NCBI GenBank assembly: GCA_050012075.1
Contig: JBEKHW010000002.1
Coordinates: 47,518 to 111,517 of the forward strand
DNA from: Candidatus Omnitrophota bacterium
GTDB taxonomy: Bacteria; Omnitrophota; Gorgyraeia; Gygaellales; Profunditerraquicolaceae
Reading direction: 5' to 3'
DNA length: 64,000 nucleotides
Shown: positions 1 through 64,000 of the stretch, in pieces
Layout: the number at the start of each line of letters is the position of its first letter
How positions within the stretch are numbered: the stretch's first letter is position 1
Notes under the pieces: model-generated
What the model was told of the DNA's origin: nothing
The model's database searches: none
Seen by the model: only the letters and a program-made list of their open reading frames with translations
Position numbers and translations under genes: made by a program

Positions 1-22
1 AGGCAGCACCCTAGACGAATAT

Positions 23-1417
23 ATGAGCATTAGCATTGGGCATTCCAATATAGGAATATTTCTGTCGCCTTCCCCTCGCGGTCCAGGGATGATTAAGTCT
101 CCTCCTCTCGACATCGCAAATTTAGTTGCCATATTGAGAAATAATGAGTCGTTCGATGTTAAGCTTATTGATTCAAGGGCCCATGTTTTAAATGAGGATT
201 CGTTTTGGGAAAGAAAAGGGATTAATTTAAGCATATTTAATGATTTCAAAAGGTGTTTCGACCATCTTCTCGTAAAGCAAGACCCGTTAATAAGTTATAC
301 CTCCATAAAAATATTATCAGAAGTAAAGCCCGAGCATATGGAATTTATGATCTTCTCTGTTGCGGTTCTTGAGCAGTTTTCTTTGCAGTATCTTATTTCA
401 TCTCTTTGTATCGCCAGGCAGATGAAGGAAAAGTATCCGGGGATAAAAATAGTTTTCTTCGGTAATTGCCCTAAGAAGCACGCGAGAAAAATTATGGGAA
501 ATTTCAGTTTCCTTGATGCTTTCCTAGAAGATGGGAATGAGTATTCTGCCTTGCAATATATTAAGAATTATAAGAGGTGCTCTCCTATAGACGGGATTAC
601 ATATAGAGAAAAAAACAGGCTAATTTATTCACGTAAAGGCAGGAAGTTAGACTTGGATAAATATCCCGTTCCAGAATTTGCCTTGTTCGATCTTAAAAAA
701 TATAAATGCAATGGGAAACTGGTATTGCCGTATGAGATAAGCAGGGGGTGCATTAATGACTGTTTTTTCTGTTATTATATTCATAAAGGCAAGATGGCCT
801 ACAAAAACATAGATAAAGTCACGGATGAATTGAAATATTTATCGCGCAAATACGATACCCAATATTTCCACTTTATGGATGCGGAAATAAATTTTGACGA
901 TGATTATCTGGGGAAGCTGTGTGGAGTCTTTAATAAAAGGTTGCCTCATATACGATGGAGTGCCTTAGCAATACCCAATATAAATAATGAGCTGCTAGTA
1001 AAAATGAGGAAAGCGGGCTGCGTTCAGTTAAGGTGGGGTGTTGAATATGCATCAGAAAGGATGCTTAAGATTATTGGTAAGAAAACAAGTGTGAAAGAGA
1101 TAAAAGAGGTTCTTAAAAATGCCCATCATCTCGGTATCTATAATTATATAACATTGCTTACTGGGCTGGGGGTTGAAAGAAAAAAGGATATTGAGGATAC
1201 CAAGGGGTTTATCAAAGGGATGAGTCCGTATATTGACTCTATTAAAGAATGCGTTTGGGGGGAACTGGGGCATTTCAGTATCTTGCGCTTGGATAACCTA
1301 TTAAACAATAAACAGGGAAAGGAAATTACCCAGCGTCAAAAATACGGGCCCACTTTAAGGGGTTGCGATATAACCTCAGAAGATATAATAGATGTTATAA
1401 CGAGATTTGGCAGCTGA
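23..1417 (+). CDS. B12-binding-domain radical SAM protein (class B-like)
   Basis: CxxxCxxC motif CINDCFFC in the middle of the protein. N-terminal region resembles a cobalamin-binding Rossmann-like domain. The frame is open to the window edge, so the true start may lie upstream. Confidence 0.65.
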   Translation: MSISIGHSNIGIFLSPSPRGPGMIKSPPLDIANLVAILRNNESFDVKLIDSRAHVLNEDSFWERKGINLSIFNDFKRCFDHLLVKQDPLISYTSIKILSEVKPEHMEFMIFSVAVLEQFSLQYLISSLCIARQMKEKYPGIKIVFFGNCPKKHARKIMGNFSFLDAFLEDGNEYSALQYIKNYKRCSPIDGITYREKNRLIYSRKGRKLDLDKYPVPEFALFDLKKYKCNGKLVLPYEISRGCINDCFFCYYIHKGKMAYKNIDKVTDELKYLSRKYDTQYFHFMDAEINFDDDYLGKLCGVFNKRLPHIRWSALAIPNINNELLVKMRKAGCVQLRWGVEYASERMLKIIGKKTSVKEIKEVLKNAHHLGIYNYITLLTGLGVERKKDIEDTKGFIKGMSPYIDSIKECVWGELGHFSILRLDNLLNNKQGKEITQRQKYGPTLRGCDITSEDIIDVITRFGS

Positions 1418-1441
1418 CCATTGTTTTTTGGGTCAGTTTTT
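1414..1441 (+). terminator. putative intrinsic terminator overlapping the stop codon
   Basis: Stem CTGACC/GGTCAG (1414-1419 and 1431-1436) with a T-rich loop, followed by TTTTT. Confidence 0.35.
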
Positions 1442-1600
1442 GCAGGCAGTCGTAGATTTCTTTGACTTTTTCCATTCTGCAGGAGAGGTGGCTTTTCCAC
1501 TCTGGCTTTCCCAAGTCAACTTCATATTTCAGCTTTAATCTTAATGCGCAAGGTTCTCTTAAAACCAGATTCTTTTGAATGGACTGCTATTCAAATTTCC
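1440..1600 (-). pseudogene. degenerate duplicated 3'-terminal fragment of the adjacent SPASM radical SAM gene
   Basis: 1516-1600 aligns at about 75% identity with 1715-1800, and 1440-1515 aligns with 1620-1714. The minus-strand translation of the copy carries several stop codons. Confidence 0.5.
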
Positions 1601-2694
1601 TATATTGACTTTTGTTCGTAATATTTCCGTAATTCTTCGCAAGCATTCTCTATTTTCAGATATTCTTTCGTGTGGTCGCAAGAGCGGCATTTTATAAATG
1701 GCGGCCTACACGAATCAAGGTCATATTTTAATTTTAATCTTAATGCATGCGCCTTTTTCGAAAACCAGATATTTTTAAGCGAATCGTTTTTCAAATTGCC
1801 GGCTTTTAATTCGGTATTTCGATGGCAGAATATAATGCTCCCATCACTTGCGACTAGAACACGAAGCCAGGCGGCGAAGCATGATTTTAACTGAGGGTCA
1901 TTGTTCTCCTTGATGCCGATGAATTCTGTAATCTCAGCTTTTACTCTATATTTGCTACAGCTTACATTTTTTATTATTTTCTTGAACGCGTTGAATTCTT
2001 TTTCGCGCAGGAGTAGTTTTTTTGTATATGGCGTCGGACCCAATGCTACAAATCTTAAGCGCGGAATATTAAGAGAATCAGCAAATTCTAACATTGCTTC
2101 TAAATAGCTGTAGTTATTCCTGGTGATTACACAGTTTAACATTATATCTGGTTTGCCTTCCGTTATGCGCAAGGCAGAAAATAATTTTAGATTTCTAATC
2201 AGGTTGTGGTACGCTTTCTTACTGGAAGGGTGACATAGTTTAGAATAAACGTTTTCATCGTGCGCGCATATGTTAACCAGCAGCTTATCCGCTTTTGCAA
2301 AGCTTAAACGTAAGAAATCTTTGTCAAAAGTAAGATTGCTATTTAGCTGTAAAAAGAATCCCTTTTCTTTTATAAAATCAATTATTTCTGTGATTTTCGG
2401 ATGTAGGGAAATTTCTCCTTCTGCGGAAAGCGTAATTGAATTTATTGAAGATAGCTCTTTTACGTCTTTAATTATCTTTTTGATGCAAGATAAAGGCAGT
2501 ATATTACGCGGCGGGTTATTATTAATCAGGGGAGAATGAACCCAACAGAATTCGCATTTTAGATTGCATATCGAATTTATCTTTATGGTGATAGCTATCG
2601 GCCCCTTGGATACTCTATCAAGAAATATATCCATCAAGGGAAGAGATCGTTTGTGATTAGGCATATCAAGTAAGATTTTTGATTTATTGACCAT
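1600..2694 (-). CDS. radical SAM protein with C-terminal SPASM-like Cys-rich domain
   Basis: N-terminal CNLKCEFC (CxxxCxxC). C-terminal extra cysteines (CFAAW, FCHRN, CRPPFIKCRSCDH) are typical of SPASM/twitch auxiliary clusters. Confidence 0.7.
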   Translation of the reverse strand: MVNKSKILLDMPNHKRSLPLMDIFLDRVSKGPIAITIKINSICNLKCEFCWVHSPLINNNPPRNILPLSCIKKIIKDVKELSSINSITLSAEGEISLHPKITEIIDFIKEKGFFLQLNSNLTFDKDFLRLSFAKADKLLVNICAHDENVYSKLCHPSSKKAYHNLIRNLKLFSALRITEGKPDIMLNCVITRNNYSYLEAMLEFADSLNIPRLRFVALGPTPYTKKLLLREKEFNAFKKIIKNVSCSKYRVKAEITEFIGIKENNDPQLKSCFAAWLRVLVASDGSIIFCHRNTELKAGNLKNDSLKNIWFSKKAHALRLKLKYDLDSCRPPFIKCRSCDHTKEYLKIENACEELRKYYEQKSI

Positions 2695-2715
2695 GTTTTA
2701 TTATATAATAAACCT

Positions 2716-3675
2716 ATGCTTTTTCAAGGGTATTACCCAAAATCTTTTTGCCGGGAATACGTAGAAGTGATGGGCGCATCTACGCAGCTGTCCATGTTTA
2801 TGGCGACTGTGCTCGGAATAAAGCCGTTAATGGATGACTGGGTGCCGGTAGCCAAGCTCAATGAGTTTAAGAAGGTTTGCAGGAAATACGGCTTGAAGAT
2901 AAGGGAAGACGTTATTTTTAAAAGCATTCCAAAAGAGAATCTTTCGCCTTCTATCCTGGGCAGGGAGTGCATCACTACTACCAGCGCTTTCGCAAGCCCG
3001 TTAAATTCCGGTAGCAGAGGACAGGTCCATTTATTCATATCCAAAAGTAATTCTCTTTTAAGGAAAGGGATGTGGTATCCTGTTATCATCAAAAACAGGG
3101 TAATCGTTCAGCCGCGGATGGACAGCCTGAGATACGGATATGTTTTGGGGTATCCTGACTGCTGCATCAAATTCTTCCGGAAATATAACAACTGGATAAA
3201 ATACAGCCATCTTTATGAAATATACAGAAATACGCATAATAAACCCTCTTTTTTGTGCAATCCGTTTCTTAAAGATACGACCTTTTCATATATATATCAT
3301 ATGCCCTGCGGCTATGATTGCACGCAAACTATAAGATTAGCCGGCAAGTTAAGGAAAGCGATAAAGAGAAGGGAACCGGCATACGTGCAATTGGCTGATA
3401 AGCATCTTAAGATGCCTTTCTTAGTTTTTTACGAAAGGAAATTTTATTGTTTTTCAGGAAAGATTAACGGCGGGCTCCTGAGCTATGATAAAGTATATTT
3501 TCCTTCACCGGATAAAGCGCAGGATGCATACGGAAAGCTCCTGGCAGAAGGCGACCGTTTGGAGCTAGAAGGCAGAAAGTTGATCGTCTACCGTAAAAAC
3601 AAAAAGATTAAGATCGCAGATATTCCTCTTAATAATTTTGCCCCTGCGTACCCATTTTTGATACAGTTCTCTTAA
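2716..3675 (+). CDS. hypothetical Cys-rich protein, divergently transcribed from the SPASM rSAM gene
   Basis: 319-aa ORF, 22 nt from the divergent rSAM start. Carries GYPDCC and HMPCGYDC cysteine motifs. No family recognised. Confidence 0.45.
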   Translation: MLFQGYYPKSFCREYVEVMGASTQLSMFMATVLGIKPLMDDWVPVAKLNEFKKVCRKYGLKIREDVIFKSIPKENLSPSILGRECITTTSAFASPLNSGSRGQVHLFISKSNSLLRKGMWYPVIIKNRVIVQPRMDSLRYGYVLGYPDCCIKFFRKYNNWIKYSHLYEIYRNTHNKPSFLCNPFLKDTTFSYIYHMPCGYDCTQTIRLAGKLRKAIKRREPAYVQLADKHLKMPFLVFYERKFYCFSGKINGGLLSYDKVYFPSPDKAQDAYGKLLAEGDRLELEGRKLIVYRKNKKIKIADIPLNNFAPAYPFLIQFS

Positions 3676-3680
3676 AGACC

Positions 3681-5771
3681 ATGAAGATTTTACATATTAG
3701 TTGCAATAAATACCATCCCTGCCTATGGCGGATGATTAAGGTGCAGGCAAGGAATAACGATGTTTCTTTATTCCTGCTGAATTTTGGAGAATATAACAGT
3801 ACCTCGATAGGCAAAAAATATAATGAAGATGGTGTCCAATTTGTGGAAATAGATACGAAAAAAGCAGTGATTTATAATCAGGATAGCTCTTTAGAGGATG
3901 TTTTCCGTGATTTATTAAGAATATATAATCCCGATGTCATCCATATCCATGTTTTTTCAGGAATCAACCTTTTTTCTCTACTGGCTGTATCCTGTAGCCT
4001 GGAAATAAAGAAAGCGCTGACTTTGCATGACCATTCTCTTTTCTGTATCCGTGGCACAATGCATGATGGCCGCGGTGTATGCAGTATGGATTCATTTATG
4101 CAATGCTCATGCAGCACCAATCAGTATCATGCGAAGGCGAAAGACAGATCACCGAAGGAATTCAATCTTTATCGGGAAGAGCTATCCAGAAGGGTAGTTA
4201 ATATGTGCGATAAAATAATCTGTTGTTCTGATGCGCAAAAAGAAAAACTCGAGCAGCTATTCGGAAAAAATGAAAAATTTGTTACTCTTTACTACGGCGT
4301 AGGGTTGCCTAAAGTTCATAAGCGAATAAAGAAAAAGTCAGGTATAGCTACCTTCGGCTTTCTTGGTAATTTAGCTTCTTTAAAGGGTATAGAGATATTA
4401 GAAGAGGCGGTGCCTAAGCTATCGCAGCATAAATTCAGGTTGCTGATGGCTATACACTATCGAGATGATGCTCCTGACAAAAATGAATACTTAAAAAGGC
4501 TGCAGAAGTGTAATAACATAGAGTTGCTGCATAATGTTGAGTATAACGAGCTTTATACCAGGTTTTTCAGCCAAATCGACTGGTTAATTATTCCTTCTCT
4601 TTGGGAGGAGACCGGGCCGATGACCCTTTTTGAGGCATTTTTTTATAAAGTGCCGGTTATAATTTCCAATCGTAAAAGTATGGTTGAGAAGATCCGGGGT
4701 AACAGGAACTCCAGGGTCTTCAAAAATACCGATATGTTGGTAAGAATAATGAAGGGGATCATCTCGCGCAGAATCAGGAAAAAGATGCCCGATTCATTCA
4801 AGGCAAAGGGCATCAAGACCTATGCGAATGAAATCATAGCTTTGTATAGAGAGCTTCTTGTAAAAGAAGAAAAAACCCTTGTCCTGAAGACCGGTTATTT
4901 ATGTAATAATAACTGTATTTTCTGCGTAACCGGAGACAATACCCCGCGGGAATTCGTGAATTTCAGCTTCCTGGTAAAAACGCTGGAGAAATACAGGGGG
5001 CTTTATGAGAGGGTTACGCTTACCGGGGGCGAGCCGCTTTCACGGAAAGATATTCTTAATATCCTGGAATTCTGTTATAGGCTCGGATATAAGATCACCC
5101 TGCAGACCAATGCCAGGCAATTTGCCGATAAGGATTTCTGCCGGAGCATAAAATATTTAAACTTGGATATCATCACGCACCTGGAAAGCTACAAACCGAA
5201 GATACACGATGTAATTACCAGGGTACAAGGGAGTTTTTATGAGACGGTAAGCGCCATAGTTAATTTAAGGCAATATTGCGCGAGCATATCGGTAAAGATA
5301 ATGATGACAAGCTTGAATTACAGGCATATTCCAACTACCGCGCGCTGGCTAAAGAAATTAAAAGTGGATGAGGTATGGTTTGTTTACCTGACTCCCTACG
5401 GCCACGCGTTTACTTATTTTGATTTGATAACCCCGCATTATTCCGAAGTAAAGCCGTATATACGCCAGGCCGTGGAGCTGCTCGGAGGAAATAAAGGTCC
5501 CAAGATAGCCGTAGAGGGAGTCCCTTTTTGTTGCGTAAACGGGGGAATAAGAAAACTTATTCTTGATAAAAAGCAGGCGGACCAATATTGTAGATGCGGC
5601 GTATATCCTGCCGCTTCCGGAGAAAGCCGGTACTATTGCTTTCCGGAGAGGGAGAAGCAGAAACAGAAGTTTGGGCGGTGTAAGCTTTGTAAATTCGACA
5701 GCATATGCGAAGGCGTTTACGCAAGGTATGTAGAAAAAATGGGGGAGAGGGAATTTAATCCGGTGTTTTGA
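3681..5771 (+). CDS. fusion protein: N-terminal GT4-like glycosyltransferase plus C-terminal radical SAM/SPASM-like domain
   Basis: Residues about 1-400 have the GT-B/GT4 signature EETGPMTLFEAFFYKVPVI. Residues about 400-696 carry CNNNCIFC (CxxxCxxC), a GGEPL SAM-binding motif and a C-terminal Cys cluster (CCVNGG, CRCG, CKLCKFDSIC). Confidence 0.7.
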   Translation: MKILHISCNKYHPCLWRMIKVQARNNDVSLFLLNFGEYNSTSIGKKYNEDGVQFVEIDTKKAVIYNQDSSLEDVFRDLLRIYNPDVIHIHVFSGINLFSLLAVSCSLEIKKALTLHDHSLFCIRGTMHDGRGVCSMDSFMQCSCSTNQYHAKAKDRSPKEFNLYREELSRRVVNMCDKIICCSDAQKEKLEQLFGKNEKFVTLYYGVGLPKVHKRIKKKSGIATFGFLGNLASLKGIEILEEAVPKLSQHKFRLLMAIHYRDDAPDKNEYLKRLQKCNNIELLHNVEYNELYTRFFSQIDWLIIPSLWEETGPMTLFEAFFYKVPVIISNRKSMVEKIRGNRNSRVFKNTDMLVRIMKGIISRRIRKKMPDSFKAKGIKTYANEIIALYRELLVKEEKTLVLKTGYLCNNNCIFCVTGDNTPREFVNFSFLVKTLEKYRGLYERVTLTGGEPLSRKDILNILEFCYRLGYKITLQTNARQFADKDFCRSIKYLNLDIITHLESYKPKIHDVITRVQGSFYETVSAIVNLRQYCASISVKIMMTSLNYRHIPTTARWLKKLKVDEVWFVYLTPYGHAFTYFDLITPHYSEVKPYIRQAVELLGGNKGPKIAVEGVPFCCVNGGIRKLILDKKQADQYCRCGVYPAASGESRYYCFPEREKQKQKFGRCKLCKFDSICEGVYARYVEKMGEREFNPVF

Positions 5772-5787
5772 AGAGCGGAGGTTAGGG

Positions 5788-6249
5788 TTGCTGAAAAAAG
5801 TAGAGGATGATTTTACCGCAATATTAGGATTTAAGCCTTTGCATCGAGCCAATAAACTGAATGATTTTAGCGTGAGGAAGGATGTCATATTTACACTTCT
5901 TGCCGAAAAGATATTTGATAATCCCCGCTTGTTAGACCTCTTGTTGAAAAAGATAAAATATTGGCTGGTAGTTGAAAAGAGCGAACTTACTTATGCTATT
6001 GCCGGGTATGTTTATTACATTAAAGAAGATTTTACACAAGCAGAAAAATATTTCTTGAAAGCCCTGAATAAGAACAGGCAAAATTTAGATAACTGGTTCG
6101 ACCTTGCATTTAGCCTTTATCATCAGGAAGACGGCAAACACAAGCTGGCAAAAATAATTCTTTTTAATTTTGACTATTGCGCCAAGAAACTTAAGAATGC
6201 AACGGTAAACCTGAAAAGAATAGAGAAGGCCTTGAATAGCCGTGTCTAG
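5788..6249 (+). CDS. hypothetical protein, TPR-like helical repeats
   Basis: TTG start 7 nt after a GGAGG. TPR-like pattern AEKYFLKALNKN...WFDLAFSLY. Confidence 0.4.
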   Translation: MLKKVEDDFTAILGFKPLHRANKLNDFSVRKDVIFTLLAEKIFDNPRLLDLLLKKIKYWLVVEKSELTYAIAGYVYYIKEDFTQAEKYFLKALNKNRQNLDNWFDLAFSLYHQEDGKHKLAKIILFNFDYCAKKLKNATVNLKRIEKALNSRV

Positions 6250-6299
6250 CCATAACATAACCCTATGGGGTGTCTATGTTTTTGAAAGAAAAATAATCC

Positions 6300-6328
6300 T
6301 TGACAAATAAGTATAGAGCTGCTATATA
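6300..6328 (+). promoter_or_regulatory. sigma70-like promoter candidate upstream of the pilin gene
   Basis: TTGACA, a 17-nt spacer, then TATATA. About 135 nt of 5' UTR follows. Confidence 0.3.
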
Positions 6329-6466
6329 TAAAAAATCAAGGCGACTGGCGCAACAAAATGATCTGCCGGAAACAAACAAGTTATAATTTGTCAGATTCTT
6401 GAGGAATAACAGGACGGCAGAAGAAAGCGCCGAAGTCAATTTTACCTTAGAAAGGGGGGTTTCTTA

Positions 6467-6850
6467 ATGAACAGAAAAGGTTTTACGCTAGTTGAAATCA
6501 TGATTGTCGTTGCGATTATCGCTCTGTTGGCAGCTATTGCCATACCCAATCTTCTTTCAGCAAGAAGGACCGCGAATGAATCTGCGGCAAAGGCATCGAT
6601 ACGTAGCATTTCTACCGCAGCTGAAACATACGCTACTTCTCATAGCGGTGCGTATCCTACTGATGTAACTGCCTTGGCAGAGTTTATTACTACTGCTCCT
6701 AGCTATTGCGGCCAGGCCGTACAAGGTTATAACTATACTTGTACATTAAGTTCAGGCGGATATACTATTGTTGCAGCGCCGGTTACTCCTGGCACGACAG
6801 GAAATATAACCTGGACAGCTACTACAGGTGCAGCACTCACTCCACTGTAA
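6467..6850 (+). CDS. prepilin-type N-terminal cleavage/methylation domain pilin
   Basis: MNRKGFTLVEIMIVVAIIALLAAIAIPN is a classic G|FTLxE class III signal. RBS GGGGGG upstream. Confidence 0.8.
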   Translation: MNRKGFTLVEIMIVVAIIALLAAIAIPNLLSARRTANESAAKASIRSISTAAETYATSHSGAYPTDVTALAEFITTAPSYCGQAVQGYNYTCTLSSGGYTIVAAPVTPGTTGNITWTATTGAALTPL

Positions 6851-6871
6851 CAAGATATTTTGTACTTTAGT

Positions 6872-6908
6872 AAAAAAGGGGAAAGAGGTTCATTCTTTCC
6901 CCTTTTTG
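6872..6908 (+). terminator. rho-independent terminator
   Basis: Perfect 12-bp stem AAAGGGGAAAGA/TCTTTCCCCTTT with a 7-nt loop, then TTG. Confidence 0.6.
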
Positions 6909-6916
6909 TTTAACCT

Positions 6917-8893
6917 ATGATACTTAAAAAAAGAACATATTTTCTTATTTTTATTTTGATCTTTTTCTCAGTGCTGTCCGTGTATTCCAATACCCTGCGT
7001 AATCCTTTTATATGGGATGATAACGCGATTATTGTGCATAACAGCCTGATCCAGGACTGGCATCTATTGGGAAAGGCGTTTACGAGTGATCTCTTCTATG
7101 GCGTAGCTTCCGGCTCAAATTTTTACCGGCCGCTACAGACAATTTCTTATATGTCGGATTATTACTTCTGGGGCCTTAAGCCGTTAGGGTATCATATTAC
7201 TAATATACTTCTGCAGGCCGCACTTTCTTTTTTGGTCTTTATTTTTCTTTTTATGCTGTCTGGCAGAGCGGAAATCTCTTTTTTTAGTGCGCTTCTTTTT
7301 GCGGTAAACCCCCTGCACACAGAATCAGTGACTTACCTTTCCGGACGCGCCGAGATGCTGATGGGGATTTTCTTGCTGACATCATTTATCTTTTTTGTCA
7401 AGGGGCAAAATTGCCGGAAGAATTACCGTTTGCCGCTTTATTTATTATCAGTGGTAGCGTTCATTCTTGGTTTATTATCGAAAGAACTGGCAGTGGTTTT
7501 TCCGCTGGCCATACTTGCCTATCTTTTTTATTTTAGGAAATCTAACAAGGCAGCGATATCCTGGAAAACATCTCCATTTTTTGTTATTTCACTGGTTTAC
7601 GTTTTATTAAGGCTCACCTTGTTAAAGTTCCCTACTTTTAGGCCACCGACTTTGGCAGGCGTCCCGTTTCTTTTTAGGATGTCGGTTTTATTCAAAGCGC
7701 TGTTTATGCAGGCCAAGCTCCTGATTTTGCCGGTTAATCTGCATATGTCTTATCAATTAGTAATGCCGACGACTTTTTTAGGGATTTTCTTATCCTGGTT
7801 TATTTCAGGTGTGGTTGTAGTTTTTGCTGCATATATTTTACGCAATAAAAAGAAAAATGCCCTCTTCTGTTTTTTATTTTCCTGGTATCTGATTTTTCTT
7901 CTTCCGCAGTCAGGGATTTTGCCTATCAATGCCTTTTTTGCTGAACACTTTCTATATTTGTCTTCGATAAGTTTTCTTACAGGAGTTTTATTAATTTTAC
8001 AACGGTATTTAAAGAAACCATTATTTTTGTTTTCTTTTGTTTGTCTTTTTGCCGCTTACGGCGTCCTTACTTACGCCCGTAATCTTGAATGGTCTAGCCC
8101 CCTTGCATTCTTCCAGGGGATAGTGAAACTATCGCCTGGAAGCTTTCAGGGATACAATAACCTGGGTTTAGAATACGAAAAGAACGGGGATTATCAAAAA
8201 GCGATATCCTGTTACAAAAGGGCGTTACAGATAATGCCTGAACTTTTGGATGCGCACTTTAACCTGGCTAACCTCTATTTTAAGACCGGAAAATTAAAAG
8301 AAGCGCTGGATGAATACTCTGTTATTGAAAAGACTCACCCTGGAGATAAATCAGGGCAGGTGCAGAATAATATCGGTAATGTATTGGAGGCTCAAGGGTT
8401 ACCGCAGGCGGCCATAAAAAGATACAAGATAGCCTTGCAACTGGATAAAAACCTCTATTATGCCCATTTTAATCTCGCGCGTATCTATATGGGGCAGGGA
8501 AAAACCGGATCATCTGTTGAAGAGATAGTTGTTTCTCTGGGGTTACAGGTAGATAATGCAGAGACAGACGGGGTTATCATCCGGCAGATAATTACCCGTT
8601 TTCTTGAAGAGAAAAAAATGTTAAATTCCGCGGATATTTTTTATAATAATCTGGGAGCAAAATTAGCAGGAAGCGGAATTTTTTATGCGGCAGCTTCTGC
8701 TTTTAAGAGGGCGCTGGAGATCGAGCCGGCTTATGAAGATGCGCATTTTAATCTCGCTCTTAGTTACCTGAAGATGGGGATGAGGAATAGGGCAGTTTCG
8801 CAATTAAACTCTTTGCTCAAGATAGATCCGCAGCATCATCGCGCCAGGAGCCTTTTACTGGAGATAAAGAAAAATGTTAGCCGCAGTCAATAA
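6917..8893 (+). CDS. TMTC-like GT-C membrane glycosyltransferase with C-terminal TPR repeats
   Basis: N-terminal polytopic domain with FIWDD in the first loop, a DD motif typical of GT-C. C-terminal multiple TPR repeats (LGLEYEKNGDYQKAISCYKRAL...). Confidence 0.55.
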   Translation: MILKKRTYFLIFILIFFSVLSVYSNTLRNPFIWDDNAIIVHNSLIQDWHLLGKAFTSDLFYGVASGSNFYRPLQTISYMSDYYFWGLKPLGYHITNILLQAALSFLVFIFLFMLSGRAEISFFSALLFAVNPLHTESVTYLSGRAEMLMGIFLLTSFIFFVKGQNCRKNYRLPLYLLSVVAFILGLLSKELAVVFPLAILAYLFYFRKSNKAAISWKTSPFFVISLVYVLLRLTLLKFPTFRPPTLAGVPFLFRMSVLFKALFMQAKLLILPVNLHMSYQLVMPTTFLGIFLSWFISGVVVVFAAYILRNKKKNALFCFLFSWYLIFLLPQSGILPINAFFAEHFLYLSSISFLTGVLLILQRYLKKPLFLFSFVCLFAAYGVLTYARNLEWSSPLAFFQGIVKLSPGSFQGYNNLGLEYEKNGDYQKAISCYKRALQIMPELLDAHFNLANLYFKTGKLKEALDEYSVIEKTHPGDKSGQVQNNIGNVLEAQGLPQAAIKRYKIALQLDKNLYYAHFNLARIYMGQGKTGSSVEEIVVSLGLQVDNAETDGVIIRQIITRFLEEKKMLNSADIFYNNLGAKLAGSGIFYAAASAFKRALEIEPAYEDAHFNLALSYLKMGMRNRAVSQLNSLLKIDPQHHRARSLLLEIKKNVSRSQ

Positions 8894-8914
8894 TTTTTGT
8901 TATAATTCTTACCT

Positions 8915-9364
8915 ATGAAATCGAACAATAAAAACAAAGCTTTTACGTTAGTAGAGATTATGACGGTAATGGCAATCGTGGCGCTGTTAGTCTCTATGGC
9001 AGTCATAGAAACAGCTAAATTCAGAAGACAAGCAAATGAATCTACCTGTCAGGCTAACCTCAAGGCGATTGCTTCCGGTTTTGAGGTGTACGCGGCCCGT
9101 AACGCCCTGTCATATGCGCCTGAAGAACAGACTAACCTGCAGTTCTTAGTGGACAGCGGTTGTCTTAACCAGGACCTTACCGCAATGCCGCAGCTGGGTA
9201 ATTTCCGTTACACAGTAGCCGAAGTCGGCCCCGCTGGTTATGATATCAGGGCAATCGCGCTAAATTCAGCTTTGGCAGCGCATAATTATCAGGTTATTAC
9301 CGGCGGCACATTAAAAAGGACCGACAGTCCAGACCCTTCCGATTCCGATTTTAAGACTTTTTAA
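8915..9364 (+). CDS. prepilin-type pilin (Ala at -1)
   Basis: MKSNNKNKAFTLVEIMTVMAIVALLVSMA: FTLVE with Glu at +5. Confidence 0.7.
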   Translation: MKSNNKNKAFTLVEIMTVMAIVALLVSMAVIETAKFRRQANESTCQANLKAIASGFEVYAARNALSYAPEEQTNLQFLVDSGCLNQDLTAMPQLGNFRYTVAEVGPAGYDIRAIALNSALAAHNYQVITGGTLKRTDSPDPSDSDFKTF

Positions 9365-9387
9365 ACATAGTGTTATAGGTAGGAAAT

Positions 9388-19034: not shown

Positions 19035-19988
19035 GTGTTTGTCGACCAGGTAAAGATAAAGGTTAAAGCAGGAGACGGCGGCCGCGGCTGCCGTAGTTTT
19101 TACCGTGATAAATACATGCGTAACGGTATTCCTGACGGCGGAGACGGAGGTAAAGGCGCGGATATTATCGTAAAGGCCGATCGTAACCTCTATACGCTTC
19201 TGGATTTTAAATATAACAGGCATTTTACCGGCCGCCACGGTGCTCACGGTTCAGGCAATAATAGAAAAGGTAAGGAATCCCCCAGCGTAGTTATACGCGT
19301 TCCTATTGGCACCGTAGTGAAAGAGGTGCCGAGCCAGTGTATACTCCGGGATTTAAAAGAGGATGGCGAGGAGTTCGTAGTTGCAGCAGGCGGCAGGGGT
19401 GGATTAGGTAACCGTAAAGGAAGGGAATCTACTCTCGGTGAGCCGGGCCAGGACAAGGAACTGGTTTTAGACCTTAAGCTTATCGCAGAGGCAGGGGTTA
19501 TCGGGTTTCCGAATGCGGGTAAATCAACCTTTATCAGCGCTGTTTCTAATGCCCATCCAAAAGTAGCGGCTTACCCCTTTACAACCAAGATTCCGGTATT
19601 AGGGGTTGTGCACGGGCACGGTAAAAGTTTTGTGATCGCGGATATACCAGGGCTGATAGAGGGATCTTCGCGTGGCAAGGGATTAGGGGATAAGTTTTTA
19701 AGGCATATTGAACGCACAAAGATCCTTATTCATATAGTGGATATGTCAGGGATGGAAGGCCGCGATCCGCTGGATGATTATAAGATTATAAGCCAGGAAT
19801 TAAAGAATTACAGTAAAGAGGTAGCGAGTAAAAAACGGATTATTGCCGCGAATAAAATGGATTTGGAAGGTGCGCAAGAAAATCTGAAAGAGTTCAAAAG
19901 AGCGGTTAAAAAAACAGTTTATCCTATTTCAGCGTTAAACAGGGAAGGCCTGGAGGAGATAATTGAAGCAGTTGCAAAAAGAATATAA
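19035..19988 (+). CDS. obg: GTPase Obg
   Basis: GTG start. FVDQVKIKVKAGDGGRG Obg fold plus G1-G4 motifs (GFPNAGKST, DIPG, NKMD). Confidence 0.9.
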   Translation: MFVDQVKIKVKAGDGGRGCRSFYRDKYMRNGIPDGGDGGKGADIIVKADRNLYTLLDFKYNRHFTGRHGAHGSGNNRKGKESPSVVIRVPIGTVVKEVPSQCILRDLKEDGEEFVVAAGGRGGLGNRKGRESTLGEPGQDKELVLDLKLIAEAGVIGFPNAGKSTFISAVSNAHPKVAAYPFTTKIPVLGVVHGHGKSFVIADIPGLIEGSSRGKGLGDKFLRHIERTKILIHIVDMSGMEGRDPLDDYKIISQELKNYSKEVASKKRIIAANKMDLEGAQENLKEFKRAVKKTVYPISALNREGLEEIIEAVAKRI

Positions 19989-21030
19989 GAGGATTGTCGT
20001 CAAGATAGGCTCAAGCCTCATGTATCAGGAAGAAGGCGGGTTTAGCCGTGCTAAAATCGGCGAAATTGTTTCCCAGGTTGCGGAATTGAGCTCTGCGGGC
20101 AAGGAGATAATATTGGTTTCTTCCGGTGCCATTGCGCTTGGTATGTCCATTTTAAAACTGCATACCCGTCCTAAGGAATTATCGGTATTACAGGCAGCGG
20201 CAGCAATAGGCCAGCATGAGCTCATGGATATTTATCGCGATTTCTTTAAGGAAAAAGGGCTTAACTGCGCGCAGTTGCTTTTGACCTGGGAAGATTTTGA
20301 CAATCGCAGGCGTTATCTAAACGCTAAAAATACTATTTCTACCCTGCTTAAATTGAAAAGTATACCTGTCGTTAATGAGAACGATACCGTATCTATCGAG
20401 GAGATTAAATTCGGCGATAATGACCAGCTTTCTGCGTTAGTAGCTACGCTTATCAACGCCGATTTATTAATTATACTTTCCGATGTAGATGGTCTCTTGG
20501 ACAGCGATAAGAAAGTTGTGTCTATGGTAGAGAAGATAAGTCCCCAGTTGAAAGCGCTCGCCTGCCCTACCAGCAAAAAAACCTGCGTGGGCGGGATGGT
20601 TACAAAAATAAAGGCAGCAGAGATCGCGGTAAGCGCTGCTATACCGTGTATCATAGCTAACGGTAGGAAAAAGAACGTCATTAAGTCGTGCGTCTTAGAG
20701 GCGCACAATACCGGCACCCTTTTCTTGCCAAAGATTACTTCGCTAACAGCAAGAAAACGCTGGATAGGGTTTGGCGCCAAGGCCAAAGGAAATATTATTG
20801 TTGATGAAGGCGCCAAGAAAGCGGTCTTTAATAACAAAAGCTTGCTTTCTGTAGGAGTGGCGGCATTACGGGGCGATTTTAAGAGTGGAGATATCGTCAG
20901 TATCTGTGATAAGGAGTGTGTTGAGTTTGCGCGGGGTAAAGTGGCGGTTAGCGCCAAACAATTAGAAAGTGTTAAAGGCAGGCGTTTTGAGAAAGAGATC
21001 GTGCATCGTGATAATATCGTAGTGCTATGA
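19963..21030 (+). CDS. proB: glutamate 5-kinase
   Basis: IVVKIGSS N-terminus, amino-acid kinase fold and C-terminal PUA-like domain. Overlaps the obg 3' end. Confidence 0.85.
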   Translation: MKQLQKEYKRIVVKIGSSLMYQEEGGFSRAKIGEIVSQVAELSSAGKEIILVSSGAIALGMSILKLHTRPKELSVLQAAAAIGQHELMDIYRDFFKEKGLNCAQLLLTWEDFDNRRRYLNAKNTISTLLKLKSIPVVNENDTVSIEEIKFGDNDQLSALVATLINADLLIILSDVDGLLDSDKKVVSMVEKISPQLKALACPTSKKTCVGGMVTKIKAAEIAVSAAIPCIIANGRKKNVIKSCVLEAHNTGTLFLPKITSLTARKRWIGFGAKAKGNIIVDEGAKKAVFNNKSLLSVGVAALRGDFKSGDIVSICDKECVEFARGKVAVSAKQLESVKGRRFEKEIVHRDNIVVL

Positions 21031-22292
21031 ACCTAAAAGAGGAACTTACAAATTTAGCTAAAGGCGCACAAGAGGTAGCCCGACAGTTAGTGAACCTGCC
21101 TTCACAGACCAAAAATAAGGTTCTTGAGGAGATGGCAGGAGCGCTTATCGCTAAGAAAAAAAAGATTCTGAATGCAAATGCCAGGGACCTGCGCAAGGCA
21201 AAGACAGATAAGTTATCCGCGGCTTTTATCGATAGGCTTACTCTTTCCGAGAAAAGGCTCAAAGAGATGTCTGATTCGTTATTGAAAATTGCAGAGCTCG
21301 AGGATCCTGTGGGGAAGTTGATAAAAGAATGGAAGGCGGAAAGCGGCCTTTCCATAAACAAAGTGCGCACTCCTATAGGGGTTCTGTTTATTATCTATGA
21401 ATCAAGGCCCAACGTTACCAGCGACTGTATCGGCTTGTGTTTTAAGGCGGGTAATAGCGTTATATTGCGCGGAGGTAGCGAATCCCTGAATTCAAACCTC
21501 GCAATATTTGGCGTGTTAAAGGAAGTGCTCAGGAAGAATAATATACCGGAAAATGCGGTGAGTATGGTTTCCACAACCGAGCGCCGGGCAGTAGATATAC
21601 TGCTTAAATTAAACGACTATATCGATCTGGTTATGCCGCGCGGAGGCCAAGGCCTGATTAAGCGTGTGGCCGAGCTCTCGCGCATACCCGTTATTAAACA
21701 CTACAAAGGGATATGCCACGTATATGTTGATGAGTGGGCAGATTTGAATATGGCAGAGAAGATTTGTTTTAATGCCAAGGTAGAGCGTCCAGGCGTATGT
21801 AACGCCATGGAAAGCATGCTTGTGCATAAAGACGCGGCTGTGCGTTTCCTGCCCGGTATGCTGAAGAAATTCCTGGAGGCAGGCGTAGAAATACGCGGCT
21901 GCGACATTACCATAAAGATCAGCCGCGGTGCAAAGGGCGTAGTTAAGGCAAAAGAAGAAGATTATTCTACCGAATACCTGGATTTGATCCTTTCGGTAAA
22001 AGTTGTCGAGAATATCGATGAGGCGATAAGGCATATCAATCATTACGGCTCACATCACTCTGATAGCATTGTTACCGATGATAAGGAGAGCGCCGCAAGA
22101 TTTCTTAAGGAAGTTGATTCCGCCTGCGTTTACGTTAATGCCTCAACCCGTTTTACCGACGGTAATCAATTCGGCATGGGAGCTGAGATAGGCATATCCA
22201 CGGATAAACTGCATGCCCGGGGGCCTATGGCGCTTGAAGAACTGACGACTTATAAATACCAGATCCATGGTAGTGGGCAAATAAGAACATAG
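21027..22292 (+). CDS. proA: gamma-glutamyl phosphate reductase
   Basis: ALDH-fold protein with ATGA overlap to proB. Typical ProA length and motifs. Confidence 0.85.
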   Translation: MNLKEELTNLAKGAQEVARQLVNLPSQTKNKVLEEMAGALIAKKKKILNANARDLRKAKTDKLSAAFIDRLTLSEKRLKEMSDSLLKIAELEDPVGKLIKEWKAESGLSINKVRTPIGVLFIIYESRPNVTSDCIGLCFKAGNSVILRGGSESLNSNLAIFGVLKEVLRKNNIPENAVSMVSTTERRAVDILLKLNDYIDLVMPRGGQGLIKRVAELSRIPVIKHYKGICHVYVDEWADLNMAEKICFNAKVERPGVCNAMESMLVHKDAAVRFLPGMLKKFLEAGVEIRGCDITIKISRGAKGVVKAKEEDYSTEYLDLILSVKVVENIDEAIRHINHYGSHHSDSIVTDDKESAARFLKEVDSACVYVNASTRFTDGNQFGMGAEIGISTDKLHARGPMALEELTTYKYQIHGSGQIRT

Positions 22293-22380
22293 AATTACGT
22301 CGTGCGTCTTGCGTTGTGCATCGTGAGTTCTTTAAACGTAGAACGCATAGCGCATAACGCAAAACACATAACCAAGTGCT

Positions 22381-22947
22381 ATGAAAATAGGTATATTAGG
22401 CGGCACATTTAATCCCGTTCATACCGGACACTTAATCCTCGCAGAGGAGGCAAGGGAGAAATTAGGCCTGGATAAAGTCATATTTGTGCCTGCATTCCTG
22501 CCGCCGCATAAAGATAACGGGGATATAACGAGTGCCGCTGACCGTTTAAAGATGGTAAAACTCGCCATAAAGGACAACAGGTATTTTTCCTTTTCTGACA
22601 CAGAGATAAAAAGAGCGGGCCGCTCTTACACTATAGACACTATCCGGCAGCTTAAAGAGAAATATACTGATGATGAGTTGTATTTTGTTATCGGTTCAGA
22701 CCTACTGAAATATCTGGAGGAATGGAAAGACCTGAACCAGATCCTGGAGATGGTTAGGTTCATTGTTGCGACGCGCCCAGGTTATCCGTTAGACAAAATT
22801 CCTTCTTATATCAAAACAATGGCTATCCGGGCAGTGGATATATCCGCCTTTGAGATACGCGAAGCGATAAAAGAGAATAAGTCTTTCCGTTACCTTGTCC
22901 CGGATGGGGTTTATAAATATATTACAAAAAAAGGACTCTATAAATGA
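22381..22947 (+). CDS. nadD: nicotinate-nucleotide adenylyltransferase
   Basis: MKIGILGGTFNPVHTGHL (HxGH nucleotidyltransferase). Confidence 0.85.
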   Translation: MKIGILGGTFNPVHTGHLILAEEAREKLGLDKVIFVPAFLPPHKDNGDITSAADRLKMVKLAIKDNRYFSFSDTEIKRAGRSYTIDTIRQLKEKYTDDELYFVIGSDLLKYLEEWKDLNQILEMVRFIVATRPGYPLDKIPSYIKTMAIRAVDISAFEIREAIKENKSFRYLVPDGVYKYITKKGLYK

Positions 22948-23588
22948 GAATAAAGGTAGCGCCGTCATTACTGTCTGCTGATTTTGCAAATCTCGCCCGG
23001 GAGATAAAAAGCGTAGAACGGGCAGGGGCAGACCTTTTGCATATCGATGTAATGGATGGGCATTTTGTACCCAATATCACAATAGGCCCGGTTGTGGTAA
23101 AGTATATCCGCAGGATTACGGATCTTACCTTGGATGTGCATCTTATGATTGAGAATCCCCAAAGATACCTGGAATCGTTTATTCTGGCGGGAAGCGATAT
23201 GATTACCGTCCATATTGAGGTTGTCTCTATGGCCGGGCTAAGGGCTATGAGCCGAAAGTTAAGGGCTAGAAAGATTAAATTTGGGATTTCTCTGAATCCG
23301 TCGACGCCTTTATCGAAAATCAAGGAGGCTCTTGCCTACGTTGATTTTGTCCTGGTTATGTCGGTAAATCCGGGCTTCGGAGGGCAGAAGTTTATTTCGG
23401 GAGTTGTTACTAAAATAAGAAAGTTACGCTCTGTATTCGATAAGGATATCGCCGTAGACGGCGGAATAAATGAACAGACCGCAAAATGCGTAATAAAAGC
23501 AGGCGCGAATATTCTTGCGGCGGGCTCCTATATTTTTGGGTCCAGGAACAGGAAAAAAGCCATAGAAAGGATAAGGAATGCAGGCTAA
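22944..23588 (+). CDS. rpe: ribulose-phosphate 3-epimerase
   Basis: VAPSLLSADFANL...HIDVMDGHFVPN. Confidence 0.9.
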   Translation: MRIKVAPSLLSADFANLAREIKSVERAGADLLHIDVMDGHFVPNITIGPVVVKYIRRITDLTLDVHLMIENPQRYLESFILAGSDMITVHIEVVSMAGLRAMSRKLRARKIKFGISLNPSTPLSKIKEALAYVDFVLVMSVNPGFGGQKFISGVVTKIRKLRSVFDKDIAVDGGINEQTAKCVIKAGANILAAGSYIFGSRNRKKAIERIRNAG

Positions 23589-24957
23589 TACACCAATTAA
23601 GTTTGGCACCGACGGTTGGCGGGCGATTATTGCGGATACCTATACTTTTGAAAACGTAAGAATTATTTCCCAGGCAGTGGCTGATTATCTGGGGAGCGGA
23701 AAGCGTGTCGCCGTAGGTTTTGATACGCGTTTTCTCTCCGGAGAATTTGCTTATGCCGCGGCAGAGGTTCTGGCTAATAATGGTATAAAGGCGCTTTTAT
23801 CTGATAGGCCGATACCCACTCCGACTTTAAGTTTTGCGGTAAAGAACAGGTCTATGGACTTGGGGATAATGATTACAGCGTCGCACAATCCTGCCGAATA
23901 CAATGGTTACAAGATCAAGGTTTCTTCAGGCGGTGCCGCAGGGTCTGAGGTTACAGCCAAGATAGAGTCCCTGTTACTGAAAAACCCGGTTAAGGCAGAT
24001 AAGCACACTGGTAACCTCATTAAGAAAGAAGACATTACCATAGATTACGTGCGTTTTCTACGTTCTTATATAGACCTCAAGATCATCAGGAACAAGAAAT
24101 TCAAAGTCCTGGTTGATGCCATGTATGGTTCCGGCCATAGTTTTGTTGCCGAGGTATTAAAAGGCACAAAGATAAAAATAGAATTTATGCGTGATACCGT
24201 TAATCCCTCTTTTGGAGGAAGGCGGCCGGAGCCGGTGGAGGAAAACTTAGAAGAACTAAAAGAAAGGGTAAGAAAGGAAAAATTTGATTTGGGTATTGCT
24301 TTGGATGGAGACGCAGACAGGATTGCGGCAGTTGCCCCCGGAGGAATTTTCATCCATCCGCAAAAAATCCTGGGGTTACTCGTGTTACATCTTAACCAGG
24401 ATAGGCACCTAAGCGGCGGTATCGTAAAGACGATATGCGGCACGACGATGGTAGACCATATTGCCGATTTCCTTAAAATCAAACTATATGAGACTCCGGT
24501 GGGATTTAAATATATCTCTAACCTTATGGAAACAGAAGATATCGTAGCAGGCGGAGAAGAGGCAGGCGGCATGGGGGTTAAAAATTATATTCCGGAACGC
24601 GACGGCAGTATGGCCGGGCTATTGTTGCTGGAGATGATGGCTTACCGCAATAAAAATATTTTAAAGATTTTGAATGAAATGGAAAAACAATTCGGCAGAT
24701 ACTATTATCTCCGCTGCGACCTTAAGTTAAAAGAGCACAGAGAGCCGAAAGCAGACGACCTCCCCCGTGAACTTCTGGGTAAAAAGGTGGTCAATATCAA
24801 GGATTATGACGGCGTAAAACTTATTCTCTCCGATGATAGCTGGCTTATGTTCCGGGGCTCAGGCACAGAGCCGATAATGCGTATTTATTCTGAAAGTAAG
24901 AGCCTTAAGCAGGCAAAGGCATTATTGAAGCTTGGCGAGAAGATAATTTTGAGCTAA
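23578..24957 (+). CDS. alpha-D-phosphohexomutase (phosphoglucomutase/phosphomannomutase family)
   Basis: Active-site Ser loop TASHNPAEYNGYK and Mg-binding DGDADR. Confidence 0.75.
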   Translation: MQANTPIKFGTDGWRAIIADTYTFENVRIISQAVADYLGSGKRVAVGFDTRFLSGEFAYAAAEVLANNGIKALLSDRPIPTPTLSFAVKNRSMDLGIMITASHNPAEYNGYKIKVSSGGAAGSEVTAKIESLLLKNPVKADKHTGNLIKKEDITIDYVRFLRSYIDLKIIRNKKFKVLVDAMYGSGHSFVAEVLKGTKIKIEFMRDTVNPSFGGRRPEPVEENLEELKERVRKEKFDLGIALDGDADRIAAVAPGGIFIHPQKILGLLVLHLNQDRHLSGGIVKTICGTTMVDHIADFLKIKLYETPVGFKYISNLMETEDIVAGGEEAGGMGVKNYIPERDGSMAGLLLLEMMAYRNKNILKILNEMEKQFGRYYYLRCDLKLKEHREPKADDLPRELLGKKVVNIKDYDGVKLILSDDSWLMFRGSGTEPIMRIYSESKSLKQAKALLKLGEKIILS

Positions 24958-25554
24958 TTGATGCTTTATTATGTAGGAAAATTTCTCTGTTTTTTGATAT
25001 ATGGCACGTTTTTGCATCTGCGGGTAGAAGGACGCCAGAATATCCCGCGGCGGGGAGGTTTTATTATCGCCTCCAATCATATCAGTTATCTTGACCCGCC
25101 AGGCGTCGGAGTTGCCTGTCCGCGCAGGTTAAGTTACATGGCAAGGCATGATTTATTCAGTAATCATTGGTTTTCTTGGGCTCTTCCTTCTATTGGTTGT
25201 TTCCCGGTGAAAAGGGGCTCCGCGGATATATCCGCCTTAAAAGAAGCAATACGCCGGGTGAACAACGGAGGAGGATTACTTCTTTTTCCCGAGGGGGCGC
25301 GCCAGGAGGCTCATATTGCAAAAGAGCCGGAGGCGGGAATAGGTTTTCTGGTAGCGAAATTAAATGTTCCGGTTATTCCTGTTTACGTAAGAGGAACAGA
25401 AAAAGCGTTATCCAAGGGTTCCAAGTTTATAAAACCTGCGAAGGTTTCTGTTTGCTTCGGCAGACAAATTCAGATAGAAAGGGGGAAGTCGTACCAGGAG
25501 ATAGCATCTACGGTAATGTCGCACATAAGGGCTTTAGGCCTAGAACACAAATAA
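24958..25554 (+). CDS. plsC: 1-acyl-sn-glycerol-3-phosphate acyltransferase
   Basis: NHISYLD (HX4D) and FPEGAR motifs. Confidence 0.75.
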   Translation: MMLYYVGKFLCFLIYGTFLHLRVEGRQNIPRRGGFIIASNHISYLDPPGVGVACPRRLSYMARHDLFSNHWFSWALPSIGCFPVKRGSADISALKEAIRRVNNGGGLLLFPEGARQEAHIAKEPEAGIGFLVAKLNVPVIPVYVRGTEKALSKGSKFIKPAKVSVCFGRQIQIERGKSYQEIASTVMSHIRALGLEHK

Positions 25555-25575
25555 GTGAGTCCGCCAAAGTTCTGT

Positions 25576-25745
25576 GGCGGACGAACTTATCCCCCCGCGT
25601 TTTTGTATAGCAGGGGGGTTAATTCACAGACGCTTATAGACAATTAAAATAACAAACGCTATGTCTTACGTCCCCAGCACTTATTTGCTTAAGTTAAAGT
25701 CAGTTCAAATAAGTGCTGGGTTCCGTAAGCCATCTGTTCATTAAA
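25576..25745 (+). repeat. intergenic conserved element family A, copy 1 (candidate structured RNA / repeat)
   Basis: Shares GCGGAC..TTATCC, TAATTCACAGACGCTNATAGACAA, ACGCTA and TCTGTTCATTAAA boxes with 60645-60778. Its two hairpins, CCCCCC/GGGGGG and CCCAGCACTTATTTG/CAAATAAGTGCTGGG, are replaced by different but still self-complementary sequences in copy 2. Confidence 0.45.
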
Positions 25746-25760
25746 AGGAGAAATACTCAA

Positions 25761-27302
25761 ATGTCCGATACAAGAAATGAATTAGAAGAGCTTTATAATC
25801 AAAGCATAAAGTTGATTCGCGAAGGCCAGATAATTACCGGAAAGATAGTTTCCGTTGGCCGTAAAGAAGTTTTGGTGGACGTGGGGTTTAAGTCCGAAGG
25901 GATCGTCCCGCTTGCAGAGTTTACGCAACATGATTTAGAGGTAGGCAAAGAACTGGAATTCTTTGTGGATTCCCTTGAGAACGATGCCGGGGGTATCGGA
26001 TTATCGCGCGAGAAGGCGATACGTATACACGGCTGGGATAAAATCGTAAAATTCTCCCAGACGGGTGAATTGACCGACGGCAGGCCTGTCAAGAAAGTAA
26101 AAGGCGGATTCCTGGTAGACGTGATGGGTATCGAAGGATTCCTGCCCTCATCGCTTTCTGCTTTTAAAAATGTGCCTGACAGGGAGATTATGAATAAGTT
26201 CTTTAAATTCAAGATTGTCAAAGTAAATAATCTCAGGCGCAGTATTATCGTAAGCCGCCGCGAGGCCGTGCAGAAGGAAAGAGACGAGGTTAAGGATAAG
26301 CTGTGGCAGGAGTTTAAGATAGGAGATATACGTACAGGCACGGTAAAGGCAATTACTGATTTCGGCGCTTTTGTCGATATGGGTGGAGTCGACGGGCTAC
26401 TGCATATTACCGATATGTCCTGGTCTAAGATCAGCCATCCTTCTGAAGCGGTTGCCATAGGCGACAAGATAGAGGTAATGGTTCTTAATTTTGACAAAGA
26501 ACATGGCAAGGTTTCCTTGGGTCTAAAACAGAGATTGCCTGATCCTTGGCAGGAGATAGACACAAAATTCAAAGTAGGCGATAAGATAAAAGGCAAGGTA
26601 GTTAATATCGTTGCATACGGTGTTTTTGTGGAATTGGATAAGGGTATCGAAGGCCTGATACATATCTCGGAGATATCCTGGACCAAACGCGTCTCTAATC
26701 CAAATGAAATGTTTGCCGTAGGGGATATGGTAGAGACGCAGGTATTGAATATCGATAAGGATGCGCGTAGAATCTCCCTTAGCCTTAAGCAACTGGAAGC
26801 TAATCCCTGGCTTGAGGCCGAGGCAAAATACCCTGTAGGCACAAAGGTATCGGGAAAGGTGAGAGGGTTTGCCGAATACGGCGCTTTTGTGGAACTGGAT
26901 AACAGCCTCGAAGGTATGATTCACGTTTCTGATATTTCCTGGACAAAAAGGATAGCGCATCCCCAGGAGGTATTAAAAAAAGGACAGAAGGTGGAAGTAG
27001 TAATCCTTACCGTAGATGCGCAAAACCGGCGCATTTCCCTTGGGCTCAAGCAGCTGCAGCCGAATCCCTGGCCGGAAATATCGGTAAAATATCCTCTGGA
27101 TACTGTATTAGAGGTAGAGGTAATCAGCCTTACTGATTTCGGCGTGTTCGTGAAATTAGAACCGGAGTTGGAAGGGTTGGTTTACTCAAGCGAGATTGAT
27201 AAGGAAGTAGCTGCTAACCTTAAAGCCGGAGATAAGATTAAGGTGAAGGTGATAAAGGTTGATACGGAGCAAGCAAAGATTGGTCTTAGCGCAAAGATAT
27301 AA
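25761..27302 (+). CDS. rpsA: 30S ribosomal protein S1
   Basis: Multiple tandem S1 domains. Start chosen at the ATG preceded by AAGGAG rather than the upstream in-frame ATG at 25713. Confidence 0.9.
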   Translation: MSDTRNELEELYNQSIKLIREGQIITGKIVSVGRKEVLVDVGFKSEGIVPLAEFTQHDLEVGKELEFFVDSLENDAGGIGLSREKAIRIHGWDKIVKFSQTGELTDGRPVKKVKGGFLVDVMGIEGFLPSSLSAFKNVPDREIMNKFFKFKIVKVNNLRRSIIVSRREAVQKERDEVKDKLWQEFKIGDIRTGTVKAITDFGAFVDMGGVDGLLHITDMSWSKISHPSEAVAIGDKIEVMVLNFDKEHGKVSLGLKQRLPDPWQEIDTKFKVGDKIKGKVVNIVAYGVFVELDKGIEGLIHISEISWTKRVSNPNEMFAVGDMVETQVLNIDKDARRISLSLKQLEANPWLEAEAKYPVGTKVSGKVRGFAEYGAFVELDNSLEGMIHVSDISWTKRIAHPQEVLKKGQKVEVVILTVDAQNRRISLGLKQLQPNPWPEISVKYPLDTVLEVEVISLTDFGVFVKLEPELEGLVYSSEIDKEVAANLKAGDKIKVKVIKVDTEQAKIGLSAKI

Positions 27303-27308
27303 TAGAAG

Positions 27309-28484
27309 ATGAAGAAGGTTGATGTTAATAAACAGCTGGAGATAATCAGGCGAGGGGCGGTTGAGATAATCTCAGAGGATGAACTGAGAAAGAAACTCGA
27401 GCGCTCCCTGGCTCGTAACACACCGCTTAAGGTCAAGGCCGGATTCGACCCGACGGCACCCGACATACACCTGGGACATACCGTGCTACTTAGGAAAATG
27501 CGGCAATTCCAGGAATTAGGGCATGAGGTTTATTTCCTTATCGGCGATTTTACCGGCCAGATAGGAGATCCTACCGGCAGGTCGGAAACAAGAAAACAGT
27601 TAACCAGGGAAGAGGTTTCTAAGAATGCTGCTACTTACAAGAAACAGATATCCAAGATTTTAGATATCGAAAGGCTGAAAATTGTTTTTAACAGCAGCTG
27701 GTTTGAAAAAATGTCGGTGTTGGATATGTTAAAGCTTACTGCGCATGCGACAGTTTCTCAGATGCTGGCCCGGGCAGATTTTAAGAAAAGATTGTCAAAG
27801 AATGAAGACATCTCGCTCCTGGAGTTTATGTATCCGCTCTTACAGGGGTATGATTCGGTGAAGCTTTCGGCGGATGTAGAGTTAGGCGGCACAGACCAGA
27901 TTTTTAACCTTTTGGTGGGAAGGGATATGCAGAAGGATTTCGGCCAAGAGCAGCAGGTGGTTATCACCATGCCGCTTTTAGAGGGCACTGATGGCGGCCA
28001 GAAGATGAGCAAATCCTACGCCAATTATATCGGGATAAATGAGCTGCCCACAGAAATATTCGGCAAGGTTATGTCCATTCCCGACGAGCTCATGTTTAAA
28101 TACTACGAACTTCTTACGGATGAAGATTTAGGCAGCGTAAGGAAGATGCATCCTAAAGATGCCAAAATCAGGCTCGCCAAGATTATCATCGGCCAGTATC
28201 ACTCCGAGAAAGATGCCGATAAGGCAGCTCTGGAGTTTGAGCGGGTTTTTGCCCAGAAAGGATCTCCTTCTAGTATGCTGCTTTACCGGCTTACCGGGGA
28301 AAAGAAGCTTATCGATATCATCATTGAATCCGGGCTTGTATCCAGCAAGAATGAAGTCCGGCGCCTTATCGCCGGAGGCGGGATTTACCTCGACGGCGAG
28401 CGGATCGATAAGGAAGATGCTGTTATTAATAAAGCAGGCGTGCTTAAAGTCGGTAAACGCCGTTTCCTGAAGCTTGAGAAATAA
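27309..28484 (+). CDS. tyrS: tyrosine--tRNA ligase
   Basis: HLGH (HIGH) and KMSKS motifs, plus a C-terminal S4-like domain. Confidence 0.9.
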
Positions 28485-28587
28485 CTACTCACCCTCCCGT
28501 TACACTTTCCTTCCCATGAGATACAAATATTCCGCAAAAATCTCGTTTTGAGGCGGATATTTGCATTCTTTTCCAGCAATTAACTCT

Positions 28588-28615
28588 TTGCAATCAAAGG
28601 ATTTAATGATATAAT
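28588..28615 (+). promoter_or_regulatory. sigma70-like promoter upstream of rmlA
   Basis: TTGCAA, a 16-nt spacer, then TATAAT. Confidence 0.4.
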
Positions 28616-28632
28616 AATTTTTTAAATTATAG

Positions 28633-28690
28633 TTCCGCGCATAGCGCGGAGTAAAATAAACGATACCTCTGGTGTATATCGTTTATTTTA
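28633..28690 (+). promoter_or_regulatory. conserved double-hairpin leader element (family B, copy 2)
   Basis: TCCGCGC-ATA-GCGCGGA hairpin, then AAATAAACGATA...TATCGTTTATTT hairpin, then AAAGGGAG RBS. Same architecture as copy 1, with compensatory G/A and C/T changes in both stems. Confidence 0.4.
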
Positions 28691-28705
28691 AAGGGAGAGC
28701 AAGGT

Positions 28706-29569
28706 ATGAAAGGTATAATTTTGGCAGGAGGAAAGGCGTCCCGGTTGTATCCTATCACGCGCGGGGTCTGTAAACAGATGCTGCCTGTATATGACAAACC
28801 GATGATTTATTATCCGTTATCCGTGCTTATGTTGGCAGGAATCCGGCAAATATTGATTATTTCTACCCCCAAGGATACGCCACGTTTTAGAGATGCTTTA
28901 GGTAGCGGCAATGATTTAGGGATAAAATTGAGCTATGCTGTGCAGGCAAGCCCCAAGGGTATTGCCCAAAGCCTGGTTATCGCCGAGAAATTTATCGGTA
29001 ATGACAGCGTTTGTCTTATCTTGGGAGATAATATATTTTATGGAGATAGGCTTGCGCAAATAGTCCAGGAGGCCGCAGTCCTTAAGCAAGGTGCTACTGT
29101 ATTCGGTTATTATGTAAAAAACCCTTCGCAATACGGCGTGATACAGTTTGATAAATACTGTAAGGTCATTTCCCTGGAAGAAAAGCCCCGTAATCCCAAA
29201 TCTAACTGGGCAGTATGCGGTATTTATTTTTATGATAATAGGGCGCCTCTCCTTGCCAGGAAACTTAAACCCTCAAGAAGAGGGGAAATTGAGATTACCG
29301 ATTTAAATAAGGTGTATCTTAAACAGGGCAGATTGAATGTGAAATTGTTAGGCCGGGGGTTTGCATGGCTTGACGCTGGGACTTATGATTCTCTTATCGA
29401 CGCCTCCATATTCATCCGCACTATCGAAGAGAGGCAGGGTTTAAAGATAGGCTGCGTTGAGGAAATCGCATATCGTATGGGCTATATCACTAAAATGAAA
29501 TTACGCAGCCTTGCCGGGAAAATAAACACAAGCTACGGGAAATATCTAGAAGGAATACTGAATGAGTAA
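28706..29569 (+). CDS. rfbA: glucose-1-phosphate thymidylyltransferase
   Basis: MKGIILAGGKASRLYPIT. Confidence 0.9.
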   Translation: MKGIILAGGKASRLYPITRGVCKQMLPVYDKPMIYYPLSVLMLAGIRQILIISTPKDTPRFRDALGSGNDLGIKLSYAVQASPKGIAQSLVIAEKFIGNDSVCLILGDNIFYGDRLAQIVQEAAVLKQGATVFGYYVKNPSQYGVIQFDKYCKVISLEEKPRNPKSNWAVCGIYFYDNRAPLLARKLKPSRRGEIEITDLNKVYLKQGRLNVKLLGRGFAWLDAGTYDSLIDASIFIRTIEERQGLKIGCVEEIAYRMGYITKMKLRSLAGKINTSYGKYLEGILNE

Positions 29570-30386
29570 GAGCAGGATTCTTGTCTTGGGCAGGGGTTAC
29601 CTTGGAGAGAAAGTGGCGCGGGAGCTGGGGGCTTCTATTACAGGCAGGCATATTTCTTCTTATGCTGGCGCCGAGAGCGAAATAAAAAAGTTTAGGCCAA
29701 AAGTTATAATAAACTGCATAGGGGTAACTGGCAGAAGAAACGTTGACGATTGCGAGCTAAAGAAGGATAAGGCCCTGGTAGCCAATTCTTTTCTGCCTTT
29801 AATCCTGGCAGAAGTTGCTTTACGCAATAAAATGCGTCTTGTGCATATAAGCAGCGGTTGTATTTTTCATTACGATTACAGTAAAGATTCACCCATTACG
29901 GAAGAAGACGAACCCGATTTCTTCGGACTCTTTTATTCCCGGACAAAAATTTATTCTGAAGCACCCCTTAAGATGCTTTCCGGTAAATACCCTATCCTTA
30001 TTGTCAGGCTCAGGATTCCTTTGGATAATAAACCTCATCCAAGGAACCTCCTTACGAAACTGATAAAATACAAAAAGGTGATTAACATACCGAATTCTGT
30101 TACTTACCTGCCTGATTTTATCAAGGCGTTAAAGCACCTTATCCGGATAAAAGCCTGCGGGATATACAATGTAGTAAATAAGGATGGGTTGTTTTATCCC
30201 GACCTCATGCGAGTATATAAAAAATACGTACCCGGTTTTGACTATAATGTCGTTTCCTTCCCAAAGTTAAATCTGGTAAGGACTAATCTGATACTTTCTA
30301 CGAGAAAGCTGGAAAAGAGCGGCTTCAAAGTAAGGCCGATAAAAGGGATTCTTGAGGAATGCGTAAGAGAATACGTAAAATATTAG
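29562..30386 (+). CDS. RmlD-like sugar-nucleotide reductase (dTDP-4-dehydrorhamnose reductase family)
   Basis: Rossmann N-terminus ILVLGRGYLG and YSRTK (YxxxK). 274 aa. Sits between rmlA and rmlB. Confidence 0.5.
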   Translation: MSKSRILVLGRGYLGEKVARELGASITGRHISSYAGAESEIKKFRPKVIINCIGVTGRRNVDDCELKKDKALVANSFLPLILAEVALRNKMRLVHISSGCIFHYDYSKDSPITEEDEPDFFGLFYSRTKIYSEAPLKMLSGKYPILIVRLRIPLDNKPHPRNLLTKLIKYKKVINIPNSVTYLPDFIKALKHLIRIKACGIYNVVNKDGLFYPDLMRVYKKYVPGFDYNVVSFPKLNLVRTNLILSTRKLEKSGFKVRPIKGILEECVREYVKY

Positions 30387-31348
30387 TAACCGGAGGCGCC
30401 GGATTTATCGGCAGTGAATTTGTCAGGCAGGCAGTAAAAGGCGGCCTTGAGGTTACGGTTATCGATAAGCTTACTTATGCCGGTGATTTAAGGCGGCTTA
30501 AGGGGATACCTTTAAGATTTCATAAAGCCGATATCTGCGATAAGAAAGCGATAGAGCTGGTTATTAAACGCCGGAATCCGGATACAATAGTAAATTTTGC
30601 CGCTGAATCTCACGTTGACAGGAGTATTTTAAAGCCGCAGGATTTTATCGCTACAAACGTAACCGGAACGCAGGTTTTGCTGGATGCCGCTAAGAAGCAT
30701 GCCGTAGGGCTTTTTTGCCAGATTTCTACCGATGAAATTTACGGGGATATTAAAAAGGGAGAGTTTACGGAAAAGTCGCCTTTAAACCCAAGTTCTCCTT
30801 ACGCAGTTTCTAAGGCCGCGGCAGACCTTCTGGTTAGTTCTTATATCCGTACTTACGCCACGCCGGCAATTATTGTAAGACCGTCTAACAATTATGGCCC
30901 ATGGCAATATCCTGAGAAGCTCATTCCTCTAGCCATATTGAAAATATTGCGTAAAGAAAAGGTTCCTATTTATGCGCAGGGAAAAAATGTGCGCGAGTGG
31001 CTTTATGTAGAGGATTGCGTAAGAGGTATCCTCCAGATACTCCGGAAAGGAAAATCCGGTTCAGCTTATAATCTCGGCAGCGGTCAAGAAATGCAAAACA
31101 TAGAGGTAGTAAGATTACTCCTTAAGGAAATGAACGTAAGCCAGTCTTTGATTGAGTTTGTAAAAGACAGGCCCGGACATGATATAAGATACCGGCTTAA
31201 TTCCGATAAACTCCGTGATGAGATAGGATGGCGGCCAAAGGTAGAGTTTAAAGACGGCATTAAATACACAGTAAAGTGGGGCGTTCTGCATAAGGATTGG
31301 CTGTTAAGTAAGTGGTCTGGTATCAGCTGGCTTTACAGGAAAAGATGA
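30359..31348 (+). CDS. rfbB: dTDP-glucose 4,6-dehydratase
   Basis: ILVTGGAGFIGSEFVR and YAVSKAAADLLV (YxxxK). Confidence 0.9.
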   Translation: MRKRIRKILVTGGAGFIGSEFVRQAVKGGLEVTVIDKLTYAGDLRRLKGIPLRFHKADICDKKAIELVIKRRNPDTIVNFAAESHVDRSILKPQDFIATNVTGTQVLLDAAKKHAVGLFCQISTDEIYGDIKKGEFTEKSPLNPSSPYAVSKAAADLLVSSYIRTYATPAIIVRPSNNYGPWQYPEKLIPLAILKILRKEKVPIYAQGKNVREWLYVEDCVRGILQILRKGKSGSAYNLGSGQEMQNIEVVRLLLKEMNVSQSLIEFVKDRPGHDIRYRLNSDKLRDEIGWRPKVEFKDGIKYTVKWGVLHKDWLLSKWSGISWLYRKR

Positions 31349-31620
31349 TTTACAAAATTATAGGCTTAGTCGCAGCTACGCTTACCATGTTTTCATTTGT
31401 GCCGCAGATTATAAAGGTGATAAAGACAAAATCCGCGCATGATGTCAGTATAATTACACTCATCCAGCTTTCTCTGGGTGTAACCCTGTGGATTATCTAC
31501 GGACTGTATCTTAGGGATTTTATAATAGTGTTTGCCAATAGCGTGACACTCATCACGTTATTGATAATTTTGACGCTTTATCATAGATACGGAAGGAGAA
31601 AAAGCGCATTATGTCGGTAG
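31345..31620 (+). CDS. SemiSWEET / PQ-loop sugar transporter half-unit
   Basis: About 90 aa with 3 TM helices and the PQ motif ([12 protein letters not shown]). Start taken at the ATGA overlap with the rfbB stop. Confidence 0.55.
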
Positions 31621-32666
31621 TCCTCATAACCGGTTCATGCGGCCTTATTGGTTCGCAAACTGCGGGTTTTTTTGCCGAGAAAGGGTTTGACATAGCCGGA
31701 ATAGATAACGATATGCGAAAGTACTTTTTCGGTAAAGATGGCAGTATCGTCGGTAATAAAAAACGGCTGCTAAAAAAATATAAGAACTATAAACATTTTG
31801 ATGCCGATATAAGAGATGACGGCAGGATAGATAAGATATTCAGGAAATTTTCAAAAGATATACTTTTGATAGTGCATACCGCAGCTCAACCTTCCCATGA
31901 CTGGGCTGCAAGAGAGCCGAAGACGGATTTTAGCGTAAATGCCTGCGCTACTTTAATAATGCTTGAGGCGTTCAGGAAGCATTGCCCCAAGGCAGCATTT
32001 ATATTTACCTCGACGAACAAGGTGTACGGTGACCTGCCGAACACTCTGCCTCTGGTAGAACTGGAGAAACGCTATGAATTGCCGCAGGGCCACAGGTATT
32101 ATAGAGGCATAGATGAGTCAATGAGTGTTGATAACTGTTTGCACAGTCTTTTCGGCGCATCAAAACTGGCTGCCGATATCCTGGCTCAGGAATACGGAAG
32201 GTATTTTGGCCTCTCTACCGCCATCTTCCGGGGCGGCTGCCTTACAGGTCCGGCGCATTCCGGTGTCGAGCTTCATGGATTTCTTTCATATCTTGTAAAA
32301 TGCTGCGTTAGCGGGAAAATTTATAAAATATACGGCTACAAGGGCAAGCAGGTCAGGGATAATATCCATTCATATGACCTGGTGAATGCCTTTTATCATT
32401 TCTTTAAGGCGCCAAGGACCGGGGAAGTATACAATATAGGTGGCGGCAGATTCGCCAATGTTTCTATATTAGAGGCAATTGATATATGCCAAAGGATCTC
32501 CGGAAAAAAGTTCAGCTATGAATACACGGATAAAAACAGGGTAGGCGACCATATCTGGTGGATAAGCGATGTCTCCAAATTCAAATCGCATTATCCCCAG
32601 TGGCAGTATAAGTACGGTATCGAAGATACTATGCGCCAAATATACGATGCCCAAAATGAAGCCTAA
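31611..32666 (+). CDS. NAD-dependent epimerase/dehydratase (CDP-paratose 2-epimerase-like)
   Basis: [13 protein letters not shown]ossmann fold and [11 protein letters not shown] (YxxxK). About 350 aa with an extended N-terminal insertion, as in CDP-tyvelose/paratose epimerases. Confidence 0.6.
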
Positions 32667-34482
32667 TTACATATTAGGAATATCGGCTTTTTACCATGAT
32701 AGCGCAGCCGCGTTGATTAAGGATGGAGAAATAATGGCTGCTGTCCAGGAAGAACGCTTTAGCCGCAGGAAACATGATCCAGGGTTTCCTGTTAATGCGG
32801 TAAACTGGTGCCTGAAAGAAAACGCCATTACCGCGCAGGACCTTGATTACGTAGTATTCTACGATAAACCCTTCATAAAATTAGAAAGAATATTGGAAAC
32901 CGCTATGCGTTTTGCCCCTTCAGGAATAACCCAATTCATGCAATCAGTGCCTGTATGGTTAAAGGAGAAAATATGGGTCAGGGATATCATCTCAAAGAGT
33001 TTAGGTTACAAAGGAGAGATTCTTTTCTGTGAGCATCATGAATCTCATGCGGCCTCGGCATTTTATCCTTCTCCTTTTGAAGAGGCGGCGTTTTTGACTA
33101 TAGACGGCGTGGGGGAATGGGATACAGCCAGTTTTGGAATAGGTAAAGGCAGGGAACTCAAAATCCAGCATTCTTTGAGATTCCCGCACTCTCTTGGCCT
33201 GCTTTATTCAGCGTTCACATATTATACCGGTTTCAAAGTGAATTCCGGGGAATATAAATTAATGGGGCTTGCGCCATTTGGTGAGCCGGTTTATAAGGAT
33301 TTGATACTGAACGAACTGTTGGATTTAAAAGAAGATGGTTCTTTCCGGCTGAATATGAAATATTTTGGATTCTGCAATGGCCTCAGGATGACAAATCTGC
33401 GGTTTGATAAACTTTTTGGCACAAAGCCTAGAAAGCCGGAAACAAAAATCAGGCAGATAGATATGGATTTGGCCAGCTCTATCCAGCAGGTAACCGAAGA
33501 GATAATGTTACGGATCGCCCGCCATGTATATAAAGTTACCGGAAAAAACAAACTTTGTTTAGCAGGCGGCGTAGCCTTAAACTGTGTCGCAAACGGCAGG
33601 ATTTTACGCGAAGGGCCGTTTGAGGATATCTGGATACAGCCTGCCAGCGGAGATGCGGGAGGGGCATTGGGCGCGGCCCTGGCAATATGGCACAGGTATC
33701 TTGGCAAGGAGAGAAAGATTGCTTCAGCCGGGGATTCATTAAAAGGTTCATTTCTTGGCCCGGCGTTCACCGATGACGAGATAGAGGAATTCCTGAAAAA
33801 AGAGAAGGTTCCTTATGAACATATTGAAAGAGAAAGGCTGGTGGATTCTACTGCGGAGTTGATTGAAAAGCAGCATGTAATCGGCTGGTTTCAGGGCCGC
33901 ATGGAATTCGGCCCGCGCGCATTGGGGGCCCGTAGTATCATAGGAGATGCCAGGAACCCGAAAATGCAATCCAGGATGAACCTTAAGATTAAATTCCGGG
34001 AATCCTTTCGGCCTTTTGCCCCGACTGTTTTAAGAGAGCATACCTCAGAGTGGTTTGCGTTAGATAGAGCAAGCCCCTATATGCTGCTTACTGCCCCGGT
34101 GAAAAAAGAAAAAAGGCTGGAAGAGCAAAAAGAGAAAGAGGGGCCCAGAGGCCTGGATAAGTTAAAGATTTTCCGTTCGCCTATACCAGCAGTTACCCAT
34201 GTAGATTATTCCGCAAGGATACAGACCATAGAGCGCCGGGATAACGGGATTTACTATGATCTGGTCAGCGCTTTTTATAGAAGGACCGGCTGCCCCGTAA
34301 TTATTAATACTTCTTTTAATATACGAGGGGAGCCGATTGTCTGTACCCCGGAAGAGGCGTTCCGTTGTTTTATGCGTACGGATATGGATTATTTGGTTAT
34401 AGGCTCATTCCTGCTTGATAAAAGTAAGCAGAGGCTTTTAAATGAGAAAATCAGGCCGCTGGAATACCAGGAGCTGGATTGA
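32647..34482 (+). CDS. carbamoyltransferase (NodU/CmcH family)
   Basis: [21 protein letters not shown]ae1/YgjD-like N-terminal domain plus a C-terminal carbamoyltransferase domain. Start chosen at an internal ATG overlapping the upstream stop. Confidence 0.8.
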
Positions 34483-34703
34483 TGGAGAAGGGCAAGCTCT
34501 TTAAATTCCTTCCCGATCTTATAGCCAGGATATTAAGCTTTATTGTGCTGACGCTGACTTTTTATCTGATAATTACGCCGCTAGGCATATTTCGCAGGTT
34601 GATACAGGGAGATTTCTTTGGAACGGGTATGGGCGCTTTACAGAGTTATTGGGTAGAAAAAAAAGAAGAATCTTCCATAGGTAGATACCATCGACAGTTT
34701 TAG
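34482..34703 (+). CDS. small 2-TM membrane protein downstream of carbamoyltransferase (possibly SxtJ-like)
   Basis: TGATG overlap with the carbamoyltransferase stop. Hydrophobic helices LIARILSFIVLTLTFYLIITPLGIF. The family assignment rests on recalled gene-neighbourhood patterns only. Confidence 0.35.
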   Translation: MEKGKLFKFLPDLIARILSFIVLTLTFYLIITPLGIFRRLIQGDFFGTGMGALQSYWVEKKEESSIGRYHRQF

Positions 34704-34715
34704 GCAGGAGGGTGA

Positions 34716-34874
34716 ATGGGCAAAATTTATCTGCTGAAGGAATTATGGGATTTTATGAAAATCAGAAAAAGATACTGGCTATTGCCGATTATTATTATTC
34801 TGACAATCTTTTCCATATTGATAATTTTTACCCAATCATCGGCAGTTGCGCCTTTTATATATACCCTATTCTAA
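34716..34874 (+). CDS. DUF5989-like small membrane protein (SxtK-like), absent from the ORF track
   Basis: 52 aa: MGKIYLLKELWDFMKIRKRYWLLPIIIILTIFSILIIFTQSSAVAPFIYTLF. GGAGGG RBS 5 nt upstream. The C-terminal ...SAVAPFIYTLF matches the recalled consensus of small proteins found downstream of carbamoyltransferases. Confidence 0.55.
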   Translation: MGKIYLLKELWDFMKIRKRYWLLPIIIILTIFSILIIFTQSSAVAPFIYTLF

Positions 34875-34875
34875 A

Positions 34876-36141
34876 ATGCCAAATAAATCTGAAATTATTT
34901 CTGGATTCTGTGACAGGATTGTTTATTGCGCGATAATCCTGCTTCCTTTTGTGGCGAGTTTTTCCTCTGCCGGGGTGGACGCCATGATCGGCATATCGGG
35001 ATTTTTCTTTTTGCTTAAAAAAATATTAAGGAAAGACCATTCTCCGGTAAATATCCCCATCTTAGGCGCTTTCATATGCTTAATAGTAATTTCCCTTGTC
35101 TCATTCTTTAATACCATAAATTTGAAATCAAGCATACATGGTATAGAGAAGCTGTTGAAGTATGGTATTTTATTTGTAACAGTGGCTGATTCGCTAAAAG
35201 ACAAAAAGCATCTCAAATGGATTTTGTTTGCTTTGATTTCAGGATTGGTTATGGCTTCCCTGGACGGTTTTTATTCGATGGTATTCGGAAAGGACCTATT
35301 CAGGCAGATGCCGCCTAATTATGTAATAGGGTTGATTCGTATCAGGGCCGCTTTTCCCGATGCCAATCTATTTGCAGGATACCTGGCTTTATTTTCTCCG
35401 GTATTGTTAGGAATTACACTTTATCATGTCAAGGGCCGCTTAAAAGGCATTATGCTTCTGGTTTCAGTCCTGGTTCTGGTCAACCTTATCTTTACCTTGT
35501 CGCGCAGTGCTATTTTCGGCGTATGGCTGGCCTTATTATTTATGGGGATACTGAAAAGGGATAAAGTAATTATTTTTTTGCTTATACTTTCGCTTTTAAT
35601 AACCCCTTTTATTATGCCGCGCCAGATTAAGGGATGGATAAACAGCTCGAATTCAATCTGGGAAGTTCTTTTAAATGGCGATAGTCAAAGCGCAGGGAGG
35701 TTGCCTCTTTTTAAGGTCGCGCTGGAAATGATTAAGTCCCATCCGTTTATCGGAGTAGGTGTCAATACCTTCAGCATTAACTTTAAAATCTATAAAGCCA
35801 TTGGTAAAATAGATTTTCCTTATCCAGGGGACTGGTATGCCCATAATATCTACCTGCACCTGCCTGCTGAAATTGGACTCGTTGGCCTTGCGATATTTTT
35901 ATATATGTTATTCCTGATTTTTAAGACATGGGTAAAGTTTAACCGAGAGACGCAAGACGCTTTCCTGAAAATTTCAGGCATGGGTATCATTGCCGGGATA
36001 ATCGCTTTTCTTGTTAATGGCTTAACCGAAACAAACCTTTATAATCCAAAAGTCGCCACCTTATTATTTTTTATGATCGGTTTATTCTTCGGTGTGAATA
36101 AAATCGCCAAGGGGGTAGTTTATGAAAAAAAACAAAACTAA
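34876..36141 (+). CDS. O-antigen ligase / O-antigen polymerase-like membrane protein (Wzy_C family)
   Basis: Polytopic protein with TLSRSAIFGVWLALL and a large periplasmic loop. Start chosen at the ATG 2 nt after the small ORF's stop. Confidence 0.55.
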   Translation: MPNKSEIISGFCDRIVYCAIILLPFVASFSSAGVDAMIGISGFFFLLKKILRKDHSPVNIPILGAFICLIVISLVSFFNTINLKSSIHGIEKLLKYGILFVTVADSLKDKKHLKWILFALISGLVMASLDGFYSMVFGKDLFRQMPPNYVIGLIRIRAAFPDANLFAGYLALFSPVLLGITLYHVKGRLKGIMLLVSVLVLVNLIFTLSRSAIFGVWLALLFMGILKRDKVIIFLLILSLLITPFIMPRQIKGWINSSNSIWEVLLNGDSQSAGRLPLFKVALEMIKSHPFIGVGVNTFSINFKIYKAIGKIDFPYPGDWYAHNIYLHLPAEIGLVGLAIFLYMLFLIFKTWVKFNRETQDAFLKISGMGIIAGIIAFLVNGLTETNLYNPKVATLLFFMIGLFFGVNKIAKGVVYEKKQN

Positions 36142-36907
36142 AGTTGTGATTCTTTGTGGAGGCAGGGGAACGCGTATTAGCGAAGAAACAGAGGTAATGC
36201 CTAAACCCATGATTCAGATAGGTGGCAAGCCCATCCTCTGGCATGTTATGAGGACTTATTCGCATTTCGGTTTTAACGATTTTATTATCTGTCTCGGTTA
36301 CAAGGGGTACGCGATTAAGGAATATTTCGCGAATTATTTCCTGCATTCTGCCGACGTTACGCTTGATTTAAGCACTAACAGCATGAAAGTCATCGGTTCA
36401 AAAGCCGAACCCTGGAGGGTGACGCTTATTGATACCGGACCCGATACACTGACTGGAGGAAGAATTAAAAGAGTAGAGGAATATATCGGTAAAAATACAT
36501 TTATGCTTACTTACGGTGACGGGGTGGGAAACATCAATATAAAAGAGTCGATGGACTTTCATAGGAAACACGGAAAATTAGCTACGATAACAGCCGTTCA
36601 GTTAGAAGGGAGATTCGGCGCCATTGAGATTAAAGGGCAAAATACGGTGGCTTCTTTCTGGGAGAAGCCCAAAGGTGATGGCGCCTGGATTAATGGCGGT
36701 TTCTTTGTCCTTGAGCCGGGTATCTTTGGTTACATTAAAGGCGATTGCACGTGGGAAAAAAAACCTTTGCAGAACTTGGGCAAAGACGGCCAACTCAAGG
36801 CGTTTAAACATAACGGATTCTGGAAATGCATGGATACATTACGGGATAAAATAGAATTGGAGCGGTTATGGGAGAGCGGGAAGGCGCCCTGGAAGCTAGA
36901 ACGGTAA
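36122..36907 (+). CDS. rfbF: glucose-1-phosphate cytidylyltransferase
   Basis: VVILCGGRGTRISEETEVMPKPMIQIGGKPILWHVM. Confidence 0.85.
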   Translation: MKKNKTKVVILCGGRGTRISEETEVMPKPMIQIGGKPILWHVMRTYSHFGFNDFIICLGYKGYAIKEYFANYFLHSADVTLDLSTNSMKVIGSKAEPWRVTLIDTGPDTLTGGRIKRVEEYIGKNTFMLTYGDGVGNINIKESMDFHRKHGKLATITAVQLEGRFGAIEIKGQNTVASFWEKPKGDGAWINGGFFVLEPGIFGYIKGDCTWEKKPLQNLGKDGQLKAFKHNGFWKCMDTLRDKIELERLWESGKAPWKLER

Positions 36908-38394
36908 ATCCTCTTTTTATTGCCGTCGTTCTGGGTATATCGGTTATTTTGGCTATTTTTATTTTACAGTATGGTAACATGCATGCTGATAGAAGATTAG
37001 CCGTCTCCGGCATAATAGTGAATGTTGCCTGGCAAATGCATTTGGGTTACAGGCCTTACCATGATTTTCTCACTAGTATTCCGCCGCTTTTTATAATGGG
37101 TTGTAAATATGCTTTTGATTTATGGGGGGTACGCTGGAATTCCTTGACTATTCTTACTCTCATATTTGCAGAAATTACATATCTCTCGCATGTGGCAATA
37201 CTCTATAAAATGAGGATTGGGAATTGGTGGAGCATTTTTCTGCCATTTACAGTACAATCCTTGACACTGCTTCTTTTTCCACGGTGGTGGTTTAACCAGA
37301 TTACTTCTGTTATAGGATGTCTTTTTATTTCCGCTTCACTATTATTATATAAGAAGCCTAAAGAAAATTTCAGTCAACTGGTTTTTTTGTTTATAGCCGC
37401 TTTTTTGTTGCTTACGAAACCGAATGTCATGATACCACTGGTGTTATTTACATTCCTGGTTTTTATAAGCATCCCGGGTTTCCGTCTTCTAATAGTCAAG
37501 CTGCTGGTTTCCGCGGCTCTTTTGGCCACACTTTTATTGCTATCGGCAAAAATTAATCCCTTTGAAGTTTTCTCAAGTTATATATCAGCTTCTGCTCCGG
37601 CCTCATTTAGATTACTTAAGCATCTTTTCTACTTTTTCCCTTTCGTAAATCATTCCTGGGAGCAGATTTTTATACTTTTTATCTTTTTTGTTCCTTGTCT
37701 TTTTGGCCTGGGGATCATTTTAGATTACGTTTTTAAGGCAGGTAAGAGTGCTATACCATATTTTGTATTGGCACTAGGAGGTGTAATAAGCGGTTTTGTC
37801 AGCATACTTACAAATCACGAGATCTTTCTTAATGGCATAGCAATAATTTTATTCAGTTTCGTTATTCCAATATTGCTCTTAAGGCCATATATGCCTGTGG
37901 GCCGGGATAGAATGCTAGTTTCTTATTTTTTGATGTTGAGCTTATTTCTCTTTACGGCAGATGGATTAATATCGATGAGGAGAAGATTAGAGTTAAAGCC
38001 TTCCTTAGTCCGGTTAGATTACCCTTTATTTTTTAAAGGCACGTATGCAACTCCCAGGTTAACCAGAATCCTGAAGCAGGTTGATGACGTGATTAAAAAG
38101 GAAGGATATGCCGGCCAATCAAATGCGAGTGTCTTCTTTGGATGGAATCTTGATTTCGCTTATGCGGTCTATGGAATACACCCTGCCATGAGGATGCCTC
38201 TATGGTGGGAGCCACAATTTAACACAAAGGAAATGATCCTGAGGTTTGAGAAGGAGCGTTTCAAAACAGCTGTTTTTTTTCGCGGAGAATACACTTATTT
38301 TCCTAAAGAATTAAAAGATTATTTGAATAAGGAATACGTGGTTTCTGATTATGGAGAGCTAACCGTGCATGAGTTGCGGCAGCAAAGTGATTAG
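36868..38394 (+). CDS. polytopic membrane protein of unknown function
   Basis: 508 aa with more than 10 TM helices. Start uncertain, as it overlaps the rfbF 3' end. Confidence 0.4.
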   Translation: MGEREGALEARTVNPLFIAVVLGISVILAIFILQYGNMHADRRLAVSGIIVNVAWQMHLGYRPYHDFLTSIPPLFIMGCKYAFDLWGVRWNSLTILTLIFAEITYLSHVAILYKMRIGNWWSIFLPFTVQSLTLLLFPRWWFNQITSVIGCLFISASLLLYKKPKENFSQLVFLFIAAFLLLTKPNVMIPLVLFTFLVFISIPGFRLLIVKLLVSAALLATLLLLSAKINPFEVFSSYISASAPASFRLLKHLFYFFPFVNHSWEQIFILFIFFVPCLFGLGIILDYVFKAGKSAIPYFVLALGGVISGFVSILTNHEIFLNGIAIILFSFVIPILLLRPYMPVGRDRMLVSYFLMLSLFLFTADGLISMRRRLELKPSLVRLDYPLFFKGTYATPRLTRILKQVDDVIKKEGYAGQSNASVFFGWNLDFAYAVYGIHPAMRMPLWWEPQFNTKEMILRFEKERFKTAVFFRGEYTYFPKELKDYLNKEYVVSDYGELTVHELRQQSD

Positions 38395-38408
38395 GGTGAG
38401 GTGAAGAT

Positions 38409-39389
38409 ATGGATAAGAATTTCTGGAAGGATAAAAAAATCCTGATAACCGGTTTTGAAGGATTCCTCGGGTCGAATCTGTCCAAGGCCTTACTTAAAAC
38501 AAAGGCAAAGGTGGTTGGCCTTGACATAAAAGTTTTGCGCAAGGAGACTTTATTTAATCAGGAAGATTACAGGAATATAACCGTATATAAAGGCAGCGTT
38601 ACCAATTACGGGCTTATTGAAAAAATCCTGCGTAAGCATTCTATAGACGTGGTTTTTCATCTGGCAGCAGAAGCTATTGTCGGCCGCAGCCACGGGGATC
38701 CCGTACGCGCTTTCCATGCCAATATCACTGGCACTTGGAGTGTTTTGGAGGCCTGCCGGAAGCAGGGGAGAATAGAGGCGGTTATTGTTGCTTCAAGCGA
38801 TAAGGCATATGGCGAACACGATAAGCTGCCTTATAAAGAAGGCTATCCTTTAGCCGCAAACCATCCTTACGATGTTTCAAAAAGCTGCGCTGATTTAATT
38901 GCCAATACCTATGCGCATACGTATGGCCTGCCGGTAGTTATTACGCGCTGTGGTAACATTTACGGCCCTGGCGATTTCAATTTTAGCCGCCTTATTCCTG
39001 ATATGATGAGGTGCCTTTTTAGGGACAAGACACTGCTCATCCGTAGCGACGGAAAATTTGTGCGTGATTATGTATATGTAGATGATATAGTAGAGGGATA
39101 TCTAAAGGCCGCAGAGCTTTTAAAAGCGCGCAATCTTGCGGGAGAGGCCTTTAACTTAAGCTATGAGAGGCCGATTACAGTGCTTGAGCTCTTGGCTAAG
39201 CTCGATACTTTGAAGGCTGTAACCAGGAAACCTAAGTATAAAATATTAAATCTGGCAAAATACGAGATAAGAAAACAATCCCTATTTTCCGGGAAGGCAA
39301 GGCGCATCCTGAAGTGGAAACCAAAATATAACCTAGAAGATGGCCTGAAGAAGACTCTGGCGTGGTATTTTAATTATTTTTCCAAATGA
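38409..39389 (+). CDS. rfbG: CDP-glucose 4,6-dehydratase
   Basis: MDKNFWKDKKILITGFEGFLGSNLS matches the RfbG N-terminus (NFW...TG..GF.GS). YDVSKSCADL (YxxxK). Confidence 0.75.
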   Translation: MDKNFWKDKKILITGFEGFLGSNLSKALLKTKAKVVGLDIKVLRKETLFNQEDYRNITVYKGSVTNYGLIEKILRKHSIDVVFHLAAEAIVGRSHGDPVRAFHANITGTWSVLEACRKQGRIEAVIVASSDKAYGEHDKLPYKEGYPLAANHPYDVSKSCADLIANTYAHTYGLPVVITRCGNIYGPGDFNFSRLIPDMMRCLFRDKTLLIRSDGKFVRDYVYVDDIVEGYLKAAELLKARNLAGEAFNLSYERPITVLELLAKLDTLKAVTRKPKYKILNLAKYEIRKQSLFSGKARRILKWKPKYNLEDGLKKTLAWYFNYFSK

Positions 39390-40129
39390 TGAGAGTGCAT
39401 TTTCTGGGAACGATGGGCTGGTATGATACGGAATTGGGCAATACCCTTTGTGTGCTCGTAGAAACTCCACGCGAATACGTTATTTTTGACGCTGGTAACG
39501 GCTTCGCAAAAGCCGACTCGTATTTAAGGAAAGATAAGCCGGTTTATTTATTCTTAAGCCATTTTCATCTTGATCATATAATAGGGCTGCACGCGCTCAA
39601 TAAATTTGACCTTCCGCAAGGCATCGATGTATTCGGGCCATCCGGGATAAAGAAGATGTTCAATCTTATTATTAATTCCCCGTATTCTAAGCCCCTAGCC
39701 AAATTAAAAACCAGGGTAAGGATAAAAGAGCTTTCTGGCAGGTTAAAACTTCCTATTGATATACAATTTAAGGAGTTAATCCATACCACTGTATGTTTCG
39801 GTTATCGGTTATCGTATAAAGGCAAAGTAGTGGCGTTTTGCACTGATACCGGCTTATGCAATAACCTCGCTTCATTGGCAAGGAATGCGGATTTGCTGAT
39901 CCTGGAATCGTCGTTGCGGCCGGGGGAACCTGACAGGGGCTGGCCGCACCTTAACCCGCAGCAGGCCGCCACAGTGGCAAGGAAGGGGTTTGCCGGGAAA
40001 TTGGCATTGGTTCATTTTGATGCCGCAGATTATTCGCGGGAAAGCGATATACAATCAGCGGGGACTGCAGCGCGGAAGATTTTTAAGAACACCATAACAG
40101 CAAGAGATGGCAAGTGTATAGAAATATGA
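39386..40129 (+). CDS. MBL-fold metallo-hydrolase
   Basis: FLSHFHLDHIIG (HxHxDH) motif. Confidence 0.6.
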   Translation: MMRVHFLGTMGWYDTELGNTLCVLVETPREYVIFDAGNGFAKADSYLRKDKPVYLFLSHFHLDHIIGLHALNKFDLPQGIDVFGPSGIKKMFNLIINSPYSKPLAKLKTRVRIKELSGRLKLPIDIQFKELIHTTVCFGYRLSYKGKVVAFCTDTGLCNNLASLARNADLLILESSLRPGEPDRGWPHLNPQQAATVARKGFAGKLALVHFDAADYSRESDIQSAGTAARKIFKNTITARDGKCIEI

Positions 40130-41337
40130 TTGCTTGTAAGCAGGAGATAAATATAAAAAATAACCGGTCATGTCCTGTTTGTGCTTCTGTAAAATGCGAA
40201 TCTTTAGGTAACCAGAAATTCGCAATTCCAAAAGGCCACCCTCTGCCTCAAGAATATAATATCGTAAGTTGCCGGAGGTGCGGTTTCGTATATGCCGATA
40301 CTCCTGCAATCCAGGAGAATTACAACAAATATTACCGCGAATTCTCAAAATATGAAGATTTGAAAATATCCTCTGGAGGAGGCATTAATAAGTGGGATTT
40401 AATCAGATTGAGAGATGCCACTGGCTTTATTTCAAGGTTTTTAAAAAACAAAAGTAGATCTATTCTGGATATCGGATGCGCTAACGGAGGCTTGTTGTCG
40501 GAATTAAAGAAAAGAGGATATTCTAATTTATACGGCATAGACCCTTCCCCAAAGTGCGTTTCTAATGTTAATAAGTTGGGGATCAAGGCGTCCAGGGGGG
40601 ATATCTTTTCAGTCACGAAAAATGTAAAAGAAAGAAAGTTCGGCTGCATAATTCTTTCTCATGTCTTAGAGCATATCTGCGATCTGAATTTGGCCATCAA
40701 TAATACAGCTTCTATTCTAGATAAAGATGGCATGCTGTATATTGAAGTCCCTGATGCCGCGAATTATTCTGAATGTCATGTTGTCCCGTATTATTATTTT
40801 GACTGTGAACATATCAATCATTTCGATATTGCCGCCCTGGATAACCTTCTATTATCTAAGGGGTTTGAACGTCTTGGTTTTCGGGAAAAAAGATTAAGGT
40901 TCATCAATAAGTTTTACCCGGTTATTTCAGCGGTGTATTTAAAGAATCCAGTTTCTTCTGTTCGCGCGGTATCTCCTGATTTCAGGACTAAGAACATCGT
41001 TAAGAGATATATCGCTGAATCTATGAAGAAAAATACTTACCCGCAAATATCAAAACTCATTAAGGGCAGGCAGGAAATCGTAGTCTGGGGGGCAGGGTCT
41101 TTTACCCTCAGGTTAATGGAAAATAATAAATTGGCGCAATGCAATATCAAATGTTTTGTTGATAATGATGCGAAGAAATATGGGAGTTCCATAAATAACA
41201 TTCCCATTTGCCCTCCACTGGAGATTCTGAACAATTTCAGGGGGCCGATACTTATTTGTTCAGCGCTATATTCTAAAGAGATCGTCATTCAGATAAAGCG
41301 GATGGGGCTAGATAATGAGATTGTCGTTCTTAATTAG
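40114..41337 (+). CDS. NDP-hexose C-methyltransferase-like (TylCIII-type architecture)
   Basis: N-terminal Zn-ribbon (CPVCAS...CRRCGF), central class I SAM methyltransferase motif LDIGCANGGLL, and a C-terminal Rossmann-like extension (VVWGAGSF). Confidence 0.55.
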   Translation: MYRNMIACKQEINIKNNRSCPVCASVKCESLGNQKFAIPKGHPLPQEYNIVSCRRCGFVYADTPAIQENYNKYYREFSKYEDLKISSGGGINKWDLIRLRDATGFISRFLKNKSRSILDIGCANGGLLSELKKRGYSNLYGIDPSPKCVSNVNKLGIKASRGDIFSVTKNVKERKFGCIILSHVLEHICDLNLAINNTASILDKDGMLYIEVPDAANYSECHVVPYYYFDCEHINHFDIAALDNLLLSKGFERLGFREKRLRFINKFYPVISAVYLKNPVSSVRAVSPDFRTKNIVKRYIAESMKKNTYPQISKLIKGRQEIVVWGAGSFTLRLMENNKLAQCNIKCFVDNDAKKYGSSINNIPICPPLEILNNFRGPILICSALYSKEIVIQIKRMGLDNEIVVLN

Positions 41338-41391
41338 AAATGAAGTTATTGGTAAAACCGGATAACTTATTTACGAAAAGGAATCTCGCAG

Positions 41392-42270
41392 ATGGATATA
41401 TTGATTACTGGCGGTAGTGGGTTTATCGGAAGAAACCTCGTAGAGTATTTAAGCTTAAAGCATAAAGTCGCCGCACCTTCTCATGCGGAGCTGGAGCTTT
41501 TGGATGAAGATGCGGTTAAAGGATATTTCAAAAGTCGTAATTTCGACACGGTAATCCATGCCGCAATCCGTCCAGGCCACCGTAATGCGAAAGACCCATC
41601 CAACGAGTTGTATCAGAATGCAAGAATGTTTTTTAATCTTATAAGGAACTCGAGCTCATTTAAAAAAATCATTGTCCTGAGCTCTGGTTTGGTCTATGAC
41701 CAGCGGTTTTATATTCCGAAAATGAAGGAGGAATATCTCGGTACGCATATGCCTGCAGATGAAGGTGGGTTTTCTAAATATATAATTGCAAAGTATATTG
41801 GAAAAATGGATAATGCCGTGGAATTGAGGGTATTCGGGATATTCGGTAAATACGAAGATTATGCGATAAGATTTATTTCAAACGCTATCTGTAAGACCAT
41901 TTTTGATTTGCCTATCACCATAAAGCAAAATCGTAAATTTGATTATGTTTATATCGAAGATTTCTTAAGGATTACAGAACATTTCTTGCAAAACAGTGGC
42001 AAGTATAGATCCTACAATATTACGCCAGACAGAGCAGTAGACCTCTATGAGCTTGCAAAAACAATTCGCAAGATATCCGGTAAGGATTTCCCTATTAAAG
42101 TTGCCCGGGAGGGGATGGGATTAGAGTATAGCGGGGATAATGCGAGATTACGGCAGGAGATGCCAGTTTTTAAGTTTATGCCGGTAGAAGCTGCAATAGA
42201 AAAACTCTATGCGTGGTATTCAGAAAATAAATCAAGCATTAACAAAGAGTTCTTACTCTTTGATAAATAG
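41392..42270 (+). CDS. NAD-dependent sugar epimerase/reductase (GDP-fucose synthase / CDP-abequose synthase-like)
   Basis: ILITGGSGFIGRNL and ELELLDEDAVKGYFKSRNFDTVIHAA. YIIAKY (YxxxK). Confidence 0.55.
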   Translation: MDILITGGSGFIGRNLVEYLSLKHKVAAPSHAELELLDEDAVKGYFKSRNFDTVIHAAIRPGHRNAKDPSNELYQNARMFFNLIRNSSSFKKIIVLSSGLVYDQRFYIPKMKEEYLGTHMPADEGGFSKYIIAKYIGKMDNAVELRVFGIFGKYEDYAIRFISNAICKTIFDLPITIKQNRKFDYVYIEDFLRITEHFLQNSGKYRSYNITPDRAVDLYELAKTIRKISGKDFPIKVAREGMGLEYSGDNARLRQEMPVFKFMPVEAAIEKLYAWYSENKSSINKEFLLFDK

Positions 42271-42311
42271 AAAGATTCACTAAATTAGTCACAAAAAATG
42301 GGGAGGTTGGC

Positions 42312-43403
42312 ATGAATAAGGATATTTTTGAAGATTTGTTTGTCCTTGAATTAGCTAACAATCACTACGGAAAACTGGAGAGGGGGTTAAAGATTATCAC
42401 TGAATTCTCCAGGATAATCCGGTTCAATAATGTCAGGGCTTCGATTAAGCTTCAAATCAGGGATGTGGATAATTTCATACATAAGGCTTTTCGTAACAGT
42501 ATTGATATACGTTATATTAAAAAAACGCTGGACACCAAAATGCCCAAAGAGAACTTTGAAACTATGGTGCAGTTTATCAGGAAGAGCGGGTGCATACCAT
42601 CGGCAACGCCTTTTGATGAAAAATCCGTTGATTTTTGTTCTGAGCTGGGTATCCAGATTTTAAAAATTGCCAGCTCCGACTTAAATGACTGGGTGTTAAT
42701 AGAAAAAATCGCGAAGACCAAGAAACCGGTTATCGTATCCACGGGGGGCTCGTCCTTGAAAGACCTTGATGACTTAGTTGTTTTCTTTGAAAATAGGAAT
42801 ATCCCGCTTGCCATAAACCACTGCATAGCATTATATCCTTCTGAAGATTGCGAACTCGAACTCAATCAGCTAGATTTCTTGAAGAATAGATACCCAAACC
42901 ATACGATAGGCCTGTCTACTCACGAATATCACGATTGGGTTTCTTCAATAATGATTGCTTATGCTAAAGGCGCGAGGACCTTTGAAAGGCATATAGATAT
43001 AGATGACGGGCAATATGAAATTTCTCCTTATTGTTCTTTGCCGCATCAGGTAGATGCCTGGTTTAAGGCGTTCAAAAAGGCAAAAGAAATGTGTGGCGCC
43101 TCCGGTACATCTAAGAGAATGCCATCTGAGAAGGAAACTGAGTATCTCAATGCCCTTGTCAGGGGTGTATATGCCAAAAAGAATCTGCCTGAAGGATATG
43201 TATTTCATCATGAAGATATAGAGCAGGATATTTACTTGGCGATACCGTTACAGAAAGGGCAGATTTCCTGTAGAGAATTGATGAGTGGAGAAGTTCTATT
43301 GAGGGGATGCAAGAAAGATGAACCCATAACTATTGATATGATAGACAGCCCTTACGCTAACAATGAGGATTTAAAGAAGGTAATATACAGCAGGGGATTA
43401 TAA
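42312..43403 (+). CDS. N-acetylneuraminate synthase family protein (NeuB/PseI/SpsE-like)
   Basis: VLELANNHYGKLE TIM-barrel N-terminus plus a C-terminal SAF-like domain. Family-level call only. Confidence 0.45.
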   Translation: MNKDIFEDLFVLELANNHYGKLERGLKIITEFSRIIRFNNVRASIKLQIRDVDNFIHKAFRNSIDIRYIKKTLDTKMPKENFETMVQFIRKSGCIPSATPFDEKSVDFCSELGIQILKIASSDLNDWVLIEKIAKTKKPVIVSTGGSSLKDLDDLVVFFENRNIPLAINHCIALYPSEDCELELNQLDFLKNRYPNHTIGLSTHEYHDWVSSIMIAYAKGARTFERHIDIDDGQYEISPYCSLPHQVDAWFKAFKKAKEMCGASGTSKRMPSEKETEYLNALVRGVYAKKNLPEGYVFHHEDIEQDIYLAIPLQKGQISCRELMSGEVLLRGCKKDEPITIDMIDSPYANNEDLKKVIYSRGL

Positions 43404-43413
43404 GAGGCAGGGT

Positions 43414-45222
43414 ATGATAAAAGTTACAGATTATATAGCAAAACGGCTTGCCGATAGTGGAATCAGGCATATTTTTATGTTGACCGGCGGCGGGGCTATG
43501 CATCTTAATAATTCATTGGGGAAGGATAAATATCTCAAATGTGTTTTTAATCATCACGAACAGGCCTGCGCTATTGCTGCAGAGGGTTATGCCAGGATAT
43601 CCGCTAAGCTAGGAGTAGTTAATGTTACTTCCGGGCCAGGGGGATTAAATACTTTGACCGGAGTTATGGGGCAGTGGACCGATTCAGTACCCGTGTTATA
43701 TATATCCGGTCAGGTCAAACTCGAAACAAGTATCTCTTCTTGTCCTGATATCGGATTACGGCAGCTTGGCGACCAGGAAGTGGATATCGTCAACATAGTA
43801 AAGCCGATAACAAAATTCGCGATTATGGTTAAAAATCCTAACGAGATAAAAAGAATACTTGATAAAGCTATATACATAGCTACGCATGGCCGGCCCGGAC
43901 CGGTATGGATTGATTTGCCTCTTGATGTTCAGGGAGCCGTGGTTGATGAGAGTAAAATGCTAGGGTATGATAAAAAAGAGGCCGCCATATTTAATGATGC
44001 CGATCTCCTGACTAAAGTGCCGCAAGTAATTAAGTTGATTAAGGCATCGCATCGTCCGGTCATTTTAGCCGGATATGGTATCCGCATTGCGAATGCGCAG
44101 GAATTATTCCTGGAACTGGTAAATAAATTGAAGGTGCCGGTTTTATCTACCTTTAACGGCCAGGACCTTATAGCAAGCAATCATCCTTGTTTCATAGGAA
44201 GAATAGGTACCCAGGGAGACAGGGCGGGTAATTTTGCCCTTCAAAATTCAGATCTGTTATTATCAATTGGCTCACGAAATAATATCAGGCAGGTTAGTTA
44301 TAATTGGAAAACTTTTGCCCGGGAAGCTAAAAAAGTAGTAGTTGATATAGACCCTGCAGAGTTACAGAAAAGCACTTTAATCCCTGATATCGCAGTACAT
44401 TCTGATGCCAGGTATTTCCTGGAAAATATGTCCAAAGTTTTAGAAAAAACCGGTCTGCCAGGATGGAATAAGTGGTTACGCTGGTGCATTGAGAGAAAAA
44501 ATAAATATCCCGTGGTTATTCCTAAGTACAAAAAATCCAAGAAAATCAATCCGTATTATTTTATCAATCTTTTAAGCGAATGCATAAAAGAAAGAACTGT
44601 TGTCGTTACCGGAAATGGCACGGCAAGTGTATGCTATTTCCAGGCCGCCATGGTTAAGAAGGGGCAGAGGATTATAATGAATTCCGGTTGCGCGGCTATG
44701 GGGTATGATTTACCGGCTGCGATAGGCGCTTGTTTTGCCAGTAGCAAAAAAGATATTATTTGTATTACAGGAGATGGCAGCATCCAGCTGAATATCCAGG
44801 AGCTACAGACTATAATCCATCATAAACTGCCGATAAAAATATTTGTTTTAAATAATGACGGGTATATTTCCATAAGGCAGACTCAAAAGAGTTTTTTTGG
44901 TTTACCGTATGTAGGCTCCGGCAGAACGTCTGGATTGAGTCTTCCCGATATGGGCAAGATCGCAAAGGCTTATGGCATAAAATCATACACTATCGATAAA
45001 AATCACGGCATAAGGATAAAGATAAAACGCATACTTGATTGCAGGGGTCCGGTTATCTGTGAAGTAAAACTCGACGATAACTATAAATTCATGCCGAAAT
45101 TATCTTCAGAAAGAAAGCCGGATGGAAGAATTGTTTCTAAGCCTATTGAGGATATGTCCCCATTTTTAGAGCGAAAAGAATTTAAGGGCAATATGCTCGT
45201 ACCGCTGTATCGGGAGAAATAA
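43414..45222 (+). CDS. thiamine diphosphate-dependent enzyme (acetolactate synthase large subunit-like; YerE-like candidate)
   Basis: The three ThDP-enzyme domains, with the ThDP-binding GDGS...NNDGY motif near the C-terminus. Confidence 0.75.
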   Translation: MIKVTDYIAKRLADSGIRHIFMLTGGGAMHLNNSLGKDKYLKCVFNHHEQACAIAAEGYARISAKLGVVNVTSGPGGLNTLTGVMGQWTDSVPVLYISGQVKLETSISSCPDIGLRQLGDQEVDIVNIVKPITKFAIMVKNPNEIKRILDKAIYIATHGRPGPVWIDLPLDVQGAVVDESKMLGYDKKEAAIFNDADLLTKVPQVIKLIKASHRPVILAGYGIRIANAQELFLELVNKLKVPVLSTFNGQDLIASNHPCFIGRIGTQGDRAGNFALQNSDLLLSIGSRNNIRQVSYNWKTFAREAKKVVVDIDPAELQKSTLIPDIAVHSDARYFLENMSKVLEKTGLPGWNKWLRWCIERKNKYPVVIPKYKKSKKINPYYFINLLSECIKERTVVVTGNGTASVCYFQAAMVKKGQRIIMNSGCAAMGYDLPAAIGACFASSKKDIICITGDGSIQLNIQELQTIIHHKLPIKIFVLNNDGYISIRQTQKSFFGLPYVGSGRTSGLSLPDMGKIAKAYGIKSYTIDKNHGIRIKIKRILDCRGPVICEVKLDDNYKFMPKLSSERKPDGRIVSKPIEDMSPFLERKEFKGNMLVPLYREK

Positions 45223-45295
45223 CCAGAACTATATTCGGATTACAGTATTATAAGGATATGGCCAAGTAAATACGTATATTTACGGGGTTTAGAAA

Positions 45296-46606
45296 ATGGA
45301 AAAAGCCAAACAATTAAAAAGGGAAATATTTAAGAATGTAGCAAAGTTCTATAAAGCGAATAAGCAAAAGGATAGGTTTATTCCGGGAAAGACCCACATA
45401 AATTATGGAGGAAGGGTCTTTGATGAAGAAGAAATAATAAATCTCGTTGATTCTGCTCTTGAATTCTGGCTGACCGCCGGCAGGTACGCCCATGACTTTG
45501 AAGAAAAATTAGCTAAGTTTATAGGGGTAAAGTACGGTATCCTCACTAATTCCGGCTCATCGGCAACCCTTTTAGCTATATCGAGCCTGACTTCACCGCT
45601 ATTAAAGGAACGAAGGCTTAAGCCGGGGGACGAAGTCATCACTACTGCCTGTGGTTTTCCCACGACACTTAACCCTATATTACAGAACAATCTGGTTCCG
45701 GTTTTTGTTGATGTGGATTTGGGGACTTATAATATTCAGGTGCATAAAATTGAAAAGGCGATATCCAATAAGACAAAAGCAATCTTTATTGCCCATACCT
45801 TGGGTAACCCCGTAGATCTGGATCAGATTGCGAAGGTTGTGAACAAACATAAACTCTGGTTTTGCGAAGACAACTGTGATAGTCTGGGCTCAAAATATAA
45901 AGATAAATATACAGGAAACTTCGGGGATATTTCCACCTGCAGTTTTTATCCGCCCCATCATATCACTATGGGAGAGGGCGGGGCTGTTTTGACCAGCGAC
46001 CCGCTATTGAAGAAAATAATTATTTCTTTTCGTGATTGGGGAAGGGATTGTTATTGCGAAACAGGGAGCGATAATACCTGCAAAAAAAGGTTTAACCAGA
46101 AATTCGGAGATTTGCCTTATGGCTATGACCATAAATACGTGTATTCGCATATAGGTTATAATTTAAAAGTTACCGATATGCAGGCAGCTATAGGAGCGGC
46201 GCAATTAAAGAAATTACCGGGGTTTATTGAGGCGAGAAAGAAGAACTTTAAATTCCTCTATAATGTTTTTCAAAAATATGAGGATTGTTTTATACTTCCG
46301 CAGGCAGAGAAATATTCCGATCCAAGCTGGTTTGGTTTCCCGGTTTTAGTAAAAGACACAGCCCCATTTAATAGGGCGGATATCACTAGTTATCTGGAGG
46401 AGCATAAGATTGCTACAAGAATGCTTTTTGGCGGGAATTTATTAAAGCAGCCAGCTTATAAAAACATAAAGCACAGGGTAGTAGGAGATTTAAGAAATAC
46501 TGATTTAGTTATGAATAATCTGTTTTGGATAGGAGTTTATCCGGGGCTTACAAAGCCGATGCTATCTTATGTGGAGAGGATTTTACATAATTTCTTCAGA
46601 AAATGA
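45296..46606 (+). CDS. rfbH: CDP-6-deoxy-L-threo-D-glycero-4-hexulose-3-dehydrase (E1, DegT family)
   Basis: DegT-family N-terminus FWLTAGRYAHDFEEKLAKFIGVKYGILTNSGSSA. 436 aa. Cys spacing C-X57-C-X1-C-X7-C (..DNC...RDCYCETGSDNTC) is consistent with the E1 [2Fe-2S] motif. Confidence 0.7.
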   Translation: MEKAKQLKREIFKNVAKFYKANKQKDRFIPGKTHINYGGRVFDEEEIINLVDSALEFWLTAGRYAHDFEEKLAKFIGVKYGILTNSGSSATLLAISSLTSPLLKERRLKPGDEVITTACGFPTTLNPILQNNLVPVFVDVDLGTYNIQVHKIEKAISNKTKAIFIAHTLGNPVDLDQIAKVVNKHKLWFCEDNCDSLGSKYKDKYTGNFGDISTCSFYPPHHITMGEGGAVLTSDPLLKKIIISFRDWGRDCYCETGSDNTCKKRFNQKFGDLPYGYDHKYVYSHIGYNLKVTDMQAAIGAAQLKKLPGFIEARKKNFKFLYNVFQKYEDCFILPQAEKYSDPSWFGFPVLVKDTAPFNRADITSYLEEHKIATRMLFGGNLLKQPAYKNIKHRVVGDLRNTDLVMNNLFWIGVYPGLTKPMLSYVERILHNFFRK

Positions 46607-47304
46607 ATACGAAACTGACGATTATTATAGGCTGTTTTAATGAAAAACCTACCATCTTAAAAGCTATTGAAGAAGCCAAGGCATTAAAGATTGATAAGGA
46701 AATAATTGTTATAGATAACGGCTCAACCGACGGCACTAAAGAAATATTAGAAAGTTTGAAGGATGATAAGTCGCTTAAAATAGTTTTTCATTCCAGAAAT
46801 ATGGGTGCTGGATATAGCGCATGCGAAGGAGTTTATCTTGCTAAAGGTGCCTACCATTATGGCCCCGGAGCCGACCTAGAATATAAAATGGATGATGTTT
46901 ATAAGATGATAGATAAAATGGAGAAAGAAGATTTAGATGTTGTATTCGGCTCAAGGCTGGCAGATAGAAAGAATGTCTCTCGTATTGCCTTGATTAAGGA
47001 AAGGCCATATTGGCTTGGGTCTATCATCGCGACGTCTTTAATAAATATATTATACCGTAAGAATTTTACCGATATTATAGGTACAAACCTGATCAAAACC
47101 AGTGTTTTAAAGGAAATTAACTGTAAAGATTGCAGTCAGGCTTTTGCATTTGAGTTGGTAAGTAAGCTTTGTAAGGGCAGGTATAGAATCGGGGAAATCC
47201 CCGTTTATTACAAGCCCCGGACACATAAAGAAGGAAAAACCATACGAGTTTTTGATATGATCCCGGCACTTTTGGCGATCTTAAAGGTGAAGATTTTTGG
47301 TTGA
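46603..47304 (+). CDS. glycosyltransferase family 2
   Basis: IIIGCFNE...IIVIDNGSTDGT. Confidence 0.7.
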   Translation: MNTKLTIIIGCFNEKPTILKAIEEAKALKIDKEIIVIDNGSTDGTKEILESLKDDKSLKIVFHSRNMGAGYSACEGVYLAKGAYHYGPGADLEYKMDDVYKMIDKMEKEDLDVVFGSRLADRKNVSRIALIKERPYWLGSIIATSLINILYRKNFTDIIGTNLIKTSVLKEINCKDCSQAFAFELVSKLCKGRYRIGEIPVYYKPRTHKEGKTIRVFDMIPALLAILKVKIFG

Positions 47305-47317
47305 AGAGACATAAATA

Positions 47318-49408
47318 ATGTTGAACTCAATATTATTAAATTTAATCGTAATTGCAAGTGCAACAATTTTAGTTAAGTGTCTTTTCAAATTTAGCGAATG
47401 GTATGATTATATTCTTGCAGCTTTTATACTATTTTTTGCTCAAATAGTTTTGATTGAACTTTTCTTGGGTACTATCAAACTGTTTTATATTCGAGAAGTT
47501 TTTTTGGCACAGCTATTAATTTTTCTGATAATTTCCTTAATCTATTTTAAGAAAAAATCATCCCCCTTTATAAAACCGGATATAAGCTTTTTTATAAACA
47601 GTAATTTACTCCTTTTTGCTTTTTCGGTTTTTTTGGCATTTTTTTGTGTAAAGGCATTCGTTAATCTGATTAATCCACCGGTTAGCCCTGATAGTCTGCA
47701 GTATCATCTTGCCTTCCCGGCTGCTTGGATAAGAAGCGGAAGATTAGATAATCCATTTAATATATTTGGAGCAGTATTTATTTCTGGTCAGAGGTCATTA
47801 GAAACCAGCGGTATCTCTTATTTTCCCATCAATGCAGAGTTATTCTTTGCATGGCTTATGCTACCTTTAAGGAATGCCTTTTTGGCCGACTTAGGAGAGG
47901 CCCCATTTTATATTATCGGGATAATAGCGATATACTCAATACTAAGGAAATATGCAGTAAATAAAAGAATTGCTTTATTAAGCGGTTTTCTCTGGGTTCT
48001 TATCCCGAATATTTTTAAGCAGCTTAAAACGGGCTCCCAGATAGATGTAATATGTGCGGTGTTATTGTTTTTGTTAGTTGATACCCTGTTACTGCTTAAG
48101 CAGGAATTTACCTTCAAGAACGCAATCTTGTTTGGGATTTCTGTTGGACTTTTTGTGGGGACCAAGTTCACTAATATAATCTGGTTAGCTGCCTTAATCC
48201 CGCTAATCTTTTATTTATTATATAGGGGGGTTAAAACAAATAAGTTTGGGGTAGAGAAAATAGTTGTTTTATTTAGCAGTATTATCTTAATGGTTATTTT
48301 ATTTGGCGGCTATATGTTTATAAAAAACTTTATTTTTACCGGCAACCCTTTATTTCCTAACCAGATAATAATCTTTGGCAAGACCATATTTAGGGGTTTG
48401 TCGAATGTAGCTACTTATAAAGTGCTATATGCCGCAGGTGATACATTTAATTTGAAGAGGATATTTTTTGCAGAGGGTTTAGGCGCGCAGCTTTTACTCT
48501 TAATTTTACCTGGTATGTTTGGGTCACTAGTTTTCTTGGGATATTCAAGGAGAAGGTTACGTCCTTTTGGAGAGTATTTATTACTTTTTATTACTCCGTT
48601 TATAATGCTCATACTCTACAGGATTTCTCTTGATGTATATGCAGTGCGCTATCTTTTTCCACTTATAAGCATGGGGTTAATAACTGCTGTTATCTTTATG
48701 GCCCAATTACCTCGCGCAGATAAGTATTTTACGTTTATTTCATTCATATCAATTTCTGCTTCGGCTTTTGAATTAGCCCATCGGTACGAGCTTATTTTTT
48801 CGCTTTTACTTTCATTGGCATTATTTATAACGCTGGTCCTTTATAAGAAGCAAATTATTGCATTCTATAAAAGCAATGTGTCTGGTAAAGTTATGGTTAT
48901 TATATCAGTGTCAGTGTTAATATTTTTGGCGTATTTTAATGGGAAATATAATAAGGAAGAATTTAAACGTTACCCTTTCGGTCCTAGTAAAAAAGACCAA
49001 TGGCTGCAGATGGATATAGGAAAAAGCTGGCAGTGGCTTAATGAACAGACTAAAGAAGGCTCGCGGGTTGCCTATACCGGCTGCCAAGAGTTCTATCCTT
49101 TATTTGGTTCAAGGCTTAAAAATGATGTGAAATATGTTTCTGTCAATGAAAAGGAAGCCACCCCTTACAATAAACCAGATGGGTTATGGAGAAAAAATAA
49201 GAATTTCCATGCCTGGCGGGAGAATCTAAAAAGAGAAAAAATCGAGTATCTATATATTGCGCTTCCCTTCCCTGATAATAGGGAATCGGAAGGTCCTGCT
49301 AAGTTTCCCATTGAAGACGAGTGGGCCTTGTCGCACCCTGAAGATTTCCAGTTATTATTTAGTAATCCATTGTCACACATATACAGGGTTTTAATCCCTG
49401 CTAAATAG
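47318..49408 (+). CDS. large polytopic membrane protein, possible GT-C glycosyltransferase
   Basis: 696 aa with about 14 TM helices and a soluble C-terminal domain. Confidence 0.4.
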   Translation: MLNSILLNLIVIASATILVKCLFKFSEWYDYILAAFILFFAQIVLIELFLGTIKLFYIREVFLAQLLIFLIISLIYFKKKSSPFIKPDISFFINSNLLLFAFSVFLAFFCVKAFVNLINPPVSPDSLQYHLAFPAAWIRSGRLDNPFNIFGAVFISGQRSLETSGISYFPINAELFFAWLMLPLRNAFLADLGEAPFYIIGIIAIYSILRKYAVNKRIALLSGFLWVLIPNIFKQLKTGSQIDVICAVLLFLLVDTLLLLKQEFTFKNAILFGISVGLFVGTKFTNIIWLAALIPLIFYLLYRGVKTNKFGVEKIVVLFSSIILMVILFGGYMFIKNFIFTGNPLFPNQIIIFGKTIFRGLSNVATYKVLYAAGDTFNLKRIFFAEGLGAQLLLLILPGMFGSLVFLGYSRRRLRPFGEYLLLFITPFIMLILYRISLDVYAVRYLFPLISMGLITAVIFMAQLPRADKYFTFISFISISASAFELAHRYELIFSLLLSLALFITLVLYKKQIIAFYKSNVSGKVMVIISVSVLIFLAYFNGKYNKEEFKRYPFGPSKKDQWLQMDIGKSWQWLNEQTKEGSRVAYTGCQEFYPLFGSRLKNDVKYVSVNEKEATPYNKPDGLWRKNKNFHAWRENLKREKIEYLYIALPFPDNRESEGPAKFPIEDEWALSHPEDFQLLFSNPLSHIYRVLIPAK

Positions 49409-49411
49409 CCT

Positions 49412-50131
49412 ATGGATAAAAAACAACCAAGCAGCGAGGATATAATTTTGGATTACAACAGGATTTATTCCTCAAGCGGACTCAGGGCAAACTCCGCGTA
49501 TTACCGGTGGTTAATACGGTTGTTAAGGCCTAAGCCGGCCTCGACTTTGCTTGATGTTTCCTGCGGTGAGGGGTTTTTCTTAAGGGAGATTTCAAGAAGG
49601 GCAAAATCCGTCAAGACATTCGGACTGGATATCTCTGATACTGCCGTTTCTGTGGCTAATCGGAATTCGCCCGGCTCGGTGCTATTGGTAGCCGATGGAC
49701 AAAAGATACCTTTCCGCGATAAGGTTTTTGATTATGTAACCTGCCTGGGAAGCCTGGAACATTACCTTGAGCCGGAAAAGGGCTTGCGGGAGATATCCAG
49801 GGTTGCCAAGGAGAGCGCCGAGTTTTGTATAGTGCTTCCGAATTCCCTGAGCATAGATTTATTTTTGCACGTAAGGCGGGCAGGGGATAAGCCAGTTGAT
49901 GATTTCCAGATTTTAGAGAGAACAGCCACTAAAAGACAATGGATGCGATTGCTTGATAAAAACGGTTTCTTAGTGGAATCTGTATATGGCTCTAACTTAT
50001 GGCCTGAATTATTCCAGGAAGGAACCGTTAAGCTGAAGTCGCTATCAAAATATATCAGGAGGTCTTTGATAAAATATTTATGCCCTTTGAATCTGGCAAG
50101 GGAGTTTGTATTTATCTGCAGGAAAAAATGA
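49412..50131 (+). CDS. class I SAM-dependent methyltransferase
   Basis: LLDVSCGEGFFL motif I. Confidence 0.7.
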   Translation: MDKKQPSSEDIILDYNRIYSSSGLRANSAYYRWLIRLLRPKPASTLLDVSCGEGFFLREISRRAKSVKTFGLDISDTAVSVANRNSPGSVLLVADGQKIPFRDKVFDYVTCLGSLEHYLEPEKGLREISRVAKESAEFCIVLPNSLSIDLFLHVRRAGDKPVDDFQILERTATKRQWMRLLDKNGFLVESVYGSNLWPELFQEGTVKLKSLSKYIRRSLIKYLCPLNLAREFVFICRKK

Positions 50132-51087
50132 ACGAAGGCAAAAATATACTAGCAGTAAGGAATGACCGTTTTGGGGAGTTCCTTCTCAATATCCCGGCCC
50201 TGCGGGCGATTAAGGAGACTTTTCCGGAAAGCCGCTTAACCCTGGTTGTAAATAGCAGTGTTCTAGAACTGGCCAGGGCCGTAAGCCAAGCAGATGATGT
50301 GATCGTCTGGGATAATAGAAAACACTCCGTAAGAGAAATAATTAATTTTATTAGCCATCTGAAGAAGAAAGAAATTGACATCTGTGTCATCCTGAATCCT
50401 TCCCGCGAGTTCAATATTATCAGTTTCTTTTCCGGTATCCGGGTGCGCGTTGGCTACGGCAGGAAATGGGGATTTTTATTGACCCGTAGATTAAAGGATA
50501 CCAAATATCTTGCCAAAAAGCATGAGATTGACTATAACCTGGATCTGGTCGGGCTTATAGGATGTAGCACCAAAGATAGGGGATTACGTTTAAATATCCC
50601 TGCGGTGGCAACGGCAACATTAGAGGGGTTTGGCATAAAAGAGGCGGATAGGCCGGTAGCTATACATCCCTGGACAAGCGACTCCATCAAGCAGTGGCCT
50701 TTGGATAATTTTCGCAATTTAAGCTGTAGGATTGTTGAAGAACTGGGACAGAAAGTGGTTATTGTGGGAGGCAAGGAAGAGGGCGATTTGGGCCTGGAAT
50801 ATTTTGGTAATCTTGGAGAAAGCGTTATAAATTTAACCGGTAAAACCACCCTTTTGGAGTTGGGCGCTGTTTTAGCAGGATGCAGGCTCCTTATTTCAGG
50901 AGACAGCGGGCCGGTGCACCTGGCTTCCTGTGTAGGGACACCAGTTATTGCCATATTTAGAAATGATATCCCTGGGAAATCAGCAAGGCGGTGGGGCCCG
51001 GCCGGTAATGATAACATTGTTATTGAGAAGGGTGATTTGTTTGATATTTCTGTTGATGAGGTTTTTCAGAAAGTAAAAGAACGGTAG
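50128..51087 (+). CDS. glycosyltransferase family 9 (LPS heptosyltransferase-like)
   Basis: NDRFGEFLLNIPALRAIKETFPES and GDSGPVHLASCVGTPVIAIF. Start taken at the ATGA overlap. Confidence 0.8.
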   Translation: MNEGKNILAVRNDRFGEFLLNIPALRAIKETFPESRLTLVVNSSVLELARAVSQADDVIVWDNRKHSVREIINFISHLKKKEIDICVILNPSREFNIISFFSGIRVRVGYGRKWGFLLTRRLKDTKYLAKKHEIDYNLDLVGLIGCSTKDRGLRLNIPAVATATLEGFGIKEADRPVAIHPWTSDSIKQWPLDNFRNLSCRIVEELGQKVVIVGGKEEGDLGLEYFGNLGESVINLTGKTTLLELGAVLAGCRLLISGDSGPVHLASCVGTPVIAIFRNDIPGKSARRWGPAGNDNIVIEKGDLFDISVDEVFQKVKER

Positions 51088-51207
51088 GCCTGAGCAATAT
51101 GATAGTTGTTGCGACAGATGAGGCGGTCCTGGTCTGCTCCAAAGGCAAGGCGCAGGAAGTAAAAAAGATAGGCCAACTGCTAAAGGCAAGAAGGCGGTAA
51201 AACACTT

Positions 51208-52278
51208 TTGGAAAAATTTCTGATAATTAACCCTTTCGGCGTAGGCGATGTCATCTTTACTACGCCTGTGATTTCGGCCCTGAAAGAAAATTTCCCTGAT
51301 TCCTCGATTTACTATTGGTGTAATGACCGGGTGCACGGTATTTTTAAGCATGATACCAATATCGCCGGGGTTTTCCCGTTTTCGCGGGGAGATATCAAAA
51401 AAATAATGGAAGATTCTTTTCTGGAAGGAATAAAGAAATACTGGTGGCTGTTTAATAGCATAAGAAAAGCGAAGATTGATGTCGCGTTTGATTATTCCCT
51501 TGATTACCGCTATTCCCTGATTTCCTTTTTTTGCGGGATAAAAAAACGGATTGGTTTTGATTATAGAAACAGGGGCAGGTTTCTTACCGATAAAATTCCA
51601 TTACAGGGGTATTCCGGCCGGCATATGGTTGAATACTACCTGGAGCTGTTAAGATTTATAGAGGCTAACCCCGGAAATAAAAGCCTGTATTTATCTGTCC
51701 CCCAGAATAACAGGGAGAGGGCAAAGCATATACTTAAGGCATTTGGCGTGCGGGAGGGAGAACTTGTGGTTGGTATTACGCCAGGGGCAGGGGCAAGTTG
51801 GGGTAAAGATGCGAAATTAAAGCATTGGCCGCCGCTTAAATACGCCGAGCTCGCCGACCGTATAATCCGGGAATTAGGCGCTAAGGTTTTAGTGCTAGGC
51901 GATGAATCAGAAAAAGATATAACAGACACCATGACCAGCGCCATGAATAGCGCAGTTATAGATATGACGGGCAAAACTACCCTTTTAGAGCTGATGGCCT
52001 TTATAGGTAGCGTCAATCTTCTGGTGACTAATGACGGCGGGCCGCTACATATCGCCTCCGCGTTAGGGGTAAAAACCGTTTCGATATTCGGCCCTGTTGA
52101 CGAGAAGGTCTACGGCCCTTATCCGCCTTCGGCGCTCCATAAAGTGATAAAACATGATATTGGATGCCGGCCCTGTTACAGTAATTTCCGTTTACCGCCT
52201 TGCGATAAAGATAAGGAATGCTTAAATTCAATAAGCGCGGATGAAGTGTTTACGGCGGTGCGGCAACTTCTTAATTGA
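51208..52278 (+). CDS. glycosyltransferase family 9 (LPS heptosyltransferase-like)
   Basis: INPFGVGDVIFTTPVISALKENFPDS and NDGGPLHIASALGVKTVSIFG. Confidence 0.8.
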   Translation: MEKFLIINPFGVGDVIFTTPVISALKENFPDSSIYYWCNDRVHGIFKHDTNIAGVFPFSRGDIKKIMEDSFLEGIKKYWWLFNSIRKAKIDVAFDYSLDYRYSLISFFCGIKKRIGFDYRNRGRFLTDKIPLQGYSGRHMVEYYLELLRFIEANPGNKSLYLSVPQNNRERAKHILKAFGVREGELVVGITPGAGASWGKDAKLKHWPPLKYAELADRIIRELGAKVLVLGDESEKDITDTMTSAMNSAVIDMTGKTTLLELMAFIGSVNLLVTNDGGPLHIASALGVKTVSIFGPVDEKVYGPYPPSALHKVIKHDIGCRPCYSNFRLPPCDKDKECLNSISADEVFTAVRQLLN

Positions 52279-52289
52279 GGGTAAATCAA

Positions 52290-53408
52290 ATGAAGATAAA
52301 CGCGTTAAACCTTAAAAAACAAATTGCCCCTATCCGCCGGGAACTGGATTCGGCGATAAAAAGGGTAATTGATAATGTTAGTTTTGTGTTGGGTCCAGGT
52401 GTAAGCAAATTTGAAGAAACCGCGGCAAAATATTGTAACGTCAAATATTCAATCGGCACCTCAAACGGGACTGATTCTATATCTTTGGCTTTGCTTGCCT
52501 TGGGGATTAAGAGCGGCGAGGGAGTGATTTGTCCCGCATTTACCTATTATGCCACTGCAGGCGCCGTGGCGAATATCGGGGCTGTGCCTGTTTTTGCCGA
52601 TATTGATGGAGATACCTATAATATCTCTCCCGAAAGCATCGAAAAAGTTTTAAGCGGTAGAAATCGGCTTAAGATTAAAGCAGTTATTCCGGTGCATCTT
52701 TATGGCCAGTGCGCGGATATGGATGCAATCTTTCAAGTAACCAGGAAACATAAGATTATAGTAGTCGAAGATGCTGCTCAGGCATTCGGAGCGGAATATA
52801 AAGGCAGAAAAGCCGGGACACTCGGAGATTGCGGAGCGCTAAGTTTTTATCCGGGTAAGAATCTCGGGGCTTTTGGCGACGCCGGGATGATTTTAACCAA
52901 TAATAAAGCCGTTGCCGAGAGATTACGCATTTTGCGCAATCAGGGTAATAAAAATAAATACCAGCATCTGGTTTTGGGCCGCAATAACCGCCTTGATACG
53001 ATTCAGGCAGCGGTGCTGGATGTTAAGCTTAAATACCTGGATGAGTGGAACAGGAAAAGGCAAGAGATAGCGCGATATTATAACCGTAACTTATCCGGGC
53101 TTAATATTAAGACGCCGTTTGTGCCGGATTATACCACCCATATTTATCATCAGTATGTTTTAAGGTCGCCTGTTTCAAATAAGGATTTCATAGGCCGCCT
53201 ACAGGCAAAAGGAATTGATTCGCGCGTATTTTATCCACTCCCCCTGCACCTGCAAAAGTGTTTTAAATATTTGGGATATAAATCAGGCGATTTTCCTGAG
53301 GCGGAGGAAGCGGCTCAAAAGGTATTCACGCTGCCGATTTATCCTGAATTAAGCAAGAAGGAAAAAGATTATATTATTGCTTCAGTAAAAGATTTAATTA
53401 GGGTTTAA
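52290..53408 (+). CDS. DegT/DnrJ/EryC1/StrS family sugar aminotransferase (ArnB-like)
   Basis: PLP-fold protein with the Lys region GDCGALSFYPGKNLGAFGDAG. Start taken at the ATG after a GAGGG. Confidence 0.8.
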   Translation: MKINALNLKKQIAPIRRELDSAIKRVIDNVSFVLGPGVSKFEETAAKYCNVKYSIGTSNGTDSISLALLALGIKSGEGVICPAFTYYATAGAVANIGAVPVFADIDGDTYNISPESIEKVLSGRNRLKIKAVIPVHLYGQCADMDAIFQVTRKHKIIVVEDAAQAFGAEYKGRKAGTLGDCGALSFYPGKNLGAFGDAGMILTNNKAVAERLRILRNQGNKNKYQHLVLGRNNRLDTIQAAVLDVKLKYLDEWNRKRQEIARYYNRNLSGLNIKTPFVPDYTTHIYHQYVLRSPVSNKDFIGRLQAKGIDSRVFYPLPLHLQKCFKYLGYKSGDFPEAEEAAQKVFTLPIYPELSKKEKDYIIASVKDLIRV

Positions 53409-53415
53409 AGGCGCT

Positions 53416-54120
53416 ATGATAAAACAGAGTATATCCGTAGTATTGCCGACTTTTAATGAAGAGGGAAACATAAAGATCGCCTTGGGGAATATTTATAACT
53501 TTCTAAAAAGGAATTTTCTTGATTTTGAGATAATTGTGGTTGACGACGGCAGCAAAGACAATAGCTGGCAGGTGTGTTCCGGTATGAAGTCCGCATTAGG
53601 AGATACTTTAAGGATTACTCGCCACCAGGAAAATAGAGGATACGGGGCCGCATTAAGGACAGGATTATTTTCCGCTGAAAAAGATTTGGTATTTTATACT
53701 GACTCGGATAATCAGTTTGATATTACCCAGATTTTAGAATTCATTGAATGTATAGGAGAATATGATCTGGTAATCGGTTACAGGCAGGCGAGGAAGGATT
53801 CATTCCTTAGGATATTTGCATCTGGCGCTTATCGTAAGCTTGTTCATTTTATATTCGGGCTAAAGGTAAAGGATATAAATTGTTCCTTCAAGCTCTTCAA
53901 AAGAAGCTGCCTTTTTCAATTAAGCATTGACAGGGATGGTTTCTTTGTGGATACGGAGCTGCTCATTAAAGCAAAAAACAGTGGGTTTAAAATTAAAGAA
54001 TTGCCGGTAAGGCATTTTAGCCGGAAGCTGGGAAAAAGCACCGTGAAAGTATCACACGTGTTCACTACATTAAAGGACATCTTTTATTTGCATAACAAAT
54101 TGAAAAATGAAGACGCTTGA
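53416..54120 (+). CDS. GT2 polyprenyl-phosphate glycosyltransferase (ArnC/GtrB-like)
   Basis: ISVVLPTFNEEGNI...IIVVDDGSKDNS. No C-terminal TM domain. Confidence 0.7.
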   Translation: MIKQSISVVLPTFNEEGNIKIALGNIYNFLKRNFLDFEIIVVDDGSKDNSWQVCSGMKSALGDTLRITRHQENRGYGAALRTGLFSAEKDLVFYTDSDNQFDITQILEFIECIGEYDLVIGYRQARKDSFLRIFASGAYRKLVHFIFGLKVKDINCSFKLFKRSCLFQLSIDRDGFFVDTELLIKAKNSGFKIKELPVRHFSRKLGKSTVKVSHVFTTLKDIFYLHNKLKNEDA

Positions 54121-55354
54121 TTTGATCCTAAAATATAAAATAAGGACGGTATTGATAGTGTTTCTGTTTATGATTTCTTTAGGCCGCTACGAATATAAAA
54201 TGCCGAGAAGGAACTTTGCTGATTTCAATGTTTATTATTTCACCGCGCAAAAATTAGCGGTAAAAGCGAATATTTATGATGCCGAAGCTTATAGCAAGGA
54301 GAAGGTCGCCAATTTTAAGTATCCTCCAATCGCTGCTTTGGTCTTTTATCCTTTGGGTTATTTGTCAGAAAATCACGCGGCCATATTGTGGTTTTCCGTA
54401 AATTATATACTGATACTCCTGTTTTTCCGGTATGCCGCGTTTCTCATATTTGACGAGGAATTTGAGAATAGAAAGAGGAATTGGGTTTATTTTCTGACCT
54501 GTTTATTTACTTTAAGATTTTTTCTGCTTAATTTTGATGAAGGGCAGGCTAATATTTTGATGATGGCAAGTTTAACTTTCGGTCTATATATGTTGACAAA
54601 AGGAAAAGTATTTATTTCGGCTTTATTCCTTAGTTTTTCCTATTTTTTAAAATATATGTCCGTAGTTTTTGTTCCCTATTTTTTATATAAAAGAAAAATT
54701 AAGTTTGTTCTTTTAGTTTTATTAAGTTTATTCCTTTTTTTGCTTGTTCCCGCCTTTTTCTTTGGCTGGGATTACAACCTGTTTTTACAGAAATCCTTCC
54801 TGCCTTTTGTGTTTAAAACGTCTACCGATATCGGCTCAATGCAGGATTATCAAAATATGTCTTTGATGGCTATGCTGCTCAGACATTTTTCCAGGATAAG
54901 TTATTTTAATATAAATAGTACCGGATTGAACTGGCCGCAAGTAAAAATCGTATTTTTCGTTTTTGTTTCTTTTCTCTACATGCTAATTTTACTTAAACCA
55001 GCCAAAGTGTTTAAAAACATCCGGTTCTTAGAGTGTATTAATTTCGGTATGCTTTTTTTGAGTATGGCACTGCTTAATCCTCATGCCTGGAAGCACGCGT
55101 TCATATTCCTGCTATTCCCTTACATGGTTTGCTTATATTATTTATTCAAGACCAATAACCGGGACGTGTTTGTCTGGTTTTTGACGGTGTTGTCTTTCAT
55201 GCTGAATAACTGGCCGGATAAATTGTTTATAAGTTCCGTGTATCACTCTACGGGGATTTATTCGTTTATTACTTTCGGTACGCTTATGTTATATTGCGCC
55301 TTATGTAAAATAAAATTTTCACCTATAAATAAAGGGGGATTTATTAATGGATAA
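54107..55354 (+). CDS. polytopic membrane protein (candidate GT-C acceptor-side transferase paired with the ArnC-like GT2)
   Basis: 415 aa with about 11 TM helices. Immediately follows the ArnB-like and ArnC-like genes. Confidence 0.4.
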   Translation: MKTLDLILKYKIRTVLIVFLFMISLGRYEYKMPRRNFADFNVYYFTAQKLAVKANIYDAEAYSKEKVANFKYPPIAALVFYPLGYLSENHAAILWFSVNYILILLFFRYAAFLIFDEEFENRKRNWVYFLTCLFTLRFFLLNFDEGQANILMMASLTFGLYMLTKGKVFISALFLSFSYFLKYMSVVFVPYFLYKRKIKFVLLVLLSLFLFLLVPAFFFGWDYNLFLQKSFLPFVFKTSTDIGSMQDYQNMSLMAMLLRHFSRISYFNINSTGLNWPQVKIVFFVFVSFLYMLILLKPAKVFKNIRFLECINFGMLFLSMALLNPHAWKHAFIFLLFPYMVCLYYLFKTNNRDVFVWFLTVLSFMLNNWPDKLFISSVYHSTGIYSFITFGTLMLYCALCKIKFSPINKGGFING

Positions 55355-56111
55355 GATAAACCTGAGCGTAGTAACATTGACCAAAAACAGTGAAGGGATT
55401 ATTGAAGACTGCCTGAAGAGCGTCTCGGAGTGGGCAGGCGAGATAGTGGTTGTTGATGACATGAGCACTGATAAGACGCTGGATATCGTGAGGAAATATA
55501 CGGATAGAGTTTACAGTAAGAAATGGGAAAGAGAAGGAGCGCACAGGAATTTCGCCTATTCGTTGGCCAAGTTTGGATATATCTTAAGCCTTGATTCCGA
55601 TGAGCGTGTTACCCCAGAATTAAGGGATGAAATTATAGGCATATTTAAGGAGGGGCCAAAGTTCGTAGGTTACAATATACCCCACCGTAATTTCATTGGG
55701 GATTACTGGATTAGGTATGGAGGATGGTATCCTAATGCCAAGTTAAAGATGTATGATAAGAATAAATTCAGCTACGAGACGGAAGCGGAGTATCATCCGC
55801 GCGCATTACTGGAAGGAAAGACCTTTACCTTGCGGTCAGATATAATCCATTACGCCTATAGGGATTTCAGGAACTTGTTTTCCAAGCTCAATCACCAGAC
55901 TGATTTTGAAGCAAAGAAATGGGTCAGGGATAAAAGGAAGATGAGCTTTGGCCTGTGTATGGTCAAGGCCATCTCGAGGTTCATCAAGTTTTACTTTGTA
56001 AAGAAGGGCAGGAAAGATGGTTTTATCGGTTTTATGATGGCCCTGGCTTCATCTGCGTATCAGTTGATGACCTACGCTAAATATTGGGAACTGAAGAGGG
56101 AAGGGAAATGA
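55347..56111 (+). CDS. glycosyltransferase family 2
   Basis: LSVVTLTKNSEGII...IVVVDDMSTDKT. Confidence 0.7.
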   Translation: MDKINLSVVTLTKNSEGIIEDCLKSVSEWAGEIVVVDDMSTDKTLDIVRKYTDRVYSKKWEREGAHRNFAYSLAKFGYILSLDSDERVTPELRDEIIGIFKEGPKFVGYNIPHRNFIGDYWIRYGGWYPNAKLKMYDKNKFSYETEAEYHPRALLEGKTFTLRSDIIHYAYRDFRNLFSKLNHQTDFEAKKWVRDKRKMSFGLCMVKAISRFIKFYFVKKGRKDGFIGFMMALASSAYQLMTYAKYWELKREGK

Positions 56112-56659
56112 AGGCAGTTTTTCTTGACAGGGACGGTGTCATAAACCGATACCCGGGAGACAGGGAGTATGTAAAGAGCTGGAAGGAGTTTAAATTTCTT
56201 CCAAACGTAAAAGCCGCATTGGAGAAATTATCTGCCTGGGGTTATGCGATATTTATTATCTCCAATCAGGCAGGAGTTGCAAAAGGCATTTATTCCAGGG
56301 ACGCTTTGGAGGAAATGACACTGAATATGCTAAAGAAATTAGGTCCCCAGGTAAAGATTTCCGGGGTTTACTATTGTATCCATAGAGAAGAAGACGATTG
56401 CTCCTGCAGGAAACCAAAAACAGGGTCTATTGAAAAAGCCCTGCAGGAGCTTACAAATAAAGGTCATAAGGTCGATTTAAAGGAAAGTTTTTTTATCGGA
56501 GATACAATCAGGGATGTCGAGACAGGAGAGAGATCCGGCCTTAGGACAATCCTTGTCTTTTCCGGTAAAGAAAAACCGGATAATAAAGACAACTGGAAAA
56601 TCAAACCTGATTTTACTGCCCGCAGCCTTTATGAGGCAGTCGCAATAATTCTTAAATAA
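56108..56659 (+). CDS. gmhB: D-glycero-D-manno-heptose 1,7-bisphosphate phosphatase (HAD-IIIA)
   Basis: KAVFLDRDGVIN plus the Zn-binding CxH...CSCRKP motif. ATGA overlap. Confidence 0.75.
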   Translation: MKAVFLDRDGVINRYPGDREYVKSWKEFKFLPNVKAALEKLSAWGYAIFIISNQAGVAKGIYSRDALEEMTLNMLKKLGPQVKISGVYYCIHREEDDCSCRKPKTGSIEKALQELTNKGHKVDLKESFFIGDTIRDVETGERSGLRTILVFSGKEKPDNKDNWKIKPDFTARSLYEAVAIILK

Positions 56660-56661
56660 TA

Positions 56662-57777
56662 ATGAAAATTATCATCACCTACGCTACGGCTGGCGCAGGC
56701 CACCGTAAAGCAGCAGAGGCAATATATAACTCTTTAAAAAGGGCGTGCGGGGATAATGATATCCGGTTAATTGACGTATTGACGGATAGTTCTGGATCCC
56801 TTAAATTCCTTTATACTAAAGGATACCATCTTTTAATTACGCACCTTGTTTATTTCTGGTGGTTGGGTTTTTGGCTGACGAAAATCAGGCCTCTGCGCTC
56901 TTTTACGAGGGGTATCTCAGCAGCGTTTAATTACTTTAATAGCCGCCGGTTCAACTCTTTTTTAATCCGCGAGAATCCTGATATGGTCATCTCTACCCAT
57001 TTTCTTCCTTCAGAATTAACCGCAAAACTAAAACTAAGGAATAAAATAACCTCAAAGCTGTATACAGTCATCACTGATTTCGGAGTGCACCCTTTCTGGA
57101 TCTCTAAGGGCACAGATTATTATGTGGTTGCCTGCGGGTACACAAAAGAGGTATTGATAAGGGAAGGCATTTCTCCGTCGAGAATAAAGGAATTAGGGAT
57201 ACCGGTGGATGAAAAATTCTTTAAAAAATATGACAGGCAGGAAGTAGCCCTAATCCTGGGAATCGATAAGGATAAATTCACTGTTTTGTTAATGACCGGT
57301 TCATTCGGTATAGGGCCTCTGGAATATATCGCAAATATGCTGCACGATGAAGTCCAGGTTATTGTCGTCTGCGCCGGCAATAAAAAACTTCACGAGCGGC
57401 TCAAGAAGAGAAAGATCCCCAACGTCGTATCCTTTGGTTTCGTAAATAACCCGCAGGAACTTATGGCTGTATCAGATGTAATTATAACTAAGCCAGGAGG
57501 CCTCACTATTTCGGAAGTTATAGCCATGGAGTTGGTTCCGGTTTTTATTTCTGCTATCCCCGGACAGGAAAGCAAGAACGAAGAGGTCCTCATGCAATAC
57601 GGAGTAGGCATTATTCCGAAGGATAGAAAGCAAATAAGAGACATAATCCTGGATTTGAAGAATAATCCGCAAAATTTAGAAGAGAAGAGGGCTGCCGTAA
57701 GAAAGATTAAAAAATACGCTACCCTTCAGGAGCTATATAATGCTGTATGCCAAGATAACGCTAGGCCTTCCGGTTGA
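56662..57777 (+). CDS. GT28 MGDG-synthase-like diacylglycerol glycosyltransferase
   Basis: MKIIITYATAGAGHRKAAEAI N-terminus (MGDG_synth domain) plus a GT-B C-terminal domain. Confidence 0.6.
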   Translation: MKIIITYATAGAGHRKAAEAIYNSLKRACGDNDIRLIDVLTDSSGSLKFLYTKGYHLLITHLVYFWWLGFWLTKIRPLRSFTRGISAAFNYFNSRRFNSFLIRENPDMVISTHFLPSELTAKLKLRNKITSKLYTVITDFGVHPFWISKGTDYYVVACGYTKEVLIREGISPSRIKELGIPVDEKFFKKYDRQEVALILGIDKDKFTVLLMTGSFGIGPLEYIANMLHDEVQVIVVCAGNKKLHERLKKRKIPNVVSFGFVNNPQELMAVSDVIITKPGGLTISEVIAMELVPVFISAIPGQESKNEEVLMQYGVGIIPKDRKQIRDIILDLKNNPQNLEEKRAAVRKIKKYATLQELYNAVCQDNARPSG

Positions 57778-59632
57778 CGGGCCGTTTGATTATATTGTCC
57801 CGCCACCTTTAGAAAAAAAGATAAAAATAGGCGCAAGGGCCTGGGTTTCTTTCGGCGCCAAAAAGAAGGCGCTCGGTTATGTCGTGGGCCTTATTCACGA
57901 AACAGGAGTGCAGAATTTAAAAGAAATTTCCGGCATCATTGACGATGCTCCGATCCTTGACAGGAATATGCTTTCACTTACCAAAGAAATCGCAGATTAT
58001 TATTGCTGTTCATGGGGGGAAGCGATTGAAACAGCGATACCTGCCCTTCTGCGTGGTGGCAGGAGGATCCCAGATGTTTCCTTCCGTATCCAGGAACATA
58101 AGTTTTCCAAGGCGCAACGTCCGCCACAAACCATCGGCGAGCGCCCACCACAATACTTTGGCGGGCGCGTTATGCTGCTTTATGACCCCGGAATAAAAAA
58201 GAGATGGGATATTTATCTGGGTGAAATAAAATCTGCGCTGGCAAATAAAGAATCCGTCATAATCATACTTGCGGATGTTCCGGCCGTCATGGCGGCCAGG
58301 GAAACAATCGCCTCAAATATTAATGCGCCTGTTTCTGTCTTGTTCAGGAAAGAAAAAGGAGAGCTAGAGGAGTGGATAAAGATACGTTCTACGGGCCCTA
58401 GAGTAGTTGTTGGAACACGGTCCTCTATTTTTGCTCCCGTCGCCAAATTAGGGCTTATAATTATCGAAGAAGAACAGGAGCATACCTATAAACAAGACCA
58501 GGTCCCGCATTATCATGCCACAGGCGTTGCTTTTATGCGCGTAAAGACAGAGAAGGCAAAACTTATTTTATCTTCCGCGTCACCTTTACTAGAGACCTTT
58601 CTTCTGGCGCGAAAAAATAAGATTGACTATAAGTTTATTCCGCTGGGAGAGGATTTTCCGCAAGTAGATACCGTAGATATGAGCCAGCAATACCGTTTTA
58701 ACAAAGAAAAAGGCGCGCTTTTCTCAAAGTTTATGCTCGATGCTATTTCTGCGGTATTGGCTAGCCATGGTAAAGTACTTCTATTATTTAACCGCAAAGG
58801 TTTTGCCACGGTAGCTTATTGCCATAATTGCGGGAAAACCCTAAGGTGCCCCCGTTGTAGCATCAACCTGGTTTACCATTTCCAGGAGAATAAATTGACC
58901 TGTCATTATTGCACCTTTAAAATGGACCTGCCTAAGATATGCCCGGATTGCAATGCCGGCTATATCAAATTTTCCGGTGCGGGAGCCGAGAAGGTGGAGA
59001 GCGAAATATGCAGGATTTTTCCGCAGGCAAAGGTGGCAAGAGGCCAGACCGGCAAGAAAACAAATTGCGACGATGCCGATATATTTGTCGCAACGAGTTC
59101 TATAATTAAACAGGAGCCATGTCTTTTTGATCTCGTAGGGGTCCTTGGCATAGATAATTCGCTTAACCGGGTGGATTTTCGCGCCAGCGAACACGCCTTT
59201 GGTTTATTAAGCGGTTTGCTCAGGTTTACCCGTAAAAGAATGATAGTCCAGACGCAACTTGCGCACCACAATATTTTTGTCGCTTTAGCAAAAAAAGATT
59301 TAGAGAAGTTTTATGGTGAAGAACTCAAGCAGAGGAAACAGCTAAATTTTCCTCCATGGCGGCATATAGTTTACGTAAAAGTACGAGGCCCCCGGGAAGA
59401 GCGCGTCAAAGAAATAACCGCTACTCTCTCTGCGAAGTTGGAAGGCCCAACTAAACATACAAGATTAGTTTCGGTAGTAGTACCTCAACCTGCAAGGTTA
59501 AGGGGGAATTATTACAGGCATATATTGCTTAGCACCTCCGGTGTCAAAAAAGCAGTCATTTTCATAAAAAAAGTTTTAAAAGGCTTCCCGCATTCAGGTA
59601 TAATAGTGACCGTAGATGTCGATCCTGTTTAG
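57740..59632 (+). CDS. priA: primosomal protein N' (PriA) with degenerate Walker A/B motifs
   Basis: VVVGTRSSIFAPVAKLGLIIIEEEQEHTYKQ aligns with PriA motifs II-III. C-terminal Cys4 zinc region (CHNCG...CPRC...CHYC...CPDC). Walker A is GIKKR instead of GSGKT, and DExH is EEEQ. Confidence 0.75.
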   Translation: MLYAKITLGLPVDGPFDYIVPPPLEKKIKIGARAWVSFGAKKKALGYVVGLIHETGVQNLKEISGIIDDAPILDRNMLSLTKEIADYYCCSWGEAIETAIPALLRGGRRIPDVSFRIQEHKFSKAQRPPQTIGERPPQYFGGRVMLLYDPGIKKRWDIYLGEIKSALANKESVIIILADVPAVMAARETIASNINAPVSVLFRKEKGELEEWIKIRSTGPRVVVGTRSSIFAPVAKLGLIIIEEEQEHTYKQDQVPHYHATGVAFMRVKTEKAKLILSSASPLLETFLLARKNKIDYKFIPLGEDFPQVDTVDMSQQYRFNKEKGALFSKFMLDAISAVLASHGKVLLLFNRKGFATVAYCHNCGKTLRCPRCSINLVYHFQENKLTCHYCTFKMDLPKICPDCNAGYIKFSGAGAEKVESEICRIFPQAKVARGQTGKKTNCDDADIFVATSSIIKQEPCLFDLVGVLGIDNSLNRVDFRASEHAFGLLSGLLRFTRKRMIVQTQLAHHNIFVALAKKDLEKFYGEELKQRKQLNFPPWRHIVYVKVRGPREERVKEITATLSAKLEGPTKHTRLVSVVVPQPARLRGNYYRHILLSTSGVKKAVIFIKKVLKGFPHSGIIVTVDVDPV

Positions 59633-59693
59633 TTTCCGCCGGAGGCGGATCAGCCTACGGCTGACATGGTTCATAGTTGATAGTTCATAGCAG

Positions 59694-60635
59694 ATGAAAA
59701 TCATATTCTTTGGAAGCGATAAATTCGGAGTCCCGTCTTTAAAAGCGCTATCTTTAGCAGGCTATCATATTTCCTGCGTAGTTACCCAGCCGGACAGGCG
59801 TAAAGGCCGGGGTTTACATTTTGAAGGGACCCCCATTAAGGAAGCAGCCTTTGAGCTAGGGGTTAAGATTTTTCAACCCAGGGATGTTAATTCCAAAGAA
59901 TCATTAGAATACCTTAAAAAAATCGGCGCAGACCTTTTTATAATTATCGCTTATGGCCAGATTTTTTCTCAGGAAACATTGGATTTGCCGAGAATAATGC
60001 CGATAAACCTGCATGCCTCGCTTTTGCCGGCATACAGGGGGGCCGCCCCCATCAACTGGGCGATAATCCAAGGAGAAGGCAAAACTGGCGTAACGGTTGT
60101 CAAGGTTATTCGAAAAATGGATTCAGGACCGGTTATTTTGCAGGAGGAAGCGCCTATTATAAAGGAGGATTCGGTTATAACCCTCGAGGATAAATTAGCC
60201 CAGGTAGGCGCAAAGATCCTTATGGAAGCAATGGTGAAAATAAGTAATAAAAGTTATAAGCTGATCCAGCAGGATGAAAAGAAGGCTAGCCTTGCGCCAA
60301 AATTAAAGAAGTCCGATGGCGCGATCAATTGGGACAGTCCCCCAGAAGATATATATAATCTTATCAGGGGCTGTGCCGGCTGGCCCGGGGCATTCGCGTA
60401 TTACAACGGTAAATTATTAAAGATATATAAGGCAAAAATTAGTTCGCAAGTTCGCAAGTTCGCAAGTTCTAATCCCGGAGAAATCCTGGAAGCCTCCAAA
60501 GAAGGAATAGTTGTATTAACAGGGAAGGGTAACATTATCATAGAGGAATTGCAGATGGAAGGAAAGAGGATTATGAGCGCGGCCCAATTCTTAAGCGGGC
60601 ATAAAATATCCGCAGGCGAACGTTTCGGGACATAG
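59694..60635 (+). CDS. fmt: methionyl-tRNA formyltransferase
   Basis: MKIIFFGSDKFGVPSLKAL, HASLLPAYRGAAPI. Confidence 0.9.
   Translation: MKIIFFGSDKFGVPSLKALSLAGYHISCVVTQPDRRKGRGLHFEGTPIKEAAFELGVKIFQPRDVNSKESLEYLKKIGADLFIIIAYGQIFSQETLDLPRIMPINLHASLLPAYRGAAPINWAIIQGEGKTGVTVVKVIRKMDSGPVILQEEAPIIKEDSVITLEDKLAQVGAKILMEAMVKISNKSYKLIQQDEKKASLAPKLKKSDGAINWDSPPEDIYNLIRGCAGWPGAFAYYNGKLLKIYKAKISSQVRKFASSNPGEILEASKEGIVVLTGKGNIIIEELQMEGKRIMSAAQFLSGHKISAGERFGT
60441..60470 (+). repeat. in-frame 9-nt tandem repeat (AGTTCGCAA x3) inside fmt
   Basis: Direct reading of agttcgcaagttcgcaagttcgcaagttc. Encodes SSQVRKFASS. Confidence 0.6.
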
Positions 60636-60644
60636 ATTATACGT

Positions 60645-60778
60645 GCGGACTTATCCCACACCCAGCCAACAAACTTACATAGCTATGGTTATCTGGGTGT
60701 GCTAATTCACAGACGCTGATAGACAAGCAAATTACAGACGCTACAACCCCGAAGCTTCGGGGTTGTCTGTTCATTAAA
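60645..60778 (+). repeat. intergenic conserved element family A, copy 2
   Basis: Same conserved boxes as 25576-25745. Hairpins CACACCCAG/CTGGGTGTG and ACAACCCCGAAG/CTTCGGGGTTGT replace the copy-1 hairpins. Confidence 0.45.
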
Positions 60779-60785
60779 TTTTTAG

Positions 60786-60813
60786 TTGCATTTATGATTA
60801 GATATGCTACAAT
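60786..60813 (+). promoter_or_regulatory. sigma70-like promoter candidate upstream of the GalT-like pair
   Basis: TTGCAT, a 16-nt spacer, then TACAAT. Confidence 0.3.
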
Positions 60814-60887
60814 TTAGCTCTACAATCGGTACTTTGAAACAGGATTTTACTATGAATCATAAGCTATCAACTATGAACTAAACGAAA

Positions 60888-61913
60888 ATGCCAGAATTAA
60901 GAAAAGACCCTATTATCGGCAGGTGGGTAATTATAGCCACTGAGCGTTCAAAGCGGCCGGACCAGTTTTCTGGAGGCGACCAGAATGCGCCTGCAGAAAA
61001 AACCTGTCCTTTTTGTGAAGGTAGCGAGAAAGAGACCCCTCCTGAAATCTATGCCCTCCGTCCAAGGCATACAGCACCAAATACTCCTGGTTGGGAAATA
61101 AGGGTTGTCCCCAGCATTGCCCCGTTCTTGCGCATAGAGGGAGAACTGGAACGCAGGGGTAAAGGGCTATATGACCTGATGAACGGCATTGGCGCGCACG
61201 AAATTGTCATTGAGACCAACAAGCACACAGCCAATATGGCGGATTTAAGCGAAGAGCAGATTGTTAAGGTTATTGATACTTACATAGATAGAATAGTAGA
61301 TTTGGAAAAAGATGAACGCTTCAAGTATGTCTTGGTCTTTAAAAACTACGGCTGGACAGCCGGGGCCGGCAGGGTAAAACATTCACGCTCTCAGTTGATT
61401 GCCACGCCTGTTAATCCTAAACGCGTAAAGGAAGAATTATTAGGAGCCAGGACTTATTATGATTACCATGACCGCTGCGTATTCTGCGATTTAATCAGGC
61501 AGGAGTTGGCATCAAAGGAGCGTATCATATTGGATGTTGACGGCTTTGTAGCTATTACTCCTTTTGCGGCAAGATTTCCTTTTGAAGCATGGATTTTACC
61601 GAAAAAACATTCCTGTGATTTTACAAGCCTGGATACTCCAGGGAAACTTGGGTTAGCCACGACCATGAAAAAGGTTCTGGCAAAGCTGAAGAAAGGCCTG
61701 AATGACCCGCCTTACAACTATATTATCCATACCGCGCCTTTTAGAAGGGCAAAGGCAGGTTACTGGAAAAGTATTGATTATGATTATCACTGGCATATAG
61801 AGATAATGCCCCGCCTTACCCGCGTGGCAGGTTTTGAATGGGGGACTGGATTCTATATTTGCCCTTTACCCCCGGAAGACGCGGCTAAGTTTTTAAGAGA
61901 GGTTGAGGTTTAG
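60888..61913 (+). CDS. GalT-like (galactose-1-phosphate uridylyltransferase family) paralogue with HxRxQ in place of HxHxQ
   Basis: RWVIIATERS...CPFCEGSE Zn site. KHSRSQ aligns to the paralogue's EHPHTQ. C-terminal YHWHIE half-site present. Confidence 0.65.
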   Translation: MPELRKDPIIGRWVIIATERSKRPDQFSGGDQNAPAEKTCPFCEGSEKETPPEIYALRPRHTAPNTPGWEIRVVPSIAPFLRIEGELERRGKGLYDLMNGIGAHEIVIETNKHTANMADLSEEQIVKVIDTYIDRIVDLEKDERFKYVLVFKNYGWTAGAGRVKHSRSQLIATPVNPKRVKEELLGARTYYDYHDRCVFCDLIRQELASKERIILDVDGFVAITPFAARFPFEAWILPKKHSCDFTSLDTPGKLGLATTMKKVLAKLKKGLNDPPYNYIIHTAPFRRAKAGYWKSIDYDYHWHIEIMPRLTRVAGFEWGTGFYICPLPPEDAAKFLREVEV

Positions 61914-61915
61914 AG

Positions 61916-62917
61916 ATGTCTGAACTGCGCAAAGACCCCATCTGCGGAAGATGGGTGATAGTGGATACGGACCACCCGAATAAGCCGGAAGATTTTGAAT
62001 ACGAACCTCAGGCATATAAAGGCGGAGTGTGCCCTTTTTGTTACGGCAATGAAGCAATGACTCCTCCAGAAATAGAATCCATAAGGGACCCTTCTACCGG
62101 CCCTAATACCTCCGGTTGGCAGGTGCGCGTTGTCCCGAATAAATTTCCCGCCCTGCAGATTGAAGGGGATTTGGACAGGCGCGGGATAGGGATTTATGAT
62201 ATGTCCAGCGGCATCGGAGCGCATGAGGTCTTAATCGAGAATCCCTATCACCAGAAGGATATCCATGAGCTTCTGGATTCCGAGGTGGAGAATTTCTTGA
62301 GTATGTATTGCCGTAGGTCCCTAGACCTGGCAAAGGACAAGCGCTTTAAATATATAATGATTTTTAAGAATTTCGGCGCTGCTGCGGGCGCGTCTCTTGA
62401 GCATCCTCATACGCAACTTATTGCCCTGCCCATGATTCCTAAGAATGTATTGGATGAAATAAAGAGGGCGCACAGTTATTTTGAATTCCGCGAACGGTGT
62501 ATTTTTTGCGATATCGTCAGGCAGGAGCAGCAGGAGAAAGAAAGGATTATCCTTGAAAACGAGGATTTCCTGTCCTTTTGTCCTTTTGTTTCGCGTTTCC
62601 CTTTTGAAATATGGATCATACCAAAGAAACATAATGAGCATTTCTGCCGTATTTCCCAGAGTAATGAAATACCTGCCCTGGCGCGAATATTGAAAGCGAC
62701 CATCGCAGGATTAAAAGCCGTGTTTCCGAATCTTTCATACAATTTTATTATACACACGTCTCCTGTTAACGGGGATGGCGGAGTCGAAGGTTACCATTGG
62801 CATATTGAACTTATGCCTAAATTGACCCGCGTGGCAGGTTTTGAGTGGGGGACAGGATTCTATTTAGTACCCACCCCTCCGGAACTCGCAGCAAAATACC
62901 TGAGAGAAAAACAATAA
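61916..62917 (+). CDS. GalT-like nucleotidyltransferase with intact HPHTQ active-site motif
   Basis: RWVIVDTDHP...CPFCYGNE, FGAAAGASLEHPHTQLIALP, YHWHIE. Confidence 0.7.
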   Translation: MSELRKDPICGRWVIVDTDHPNKPEDFEYEPQAYKGGVCPFCYGNEAMTPPEIESIRDPSTGPNTSGWQVRVVPNKFPALQIEGDLDRRGIGIYDMSSGIGAHEVLIENPYHQKDIHELLDSEVENFLSMYCRRSLDLAKDKRFKYIMIFKNFGAAAGASLEHPHTQLIALPMIPKNVLDEIKRAHSYFEFRERCIFCDIVRQEQQEKERIILENEDFLSFCPFVSRFPFEIWIIPKKHNEHFCRISQSNEIPALARILKATIAGLKAVFPNLSYNFIIHTSPVNGDGGVEGYHWHIELMPKLTRVAGFEWGTGFYLVPTPPELAAKYLREKQ

Positions 62918-62996
62918 GTGAGCGCATAAGTTATGGAGATAGCGGTTTAAGTTAGTCAATCGACATAGCTTAGACCAGTTATAGCGGGCAAATTAA

Positions 62997-64000
<1,004 letters not shown>

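Follow-up and report, generated by a model that had tools for sequence, protein, structure and literature searches.

The DNA analyzed here (the window) is 64,000 nucleotides long, and at its start lie five genes (g1 to g5; Table 1), all of which proved to be real ORFs with the boundaries given in a first-pass annotation. Three of them code for radical SAM (rSAM) proteins, as proposed there, each with a Pfam PF04055 domain and a canonical CxxxCxxC motif. The annotation had described a compact 6-kb cluster with three rSAM enzymes, and this had to be enlarged. An identical copy of g1 is present on an 87.7-kb contig (L001) that adds 10 kb upstream of the window start. Since this contig shows nine co-directional genes directly upstream of g1, four of them coding for rSAM enzymes, the cluster is truncated by the window start. 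The co-directional operon that ends in g1 is about 11 kb long, most of it upstream of the window, and g1 to g5 together with the upstream genes contain seven rSAM domains. The upstream operon was assigned to the same unit as g3 and g5 because class-B-like rSAM genes, DegT, g3, g5 and the U32 pair recur, in another order, in locus L039. Downstream, comparison with related loci suggests that the unit extends into the pilin region. Judged from the sequence, the five-gene stretch is thus the middle of a putative Omnitrophota maturation island of at least 21 kb that includes glycosyltransferases.

Table 1. Features of the island. Coordinates refer to the window or, where indicated, to contig L001.
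Feature	Length (aa)	Coordinates	Strand	Remarks
AsnB-like		L001 107-1642		upstream, co-directional with g1
B12-type rSAM		L001 1844-3268		upstream, co-directional with g1
PapB-like rSAM		L001 3276-4349		upstream, co-directional with g1
U32		L001 4383-5186		upstream, co-directional with g1
U32 partner		L001 5217-6014		upstream, co-directional with g1
DegT aminotransferase		L001 6038-7132		upstream, co-directional with g1
u8, B12-binding rSAM		L001 7136-8515		upstream, co-directional with g1
u9, rSAM		L001 8536-10011		upstream; stop overlapped by g1 start (10001)
g1, class-B-like rSAM	464	23..1417	+	Pfam Radical_SAM 64.7 bits
g2, rSAM/SPASM enzyme	364	1600..2694	-	Radical_SAM 41.6, SPASM 40.6 bits
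g3, DUF483-like	319	2716..3675	+	conserved partner of HxsC-type rSAM domains
g4, complete ORF		3681-5771	+	Pfam order Glyco_transf_4, Glycos_transf_1, Radical_SAM
g4 N-terminal half, GT4 (GT-B fold) glycosyltransferase domain		3681..4808	+
g4 C-terminal half, HxsC-like rSAM		4863..5771	+	Radical_SAM 54.4 bits; C-terminal CxxCx5C
g5, small helical protein, weakly TPR-like	153	5788..6249	+	TPR_2 21.2 bits, cutoff 27
Type IV pilin-like protein	127	6467..6850	+	N_methyl 35.3 bits; GspG, PilA, ComGC-type matches
d2, polytopic membrane protein, C-terminal TPR repeats	658	6917..8893	+
Second pilin-like protein	149	8915..9364	+	N_methyl 30.5 bits
d4, PMT_2-like GT-C glycosyltransferase	513	9388..10929	+

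All curated NCBIfam rSAM families were missed by a wide margin by the island rSAMs. The best family matches of five of the seven domains were peptide or protein maturases (ApyD, PapB, HxsC4). For g1, the best matches were ApyD, rSAM_ocin_1, BzaD, BchE and HpnJ (78-92 bits, with cutoffs of 282-750), and two upstream genes, u3 and u9, code for its paralogues (109-127 bits). The B12-binding domain earlier ascribed to g1 was not recovered, since no Pfam B12-binding match was found even at E<=1 and its class-B resemblance lies far below the cutoffs; among the island rSAMs such a domain was detected only in u8, whose best NCBIfam match is the uncharacterised TIGR04190 family. The SPASM assignment of g2 was upheld by PF13186 (cutoff 21.5 bits); its best NCBIfam match was a tungsten-cofactor maturase (85 bits, cutoff 380). 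This gene is divergent from g3, with a gap of 21 bp. In L006 and L043 a g2-like gene has the same divergent arrangement immediately before g3, and in L031 and L087 one lies two to three ORFs away from a g3 copy, on the other strand. The DegT match was strong (315 bits), with resemblance to the sugar aminotransferases PseC, WecE and LegC-type enzymes. The family of the AsnB-like enzyme starts with MLRIFG instead of MCG and therefore misses the glutaminase nucleophile, and the SGGWDT PP-loop is kept in most of its members, including that of the island; this enzyme also showed a weak lasso-cyclase match. PADLOC gave no specific matches, only generic rSAM similarity, and no description of this gene arrangement was found in the literature. 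These results and the NCBIfam misses agree with the earlier view that the arrangement belongs to no described pathway, and we consider it previously undescribed.

The fusion of a GT4 domain to an rSAM domain in g4, recognized in the first-pass annotation, was borne out by its Pfam domains and by 25 homologues in which EX7E, C408/C412/C415, GGEP and C617/C667/C670/C676, and with them the cysteines of the rSAM motif, are invariant. About 30 full-length GT4-rSAM relatives were found (38-61% identity, catalytic residues invariant), and some loci have one gene for each half, side by side. The predicted model of the whole protein had a pLDDT of 90 and a pTM of 0.89. The protein g3, annotated as Cys-rich and of unknown family, has nine cysteines (four invariant and three nearly invariant among homologues) and a marginal match to DUF483 (27.0 bits, cutoff 25); no relative of solved structure was found for it. 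The TPR-like character of g5 is weaker than annotated, with a TPR_2 match that stays under the threshold (Table 1).

A gene-neighborhood comparison showed that the order of this trio is kept across dozens of loci. The g5 family is present in 34 loci; among 24 well-covered metagenome loci, g5 directly follows g3 in 16 and lies within a few genes of it in 19, and an HxsC-like rSAM gene precedes g3 in 12. The order g3-g4-g5 itself occurs in L006, L011, L013, L014 (Ca. Velamenicoccus archaeovorus) and L032. In addition, seven proteins are fusions of an HxsC-like rSAM with DUF483 (P0291, P0300, P0308, P0338, P0340, P0345 and P0348), P0201 is a DUF483-g5 fusion, and a further fusion joins the g3 domain with a peptide beta-hydroxylase domain of the aKG-HExxH type (113 bits, cutoff 40). 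The rSAM domain of g4 aligns end to end with the rSAMs of the rSAM-DUF483 fusions (130-170 bits). This gene order and the three independent domain fusions link g3, the rSAM half of g4 and g5 as a core module. Both g3 and g5 are phylum-wide in Omnitrophota (44-77% identical among the homologues listed), and in at least six loci they adjoin pgk-tpiA-secG, which suggests vertical inheritance and not a mobile defence island.

The closest families of the g4 rSAM domain were HxsC4 (116.8 bits) and HxsC (94.8 bits), both below their cutoffs, with the next family at 65. Equal scores (123 and 94 bits) were obtained for the rSAM that immediately precedes g3 in L081, in an operon that contains a bona fide HxsB; in related loci HxsB exceeded its curated cutoff of 370 (388 and 465 bits). 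The trio lies beside bona fide HxsB, HxsD-like proteins and small His-x-Ser-repeat precursors in approximately 40% of the well-covered related loci. Such precursors were found in 12 related loci, with matches to the curated HxsA3/HxsA4 just below cutoff. They are approximately 100 aa long and start with a conserved, charged N-terminal region; they also have a short hydrophobic stretch and a tail of His/Ser-rich repeats, and the last residue of many is aromatic (...HSSY, ...HGSY, ...NSW). Type-IV-leader-peptidase-like proteases and PMT-type glycosyltransferases are frequent neighbors of the module in related loci: A24-like peptidase ORFs gave 30 matches, one of them above the Pfam cutoff (28.0 versus 26.5), and in L031 and L047 the surroundings of g3 and g5, and the space between them, contain PMT_2, GT2 and GT4 genes. 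No precursor, HxsB, HxsD-like protein or A24-like peptidase was found within the window or the 10 kb that precede it, and a search of the cluster region for short precursor ORFs found none, as in the first-pass annotation.

Downstream of g5, the 127-aa pilin-like protein is either a candidate substrate or a mere neighbor. The adjacency of a pilin locus had been pointed out before, and its relevance comes from d2 and d4, whose homologues lie beside g3 or g5 elsewhere, and not from the pilins themselves. Homologues of d2 follow g5 and an A24-like peptidase in L081 and L082 (264-270 bits, membrane domain) and, at 80 bits, in L080. A relationship of d2 to PMT_2 was not supported (hhalign probability 2.7%). 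For d4 alone no Pfam match was obtained; profile-profile comparison with PMT_2 proteins, using a d4 profile that included the L013 sequence, gave a probability of 99.7% (E 2.9e-25, 320 columns). In L031 a full-length d4 homologue (372 bits) directly follows g3, ahead of PMT_2, GT2, g5 and GT4 genes, and a further homologue occurs after g5 in L013/L032 (29 bits, phmmer). Both d2 and d4 are probable members of the unit. A UbiA-family prenyltransferase gene is adjacent to the pilin/GT-C region.

We give about an even chance to the proposal that the island tailors an exported, pilin-like protein by radical chemistry and also glycosylates it. Gene content, conservation, fusions and family similarities are what the sequences show; from them we infer the class of substrate, what g3 and g5 do, and all the chemistry. 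The product is most likely an exported surface protein rather than a lipid, a protein substrate being preferred because the conserved core elsewhere accompanies His-x-Ser-repeat proteins. From the Hxs-type operons, with their exported-type precursors, peptidases and PMT neighbors, the trio would be a cytoplasmic system whose protein substrate is made by the ribosome and bound for export. There, g3 and g5 would together hold the substrate or offer it to the enzyme, the part that HxsD plays for HxsC in Escherichia coli, where HxsC binds HxsD and HxsC-HxsD modifies the protein HxsA (PMC13128918). In g4, the rSAM domain would introduce a covalent modification into this substrate, which would also be glycosylated by the GT4 domain; a glycosylated product, as anticipated earlier, is plausible given the invariant GT4 motif and the associated DegT and PMT-like enzymes. 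The g2 enzyme, the four class-B-like rSAMs, the PapB/HxsB-like rSAM, the AsnB-like enzyme (adenylating, glutaminase-dead), the U32 pair, which may hydroxylate without oxygen, and DegT would tailor the protein or its sugar. Since the locus contains no canonical His-x-Ser precursor, HxsB, HxsD or dedicated peptidase, the substrate would be one of the two pilin-like proteins directly downstream, whose genes are interleaved with those for d2 and d4, or a protein encoded elsewhere. Besides the missing Hxs components, several observations count against the tailoring of a protein: a g3-g5 pair occurs with no rSAM nearby in L027, His-x-Ser precursors are found at only 9-10 of the 24 well-covered g3 loci, and sugar chemistry is suggested by DegT and GT4 as well as by the carbamoyltransferase and YdjC of related loci. 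Nor do related loci consistently have pilin genes next to the module.

That sugar chemistry is the basis of the main rival, somewhat unlikely in our estimation, in which the rSAMs, DegT, AsnB-like enzyme and U32 pair build an unusual and heavily modified sugar (methylated, aminated, amidated, hydroxylated) on a nucleotide or polyprenyl-phosphate carrier, the GT4 and GT-C enzymes transfer it to pilins or to a different polymer of the cell surface, and the rSAMs never touch protein. The strong DegT match fits this, as do the related locus L004, with its additional carbamoyltransferase, YdjC, PMT and two DegT genes, and the PMT_2-like d4 with its adjacent UbiA gene. In layout, the locus resembles the pilin O-glycosylation loci of Pseudomonas aeruginosa (TfpO/PilO, TfpW beside pilA), with pilin genes interleaved with GT-C-type membrane glycosyltransferases and a UbiA-family prenyltransferase gene alongside; we know of no rSAM enzymes in those loci. 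Glycosylation of pilin by a GT-C enzyme encoded beside pilA has a precedent in TfpW, and the donor in TfpW-type arabinosylation is polyprenyl-linked (10.1101/2020.04.19.049825). The island is unlike the GT4-dependent glycosylation of serine-rich-repeat adhesins by GtfA(-GtfB), as GtfA is not among the closest GT4 neighbors of g4 and a GtfB-like partner is missing. No nucleotidyltransferase, 4,6-dehydratase or other nucleotide-sugar entry enzyme is present in the cluster, and the maturase matches of the rSAM domains and the co-occurrence of g3/rSAM/g5 with HxsB, HxsD-like proteins, His-x-Ser precursors and a peptide hydroxylase fusion argue instead for protein tailoring.

It is improbable that the product is a glycosylated small peptide (a secreted RiPP antibiotic or signal, or a mycofactocin-like redox cofactor) with its precursor encoded elsewhere. 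The rSAM/SPASM RiPP maturases (PapB ranthipeptide, SkfB, SuiB, anSME) and class-B RiPP methyltransferases (ApyD, rSAM_ocin_1) are the best or near-best sequence and structural neighbors of u3, u4, g1, g2 and the g4 rSAM, and the AsnB-like enzyme has its lasso-cyclase match; however, the scores lie far under the cutoffs, and neither a precursor peptide nor a recognisable RiPP recognition domain was found in the island. The aromatic C-terminus of many related precursors recalls that of the mycofactocin precursor, which is a Tyr. MftF is a GT2 enzyme separate from the rSAM, unlike the fused GT4 of the island, which also contains no equivalents of MftA, MftB, MftD or MftE; the MftC and PqqE models reached only 33-47 bits (MftC approximately 33). 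Mycofactocin is reported to pair an rSAM enzyme acting on a ribosomal peptide with a glycosyltransferase (PMC7491314). With a hydrophobic segment in related precursors and a membrane leader peptidase nearby, the product is more readily seen as an anchored or exported protein than as a small molecule free to diffuse. We hold it to be equally doubtful that the island is an HXS-like defence system against phages, whose matured envelope protein would block phage DNA entry as in Proteobacteria. Among the relatives only HxsABCD has been studied by experiment, and it is a defence system whose periplasmic effector is matured by rSAM chemistry (PMC13128918); pilus glycosylation is also reported to protect against phages (10.1101/150227). 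Whatever its function, HXS with its NCBIfam small-precursor variants (HxsA3, HxsA4, HxsC4, HxsD_rel) is among the closest known systems: HxsC4 and HxsC are the best families of the g4 rSAM, and in HXS, too, the HxsC-type enzyme works with an accessory protein (HxsD). In contrast, the island lacks HxsA, HxsB and HxsD, carries its HxsC-like domain on one protein with GT4, has partners (g3 and g5) that occur in no described Hxs system, and adds five or six further rSAMs, the AsnB-like enzyme, the U32 pair and DegT. Moreover, the specific PADLOC matches are lacking, and a published survey placed 99.7% of HXS systems, which comprise four genes, in Pseudomonadota, whereas the g3/g5 module is phylum-wide in Omnitrophota with pgk-tpiA-secG synteny. 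Methylation or cross-linking of membrane lipids (membrane-spanning or hopanoid-type) followed by glycosylation is hardly credible: all lipid-family scores are far under their cutoffs and no better than peptide-family scores, the island has no lipid-synthesis genes, and the rSAM lipid genes that have been reported for Omnitrophota are homologues of Hbs and Mss and differ from those of the island. The first-pass suggestion of a lipid or glycan rather than a ribosomal substrate was not supported, as the neighborhood of the g4 rSAM and g3 in other loci, with HxsB and His-x-Ser precursors, and the fusions of the g3 domain to HxsC-type rSAMs and to a peptide beta-hydroxylase domain all point toward proteins.

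The five ORFs that the first-pass annotation had placed at the start of the window (g1 to g5) were all recovered with exact coordinates, and its claim of three radical SAM (rSAM) enzymes was borne out: a Pfam Radical_SAM (PF04055) match and the canonical CxxxCxxC motif were present in g1, g2 and g4, and also in four genes upstream of the window (u3, u4, u8 and u9). The SPASM assignment of g2 held (PF13186, 40.6 bits over residues 272-330; cutoff 21.5), and g4 is a true fusion, its N-terminal half having the GT-B fold, both glycosyltransferase domains and the EX7E motif of GT4 enzymes. The B12-binding domain proposed for g1 was not found: Pfam gave no PF02310 match at E<=1 in g1, u3 or u9, and among the class-B-like rSAMs tested only u8 carried this domain (42.2 bits, cutoff 32.1). 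The likeness of g1 to class-B rSAM families lay far under their cutoffs. The protein described as Cys-rich and of unknown family, g3, does have nine cysteines, but it is a marginal member of DUF483 (PF04467, 27.0 bits over residues 124-207; gathering score 25), a match also precomputed for several g3 homologues. As for the TPR-like character ascribed to g5, a TPR_2 match exists, but at 21.2 bits against a cutoff of 27, and no TPR Pfam model reached its gathering score. For g1 to g5, no NCBIfam model reached its cutoff; g1, g2 and g4 had no PDB sequence relatives except PqqE for g2 (E 6e-4), and searches for riboswitches or other RNA families, promoters and terminators gave nothing, or nothing above chance.

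Coordinates of the features described (positions in the window unless a locus is named)
Feature	Position	Strand	Remarks
g1, rSAM	23-1417	+	Pfam Radical_SAM; CxxxCxxC
g2, rSAM/SPASM	1600-2694	-	Pfam Radical_SAM; CxxxCxxC; SPASM
g3, DUF483-like protein	2716-3675	+	DUF483 match marginal
g4, GT4-rSAM fusion	3681-5771	+	Glyco_transf_4 and Glycos_transf_1, then Radical_SAM
g5, small helical protein	5788-6249	+	TPR match sub-threshold
Pilin 1	6467-6850		prepilin motif
d2, TPR membrane protein	6917-8893
Pilin 2	8915-9364		prepilin motif
d4, 513-aa membrane protein	9388-10929		PMT_2-like GT-C
UbiA prenyltransferase	10974-11819	-
Third pilin-like ORF	11981-12397		without prepilin motif
PilM	12430-13443
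PilN	13447-14052
Secretin	15019-16755
Carbamoyltransferase	32569-34482
TPP enzyme	43414-45222
Second DegT	45296-46606
GT2 genes (two)	46603-47304; 53416-54120
696-aa ORF	47318-49408		no Pfam match
GT87-type GT-C enzyme	54107-55354
u1, AsnB-like	L001, upstream gene 1
49-aa ORF	L001 1681-1830		between AsnB-like gene and first rSAM
u3, class-B-like rSAM	L001, upstream gene 3
u4, PapB/HxsB-like rSAM	L001, upstream gene 4		PapB 119.5 bits, cutoff 340
u5, Peptidase_U32 protein	L001, upstream gene 5		followed by 265-aa partner
DegT aminotransferase	L001, upstream gene 7		315 bits
u8, rSAM	L001, upstream gene 8		Pfam B12-binding domain
u9, class-B-like rSAM	L001, upstream gene 9		stop overlaps g1 start
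pgk-tpiA-secG beside g3-g5	L014 13729-16164; L026 11493-13828; L028 14235-16655		also L043, L045, L062
A24-like peptidase	L028 11402-12286; L053 11459-12370; L081 8684-9643		about 20 other loci
TTYYPAPYG family	L007 7013-7525; L026 437-1018; L038 100-531; L047 5046-5369; L080 2342-2713; L081 3105-3665

The cluster had been taken for a compact one of 6 kb with three rSAM enzymes, and in this respect the window proved to cut it. The exact g1 protein was found on an 87.7-kb ENA contig (L001), in which g1 is preceded by nine genes of the same strand, separated by short gaps or overlapping, and the whole island contains seven rSAM domains within about 16 kb. The U32 protein u5 matched only the UbiU/V and TrhP families of NCBIfam; U32 proteins include O2-independent hydroxylases such as these. 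The family of the AsnB-like protein u1 starts with MLRIFG instead of MCG (Cys2 is Leu across the family) and is therefore devoid of the glutaminase nucleophile. Since the SGGWDT PP-loop is kept in most members, including u1, we infer an adenylating enzyme of the kind involved in amidation or lactam formation; u1 scored 45.2 bits with the lasso-peptide/AsnB-like cyclase model NF033535 (cutoff 525). In L001 the AsnB-like gene is split (107-1830) into a 511-aa ORF and, in another frame, the 49-aa ORF, its homologues being of 560-585 aa; the split would be due to a frameshift, a premature stop or an error in sequencing, and the NCBI record calls a similarly shortened product of 491 aa. The 49-aa ORF was considered as a precursor peptide and rejected because it aligned with the C-terminal part of full-length AsnB-like homologues (residues 523-564, 40% identity, E 5e-8), and it is the split-off C-terminus of the AsnB-like protein. 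The upstream operon belongs to the same unit as g3-g5, since a related locus (L039) combines its gene types (five class-B-like rSAMs, DegT and a U32 pair) with g3 and g5, in a different order. Further U32 pairs occur in L007 and L012, and L005, L013 and L053 have AsnB-like genes.

The conserved core of the island is formed by g3, the rSAM half of g4 and g5. About 30 full-length homologues of g4 were found (38-61% identity), the three with source names all being from Omnitrophica, and in these homologues the rSAM cysteines, a GGEP motif, a C-terminal CxxCx5C and the GT4 EX7E motif are invariant. The GT4 N-domain contains an insertion (residues 118-144) with four cysteines (C122, C134, C142 and C144) invariant in all 25 aligned homologues and adjoined by a conserved HDHSLFC motif; this insertion may be a Zn or Fe-S site, atypical for GT4 enzymes. 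There were 158 homologues of g3 at E<=0.001, with 44-77% identity among the 120 matches listed, of which those with names were nearly all from Omnitrophica. The order g3-g4-g5 is repeated in GTDB genomes, including the complete genome of Ca. Velamenicoccus archaeovorus LiM, where by the L014 coordinates the three genes span roughly positions 902,100-906,700 of NZ_CP019384; certain loci encode GT4 and rSAM separately, in neighbouring genes. A further 79 metagenome loci were gathered around g3 homologues, and 24 non-redundant ones with enough flank were used for counts. A g5 homologue lies directly after g3 in 16 of these 24 loci and is no more than a few genes away in 19; in half of them (12/24) g3 is directly preceded by an HxsC-like rSAM of about 300 aa, and a locus has between 0 and 9 rSAM genes (median 4). 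The g5 family was the most widely shared small protein (34 loci). Three independent domain fusions link these parts: GT4 with rSAM in g4 itself; an HxsC-type rSAM with DUF483 in at least seven proteins, some of them named Aenigmarchaeota and one with two DUF483 copies; and DUF483 with g5 in one protein (P0201). The rSAM half of g4 and the rSAM domains of the DUF483 fusions align from end to end (130-170 bits) and share the C-terminal motif. Another fusion joins a g3-like domain to an aKG-HExxH peptide beta-hydroxylase domain (113 bits, cutoff 40). In six or more Omnitrophota loci, that of Ca. Velamenicoccus archaeovorus LiM among them, g3-g5 directly precede pgk-tpiA-secG, which suggests that this position is the ancestral one on the chromosome; the pilin locus takes the place of pgk-tpiA-secG in the window.

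The families that best matched the rSAM domain of g4 were HxsC4 (NF038332, 116.8 bits; cutoff 500) and HxsC (TIGR03977, 94.8 bits; cutoff 267.9), far below both cutoffs, the next family scoring 65; the DUF483-fused rSAMs also matched HxsC/HxsC4 best, reaching at most 218 bits (cutoff 268). The operons that contain the module in 12 related loci also encode HxsB, HxsD-like proteins, a "LNYLIY" protein (73-85 aa, in five loci) and a precursor family. HxsB passed its cutoff there (TIGR03978, 370 bits) with 387.8 bits in L026 and 464.6 in L081, and the HxsD-like proteins gave 33-36 bits against a cutoff of 50. The precursors, of about 80-140 aa, have a charged conserved N-terminal K.F..DEEG.ISK, a ...K.G pattern, a Gly-rich hydrophobic segment and a His/Ser-rich tail with 2-20 HxS motifs, usually ending in an aromatic residue, and they fall just under the cutoffs of the curated HxsA3 and HxsA4 models. 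Directly after g5 in about ten loci, and nearby in others, lies a membrane protein of about 290-365 aa with an AGDAKLF motif (30 ORF matches), which is a divergent type-IV-leader (GxGD) peptidase: in L053 it matched Peptidase_A24 with 28.0 bits (cutoff 26.5), the others being sub-threshold. This adjoining A24-like peptidase, together with the ...K.G-plus-hydrophobic pattern, suggests that the precursors would be class-III-signal (pilin-like) proteins. Between or beside g3 and g5, PMT_2-type GT-C glycosyltransferases, a GT2 and a GT4 are encoded in L031 and L047, and in L004 a PMT gene adjoins that of the GT4-rSAM. Hxs-type operons of seven related loci open with a secreted family of 107-193 aa carrying the motif ...T(I/L)TTYYPAPYG.Y... 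right after the signal peptide; it has no NCBIfam match and may serve as a structural partner or as another substrate.

At the locus under study, none of the components that define the His-Xaa-Ser (HXS) system HxsABCD was found. In addition to the HxsC scores, the HxsB-like u4 reached 67.3 bits and is devoid of the N-terminal 85 residues or so; HxsD-like proteins of related loci found no match in six-frame translations of the window and L001; and a repeat scan and two HMMs detected no His-x-Ser substrate (HxsA, HxsA3 or HxsA4) in the 64-kb window or L001. When the small ORFs of about 90 loci were clustered all against all, g5 was left as the only conserved one shared by the window or L001, so that the absence of an obvious precursor ORF, as first reported, stood. 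In all, the window and the 10 kb upstream of it contain no His-x-Ser precursor, HxsD-like protein, bona fide HxsB, A24-like peptidase or further rSAM. The same genes are missing in the other loci with GT4-rSAM between g3 and g5 (L006, L011, L013/L032 and L014/L045/L051), and the A24-like peptidase is absent from all loci of this type. Since all four defining components fail at this locus, the island is not a member of the HXS system, though it would work most like one. HxsC of E. coli binds HxsD, a small protein, and the two, with HxsB, mature HxsA; the changes include one of +8 Da on an SHRSS motif (PMC13128918). HXS was surveyed as a four-gene system that is 99.7% proteobacterial, whereas the island described here adds a DUF483-like partner, g5, a GT4 fusion, many rSAMs and a spread across Omnitrophota. 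NCBIfam curates small-precursor Hxs variants (HxsA3, HxsA4, HxsC4 and HxsD_rel). In the literature no description was found of the DUF483-like partner, g5, the GT4 fusion, the association with leader peptidases and PMT, the high number of rSAMs per locus or the Omnitrophota-wide distribution, nor any paper on DUF483, GT4-rSAM fusions or Omnitrophota rSAM islands.

Downstream of g5, the pilin locus follows immediately, as had been noticed, and the layout of 6467-16755 resembles that of TfpW/TfpO pilin O-glycosylation loci. The membrane protein d4 had no direct Pfam match; by hhalign it matched PMT_2 proteins (PF13231-type) with 99.7% probability (E 2.9e-25), and it is a remote PMT_2 homologue. 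The membrane protein d2 was also considered as a PMT_2 relative, and profile comparison gave no support. In L031, g3 is directly followed by a full-length d4 homologue (372 bits), and in L013/L032 weaker relatives come after g5. In L081 and L082 the last gene of the Hxs-type operon, right behind those of g5 and the A24-like peptidase, encodes a d2 homologue (264-270 bits, membrane domain included). Because homologues of d2 and d4 adjoin g3 or g5 elsewhere, the unit probably extends downstream to at least 10929. Adjacency of pilins to the module was not conserved in a prepilin-motif scan of related loci.

We give an even chance to the island encoding a machinery that matures an exported, pilin-like protein in the cytoplasm. 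In g4, the HxsC-like rSAM domain, helped by g3 and g5, would install a covalent modification, and the fused GT4 domain would attach a sugar; tailoring of the protein or its sugar would fall to the other rSAMs, the AsnB-like adenylating enzyme, the U32 pair and DegT, after which GT-C enzymes would glycosylate at the outer face. Here, the substrate might be an adjacent pilin or a protein encoded elsewhere. A lipid or glycan substrate, rather than a RiPP, had been suggested in the first-pass annotation. We favour instead a ribosomally made protein, which g3 (and g5) would handle as partners of the rSAM, because of the HxsC-type best families, the Hxs operons with their precursors, the A24-like and PMT_2 neighbours, the E. 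coli HXS system and the hydroxylase fusion; lipid modification is less likely. A small glycosylated RiPP or a cofactor as product is also less likely. For a PapB-type ranthipeptide cluster, u4 stayed far under the NF047865 model and no precursor ORF accompanied it. An HXS-like defence role, to which the similarity to the proteobacterial defence system might point, is likewise less likely: the recurrence of pgk-tpiA-secG after g3/g5 in at least six loci argues for vertical inheritance, and PADLOC defence models returned only a generic viperin-type rSAM similarity and weak matches to the candidate model PDC-M51A. To a broader proposal, beyond the maturation of a pilin-like protein, we attach a distinctly lower probability: Omnitrophota might possess a vertically inherited, undescribed pathway in which a module of DUF483, HxsC-like rSAM and helical protein, with up to nine rSAM genes per locus, radical-modifies and glycosylates short pilin-like proteins with His/Ser-rich tails. 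The product would be a surface filament or envelope protein of a kind not described before, glycosylated and cross-linked after translation, which might bind metal, and the window locus would be a variant re-targeted to canonical type IV pilins.

The island offers testable new biochemistry, as it brings together seven rSAM domains, a family of GT4-rSAM fusions and a partner protein that is well folded and has no solved structural relative, none of which passes the cutoff of a curated family. For DUF483 and the g5 family, both uncharacterised, the comparison of loci proposes a role that can be tested, that of partners to radical enzymes of HxsC type, and the His-x-Ser precursors of about 100 aa in related loci make the still-undefined HxsC-type chemistry directly testable. 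Hxs-type maturation, described as a proteobacterial defence system of four genes, would come to include large islands that are spread across a phylum and tied to leader peptidases and protein glycosyltransferases. Omnitrophota are ultra-small nanobacteria, partly predatory or epibiotic, that attach to or prey on other cells, and a pathway dedicated to surface or pilus proteins with heavy modification would be directly relevant to how they contact these cells.

A second glycan-type gene set is present in the window (32569-55354), running from the carbamoyltransferase to the GT87-type GT-C enzyme. Finally, four contigs with the GT4-rSAM gene (L008, L009, L010 and L012) are labelled as Methanosarcinales, Planctomycetia or Nanoarchaeota MAGs, the gene being of Omnitrophota type, and in a phmmer map the gene order of L009 equals that of the V. 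archaeovorus locus; these labels likely come from an epibiont mis-binned with its host.

Follow-up and report, generated by a model that had tools for sequence, protein, structure and literature searches.

A conserved glycosyltransferase-radical SAM fusion protein of Omnitrophota with a putative role in surface glycan tailoring

In a 64,000-nucleotide stretch of Candidatus Omnitrophota DNA (contig JBEKHW010000002.1; hereafter the window), we identified a gene that encodes, in one polypeptide, a GT4-type glycosyltransferase (GT) joined to a domain from the SPASM/Twitch clade of radical SAM proteins. Both domains are present with their motifs, the fusion is conserved among homologues, the predicted fold is compact, and the gene lies in a neighbourhood of carbohydrate enzymes. 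We propose, with about even confidence, that the protein is a bifunctional enzyme of an Omnitrophota-centred family that tailors a surface glycan. It is a new, uncharacterised version of known enzyme kinds; a literature search for GT-radical SAM fusions returned no description of one and no biochemistry of a family member.

Results

The fusion is encoded by one reading frame and recurs in independent genomes

The original prediction had described a single polypeptide that fuses a GT4 glycosyltransferase to a SPASM-like radical SAM domain, and the reading frame bears this out, since the ORF list and the translation give one unbroken frame with no internal stop (Table 1). The source database starts the gene at V21, which is 20 codons late and yields a protein of 676 aa, while the ATG at 3681 (MKILHIS...) is the start kept among the fusion homologues. 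We therefore assign the predicted start to this ATG, correcting the database call. A second 696-aa ORF in the window (47318-49408) was rejected as a relative of the fusion: its equal length is a coincidence, with a BLASTP E value of 2.6 against the fusion and no Pfam match.

Table 1 Features of the fusion gene and of the genes next to it, in window coordinates
Feature	Coordinates	Strand	Details
B12-dependent-type radical SAM neighbour, 464 aa	23..1417	+	Pfam Radical_SAM; best NCBIfam match is B12-radical SAM, all below cut-off
Radical SAM/SPASM neighbour, 364 aa	1600..2694	-	Pfam Radical_SAM plus SPASM; NCBIfam matches sub-threshold only
DUF483-like Cys/His-rich protein, 319 aa	2716..3675	+	Pfam DUF483, 27 bits (cut-off 25); 5-nt gap to the fusion ATG
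GT4-radical SAM fusion gene	3681..5771	+	696 aa plus stop; ORF list, translation, Pfam, homologues, AF2
GT-B N-terminal (acceptor-side) Rossmann domain	3681..4301	+	Residues 1-207; Pfam Glyco_transf_4 at 75-207
Four-cysteine insertion in the GT N-domain	4044..4112	+	C122, C134, C142, C144; invariant in 29 fusions
GT-B C-terminal (nucleotide-sugar donor) domain	4320..4808	+	Residues 214-376; Pfam Glycos_transf_1 and Glyco_trans_1_4
Connecting helix at the domain junction	4812..4862	+	Residues 378-394; DSSP on AF2 model; Y381, Y389 invariant
Radical SAM core barrel	4875..5435	+	CX3CX2C nt 4902-4925 (C408, C412, C415); GGEP nt 5025-5036
C-terminal auxiliary-cluster domain	5436..5768	+	C617 (nt 5529-5531) plus C667-x2-C670-x5-C676 (nt 5679-5708)
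Small TPR-like protein, 153 aa	5788..6249	+	16-nt gap after the fusion; GGAGG ribosome-binding site; weak TPR matches

Homologues that keep the GT4-radical SAM architecture were found in about 30 clusters at the 90% identity level, drawn from independent assemblies and 38 to 61% identical to the window protein. About 15 GTDB species genomes carry the fusion, among them the closed genome of Ca. Velamenicoccus archaeovorus (NZ_CP019384.1), in which the ORF is intact at 702 aa. At 50% identity the family collapses to about 12 clusters; this small family is found almost exclusively in Omnitrophota.

At the junction of the two domains (about nt 4810-4880) no frameshift was detected, and Y381, Y389, L402, and G405 vary little or not at all in 29 full-length homologues. 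The connecting helix alone links the last GT element to the first radical SAM strand (residues 399-403) in the AlphaFold2 model, and the full-length model of the two-domain protein is compact (pLDDT 90.5, pTM 0.89). That two neighbouring genes were merged by a frameshift error or a chimeric assembly has a negligible probability. The late database start is the sole oddity that could be cited for such an artefact, whereas the clusters that share the architecture come from four data sources (NCBI, ENA, JGI, and Logan) in addition to the closed genome, conserved residues bridge the junction, and the two-domain model is confident. Because the fusion recurs in so many clusters and species genomes, misassembly is effectively refuted on homologue evidence, reads aside, and the fusion is genuine.

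The GT half has a GT-B fold with a conserved donor domain and an unusual motif

Both Pfam halves of a GT4 enzyme scored above their cut-offs: Glyco_transf_4 at 5.4e-10 and 40.0 bits (cut-off 28.5), and Glycos_transf_1 at 1.6e-12 and 47.8 bits (cut-off 26.4). Foldseek recovered the GT-B fold with a probability of 1.00 and E values of 1e-10 to 1e-13 against GlgA, BshA, HepE, and PglA. The EX7E motif lies in EETGPMTLFE (residues 309-318, nt 4605-4634) as E310-x7-E318; K235, E310, and E318 are invariant in 29 homologues, and the donor domain aligns with that of glycogen synthase. With both Pfam halves, the fold, and EX7E in place, the half is assigned to the GT-B glycosyltransferases of GT4 type. 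It shares with the retaining GT-B enzymes of the GT4/GT5 type (GlgA, BshA, HepE, PglA, and PimA-like) the two-Rossmann fold, EX7E, the KG lysine, and the pairing of Glyco_transf_4 with Glycos_transf_1, and it differs from them in a four-cysteine insertion in the N-domain, an unconserved GRxxxKG arginine, and the attached radical SAM domain.

The GT4 assignment of the original prediction thus holds at the level of Pfam and fold, but not for the GRxxxKG arginine of the usual GT4. When read from the alignment with glycogen synthase and from the family alignments, the local string is G229-N230-L-x3-K235-G236, in which K235-G236 is kept while the arginine position is occupied by N230 and is variable across the family. 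The usual glycine-rich N-terminal GT4 loop was not evident when the translation and the alignment were read by eye. Because the arginine is replaced and the loop was not seen, donor binding or catalysis in the GT half may be atypical.

The four-cysteine insertion also occurs in stand-alone GT homologues (P0031-P0036), and a Pfam search of this segment for a metal-site family gave noise-level matches only. Judged by their conservation, C122, C134, C142, and C144 probably form a metal site, either Zn or Fe-S.

The radical SAM half carries conserved cysteines for one putative auxiliary cluster

Pfam Radical_SAM matched residues 405-557 at 2.2e-14 and 54.4 bits (cut-off 29.5). CNNNCIFC (residues 408-415) and GGEPL (residues 449-453, nt 5025-5039), like the E-x7-E and the C-terminal cysteine cluster, were found where the original prediction had placed them, and both CX3CX2C and GGEP (449-452) are invariant in 29 homologues. 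With CX3CX2C, an HMM score above the cut-off, GGE, and the fold, the domain is a member of the radical SAM superfamily (PF04055), and C408, C412, and C415 form its predicted SAM-cleaving [4Fe-4S] site.

A full SPASM domain (PF13186 / TIGR04085) is defined by a seven-cysteine signature that binds two auxiliary clusters, and a Twitch-type domain (as in BtrN, MoaA, and SkfB-like enzymes) holds one auxiliary Fe-S cluster on a beta-hairpin plus helix after the barrel. The C-terminal cysteines of the fusion are at positions 617, 618, 637, 639, 653, 667, 670, and 676; only C617, C667, C670, and C676 are conserved, and these four never vary among the fusions or among homologues of the radical SAM module from Myxococcota. 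The structure models predict a beta-hairpin at residues 638-652, plus a helix. The term SPASM-like, used in the original prediction, is appropriate for the conserved C617 and CX2CX5C but not for a full SPASM domain: the signature CX9-15GX4C ... CX2CX5CX3C ... C is absent, with no cysteine at +4 or downstream of CX2CX5C, and Pfam SPASM gave zero matches, whether the whole protein (E ≤ 0.1) or its C-terminal 105 residues (E ≤ 10) served as query. The pattern of C617 and CX2CX5C is consistent with a Twitch/partial-SPASM domain that binds one auxiliary cluster, and the four conserved cysteines are probably the ligands of a single auxiliary [4Fe-4S] site.

The fusion family lies among carbohydrate enzymes and radical SAM proteins

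The genes that neighbour the fusion in its various loci encode DegT sugar aminotransferases, a carbamoyltransferase, YdjC, polysaccharide deacetylase, GT4 and GT28 glycosyltransferases, PMT_2 GT-C transferases, an AsnB-like protein, U32 proteins, and many radical SAM proteins, including B12-type ones. In the window, the gene at 23..1417 is the last of three such genes in a row, which run on upstream of the window (locus L005). From this gene content, the family resides in radical-SAM-rich clusters of predicted sugar-tailoring function. One homologue (locus L001) is an exception, having neither glycan nor radical SAM neighbours and a T2SSE ATPase gene upstream.

In 7 loci the gene immediately before the fusion encodes an orthologue of the DUF483-like protein (52-75% identity), and in 7 loci the TPR-like gene is kept downstream of the fusion; where the fusion is absent, the TPR-like gene directly follows the DUF483-like gene. 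Because this pair also occurs without the fusion, the adjacency may not reflect a shared function. The DUF483-like family comprises at least 188 clusters; its member in the window had no solved relatives at E ≤ 10 and no NCBIfam match, and in the literature the term DUF483 led to DUF483x families only.

A search for precursor peptides covered 163 intergenic small ORFs from 20 loci, none of which recurred in three or more fusion loci; conservation went no further than near-identical locus pairs. PADLOC, run on the neighbours for defence systems, returned no match. The anti-phage viperin (pVip) was rejected as an identity for the fusion itself, the PADLOC match being to the generic core only (residues 408-548, 48 bits) with no full-length match.

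Several relatives show the same modules in other arrangements. In truncated paralogues the donor half (about residues 205-380) is cleanly deleted, leaving the GT N-half still fused to the radical SAM domain, and these paralogues adjoin either a stand-alone GT4 of the same clade or a full fusion. Larger fusions were also found, namely rSAM-GT4-rSAM and GT4-rSAM-rSAM/SPASM-GT2. The domains fused to the radical SAM module in 62 related proteins are GT4, GT2, GT9, APH kinase, HAD, and GFO/IDH/MocA domains, while a PqqD/RRE domain was detected neither in the fusion nor in any of the 62.

Discussion

Few radical SAM enzymes act on sugars (BtrN, DesII, AprD4, BlsE, and similar), and new chemistry has come with every one discovered; to our knowledge, no characterised one is covalently fused to a glycosyltransferase. 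Elp3, in which a radical SAM domain and a GNAT acetyltransferase are fused and act on one substrate, is a conceptual analogue. BlsE, the cytosylglucuronate decarboxylase of the blasticidin S pathway (PDB 7vob), is stand-alone and GT-free, and is about 15% identical to the fusion, with the sequence match confined to the core barrel (profile positions 4-177). In giant proteins of Omnitrophota, a preprint describes the co-occurrence of GT1 and radical SAM Pfams.

In the reaction that we propose, the GT half would transfer a sugar from a nucleotide sugar to an acceptor bound on its N-terminal domain, on the cytoplasmic side and during the assembly of a heavily tailored surface glycoconjugate. The radical SAM half would cleave SAM reductively, and the 5'-deoxyadenosyl radical would take a hydrogen from the same sugar or acceptor, leading to dehydrogenation, epimerisation, or deoxygenation/decarboxylation, as in known sugar-acting radical SAM enzymes, with the second electron handled by the auxiliary cluster. 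The fusion would pass a short-lived intermediate straight between the active sites. We infer from the features described above that both halves are catalytic and share a substrate, and likewise the reaction order, the kind of radical chemistry, and the surface-glycan product. Obligate coupling of both reactions on one substrate, which the original prediction had drawn from the fusion, may reasonably be inferred because the linker is very short, the pTM is high, and the truncated paralogues keep the GT acceptor half with the radical SAM domain.

A peptide or protein maturase was considered, in which the radical SAM half would cross-link or epimerise a ribosomal peptide or pilin-like protein, as SkfB and SuiB act on peptides, and the GT half would glycosylate the same peptide. 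The best matches of the radical SAM half to curated families point this way, being HxsC/HxsC4 (TIGR03977, NF038332; scores of 117 and 95 bits) at residues about 384-626. These putative peptide maturases also speak against the glycan-tailoring reading, yet their scores are far below the cut-offs (116.8 versus 500 and 94.8 versus 267.9 bits), and HxsA, HxsB, and HxsD are absent from the neighbourhood, so membership in either family was rejected. The neighbouring radical SAM proteins weakly match RiPP methyltransferase and SPASM maturase families, and pilin genes stand just downstream in the window, as the T2SSE ATPase does upstream of the L001 homologue; however, pilin genes adjoin the fusion only in this contig, and the idea of pilin glycosylation was dropped. 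The Twitch/SPASM RiPP maturases SkfB and SuiB (PDB 6efn, 5v1q) have an N-terminal peptide-recognition domain and peptide substrates, and SuiB carries the full SPASM motif that the fusion does not; the fusion has no RRE, and the small-ORF search yielded no precursor gene. With PqqD/RRE missing from the 62 relatives as well, no small ORF conserved over three or more loci, and carbohydrate enzymes both as neighbours and as fusion partners, we regard a peptide maturase as unlikely.

It is similarly improbable that the GT half is a non-catalytic module that merely holds a nucleotide sugar or acceptor, leaving all chemistry to the radical SAM half in the manner of viperin, DesII, or BlsE on a nucleotide or nucleotide sugar. 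The lost GRxxxKG arginine and the glycine loop not evident by eye are what such a module might show, and the truncated paralogues indicate that the radical SAM domain needs the GT N-half only. Against this, K235, E310, E318, and the PSxWEETGPM block are invariant over 38-61% identity, which argues for selection on the donor site, and stand-alone GTs of this clade, presumably active enzymes, lack the arginine too. Since GT4 enzymes commonly make glycolipids, a further reading is the tailoring of a membrane lipid, in which the lipid would be glycosylated and the radical SAM half would form or modify C-C bonds of the lipid chain, like the tetraether synthase GDGT-MAS/Tes. Homologues of the lipid radical SAM proteins Mss/Hbs have been reported in Omnitrophota (bioRxiv 10.1101/2023.10.20.563219), and a UbiA prenyltransferase is encoded at 10974-11819 in the window. 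Nevertheless, the similarity is limited to the generic core (profile positions 10-116), UbiA is not kept near other family members, and the conserved neighbourhood showed no further genes for lipid synthesis, so we hold lipid tailoring to be very unlikely.

A more far-reaching form of the glycan-tailoring proposal is speculative and, in our judgment, rather doubtful. The protein would be a "transfer-then-radical-tailor" machine that carries out an undescribed carbohydrate radical reaction, for example a C-C or ether cross-link between the newly attached sugar and its acceptor, and the four-cysteine insertion would be a third metal or Fe-S centre, supplying the radical SAM half with electrons. 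Recruitment would have brought it into a conserved DUF483-TPR operon, itself part of an oxygen-independent system for glycan tailoring that is specific to Omnitrophota and also includes U32 hydroxylase-like proteins and numerous radical SAM enzymes.

The Omnitrophota, a phylum without cultured members, are ultrasmall anaerobes, some of them epibiotic or predatory. The conserved fusion offers a rare built-in clue to the substrate of a radical enzyme, namely whatever the GT acceptor domain binds. Because the family is small, with about 12 clusters at 50% identity, and one member organism, Ca. Velamenicoccus archaeovorus, is in enrichment culture, the question is experimentally approachable. In Omnitrophota, the fusion is moreover a marker of large glycan clusters rich in radical SAM genes.

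A single polypeptide carries both domain sets

Translation of the plus strand revealed one 696-aa ORF without internal stops, and the motifs from which the original prediction had read a GT4 glycosyltransferase (GT) fused to a SPASM-like radical SAM domain all lie at their expected positions in it. A domain HMM scan placed both the GT and the radical SAM domains above the curated Pfam cut-offs. The true start is the ATG at 3681, because homologues share MKILHIS; the database gene call (P0001, 676 aa) begins at V21.

A search of 5.8 billion proteins recovered full-length homologues in about 30 clusters at 90% identity (38-61% identity to the query, 95-100% query coverage), all with both Pfam domain sets; they originate from NCBI, ENA, JGI and Logan assemblies, and those that carry a name are MAGs of Omnitrophica/Omnitrophota. 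The full-length gene was found in about 15 species when one genome per GTDB species was scanned, one of them Ca. Velamenicoccus archaeovorus LiM, whose closed chromosome (NZ_CP019384.1) gave an intact 702-aa fusion frame on ORF extraction. A 29-sequence alignment shows Y381 and Y389 at the junction to be invariant, with L402 and G405 almost so; from this alignment AlphaFold2 predicted a single confident body (mean pLDDT 90.5, pTM 0.89) with only one helix (378-394) linking the last GT element to the first radical SAM strand (399-403). Since many independent assemblies, the closed chromosome, the conserved junction and the confident, compact model agree, we reject an artefact and rule out misassembly or a frameshift as far as is possible without reads.

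Features of the fusion (own residue numbers) and genes of the window (nucleotides)
Feature	Position	Remark
Glyco_transf_4	residues 75-207	Pfam 40.0 bits, cut-off 28.5
Cys4 insertion	residues 122-144	window 4044-4112
Glycos_transf_1	residues 214-376	Pfam 47.8 bits, cut-off 26.4
EETGPMTLFE	residues 309-318	
Radical_SAM	residues 405-557	Pfam 54.4 bits, cut-off 29.5
CNNNCIFC	residues 408-415	
GGEPL	residues 449-453	
Cysteine group	C-terminal part	
B12-type radical SAM	23-1417	third of three
Radical SAM/SPASM gene	1600-2694	minus strand, divergent
DUF483-like	2716-3675	319 aa; L005 8976-9935
Fusion	3681-5771	plus strand
TPR-like	5788-6249	
Pilus/T2SS-like cluster	6467-22000	includes a 658-aa TPR protein
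N_methyl pilins (two)	6467-6850, 8915-9364	
UbiA prenyltransferase	10974-11819	opposite strand to pilus/T2SS-like cluster
PilM	12430-13443	
PilO	14059-14643	weak match; gene between PilM and PilO without match
Secretin	15019-16755	
Second glycan-type cluster	32569-55354	
Carbamoyltransferase	32569-34482	second glycan-type cluster
Wzy_C/O-antigen-ligase-like	34846-36141	second glycan-type cluster
Methyltransferase	40114-41337	second glycan-type cluster
TPP enzyme	43414-45222	second glycan-type cluster
DegT	45296-46606	second glycan-type cluster
696-aa ORF	47318-49408	second glycan-type cluster; no Pfam match
GT87	54107-55354	second glycan-type cluster

Conserved sites of the two halves

Foldseek matched the GT half to the GT4/GT5-type GT-B enzymes glycogen synthase, BshA, HepE and PglA (E 1e-10 to 1e-13). 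The family alignments show no variation in K235, E310, E318 or the PSxWEETGPM block, whereas the arginine position of the typical GT4 GRxxxKG motif, assigned from these alignments and from alignment to P. abyssi glycogen synthase, is N230 and varies across the family. Unlike typical GT4 enzymes, the GT N-terminal domain carries an insertion with an invariant C122-x11-C134-x7-C142-x-C144, which also occurs in the closest stand-alone GTs (database proteins P0031-P0036); a clade of Firmicutes GT4s with the annotation PF20706 keeps only C122 and C144 fixed. This insertion is probably a metal site, which could hold Zn or Fe-S.

The radical SAM half has invariant CX3CX2C and GGEP motifs in the 29-sequence alignment, and only four cysteines are conserved downstream of the barrel motifs, C617 and C667-x2-C670-x5-C676, as they are in Myxococcota homologues of the module. 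The models predict a beta-hairpin (638-652) followed by helices, a layout resembling Twitch/SPASM extensions. "SPASM-like" is correct only in part: the full SPASM signature is absent, and the last 105 residues gave no Pfam SPASM match even at E<=10. A profile of the domain searched against solved structures matched BlsE (cytosylglucuronate decarboxylase; E 1.7e-18), SkfB (2.3e-16), SuiB (2.2e-12), GDGT-MAS (1.5e-11), MoaA (2.4e-11) and PqqE (1.7e-10), and a second list of structures gives values for SkfB and BlsE (both 21.5), GDGT-MAS (21.0), SuiB (20.4), viperin (20.0) and anSME (19.5). The domain therefore belongs to the SPASM/Twitch clade, a fold that cannot discriminate between substrates that are peptides, sugars or lipids. 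Among curated families HxsC4 and HxsC matched best, yet far under their cut-offs, so the domain belongs to neither.

Truncated paralogues retain the acceptor domain

A HMMER search of 1.84 billion representatives (50% identity) returned 2,346 proteins at E<=1e-30, and among the top 150 just ~12 are full-length GT4-radical SAM proteins; the others match profile positions ~395-695 alone, often in 2-6 stretches, that is, as tandem radical SAM modules. Among 62 of these proteins, Pfam identified as fusion partners GT4 (four proteins), GT2 (three), APH kinase and HAD (two each), and GT9, Glyco_transf_7C, GFO/IDH/MocA and B12-binding domains (one each). Related architectures include rSAM-GT4-rSAM (1060 aa), GT4-rSAM-rSAM/SPASM-GT2 (1164 aa) and, in an Archangium sp. 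MAG (L027 9983-13181), tandem genes for rSAM-AhpC/TSA redoxin and rSAM-class I methyltransferase. The module is widespread in Myxococcota (L027 and many further loci, L028-L087; 30-35% identity, same C...CX2CX5C pattern) and occurs also in Patescibacteria and DPANN archaea.

Proteins of ~480-540 aa (P0058, P0060, P0068 and L041 10001-11449) retain the N-terminal half of the GT together with the radical SAM domain, with the donor-binding half (~residues 205-380) cleanly deleted. At L041 such a paralogue precedes a stand-alone GT4 of the same clade, and at L002 one (12115-13548) directly follows a full fusion. The unit that persists is therefore the GT acceptor domain plus the radical SAM domain, and these paralogues are the best available argument that both halves may act on one molecule.

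Genomic context

ORF clustering over 20 loci revealed three recurrent arrangements: DUF483-like, fusion, (U32-like), small TPR protein; fusion, U32, ~250-aa protein, radical SAM; and a 543-aa polytopic membrane protein followed by the fusion. The window shows the first, its genes separated by 5 and 16 nt. The other family members have a carbohydrate-gene context, with as many as seven additional radical SAM genes around them and neighbours that include DegT, YdjC, carbamoyltransferase, polysaccharide deacetylase, GT4/GT28, AsnB-like, U32 and PMT_2 (GT-C) membrane transferase genes; some neighbours are fusions themselves, such as GT28C-rSAM-SPASM and DegT-rSAM-SPASM. The homologue at L001 has none of the typical neighbours.

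The DUF483-like protein has many conserved Cys and His residues (GYPxCC...HMPCxYxC), is more conserved among fusion loci (52-75% identity) than the fusion, and belongs to a far larger family (at least 188 clusters); a structure search at E<=10 found no solved relatives. The source-contig gene caller overlooked this gene, calling only its last 96 codons and a 59-aa antisense ORF, but the orthologues at 52-75% identity establish the full ORF as genuine. The DUF483-like and TPR-like genes form a conserved adjacent or overlapping pair (L088 8001-9514; L089 8001-9442; L090 8001-9469), mostly in Omnitrophota, with some bins labelled Vulcanimicrobiota or Eremiobacterota. Because the same two genes are directly adjacent where the fusion is missing, the fusion, present between them only in a subset of genomes, is inserted within a conserved pair, a position that may or may not reflect shared function.

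Upstream of the window the source contig continues for 6.3 kb (L005) and codes for a radical SAM enzyme, a U32-family member, a protein of 260 aa, a DegT sugar aminotransferase and three radical SAMs of the B12 type; five radical SAM genes stand in a row or nearby across L005 1-7677 and window 23-2694. The 260-aa protein beside U32 recurs in four loci, and by eye the two may resemble UbiU/UbiV O2-independent hydroxylases. Only 21 nt, AT-rich (window 2694-2716, TTTTATTATATAATAAACCT), separate the start codons of the divergent radical SAM/SPASM and DUF483-like genes; either one start is mis-set or this is a very compact shared promoter region.

The type IV pilus or T2SS-like cluster directly downstream is not a conserved association. 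The second glycan-type cluster has a lower G+C (0.35-0.41 in places), and its ORF of exactly 696 aa proved unrelated to the fusion (BLASTP E 2.6). In the GTDB scan, contigs L010, L012, L013, L014, L015 and L022/L023 carried full-length fusions in bins labelled Methanosarcinales, Planctomycetia, Nanoarchaeota or "archaeon". These look like mis-binned or mislabelled Omnitrophota DNA because the gene order of L012 matches the Velamenicoccus locus, and mis-binning plausibly fits epibionts of methanogens.

Discussion

As the best-supported reading, we hypothesize, at about an even chance, that the fusion is bifunctional and takes part in assembling a heavily tailored glycan in the cytoplasm. The analysis shows the two domains with their motifs, the fusion, the compact model and the carbohydrate setting. 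We infer catalysis by both halves on a common substrate, and the order and chemistry as follows: the GT half would transfer a sugar to an acceptor held by its N-domain, and the radical SAM half, with the putative auxiliary cluster as electron conduit, would take hydrogen from the same sugar or acceptor, leading to dehydrogenation, epimerisation, or deoxygenation/decarboxylation.

The fold neighbours of the radical SAM half would also suit a peptide or protein maturase, but Pfam found no PqqD/RRE domain in any of the 62 module relatives and no small ORF recurs in three or more fusion loci, which leaves this reading improbable. We think it equally doubtful that the GT half is a non-catalytic module, as its missing GRxxxKG arginine might suggest, since the donor-site residues are invariant. 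Lipid tailoring is less likely still, the likeness to GDGT-MAS being limited to the core. An anti-phage role was rejected, PADLOC yielding only a generic viperin-core match.

Full-text literature searches found no paper describing the GT4-radical SAM architecture; one preprint mentions only the co-occurrence of GT1 and radical SAM Pfams in giant proteins of Omnitrophota. Both kinds of domain are individually well known. The conserved fusion, its partial-SPASM extension with a putative single cluster, the GT with its Cys4 insertion and the radical-SAM-rich glycan clusters of Omnitrophota are uncharacterised, and the main value is that the fusion, above all the N-half-only paralogues, gives a clue to what an unexplored subfamily of radical SAM enzymes acts on.

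Follow-up and report, generated by a model that had tools for sequence, protein, structure and literature searches.

A probable REP-like family of mosaic palindromic repeats inserted between genes in some Omnitrophota genomes

Two intergenic elements, one upstream of rpsA and one upstream of galT in the 64-kb stretch of Omnitrophota DNA analyzed here (the window), are copies of a repeat family that is also represented in the window by a decayed third copy, and they are not a dedicated regulatory RNA for rpsA or galT. The family probably represents a new type of interspersed repeat, palindromic and mosaic in structure and similar to REP, BIME and REPIN elements, that has been inserted between genes. 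The original prediction had described a structured RNA or repeat in which conserved single-stranded boxes are separated by hairpins that covary between the two copies. The repeat half of that proposal held up, with further copies found, and the RNA-family half did not; the boxes are the flanks of repeat units, and the "covarying hairpins" are different unit subfamilies together with nested palindromes.

Results

Layout of the copies in the window

Direct reading of the sequence bore out the basic layout that had been described. All four boxes (4/4) occur in the same order in both copies, and the four hairpins attributed to them are perfect (4/4): CCCCCC/GGGGGG and CCCAGCACTTATTTG (25673-25687)/CAAATAAGTGCTGGG (25706-25720) in copy 1, and CACACCCAG (60657-60665)/CTGGGTGTG (60693-60701) and ACAACCCCGAAG/CTTCGGGGTTGT (60743-60766) in copy 2. 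The window contains exactly two occurrences of box 2 (TTCACAGACGCTNATAGACAA), at 25623 and 60706, where 0.01 would be expected; box 3 also has two exact occurrences, and a gapless 39-nt alignment between the copies shows 82% identity (family D6).

Copy 1, previously placed at 25576-25745, actually starts at 25552, where the upstream acyltransferase gene has its TAA stop; the 5′ arm of its first hairpin (GTCCGCC) had been overlooked. That hairpin is GTCCGCC/GGCGGAC, and the "GCGGAC" of the earlier description is its 3′ arm. It forms the core of a unit in reverse orientation, which we call Z (25552-25589, minus strand; TAAGT-GA-GTCCGCC..GGCGGAC-GA-ACTTA), whose first three bases are the stop codon of the plsC-like gene. 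The former box 1 consists of the last 7 nt of this unit plus GGAC, and its GAACTTA is the reverse complement of the flank type seen in boxes 2 and 3. In the minimum free energy structure of the Z unit, a 2x2 internal loop separates a 5-bp outer stem from an 8-bp stem, and the unit, itself a member of the seed alignment, scores 31.7 bits against our covariance model R1 (E = 1e-5, minus strand).

The Z unit is followed by a spacer hairpin, H1 (25590-25618; T-CCCCCCGC..GCAGGGGGG), whose CCC/GGG ends correspond to the GGG tags of the inverted units that flank it. The forward unit, Y, is of an expanded type (25619-25744, plus strand), and boxes 2 and 3 are its two ends: the start of box 2 (TTAATTCACAGA) and box 3 (TCTGTTCATTAA) are mutual inverted repeats, and the supposedly independent single-stranded boxes are thus unit flanks that pair with each other. 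The outer stem of the Y unit, TTAAT (25619-25623)/ATTAA (25740-25744), is separated by a TC/TC internal loop from a closing stem, ACAGA (25626-25630)/TCTGT (25733-25737). Hairpin 2 of this copy is composite, with an outer stem (25661-25733, plus strand; ATG-T-CTTACG/CGTAAG-C-CAT) around a second palindrome. Its CTTACG/CGTAAG is homologous to the usual family stem ATAACTTACG/CGTAAGTTAT, from which it differs by a single compensatory A-T to G-C change. The nested CCCAGCACTTATTTG...CAAATAAGTGCTGGG (25673-25720; families D4, D5, D7) belongs to a separate palindrome family, of which contig L084/L001 has 4 copies in the spacer (H1) position. Directly abutting the right end of copy 1 is the segment 25745-25763 (plus strand), with a Shine-Dalgarno (SD) sequence, AGGAG (25746-25750), and the rpsA start codon at 25761; the junction TCATTAAAAGGAGG is also present in L015, at rpsA, and in L084, at skp.

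Copy 2 has the same plan. Its Z unit is 5′-truncated (60643-60653, minus strand), so that all that is left of it is the 3′ arm, GTGCGGAC, with its (C)TTA flank. It is followed by H1 (60654-60701; TCC-CACACCCAG..CTGGGTGTG) and an expanded Y unit (60702-60777, plus strand; CTAAT-TC-ACAGA ... TCTGT-TC-ATTAA) with an insert at 60714-60742, a second ACAGACGCT at 60734 and the ACAACCCCGAAG/CTTCGGGGTTGT hairpin (60743-60766) as its inner palindrome. The fmt coding sequence upstream is native up to its TAG stop (60633-60635), the Fmt C-terminus aligning with those of L092 and L093; we had considered and, on this alignment, rejected an element-encoded C-terminus, the Z unit being merely truncated. Downstream of the element and outside it, comparison with the σ70 consensus predicts a native galT promoter (60786-60813, plus strand; TTGCAT, 16 nt, TGC-TACAAT). 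This putative promoter is kept in element-free relatives (TTGCAT-16-TAGAAT in L093, TTGCAT-16-TAAAAT in L092), which places copy 2 upstream of the galT transcription unit and speaks against a role as galT leader.

The third unit, in addition to the two copies of the original prediction, is a decayed solo Z at 62915-62985 (minus strand), which begins at the stop codon of the second galT-like gene (TAA-GTGA-GCGCATAAGTTATGGAG...) and has a degenerate right arm. It scores 14.2 bits against R1 (E = 0.39), resembles the left arms of the L084 units at 7230 and 7796 (family D8), and is an insertion of ~67 nt relative to L092.

A common unit frame with covarying flanks

Units in both orientations share one frame, 5′-GGG-N5-TC-(variable stem-loop)-TC-N5′-3′, and a core, ATAACTTATG...CATAAGTTAT. 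N5 and N5′ pair with each other (TTAAT/ATTAA, TAAGT/ACTTA and others), the TC/TC internal loop is invariant, and GG(G/A) precedes 12 of 12 aligned units, giving unit ends of the form GGG-TWART-TC ... TC-AYTWA. Unit lengths range from 38 to 126 nt (simple units, 51-74 nt; basic hairpin, about 40-90 nt). Ten composites, from the window, L084, L002 and L025, are inverted doublets composed of a reverse Z unit, a CCC...GGG spacer hairpin and a forward Y unit. Many Y units contain a 31-nt non-palindromic insert bearing promoter-like hexamers, and box 2 is the left flank of the forward unit plus this insert, box 3 being the right flank.

The stems of this frame are supported by compensating changes. 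In a set of 18 units drawn from four genomes, pairing was seen in 169 of the 180 stem cells, compared to 128 ± 5.9 with right flanks shuffled (0/10,000), a paired fraction that is somewhat inflated since some of these units were collected by a scan that requires pairing. Unit stems were 93.5% paired, with both sides changed in 7 of 10 pairs. Flank covariation reached 0.615 versus 0.206 (0/500), and the signal collapsed once partners were slid; the strong covariation expected around the variable hairpins is thus real, and it lies in the flanks. These are inverted and not direct (TCAA..TTGA, TAAG..CTTA), and so form part of the palindrome. The hairpins between them behave differently: the palindrome family CCCAGCAC... 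occupies different slots in different copies, indicating that hairpin "replacement" reflects module swapping and nesting as opposed to base-by-base compensation.

Distribution across genomes

The search for additional copies yielded a total of 18 units in four genomes and a covariance-model match in a fifth, which removes the reading of the two window copies as a recent segmental duplication with no further copies. A metagenome scan for box 2 had led to the two key contigs, and exact box 2 had no match in the genome collection. Among 87 loci (1.3 Mb), covariance-model matches were confined to L084, L002, L015 and L025, the last of these found by the covariance model and missed by nhmmer profiles. 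The 12.2-kb L084 contig alone carries 15 matches, and its repeat blocks of 74-129 nt are 93-95% identical between different, unrelated spacers. A strict structural regular expression returned 0 units in eight control loci, and the extra 10 kb of the related strain L090 contained none. The elements are carried by a subset of Omnitrophota genomes, and the carriers are not one another's nearest relatives. We also considered a viral origin and rejected it, as two pattern scans of viral contigs gave 0 matches.

No transposase, RAYT/IS200-like or other, was found by Pfam among the ~50 window ORFs scanned or in the Pfam marks of the L084 contig, and neither of the published REP tags, GTAG and CGTC, was found at unit ends. 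These absences count against a REP-like repeat, as does the low copy number in the window (just 3 units in 64 kb).

Insertion into short intergenic spacers

Comparison of orthologous spacers shows that the elements are lineage-specific insertions, since close relatives have only 3-71 nt where element-bearing genomes have about 105-723 nt. The plsC/rpsA spacer is 206 nt in the window versus 26 nt in a relative whose S1 is 88% identical; fmt/galT is 252 nt versus 62 nt in L093, copy 2 being missing from the orthologous spacers of both L093 and L092; and galT2/gap is 105 nt versus 37 nt in L092. In L084, the lpxA/lpxI spacer is 235 nt versus 9 nt (L088) and 3 nt (L089), and the lpxI/CBM48 spacer is 722 nt versus 71 nt (L088) and 60 nt (L089), with the ancestral promoter still recognisable inside.

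The insertions are placed with precision. All copies lie between co-directional genes of unrelated function (rpsA, galT, gap, skp, lpxD, lpxI, ssb, secE) and extend from the upstream gene's stop codon as far as the SD or ATG of the downstream gene. The Z unit is upstream and the Y unit downstream relative to the genes in 10 of 10 composites; in seven of ten cases the Z unit overlaps the stop codon of the preceding gene, and an SD or ATG follows nine of the Y ends without a gap. With TAARTGA at its Z end the element brings stop codons in two frames, and the lpxA gene of L084 terminates at an element TGA. Uniform polarity of the composites needs selection or a strand-specific mechanism, and it too, with the stop and SD abutment, counts against the REP-like reading. 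Recurrence is also seen: a composite occupies the same bamA/skp spacer in two diverged genomes (L084 and L002), whose Z units are 84% identical compared to 74% for the flanking bamA and 66% for the flanking skp DNA, and both the window and L015 have a Y unit ahead of rpsA. Conservation of the units and their recurrence at bamA/skp and rpsA fit host function, site preference or homogenisation as well as they fit selfish spread.

Alternative readings of the elements

These placements could also mean that the composite is a domesticated cassette for intercistronic punctuation, kept for its function in cis, a reading that is compatible with a mobile origin and that we consider unlikely, though worth weighing. 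The Z end would supply stop codons, the hairpins would act as protectors or terminators of the upstream mRNA and the Y insert (TTCACA-16-TAxAAT) as a promoter, the inner Y hairpin would become a stabilising 5′ stem-loop, and the right flank would sit against the SD. In addition to the uniform polarity and the abutment of stops and starts, the higher conservation of units than of flanking coding DNA speaks for this reading, and the predicted folded hairpins would bring the stop codon near the next SD. In the copy 1 insert (25631-25661), promoter-like hexamers are predicted at 25623-25650 (plus strand; TTCACA, 16 nt, TAAAAT), matching the consensus at 10 of 12 positions, and a transcript from such a promoter would begin near ACGCTA (25656-25661). 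All 7 aligned inserts have a hexamer resembling a −10 element, variable except for an A that is always found at position 2, and in L002 the insert is followed, ~30 nt on, by the skp SD, with no further feature in the interval. However, the −10 is poor in copy 2 (CAAATT), where no promoter was called, in L084 at skp (TAAAAC) and in L002 (TAACAA), and one copy has a spacer of 15 nt, outside the 16-18 nt of σ70 promoters; insert conservation is also little informative, the inserts being for the most part recent paralogues. What follows copy 2 and two of the L084 units is a native promoter or more hairpins and not a gene, close relatives cope without the element, and lpxD, lpxI and a radical SAM gene, which start right after a hairpin with no SD, look like tolerated damage as opposed to design.

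A classical MITE, derived by deletion from a DDE-transposase insertion sequence and having terminal inverted repeats and a TTAA or TAA target-site duplication, is improbable. Most units do have TTAA at both ends, their left ends fall on TAA stops, and the units are short and non-coding with inverted termini. However, wherever flanks are not self-complementary they are reverse complements (TCAA..TTGA in L002; TAAG..CTTA; TAAA..TTTA) and so constitute a stem and not a target duplication, a candidate we rejected for this reason. Furthermore, ~3 nt (TTC/TCA) are conserved beside the flank, as opposed to the 15-30 bp of terminal repeats.

The main reading of the original prediction, a structured cis-regulatory RNA such as a ribosomal-protein or metabolite leader or a riboswitch-like family, is largely refuted by the comparative sequence data and appears very improbable. 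Folded as RNA, copy 1 reaches −71.4 kcal/mol (z = −6.85) and copy 2 has z = −2.79, with 0 of 200 shuffles as good in either case; the flanking stems covary, rpsA is autoregulated in other bacteria, and both copy 1 and the L015 unit lie upstream of this gene. However, the element is missing upstream of rpsA in 16 of 17 relatives examined, the closest included, and among the 80 rpsA loci fetched for comparison upstream regions are not conserved, so we rejected an orthologous rpsA leader. The position of copy 2 upstream of the putative galT promoter and the unrelated functions of the flanking genes also stand against it. The same unit occurs in both orientations within one transcript, and its stems consist almost entirely of Watson-Crick pairs whichever strand is read; G-U pairs are not in excess on the gene strand (13 versus 22 on the opposite strand), and summed ΔG values are similar (−519 gene strand versus −540 opposite strand). 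Pairing between the supposed single-stranded boxes and the swapping of hairpin modules likewise argue against an RNA family. Rfam had no match at the gathering score in the whole window; at E ≤ 10, both copies and L001/L002 gave sub-threshold microRNA-type hairpins and rimP (24 bits versus a 47-bit threshold), which we rejected as generic hairpin matches. The absence of a known element there, a check that had been proposed, fits an undescribed element and is no argument for RNA.

A small RNA gene of ~40-90 nt, with its promoter in box 2, a start near ACGCTA, and hairpin 2 plus the U-containing box 3 as terminator, is scarcely credible: copy 1 has the promoter-like hexamers and hairpin 2 of copy 2 was flagged as terminator-like in a gene-strand scan that flagged neither H1, but box 3 runs into the SD and start codon in copy 1 and most copies, making it mRNA leader, its tail CUGUUCAUUAAA makes a poor U-tract, the unpaired stretches have neither the length nor the constancy of a seed region, and the insertion and orientation arguments against regulatory RNA apply here too.

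Discussion

A mosaic palindromic repeat of REP/BIME/REPIN type thus remains the probable identity of these elements. REPs are palindromes of 20-40 bp with an unpaired GTAG or CGTC tag at one end (PMC3733652), and REP pairs, BIMEs and REPINs as published match the organisation of the units described here (PMC3733652, PMC3116915). REPs are further characterised by many copies scattered through the genome, by a position between unidirectional or convergent genes, and by a cognate RAYT gene (a Y1/HUH transposase) that the repeats usually flank. Shared properties (see also PMC2817692) include extragenic palindromes occurring singly or in close pairs of opposite orientation with a hairpin-forming spacer, mosaic clusters of unit subtypes with conserved linkers, location between co-directional genes just downstream of coding regions, transcription with the operon, the lack of a target duplication, and a lineage-specific and persistent distribution. 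The present family differs in having, instead of GTAG or CGTC, a GGG tag, a covarying 5-bp outer stem and an invariant TC/TC loop; in unit length (about 40-90 nt versus 20-40); in an inner stem that varies by subfamily while the frame stays constant, some units carrying the 31-nt promoter-like insert; and in the low window copy number and the absence of a RAYT from the window and the L084 contig.

Other families share some of these features. Correia elements can carry promoter elements. Correia/NEMIS in Neisseria, ERIC, RUP and Nezha are likewise small gene-adjacent repeats, co-transcribed as robust hairpins that alter mRNA fate, but have 15-30-bp terminal inverted repeats, a TA duplication and DDE transposases, as opposed to no duplication and a minimal conserved terminus here; conserved terminal inverted repeats of this length are characteristic of MITEs, and an effect of co-transcribed hairpins on mRNA fate is a general statement made for transcribed MITEs (PMC3733652). 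MIRU (Mycobacterium) and RPE (Rickettsia) are tolerated at gene boundaries or inside genes, preserving frames or stop and start signals; RPEs are in-frame insertions within genes with a CGTC tag (PMC3733652), and MIRUs, unlike the present units, are tandem and non-palindromic with small ORFs. Integron attC sites also place short conserved flanks around a variable imperfect palindrome between co-oriented genes and are recognised as folded single-stranded DNA, but here the genes are core genes in conserved synteny and not cassettes, and the R″/R′ core sites (RYYYAAC/GTTRRRY) and an integrase are missing. The BOX elements of Streptococcus pneumoniae consist of boxA, boxB and boxC modules in variable number, with predicted stable structures near genes. 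By description they are modular intergenic repeats like ours, but they carry tandem boxB between A and C and not inverted palindromic doublets, and they belong to a different phylum.

Spread of the repeat would take place at the DNA level, with hairpin-forming single strands handled by some enzyme. As there is neither target-site duplication nor a long conserved terminal repeat, we infer that recognition would rely on structure plus a short tag, as with HUH/Y1 transposases. Copies co-transcribed with flanking genes would form very stable RNA hairpins and may have side effects on RNA: these hairpins may protect 3′ ends, attenuate read-through or undergo processing, and the Y insert may supply a promoter that offsets polarity. 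A bolder proposal, which we regard as rather unlikely, is that the elements represent an undescribed superfamily of structure-recognised mobile palindromes, with the GGG tag, the covarying 5-bp outer stem and the invariant TC/TC loop as its signature, that has been co-opted as portable intercistronic modules in small, packed Omnitrophota genomes. Each insertion would then bring stop codons, hairpins holding the upstream stop near the downstream SD, and an internal promoter, and operons would be split or rewired, which might account for recurrence at bamA/skp and upstream of rpsA in diverged lineages.

Our literature search found no paper linking Omnitrophota with REP, MITE or REPIN elements, and the main Omnitrophota genomics paper does not mention repeats, intergenic regions or transposases. 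These findings leave the accepted view of bacterial repeats standing. In practical terms, contigs of a repeat-rich lineage break at these repeats, and conserved structured intergenic motifs in such genomes should not be mistaken for riboswitches. The insertions are also a natural experiment, in which co-directional spacers of 3-70 nt tolerate a structured insert of 100-700 nt exactly between stop codon and ribosome-binding site. If the repeat identity is correct, some lineages of Omnitrophota, a candidate phylum without cultured isolates, would have their own type of REP/BIME-like repeat, falling outside the two published REP superfamilies defined by GTAG and CGTC tags. This would widen the phylogenetic and structural range of such elements and point to a further mobilising enzyme.

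Palindromic units underlie the shared boxes

The original prediction described the element upstream of rpsA (copy 1) and that in the spacer separating fmt from the first galT-like gene (copy 2) as conserved single-stranded boxes with covarying hairpins, forming either a functional structured RNA family or a repeat. Direct reading bore out the four boxes, in identical order, and all four quoted hairpins are perfect. The window, which comes from a Candidatus Omnitrophota MAG, has a G+C content of 42% and nearly all its genes on the + strand; its S1 is 100% identical to an NCBI protein. It contains two exact matches to the 21-nt core of box 2, where 0.01 would be expected in 64 kb, and two to box 3. 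The folded RNA of copy 1 reached −71.4 kcal/mol (z = −6.85), and copy 2 gave z = −2.79. The boxes did not hold up as independent single-stranded motifs: the start of box 2, TTAATTCACAGA, and box 3, TCTGTTCATTAA, are inverted repeats, TTAAT pairing with ATTAA and ACAGA with TCTGT around a TC/TC mismatch. In the resulting unit frame, read 5′ to 3′, GGG precedes a 5-nt outer stem, and two TC dinucleotides bracket a variable stem-loop before the 5 nt that complement the outer stem.

Scanning metagenome contigs with box 2 matched two contigs; these and one rpsA locus from another genome (L015) hold many simple versions of the unit, such as TTAATTC-GCGCATATAACTTAC...GTAAGTTATGCGC-TCATTAA. In the composites, which consist of a reverse-oriented Z unit, a spacer hairpin and a forward-oriented Y unit, the first hairpin has on the opposite strand a frame identical to that of forward units (TAAGTGAG-...-GAACTTA is the reverse complement of TAAGTTC-...-CTCACTTA), which makes box 1 the flank of a reverse-oriented unit. 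Across 18 units from the window, L015 and two further comparison loci (L084, also designated L001, and L002), 169 of 180 frame positions are paired; shuffling the right flanks gave 128 ± 5.9, and none of 10,000 shuffles reached 169. A pair-counting tool returned 93.5% paired, a value somewhat inflated because the scan for part of the units demanded pairing, with 7 of 10 pairs changed on both sides. The compensatory flank types TTAAT/ATTAA, TCAAT/ATTGA, TAAAT/ATTTA and TAAGT/ACTTA come from sequence-based matches, and the TC/TC loop is invariant except for one TT. The same tool gave a covariation of 0.615 vs 0.206 (0/500) on the unit frame, and this signal vanishes once the partners are slid.

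Copy 1 (25552–25744) runs from Z unit through spacer hairpin (CCCCCCGC/GCAGGGGGG) to Y unit. The acyltransferase gene has as its stop codon the opening TAA of the reverse Z unit. The closing stem of the forward Y unit is ACAGA/TCTGT, and the rpsA Shine-Dalgarno (SD) sequence comes directly after the composite. The Y unit carries a non-palindromic insert of 31 nt containing TTCACA-16-TAAAAT, while its inner hairpin CTTACG/CGTAAG, homologous to the family stem ATAACTTACG/CGTAAGTTAT, encloses a second palindrome, CCCAGCACTTATTTG. Copy 2 (60643–60777), next to a native fmt C-terminus, retains only the 3′ arm of its Z unit, ahead of a spacer hairpin and an expanded Y unit. Behind the second galT-like gene, its stop codon is followed by a third Z unit, which is decayed (62915–62985). 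Members of the CCCAGCAC palindrome family sit in the spacer slot in L084 (four copies) but in the inner-loop slot in copy 1. The hairpins of the two copies do differ, but what was predicted as their replacement thus amounts to swapping or nesting of palindromic modules.

Other features were noted in relatives and elsewhere in the window. Close relatives without the element (L007–L016) conserve a GTAAAGGAGGTG(T)TTG block roughly 90 nt ahead of the rpsA ATG; this near-perfect SD-like sequence, far upstream of the start, may serve S1 autoregulation as a decoy or standby site. Two small hairpins in the priA/fmt spacer (59633–59693), TCCGCCGGAGGCGGA and TCAGCCTACGGCTGA, precede the direct repeat GTTCATAGTTGATAGTTCATAG. 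A nine-codon ORF, ATGAATCATAAGCTATCAACTATGAACTAA (60852–60881), between the native galT promoter and start codon may encode a leader peptide or be due to chance.

Element-bearing spacers are expanded relative to those of related genomes

The search for further copies succeeded. Locus L084 (12.2 kb; bamA-skp-lpxD-lpxC/fabZ-lpxA-lpxI-CBM48-radical SAM) contains 15 matches to a 12-unit covariance model, and its repeat blocks of 74–129 nt share 93–95% identity between different spacers. Its lpxA/lpxI spacer measures 235 nt, against 9 and 3 nt in relatives (LpxI 85% and 79% identical), and its lpxI/CBM48 spacer 722 nt against 71 and 60 nt, with the ancestral TTGACA...TATAAA promoter still present between the inserted elements. 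In the window, the plsC/rpsA spacer is 206 nt (26 nt in a relative with 88% identical S1), fmt/galT 252 nt (62 nt in locus L093) and galT2/gap 105 nt (37 nt in locus L092). The −35 of the L093 promoter, TTGCAT-16-TGnTAnAAT, adjoins the fmt stop; this promoter is conserved in the window at 60786–60813, downstream of copy 2. Over 1.3 Mb and 87 loci, the model matched only in L084, L002, L015 and L025, the last a more distant Omnitrophota MAG with the element between tRNA-Trp and secE, and the strict frame pattern had 0 matches in eight control loci. We take these sequence comparisons as evidence for a repeat family whose copies have been inserted into the spacers.

The comparison loci showed further peculiarities. 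The "empty" lpxI/CBM48 spacer of L088 (1362–1434) reads TAAGT-ATGGTGGCATTTT-ATTAA-AGGAGG and so already has the outermost 5-mers of the L084 composite; an excision scar, a preferred target and coincidence are all possible explanations. L084 3440–3545 (lpxD end and lpxD/lpxC spacer) carries six copies of GGTTAAC(C/A), among them a 20-nt tandem duplication, AAGGTTAACCGAGGTTAATC; in L089 lpxD and lpxC overlap and the spacer is absent. Within L089 4728–5000, ARAGORN calls only tRNA-Arg(TCG) (4820–4895). On either side of it lies what resembles half of another tRNA (5′ half GCGCCCATAGCTCAACTGGATAGAGCGCC..., 3′ half ...GCAGGTTCAACTCCTGCTGGGCGCA), which suggests a tRNA gene split by ~190 nt containing a complete tRNA.

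A second intergenic family occurs in the window upstream of rplU (18542–18716) and rfbA (28485–28705). It comprises a sigma-70-like promoter, a hairpin (C)TCCGCRCATAGYGCGGAG and a hairpin TAAAATAAACRAT...ATYGTTTATTT that leads into AAAGGRAG and then the ATG. In the relative whose S1 is 88% identical, just 12 nt separate tyrS from rfbA, so this element too is a lineage-specific insertion.

The units resemble REP-type DNA palindromes

Units occur in both orientations inside one transcription unit, and their stems are nearly all Watson-Crick. Summed fold energy is −540 kcal/mol on the opposite strand vs −519 on the gene strand, with 22 vs 13 G-U pairs. Non-self-complementary flanks are inverted, never direct, and hence form no target-site duplication; the Rfam scan returned no matching family. 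These properties are those expected of palindromic DNA repeats of the REP/BIME/REPIN kind, small extragenic palindromes often arranged as inverted pairs with a spacer, between co-directional genes and just after coding regions (PMC3733652, PMC3116915). The Omnitrophota units, however, lack the published GTAG/CGTC tags and are longer than typical REPs, and neither the scanned window ORFs nor L084 contain a RAYT or other transposase; we therefore assign the family to this kind but outside the known superfamilies.

Polarity and placement do not fit purely selfish spread

All composites (10/10) share one polarity relative to the gene strand, with Z at the upstream end and Y at the downstream end. 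The upstream stop codon is overlapped by seven Z units; lpxA of L084 stops at the element's TGA, which makes it a few codons shorter than its counterparts in relatives. Nine Y ends directly adjoin the start signals of the next gene: the SD for rpsA (window and L015), skp, CBM48 and ssb, and the ATG itself for lpxD, lpxI, radical SAM and secE. Between L084 and L002, Z units are 84% identical, compared with 74% for adjacent bamA DNA, 66% for skp DNA and 57% for Skp protein. Both hold a composite in the orthologous bamA/skp spacer (L084 1355–1547; L002 8322–8463), with wholly different spacer hairpins and a 3′-truncated Y unit in L002; this may reflect conservation, homogenisation or repeated insertion. 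Together, the polarity, stop/SD contacts, Z conservation and common bamA/skp site do not fit a purely selfish element.

Any one of three processes could explain these features: selection on which sites accept an insertion, homogenisation among copies, or a strand-specific mode of single-strand transposition acting where genes are co-oriented with replication. Co-option for a host function (mRNA 3′ protection, attenuation, the candidate Y-insert promoter, or hairpins holding the stop codon near the SD) could explain them too, and we consider such co-option unlikely. A dedicated leader or small RNA seems highly improbable. Of the two natures originally proposed, the repeat stands, on its insertions and multiple copies. 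Our literature search found no link between Omnitrophota and REP, MITE or REPIN elements. We conclude that the finding is genuine and undescribed, and that it represents a recognisable kind of repeat family, not a new class of regulatory RNA.

What the first reader, a model, noticed from the sequence alone, without database searches (positions are those of the whole stretch)
32647..34874. Carbamoyltransferase followed by two tiny membrane-protein genes, one missed by the ORF track (52-aa DUF5989/SxtK-like)
Downstream of the NodU/CmcH-type carbamoyltransferase lie a 73-aa 2-TM ORF (34482-34703) and a 52-aa ORF (34716-34874). The 52-aa ORF is in a different frame from the listed ORF 34712-34936, which is spurious. 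It has a strong GGAGGG RBS, and its C-terminus, SAVAPFIYTLF, matches my recollection of the small proteins that accompany carbamoyltransferases, including the saxitoxin sxtI, sxtJ and sxtK triad. This indicates a conserved three-gene O-carbamoylation module operating on a glycan here.
Basis: partly seen in the sequence, partly recalled or inferred. Interest (0 to 1): 0.5.

Follow-up and report, generated by a model that had tools for sequence, protein, structure and literature searches.

The report
Carbamoyltransferase with two small membrane partners
A sugar-modifying enzyme gene in an uncultured Omnitrophota bacterium is followed by two tiny, real membrane-protein genes, the widespread but functionally uncharacterised SxtI/SxtJ/SxtK trio first named in the saxitoxin gene cluster, here inside a surface-sugar gene cluster, so the finding is correct but mostly ordinary.

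Summary
32647/32656-34482 encodes a two-domain O-carbamoyltransferase (CT). 34482-34703 is a conserved 73-aa gene whose ATG overlaps the CT stop. 34716-34874 is a 52-aa DUF5989 protein (Pfam E 1.8e-23), the family UniRef labels SxtK. The alternative-frame ORF 34712-34936 is spurious.

Corrections:
- The 73-aa protein has one hydrophobic helix, not two.
- It gets no Pfam hit, yet it is clearly the C-terminal core of SxtJ-family proteins (hhalign 99.8%, E 7.5e-28). It is a naturally shortened "mini-SxtJ", also kept in three close relatives.
- NCBI already annotates the 52-aa gene in this Omnitrophota MAG.

The trio is strongly conserved. In 53 species-representative genomes with enough flank around DUF5989, 50 have the CT, 51 have SxtJ and 49 have both. 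Starting from the CT instead, 35 of 43 metagenome loci have both small genes.

One metagenome contig fuses the CT in frame to a mini-SxtJ, which suggests the two act together. About half of the loci also carry an SxtL-like GDSL protein; the window does not.

The glycan substrate is inferred from the surrounding surface-glycan gene cluster. The role of the small proteins is still untested. This is a new member of a known kind, of modest interest.

The parts
32647..34482 (+). O-carbamoyltransferase of the NodU/CmcH/TobZ/SxtI type (611 aa from ATG 32647; ATG 32656 is an equally plausible start). It overlaps the upstream epimerase gene, which ends at 32666.
   Evidence: Pfam PF02543 1.2e-101 plus PF16861 1.6e-72. 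PDB relatives: 7xb6 2.8e-93, NovN, GdmN, TobZ. Identity to CTs lying next to DUF5989 in other phyla is 39-71%, median 59%. The HHESH and GPRALGARS motifs are visible in the translation.
34482..34703 (+). Mini-SxtJ: a 73-aa membrane protein with one hydrophobic helix plus a conserved tail (…FYLIITPLG…R…D…SYW…Y.RQF). It corresponds to the C-terminal half of the 125-145-aa SxtJ-family proteins. Its ATG overlaps the CT stop codon.
   Evidence: homology; an HMM built from full-length SxtJ only hits at E 2.5e-23, positions 64-133 of 133. (stops upstream, so no hidden N-terminal half). (conserved in 3 relatives; dN/dS 0.16-0.23 against the window). (one helix).
34706..34712 (+). Shine-Dalgarno-like AGGAGGG, 3-4 nt upstream of the ATG of the 52-aa gene.
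   Evidence: Read directly from the sequence. Conserved in relatives L084 and L086 (output).
34716..34874 (+). DUF5989 / SxtK-family 52-aa membrane protein: N-terminal amphipathic helix, one transmembrane helix, and a near-invariant C-terminus SSAVAPFIYTLF.
   Evidence: Pfam PF19451 1.8e-23. 1202 homologues found, 100% identical to an NCBI "DUF5989 family protein". Alignment A3. dN/dS 0.10. AlphaFold helices at 3-16, 20-40 and 44-51. UniRef name SxtK for cyanobacterial members.
34876..36141 (+). Context gene: Wzy_C / O-antigen-ligase-like polytopic membrane protein. Its in-frame ATG lies 1 nt after the DUF5989 stop, so it is in the same tightly packed operon.
   Evidence: Pfam PF04932 2.1e-19 and NCBIfam TIGR03097 9.6e-21. 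Junction read from the sequence.
31611..32666 (+). Context gene: NAD-dependent sugar epimerase/dehydratase directly upstream, overlapping the CT start.
   Evidence: Pfam Epimerase 2.8e-32.

Best explanation
The three genes form an SxtI/SxtJ/SxtK-type carbamoylation module inside a roughly 29-kb surface-glycan operon of a Candidatus Omnitrophota bacterium.

The 611-aa enzyme is a cytoplasmic, two-domain O-carbamoyltransferase. By homology to TobZ, GdmN and NovN it should make carbamoyl-adenylate from carbamoyl phosphate and ATP, then transfer the carbamoyl group to a substrate hydroxyl.

The two small proteins are integral membrane subunits translated from the same message. The mini-SxtJ start overlaps the enzyme's stop, and the SxtK gene follows after 12 nt with its own strong ribosome-binding site.

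I infer that mini-SxtJ acts as the enzyme's membrane anchor or adaptor, through its single hydrophobic helix and its conserved, otherwise disordered tail. I infer that SxtK/DUF5989 is a second small subunit of the same membrane complex. This would place the enzyme at the cytoplasmic face of the membrane. There it would carbamoylate a sugar of a lipid-linked glycan unit before the adjacent Wzy-like protein handles that unit.

Shown here: gene reality, family membership, selection, and conserved linkage. Inferred: physical complex, topology, glycan substrate.
For: Enzyme identity.

Small-gene reality and purifying selection.

Homology of the 73-aa protein to the SxtJ core.

Linkage:
- Of 53 GTDB species loci with at least 5 kb on both sides of DUF5989, 50 have the CT, 51 have SxtJ and 49 have both, mostly on the same strand. 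Over all 80 loci the gene orders are CT-J-K in 33 and J-K-CT in 30.
- Starting from the CT, 35 of 43 metagenome loci have both small genes and 6 more have J only.

Fusions:
- L116 encodes the CT fused in frame to a diverged one-helix mini-SxtJ.
- P0148 fuses a mini-SxtJ to DUF5989.

Mini-SxtJ forms recur independently: L109 and L118, and 25 further hits of 66-99 aa among the 152 sequences held that match the SxtJ profile. This shows the last helix plus tail is the indispensable core.

The AlphaFold tail is coil at pLDDT 60-67 despite strong conservation, as expected for a partner-binding motif.

Glycan context: the RmlA-like, dehydratase, epimerase, Wzy-like, GT2, GT9, GT87, DegT, NeuB and cytidylyltransferase genes are all on the same strand. 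A promoter-like site precedes the first sugar gene at 28587-28615, and no intergenic terminator lies within the trio.

The literature treats SxtI, SxtJ and SxtK as acting together.
Against: No experiment anywhere shows that SxtJ or SxtK bind or assist the enzyme. The reviews call them uncharacterised.

Structurally characterised relatives (TobZ, GdmN, NovN) were solved as stand-alone enzymes, so small partners are not needed for the chemistry itself.

Some CT loci lack K, and 2 of 43 lack both small genes. Some DUF5989 genes occur without the CT, next to an SxtL-like GDSL protein (L019, L035, L038, L048, L083). The small proteins are therefore not exclusively CT accessories.

In SAR11 loci the neighbours are not glycan genes, so the family-wide substrate need not be an O-antigen-type glycan.

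The L116 and P0148 fusions are single instances, and P0148 could be a read-through or a sequencing error.

Topology rests on charge distribution only.
Confidence: 0.6

Rival explanations
1. Trans-membrane relay. SxtJ and SxtK, together with an SxtL-like membrane-anchored GDSL/SGNH protein in many genomes, pass the carbamoyl group or a carbamoylated carrier across the membrane, so the glycan is modified on the outer face. This would be analogous to the two-part O-acetylation systems, which pair a membrane acyl-translocator with a periplasmic SGNH transferase.
For: An SxtL-like GDSL protein is present in 26 of 53 well-flanked DUF5989 loci and 28 of 80 CT-seeded loci. Pfam Lipase_GDSL 3.9e-6 for the Trichodesmium copy, with weak ALGX hits for L002. 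DUF5989 is sometimes paired with this protein without any CT (L019, L035, L038, L048, L083). sxtL follows sxtK in saxitoxin clusters. The most conserved part of DUF5989 is its C-terminus beyond the transmembrane helix.
Against: The window has no SxtL-like gene anywhere in its 64 kb. Mini-SxtJ plus SxtK offer only two hydrophobic helices, with no conserved charged residue inside them. That is a poor basis for a translocator unless they oligomerise. No carbamoyl carrier is known.
Confidence: 0.15
2. The enzyme carbamoylates a soluble substrate, such as a nucleotide-sugar or another metabolite. The two small proteins only stabilise, regulate or localise it, without defining the substrate.
For: Characterised family members act on soluble small molecules (TobZ, NovN, GdmN), and SxtI is assigned to a soluble saxitoxin precursor. 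SAR11 loci carrying the trio lack glycan-assembly neighbours.
Against: Here the trio sits between sugar-nucleotide genes and a Wzy-like membrane protein with 1-20-nt junctions. Two membrane subunits are hard to explain for a purely soluble reaction. The CT-mini-SxtJ fusion places the enzyme on the membrane.
Confidence: 0.15
3. The 73-aa ORF is a decaying remnant of a full-length sxtJ gene, and only the CT and DUF5989 are functional here.
For: It lacks the two N-terminal helices present in 67 of 70 genome copies. It gets no Pfam hit. One relative-to-relative comparison gave dN/dS 0.88 on very few changes.
Against: The same 73-aa form, start overlap and ribosome-binding site are kept in three diverged relatives (dS about 0.35) with dN/dS 0.16-0.23 against the window. 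Every near-invariant family residue is retained (T32, P33, R39, D44, Y56, W57, Q72). Independent one-helix forms exist elsewhere, including one fused to the enzyme.
Confidence: 0.05

Closest known systems
SxtI-SxtJ-SxtK of cyanobacterial saxitoxin gene clusters (sxtI 1839 bp, sxtJ 405 bp, sxtK 165 bp; PMC2679770)
   Same: The gene order is the same: CT, then a small membrane gene, then a roughly 52-54-aa gene. The enzyme size is the same (611 vs 612 aa). The 52-aa protein belongs to DUF5989, which UniRef labels SxtK. The 73-aa protein is homologous to the SxtJ family. In both systems the small proteins are functionally untested.
   Different: No other sxt gene is nearby; the context is glycan biosynthesis, not alkaloid synthesis. 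SxtJ is cut down here to its last helix plus tail, 73 aa against about 134 aa. There is no SxtL-like GDSL gene. The authentic SxtJ and SxtK sequences (ABI75100, ABI75101) were not available for direct comparison.
The widespread non-toxin CT-SxtJ-DUF5989(-SxtL-like) gene neighbourhood in many bacterial phyla (for example Omnitrophota L001/L002, Planctomycetota L006, SAR11 L015, Trichodesmium L083)
   Same: The same three families lie on one strand, usually abutting. CT identity is 39-71%.
   Different: Most copies carry a full-length three-segment SxtJ. About half add a GDSL/SGNH protein. About as many loci use the order J-K-CT as use CT-J-K (30 vs 33). The window lineage uses a mini-SxtJ.
Stand-alone O-carbamoyltransferases TobZ, GdmN, NovN and NodU
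   Same: The same two-domain enzyme fold family, and by inference the same carbamoyl-adenylate chemistry.
   Different: These are much more distant (E 1e-74 to 1e-93, against 1e-220 to 1e-300 for the J/K-linked CTs). NCBIfam NodU scores 136.8 bits against a cut-off of 1000, so the window enzyme is not a NodU equivalog. From memory, and not tested here, their clusters lack SxtJ/SxtK-like genes.
7-O-carbamoylation of heptose in the Pseudomonas aeruginosa LPS core
   Same: This is an established example of a carbamoylated envelope glycan (PMC7168646). The window cluster also carries two GT9 heptosyltransferase-like genes.
   Different: No sequence comparison with the Pseudomonas enzyme was made, and the acceptor sugar here is unknown.

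Membership tests
NodU/CmcH/TobZ-type O-carbamoyltransferase | Both Pfam domains (Carbam_trans_N PF02543 and Carbam_trans_C PF16861) above their gathering scores | tested here: met
   341.1 bits (cut-off 24) and 243 bits (cut-off 27), both near full profile length.
NodU/CmcH/TobZ-type O-carbamoyltransferase | Full-length similarity to structurally solved carbamoyltransferases, and presence of the conserved His-rich and GPRALGxRS-type motifs | tested here: met
   7xb6 2.8e-93 over residues 15-592, plus NovN, GdmN and TobZ. EHHESH and GPRALGARS are visible in the translation. The motif is cited as the putative SxtI catalytic site in bioRxiv 10.64898/2026.06.11.731795.
NodU/CmcH/TobZ-type O-carbamoyltransferase | Carbamoyl-phosphate- and ATP-dependent O-carbamoylation activity | not testable with these tools
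   Requires an enzyme assay.
NodU (NCBIfam NF041651 equivalog) | Score above the equivalog cut-off | tested here: not met
   136.8 bits against a cut-off of 1000.
DUF5989 (PF19451) / SxtK | Pfam score above the gathering threshold over the whole profile | tested here: met
   82.7 bits against 27, E 1.8e-23, profile positions 3-49 of 49.
DUF5989 (PF19451) / SxtK | Peptide of about 50-54 aa with one transmembrane helix and the conserved C-terminus …SSA.APFIYTLF | tested here: met
   52 aa. One main hydrophobic stretch at residues 18-49, running on to the hydrophobic C-terminus. AlphaFold helices at 3-16, 20-40 and 44-51. Nine of the twelve C-terminal residues are strictly invariant in 41 sequences and two more are at 90% or above.
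DUF5989 (PF19451) / SxtK | Encoded next to an SxtJ-family gene and a carbamoyltransferase | tested here: met
   This is true in the window. Across 53 well-flanked genome loci, 49 have both.
DUF5989 (PF19451) / SxtK | Direct similarity to authentic SxtK of a saxitoxin producer (ABI75101) | not tested
   That sequence could not be retrieved. The only link is that UniRef names DUF5989 proteins of Planktothrix, Limnoraphis, Rippkaea and Crocosphaera as SxtK, together with the matching gene size of 165 bp.
SxtJ (PF19588) | Pfam score above the gathering threshold (24.4 bits) | tested here: not met
   No hit at E<=1. The 99-position model ends at …TPxGxxxRL and mostly covers the helices missing here. 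Other one-helix forms score 18-26 bits on positions 60-99.
SxtJ (PF19588) | Homology to family members by profile methods | tested here: met
   399 representative hits, with the query aligned to their C-terminal halves. 49 of 60 of these hit Pfam SxtJ. hhalign 99.8%, E 7.5e-28. An HMM built from full-length members only gives E 2.5e-23.
SxtJ (PF19588) | Architecture of about 125-145 aa with three hydrophobic segments | tested here: not met
   73 aa with one segment. Stops lie upstream in frame. 67 of 70 genome copies are full length.
SxtJ (PF19588) | Conserved core FYLxxTPxG…R…D…SYW…Y.RQF at the C-terminus | tested here: met
   All near-invariant columns are retained: T32, P33, R39, D44, Y56, W57 and Q72.
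Saxitoxin biosynthetic gene cluster | Presence of core sxt genes (SxtA-type polyketide-synthase-like enzyme, amidinotransferase SxtG, and others) around sxtIJK | tested here: not met
   Pfam scans of neighbours across 23.5-59.6 kb show only sugar-nucleotide, glycosyltransferase, Wzy-like and housekeeping genes.

The most novel reading that the evidence does not exclude
The trio, with an SxtL-like GDSL protein in about half of the carriers, may be a very widespread envelope-carbamoylation machine whose common substrate is unknown. It is seen in at least 546 stretches of species-representative genomes across more than 15 phyla, including streamlined SAR11. On this reading the saxitoxin pathway merely borrowed it. 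The natural truncations (as in this window) and the CT-mini-SxtJ fusion define the last SxtJ helix plus its tail as the enzyme's built-in membrane anchor. DUF5989 would then be an unusually conserved (about 60% identity between phyla) 52-residue subunit that links the complex to something on the other side of the membrane.
Probability: 0.3. Interest if true: 0.55.

Novelty: new member of a known kind. Interest (0 to 1): 0.3.

Why it matters
SxtJ and SxtK have been listed as "unknown, probably act with SxtI" since the saxitoxin cluster was described, and reviews up to 2025 still say so. This window adds no new kind of system. It does give a clean natural experiment: an SxtJ reduced to one helix plus the conserved tail, kept under selection in a glycan operon.

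Together with the CT-mini-SxtJ fusion found elsewhere, this narrows down which part of SxtJ matters and makes a membrane-anchor hypothesis directly testable. It also shows that the 52-aa gene, which falls below common ORF length cut-offs, is real, and that the longer overlapping ORF is not.

Tried and rejected
- Pfam and NCBIfam scans of the 73-aa peptide gave nothing. The word-indexed protein search found only three near-identical copies. Homology appeared only in the exhaustive profile search.
- I looked for a hidden N-terminal half of SxtJ upstream in the same frame and found only stop codons.
- I searched all 64 kb for an SxtL-like GDSL gene with an HMM built from 21 neighbours and found none.
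- A full-text search for "DUF5989" found no paper. The original saxitoxin cluster paper (tried as PMC2446512, an id recalled from memory) is not held, so the statement that sxtJ/K homologues often flank carbamoyltransferase genes rests on my memory and on my own counts.
- I considered the saxitoxin-like secondary-metabolite reading and rejected it on gene context.
- I considered the pseudogene reading of the 73-aa ORF and rejected it on conservation.
- I checked whether the two 696-aa ORFs of the window are paralogues. They are not.
- Fold searches were not run, because the two models are simple helices.
Full report
WHAT IS THERE

On the + strand the window carries three tightly packed genes.

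(i) A 611-aa ORF runs from ATG 32647 (or 608 aa from ATG 32656) to 34482. It has both carbamoyltransferase domains: Pfam Carbam_trans_N 1.2e-101 and Carbam_trans_C 1.6e-72. It shows full-length similarity to the solved O-carbamoyltransferases 7xb6 (2.8e-93), NovN, GdmN and TobZ. The longest ORF begins at 32569, but homologues start 1-5 residues before the ILGIS motif.

(ii) A 73-aa ORF lies at 34482-34703. Its ATG overlaps the enzyme's TGA (TGATG), and AGGAG lies 8 nt upstream.

(iii) A 52-aa ORF lies at 34716-34874 and is preceded by AGGAGGG.

One nucleotide after its stop, an in-frame ATG (34876) opens a Wzy_C/O-antigen-ligase-like membrane protein.

The exact 73-aa and 52-aa proteins exist in NCBI for a Candidatus Omnitrophota MAG. 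The first is "hypothetical protein" and the second is already "DUF5989 family protein".

THE 52-AA GENE

- It matches Pfam DUF5989 at 1.8e-23 (82.7 bits, cut-off 27) over the whole profile.
- It has more than 1200 homologues at 65-100% identity. The C-terminus SSAVAPFIYTLF is nearly invariant, with 9 of its 12 residues strictly invariant.
- Against a relative with dS about 0.5, dN/dS is 0.10.
- The overlapping 74-aa ORF 34712-34936 has no family hit. In that relative it loses its start codon and gains a stop at codon 4. It shows 2 synonymous against 19 non-synonymous changes, whereas the DUF5989 frame shows 12 against 6. It is spurious.
- AlphaFold gives an N-terminal amphipathic helix (3-16), a transmembrane helix (20-40) and a short C-terminal helix (44-51).
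- UniRef names DUF5989 proteins of several cyanobacteria "SxtK", and sxtK is 165 bp. I could not retrieve authentic SxtK for a direct comparison.

THE 73-AA GENE

It gets no Pfam or NCBIfam hit, and the word-indexed search found only three near-identical 73-aa copies. The exhaustive profile search found 399 representatives. Most of the 150 listed are 125-145 aa, with the query aligned to their C-terminal half.

Evidence that it is an SxtJ-family core:
- 49 of 60 sampled homologues hit Pfam SxtJ.
- hhalign of the 73-aa alignment against 46 full-length members gives 99.8%, E 7.5e-28, on columns 75-144 of 144.
- An HMM built without the window sequence hits it at 2.5e-23 on positions 64-133 of 133.

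The Pfam model has 99 positions and ends at …TPxGxxxRL. It therefore covers mostly what this protein lacks and omits the conserved tail SYW…Y.RQF. That explains the missing hit.

There is no hidden N-terminal half, because the upstream frame is full of stops.

The protein has one hydrophobic segment. AlphaFold predicts one helix at residues 4-42 (pLDDT 88-97) and a coil tail (pLDDT 60-67).

Three diverged relatives keep the same length, the same TGATG junction and the core residues. dN/dS against the window is 0.16-0.23; one relative-to-relative pair gave 0.88 on very few changes. It is a selected mini-SxtJ, not a wreck.

HOW CONSERVED IS THE TRIO

The phyla include Omnitrophota, Acidobacteriota, Planctomycetota, Nitrospirota, Gemmatimonadota, Actinomycetota, Bacteroidota, Desulfobacterota, Cyanobacteriota (Trichodesmium, Crocosphaera) and Pseudomonadota including SAR11.

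| Sample | Loci counted | CT | SxtJ | Both | SxtL-like GDSL |
|---|---|---|---|---|---|
| Seeded from DUF5989, at least 5 kb on both sides | 53 | 50 | 51 | 49 | 26 |

Over all 80 loci the gene orders are CT-J-K in 33, J-K-CT in 30, J-CT-K in 3 and K-J-CT in 2.

In the reverse direction I seeded from the enzyme, using metagenome relatives at 56-66% identity. Of 43 loci with flank on both sides, 35 have both small genes, 6 have J only and 2 have neither.

The J/K-linked enzymes are 39-71% (median 59%) identical to the window's enzyme. That is far closer than the natural-product enzymes in the PDB.

Full-length SxtJ is the rule: 67 of 70 genome copies and 65 of 69 metagenome copies. One-helix forms nevertheless recur:
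- L109, with the order CT-miniJ-K-GT2, and L118.
- 25 further hits of 66-99 aa among the 152 sequences held that match the SxtJ profile.

TWO FUSIONS

In L116 (an 897-kb metagenome contig) the enzyme ORF continues in frame into a diverged one-helix mini-SxtJ ending …TYW…YEKQF. No DUF5989 gene lies within 4 kb.

P0148 fuses a mini-SxtJ to DUF5989. This one may be a read-through.

These are single cases. They point the same way as the gene linkage: the three products act together, and the last SxtJ helix plus its tail is the essential part.

CONTEXT

From a promoter-like site at 28587-28615 to about 57.8 kb, the + strand encodes the following:
- an RmlA-like nucleotidyltransferase
- an RmlD-like protein
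- a 4,6-dehydratase
- a PQ-loop/SemiSWEET-like protein
- an epimerase
- the trio
- a Wzy-like protein
- a second nucleotidyltransferase
- epimerases
- a metallo-beta-lactamase-fold protein
- methyltransferases
- a NeuB-like protein
- a thiamine-diphosphate enzyme
- two DegT aminotransferases
- three GT2, two GT9 and one GT87 glycosyltransferases
- an MGDG-synthase-like protein

No saxitoxin core gene is present. A glycan acceptor is therefore the sensible inference here, but it is only an inference. In SAR11 the same trio sits among unrelated genes.

MECHANISM

Established knowledge of TobZ-type enzymes gives the chemistry: carbamoyl phosphate plus ATP yields carbamoyl-adenylate, which is then used for O-carbamoylation in the cytoplasm.

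For the small proteins I commit to a membrane-anchor/adaptor model. Mini-SxtJ would tether the enzyme, by non-covalent binding of its conserved tail (in L116 the two are a single polypeptide). DUF5989 would be a second small subunit. The enzyme would then work at the inner membrane face on a lipid-linked glycan unit, next to the Wzy-like protein. I put this at about 0.6 overall.

The main rival is a trans-membrane relay with an SGNH partner (0.15). It is motivated by the frequent SxtL-like GDSL neighbour and by DUF5989-GDSL pairs that lack the enzyme (L019, L035, L038, L048, Trichodesmium L083). It is weak here because the window has no such gene, and the two peptides offer only two helices.

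The remaining rivals are a soluble-substrate reading (0.15) and a pseudogene reading (0.05).

COMPARISON AND NOVELTY

This is the SxtI/SxtJ/SxtK arrangement described for saxitoxin clusters. There the two small ORFs are "unknown" and are "hypothesised to work in conjunction" with SxtI.

- The enzyme is a member of the NodU/CmcH/TobZ family but is not a NodU equivalog.
- The 52-aa protein is a full member of DUF5989.
- The 73-aa protein is a truncated member of the SxtJ family. It fails Pfam's threshold and the three-helix architecture but keeps every conserved core residue.

The case is therefore a new member of a known kind, with a minor architectural variant. Interest is modest (0.3). The value lies in confirming a sub-threshold gene, removing a spurious one, and providing natural truncation and fusion evidence that makes the long-open question of what SxtJ and SxtK do more testable.

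Noticed in passing
L116:3983-5974 (metagenome contig Ga0074198_1000004): The carbamoyltransferase ORF continues in frame into a diverged one-helix mini-SxtJ (…AAAWLSFALFFFTGFTAIGFLARR…TYWIPVPRVAFDKSRYEKQF*). No DUF5989 gene lies within 4 kb. This is a natural enzyme-anchor fusion.
   Followed up: partly
P0148 (150-aa protein from the representative search): A single polypeptide combining a mini-SxtJ (Pfam SxtJ 1.1e-07) and DUF5989 (5.5e-26). The SxtJ tail deviates just before the junction, so it may be a frameshift read-through.
   Followed up: partly
L083:7578-15046 (Trichodesmium erythraeum IMS101, NC_008312): SxtJ (137 aa) and DUF5989 (54 aa) are followed by four tandem paralogous GDSL-lipase-like genes of about 400 aa. 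No carbamoyltransferase lies within 8 kb.
   Followed up: partly
L004-L166 (genome and metagenome loci): An SxtL-like membrane-anchored GDSL/SGNH protein accompanies the trio in about half of the well-flanked DUF5989-seeded loci (26 of 53) and about a third of the CT-seeded loci (28 of 80). It sometimes pairs with DUF5989 alone. It is absent from the whole window.
   Followed up: partly
L087, L093, L100, L117, L124: These carbamoyltransferase-SxtJ pairs have no DUF5989 gene within 4 kb, so the 52-aa partner is not obligatory.
   Followed up: partly
window 31312-31620 (+): A 102-aa PQ-loop / MtN3 (SemiSWEET-like) membrane protein is embedded between the sugar dehydratase and epimerase genes of the glycan operon. 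Its start overlaps the end of the upstream gene.
   Followed up: no
window 36122-46606 (+): A run of genes suggests synthesis of an unusual, possibly branched or aminated sugar: a second nucleotidyltransferase, epimerases, a metallo-beta-lactamase-fold protein, a 407-aa methyltransferase, a NeuB-like protein, a thiamine-diphosphate enzyme and a DegT aminotransferase.
   Followed up: no
window 36868-38394, 47318-49408 and 9388-10929 (+): Three large ORFs (508, 696 and 513 aa) have no Pfam match. Two of them lie inside the glycan cluster.
   Followed up: no
window 3681-5771 (+): A 696-aa protein combines GT4/GT1 glycosyltransferase domains with a C-terminal radical-SAM domain. It is flanked by two further radical-SAM genes at 23-1417 and 1600-2694. 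It is unrelated to the other 696-aa ORF at 47318.
   Followed up: partly
window 12430-16755 (+): A type IV pilus assembly block, running from a PilM-like protein to a secretin, lies upstream of the glycan region.
   Followed up: no
L030 and L031: Two DUF5989 copies occur in one locus: about 2.8 kb apart in L030, and as overlapping ORFs in different frames in L031.
   Followed up: no
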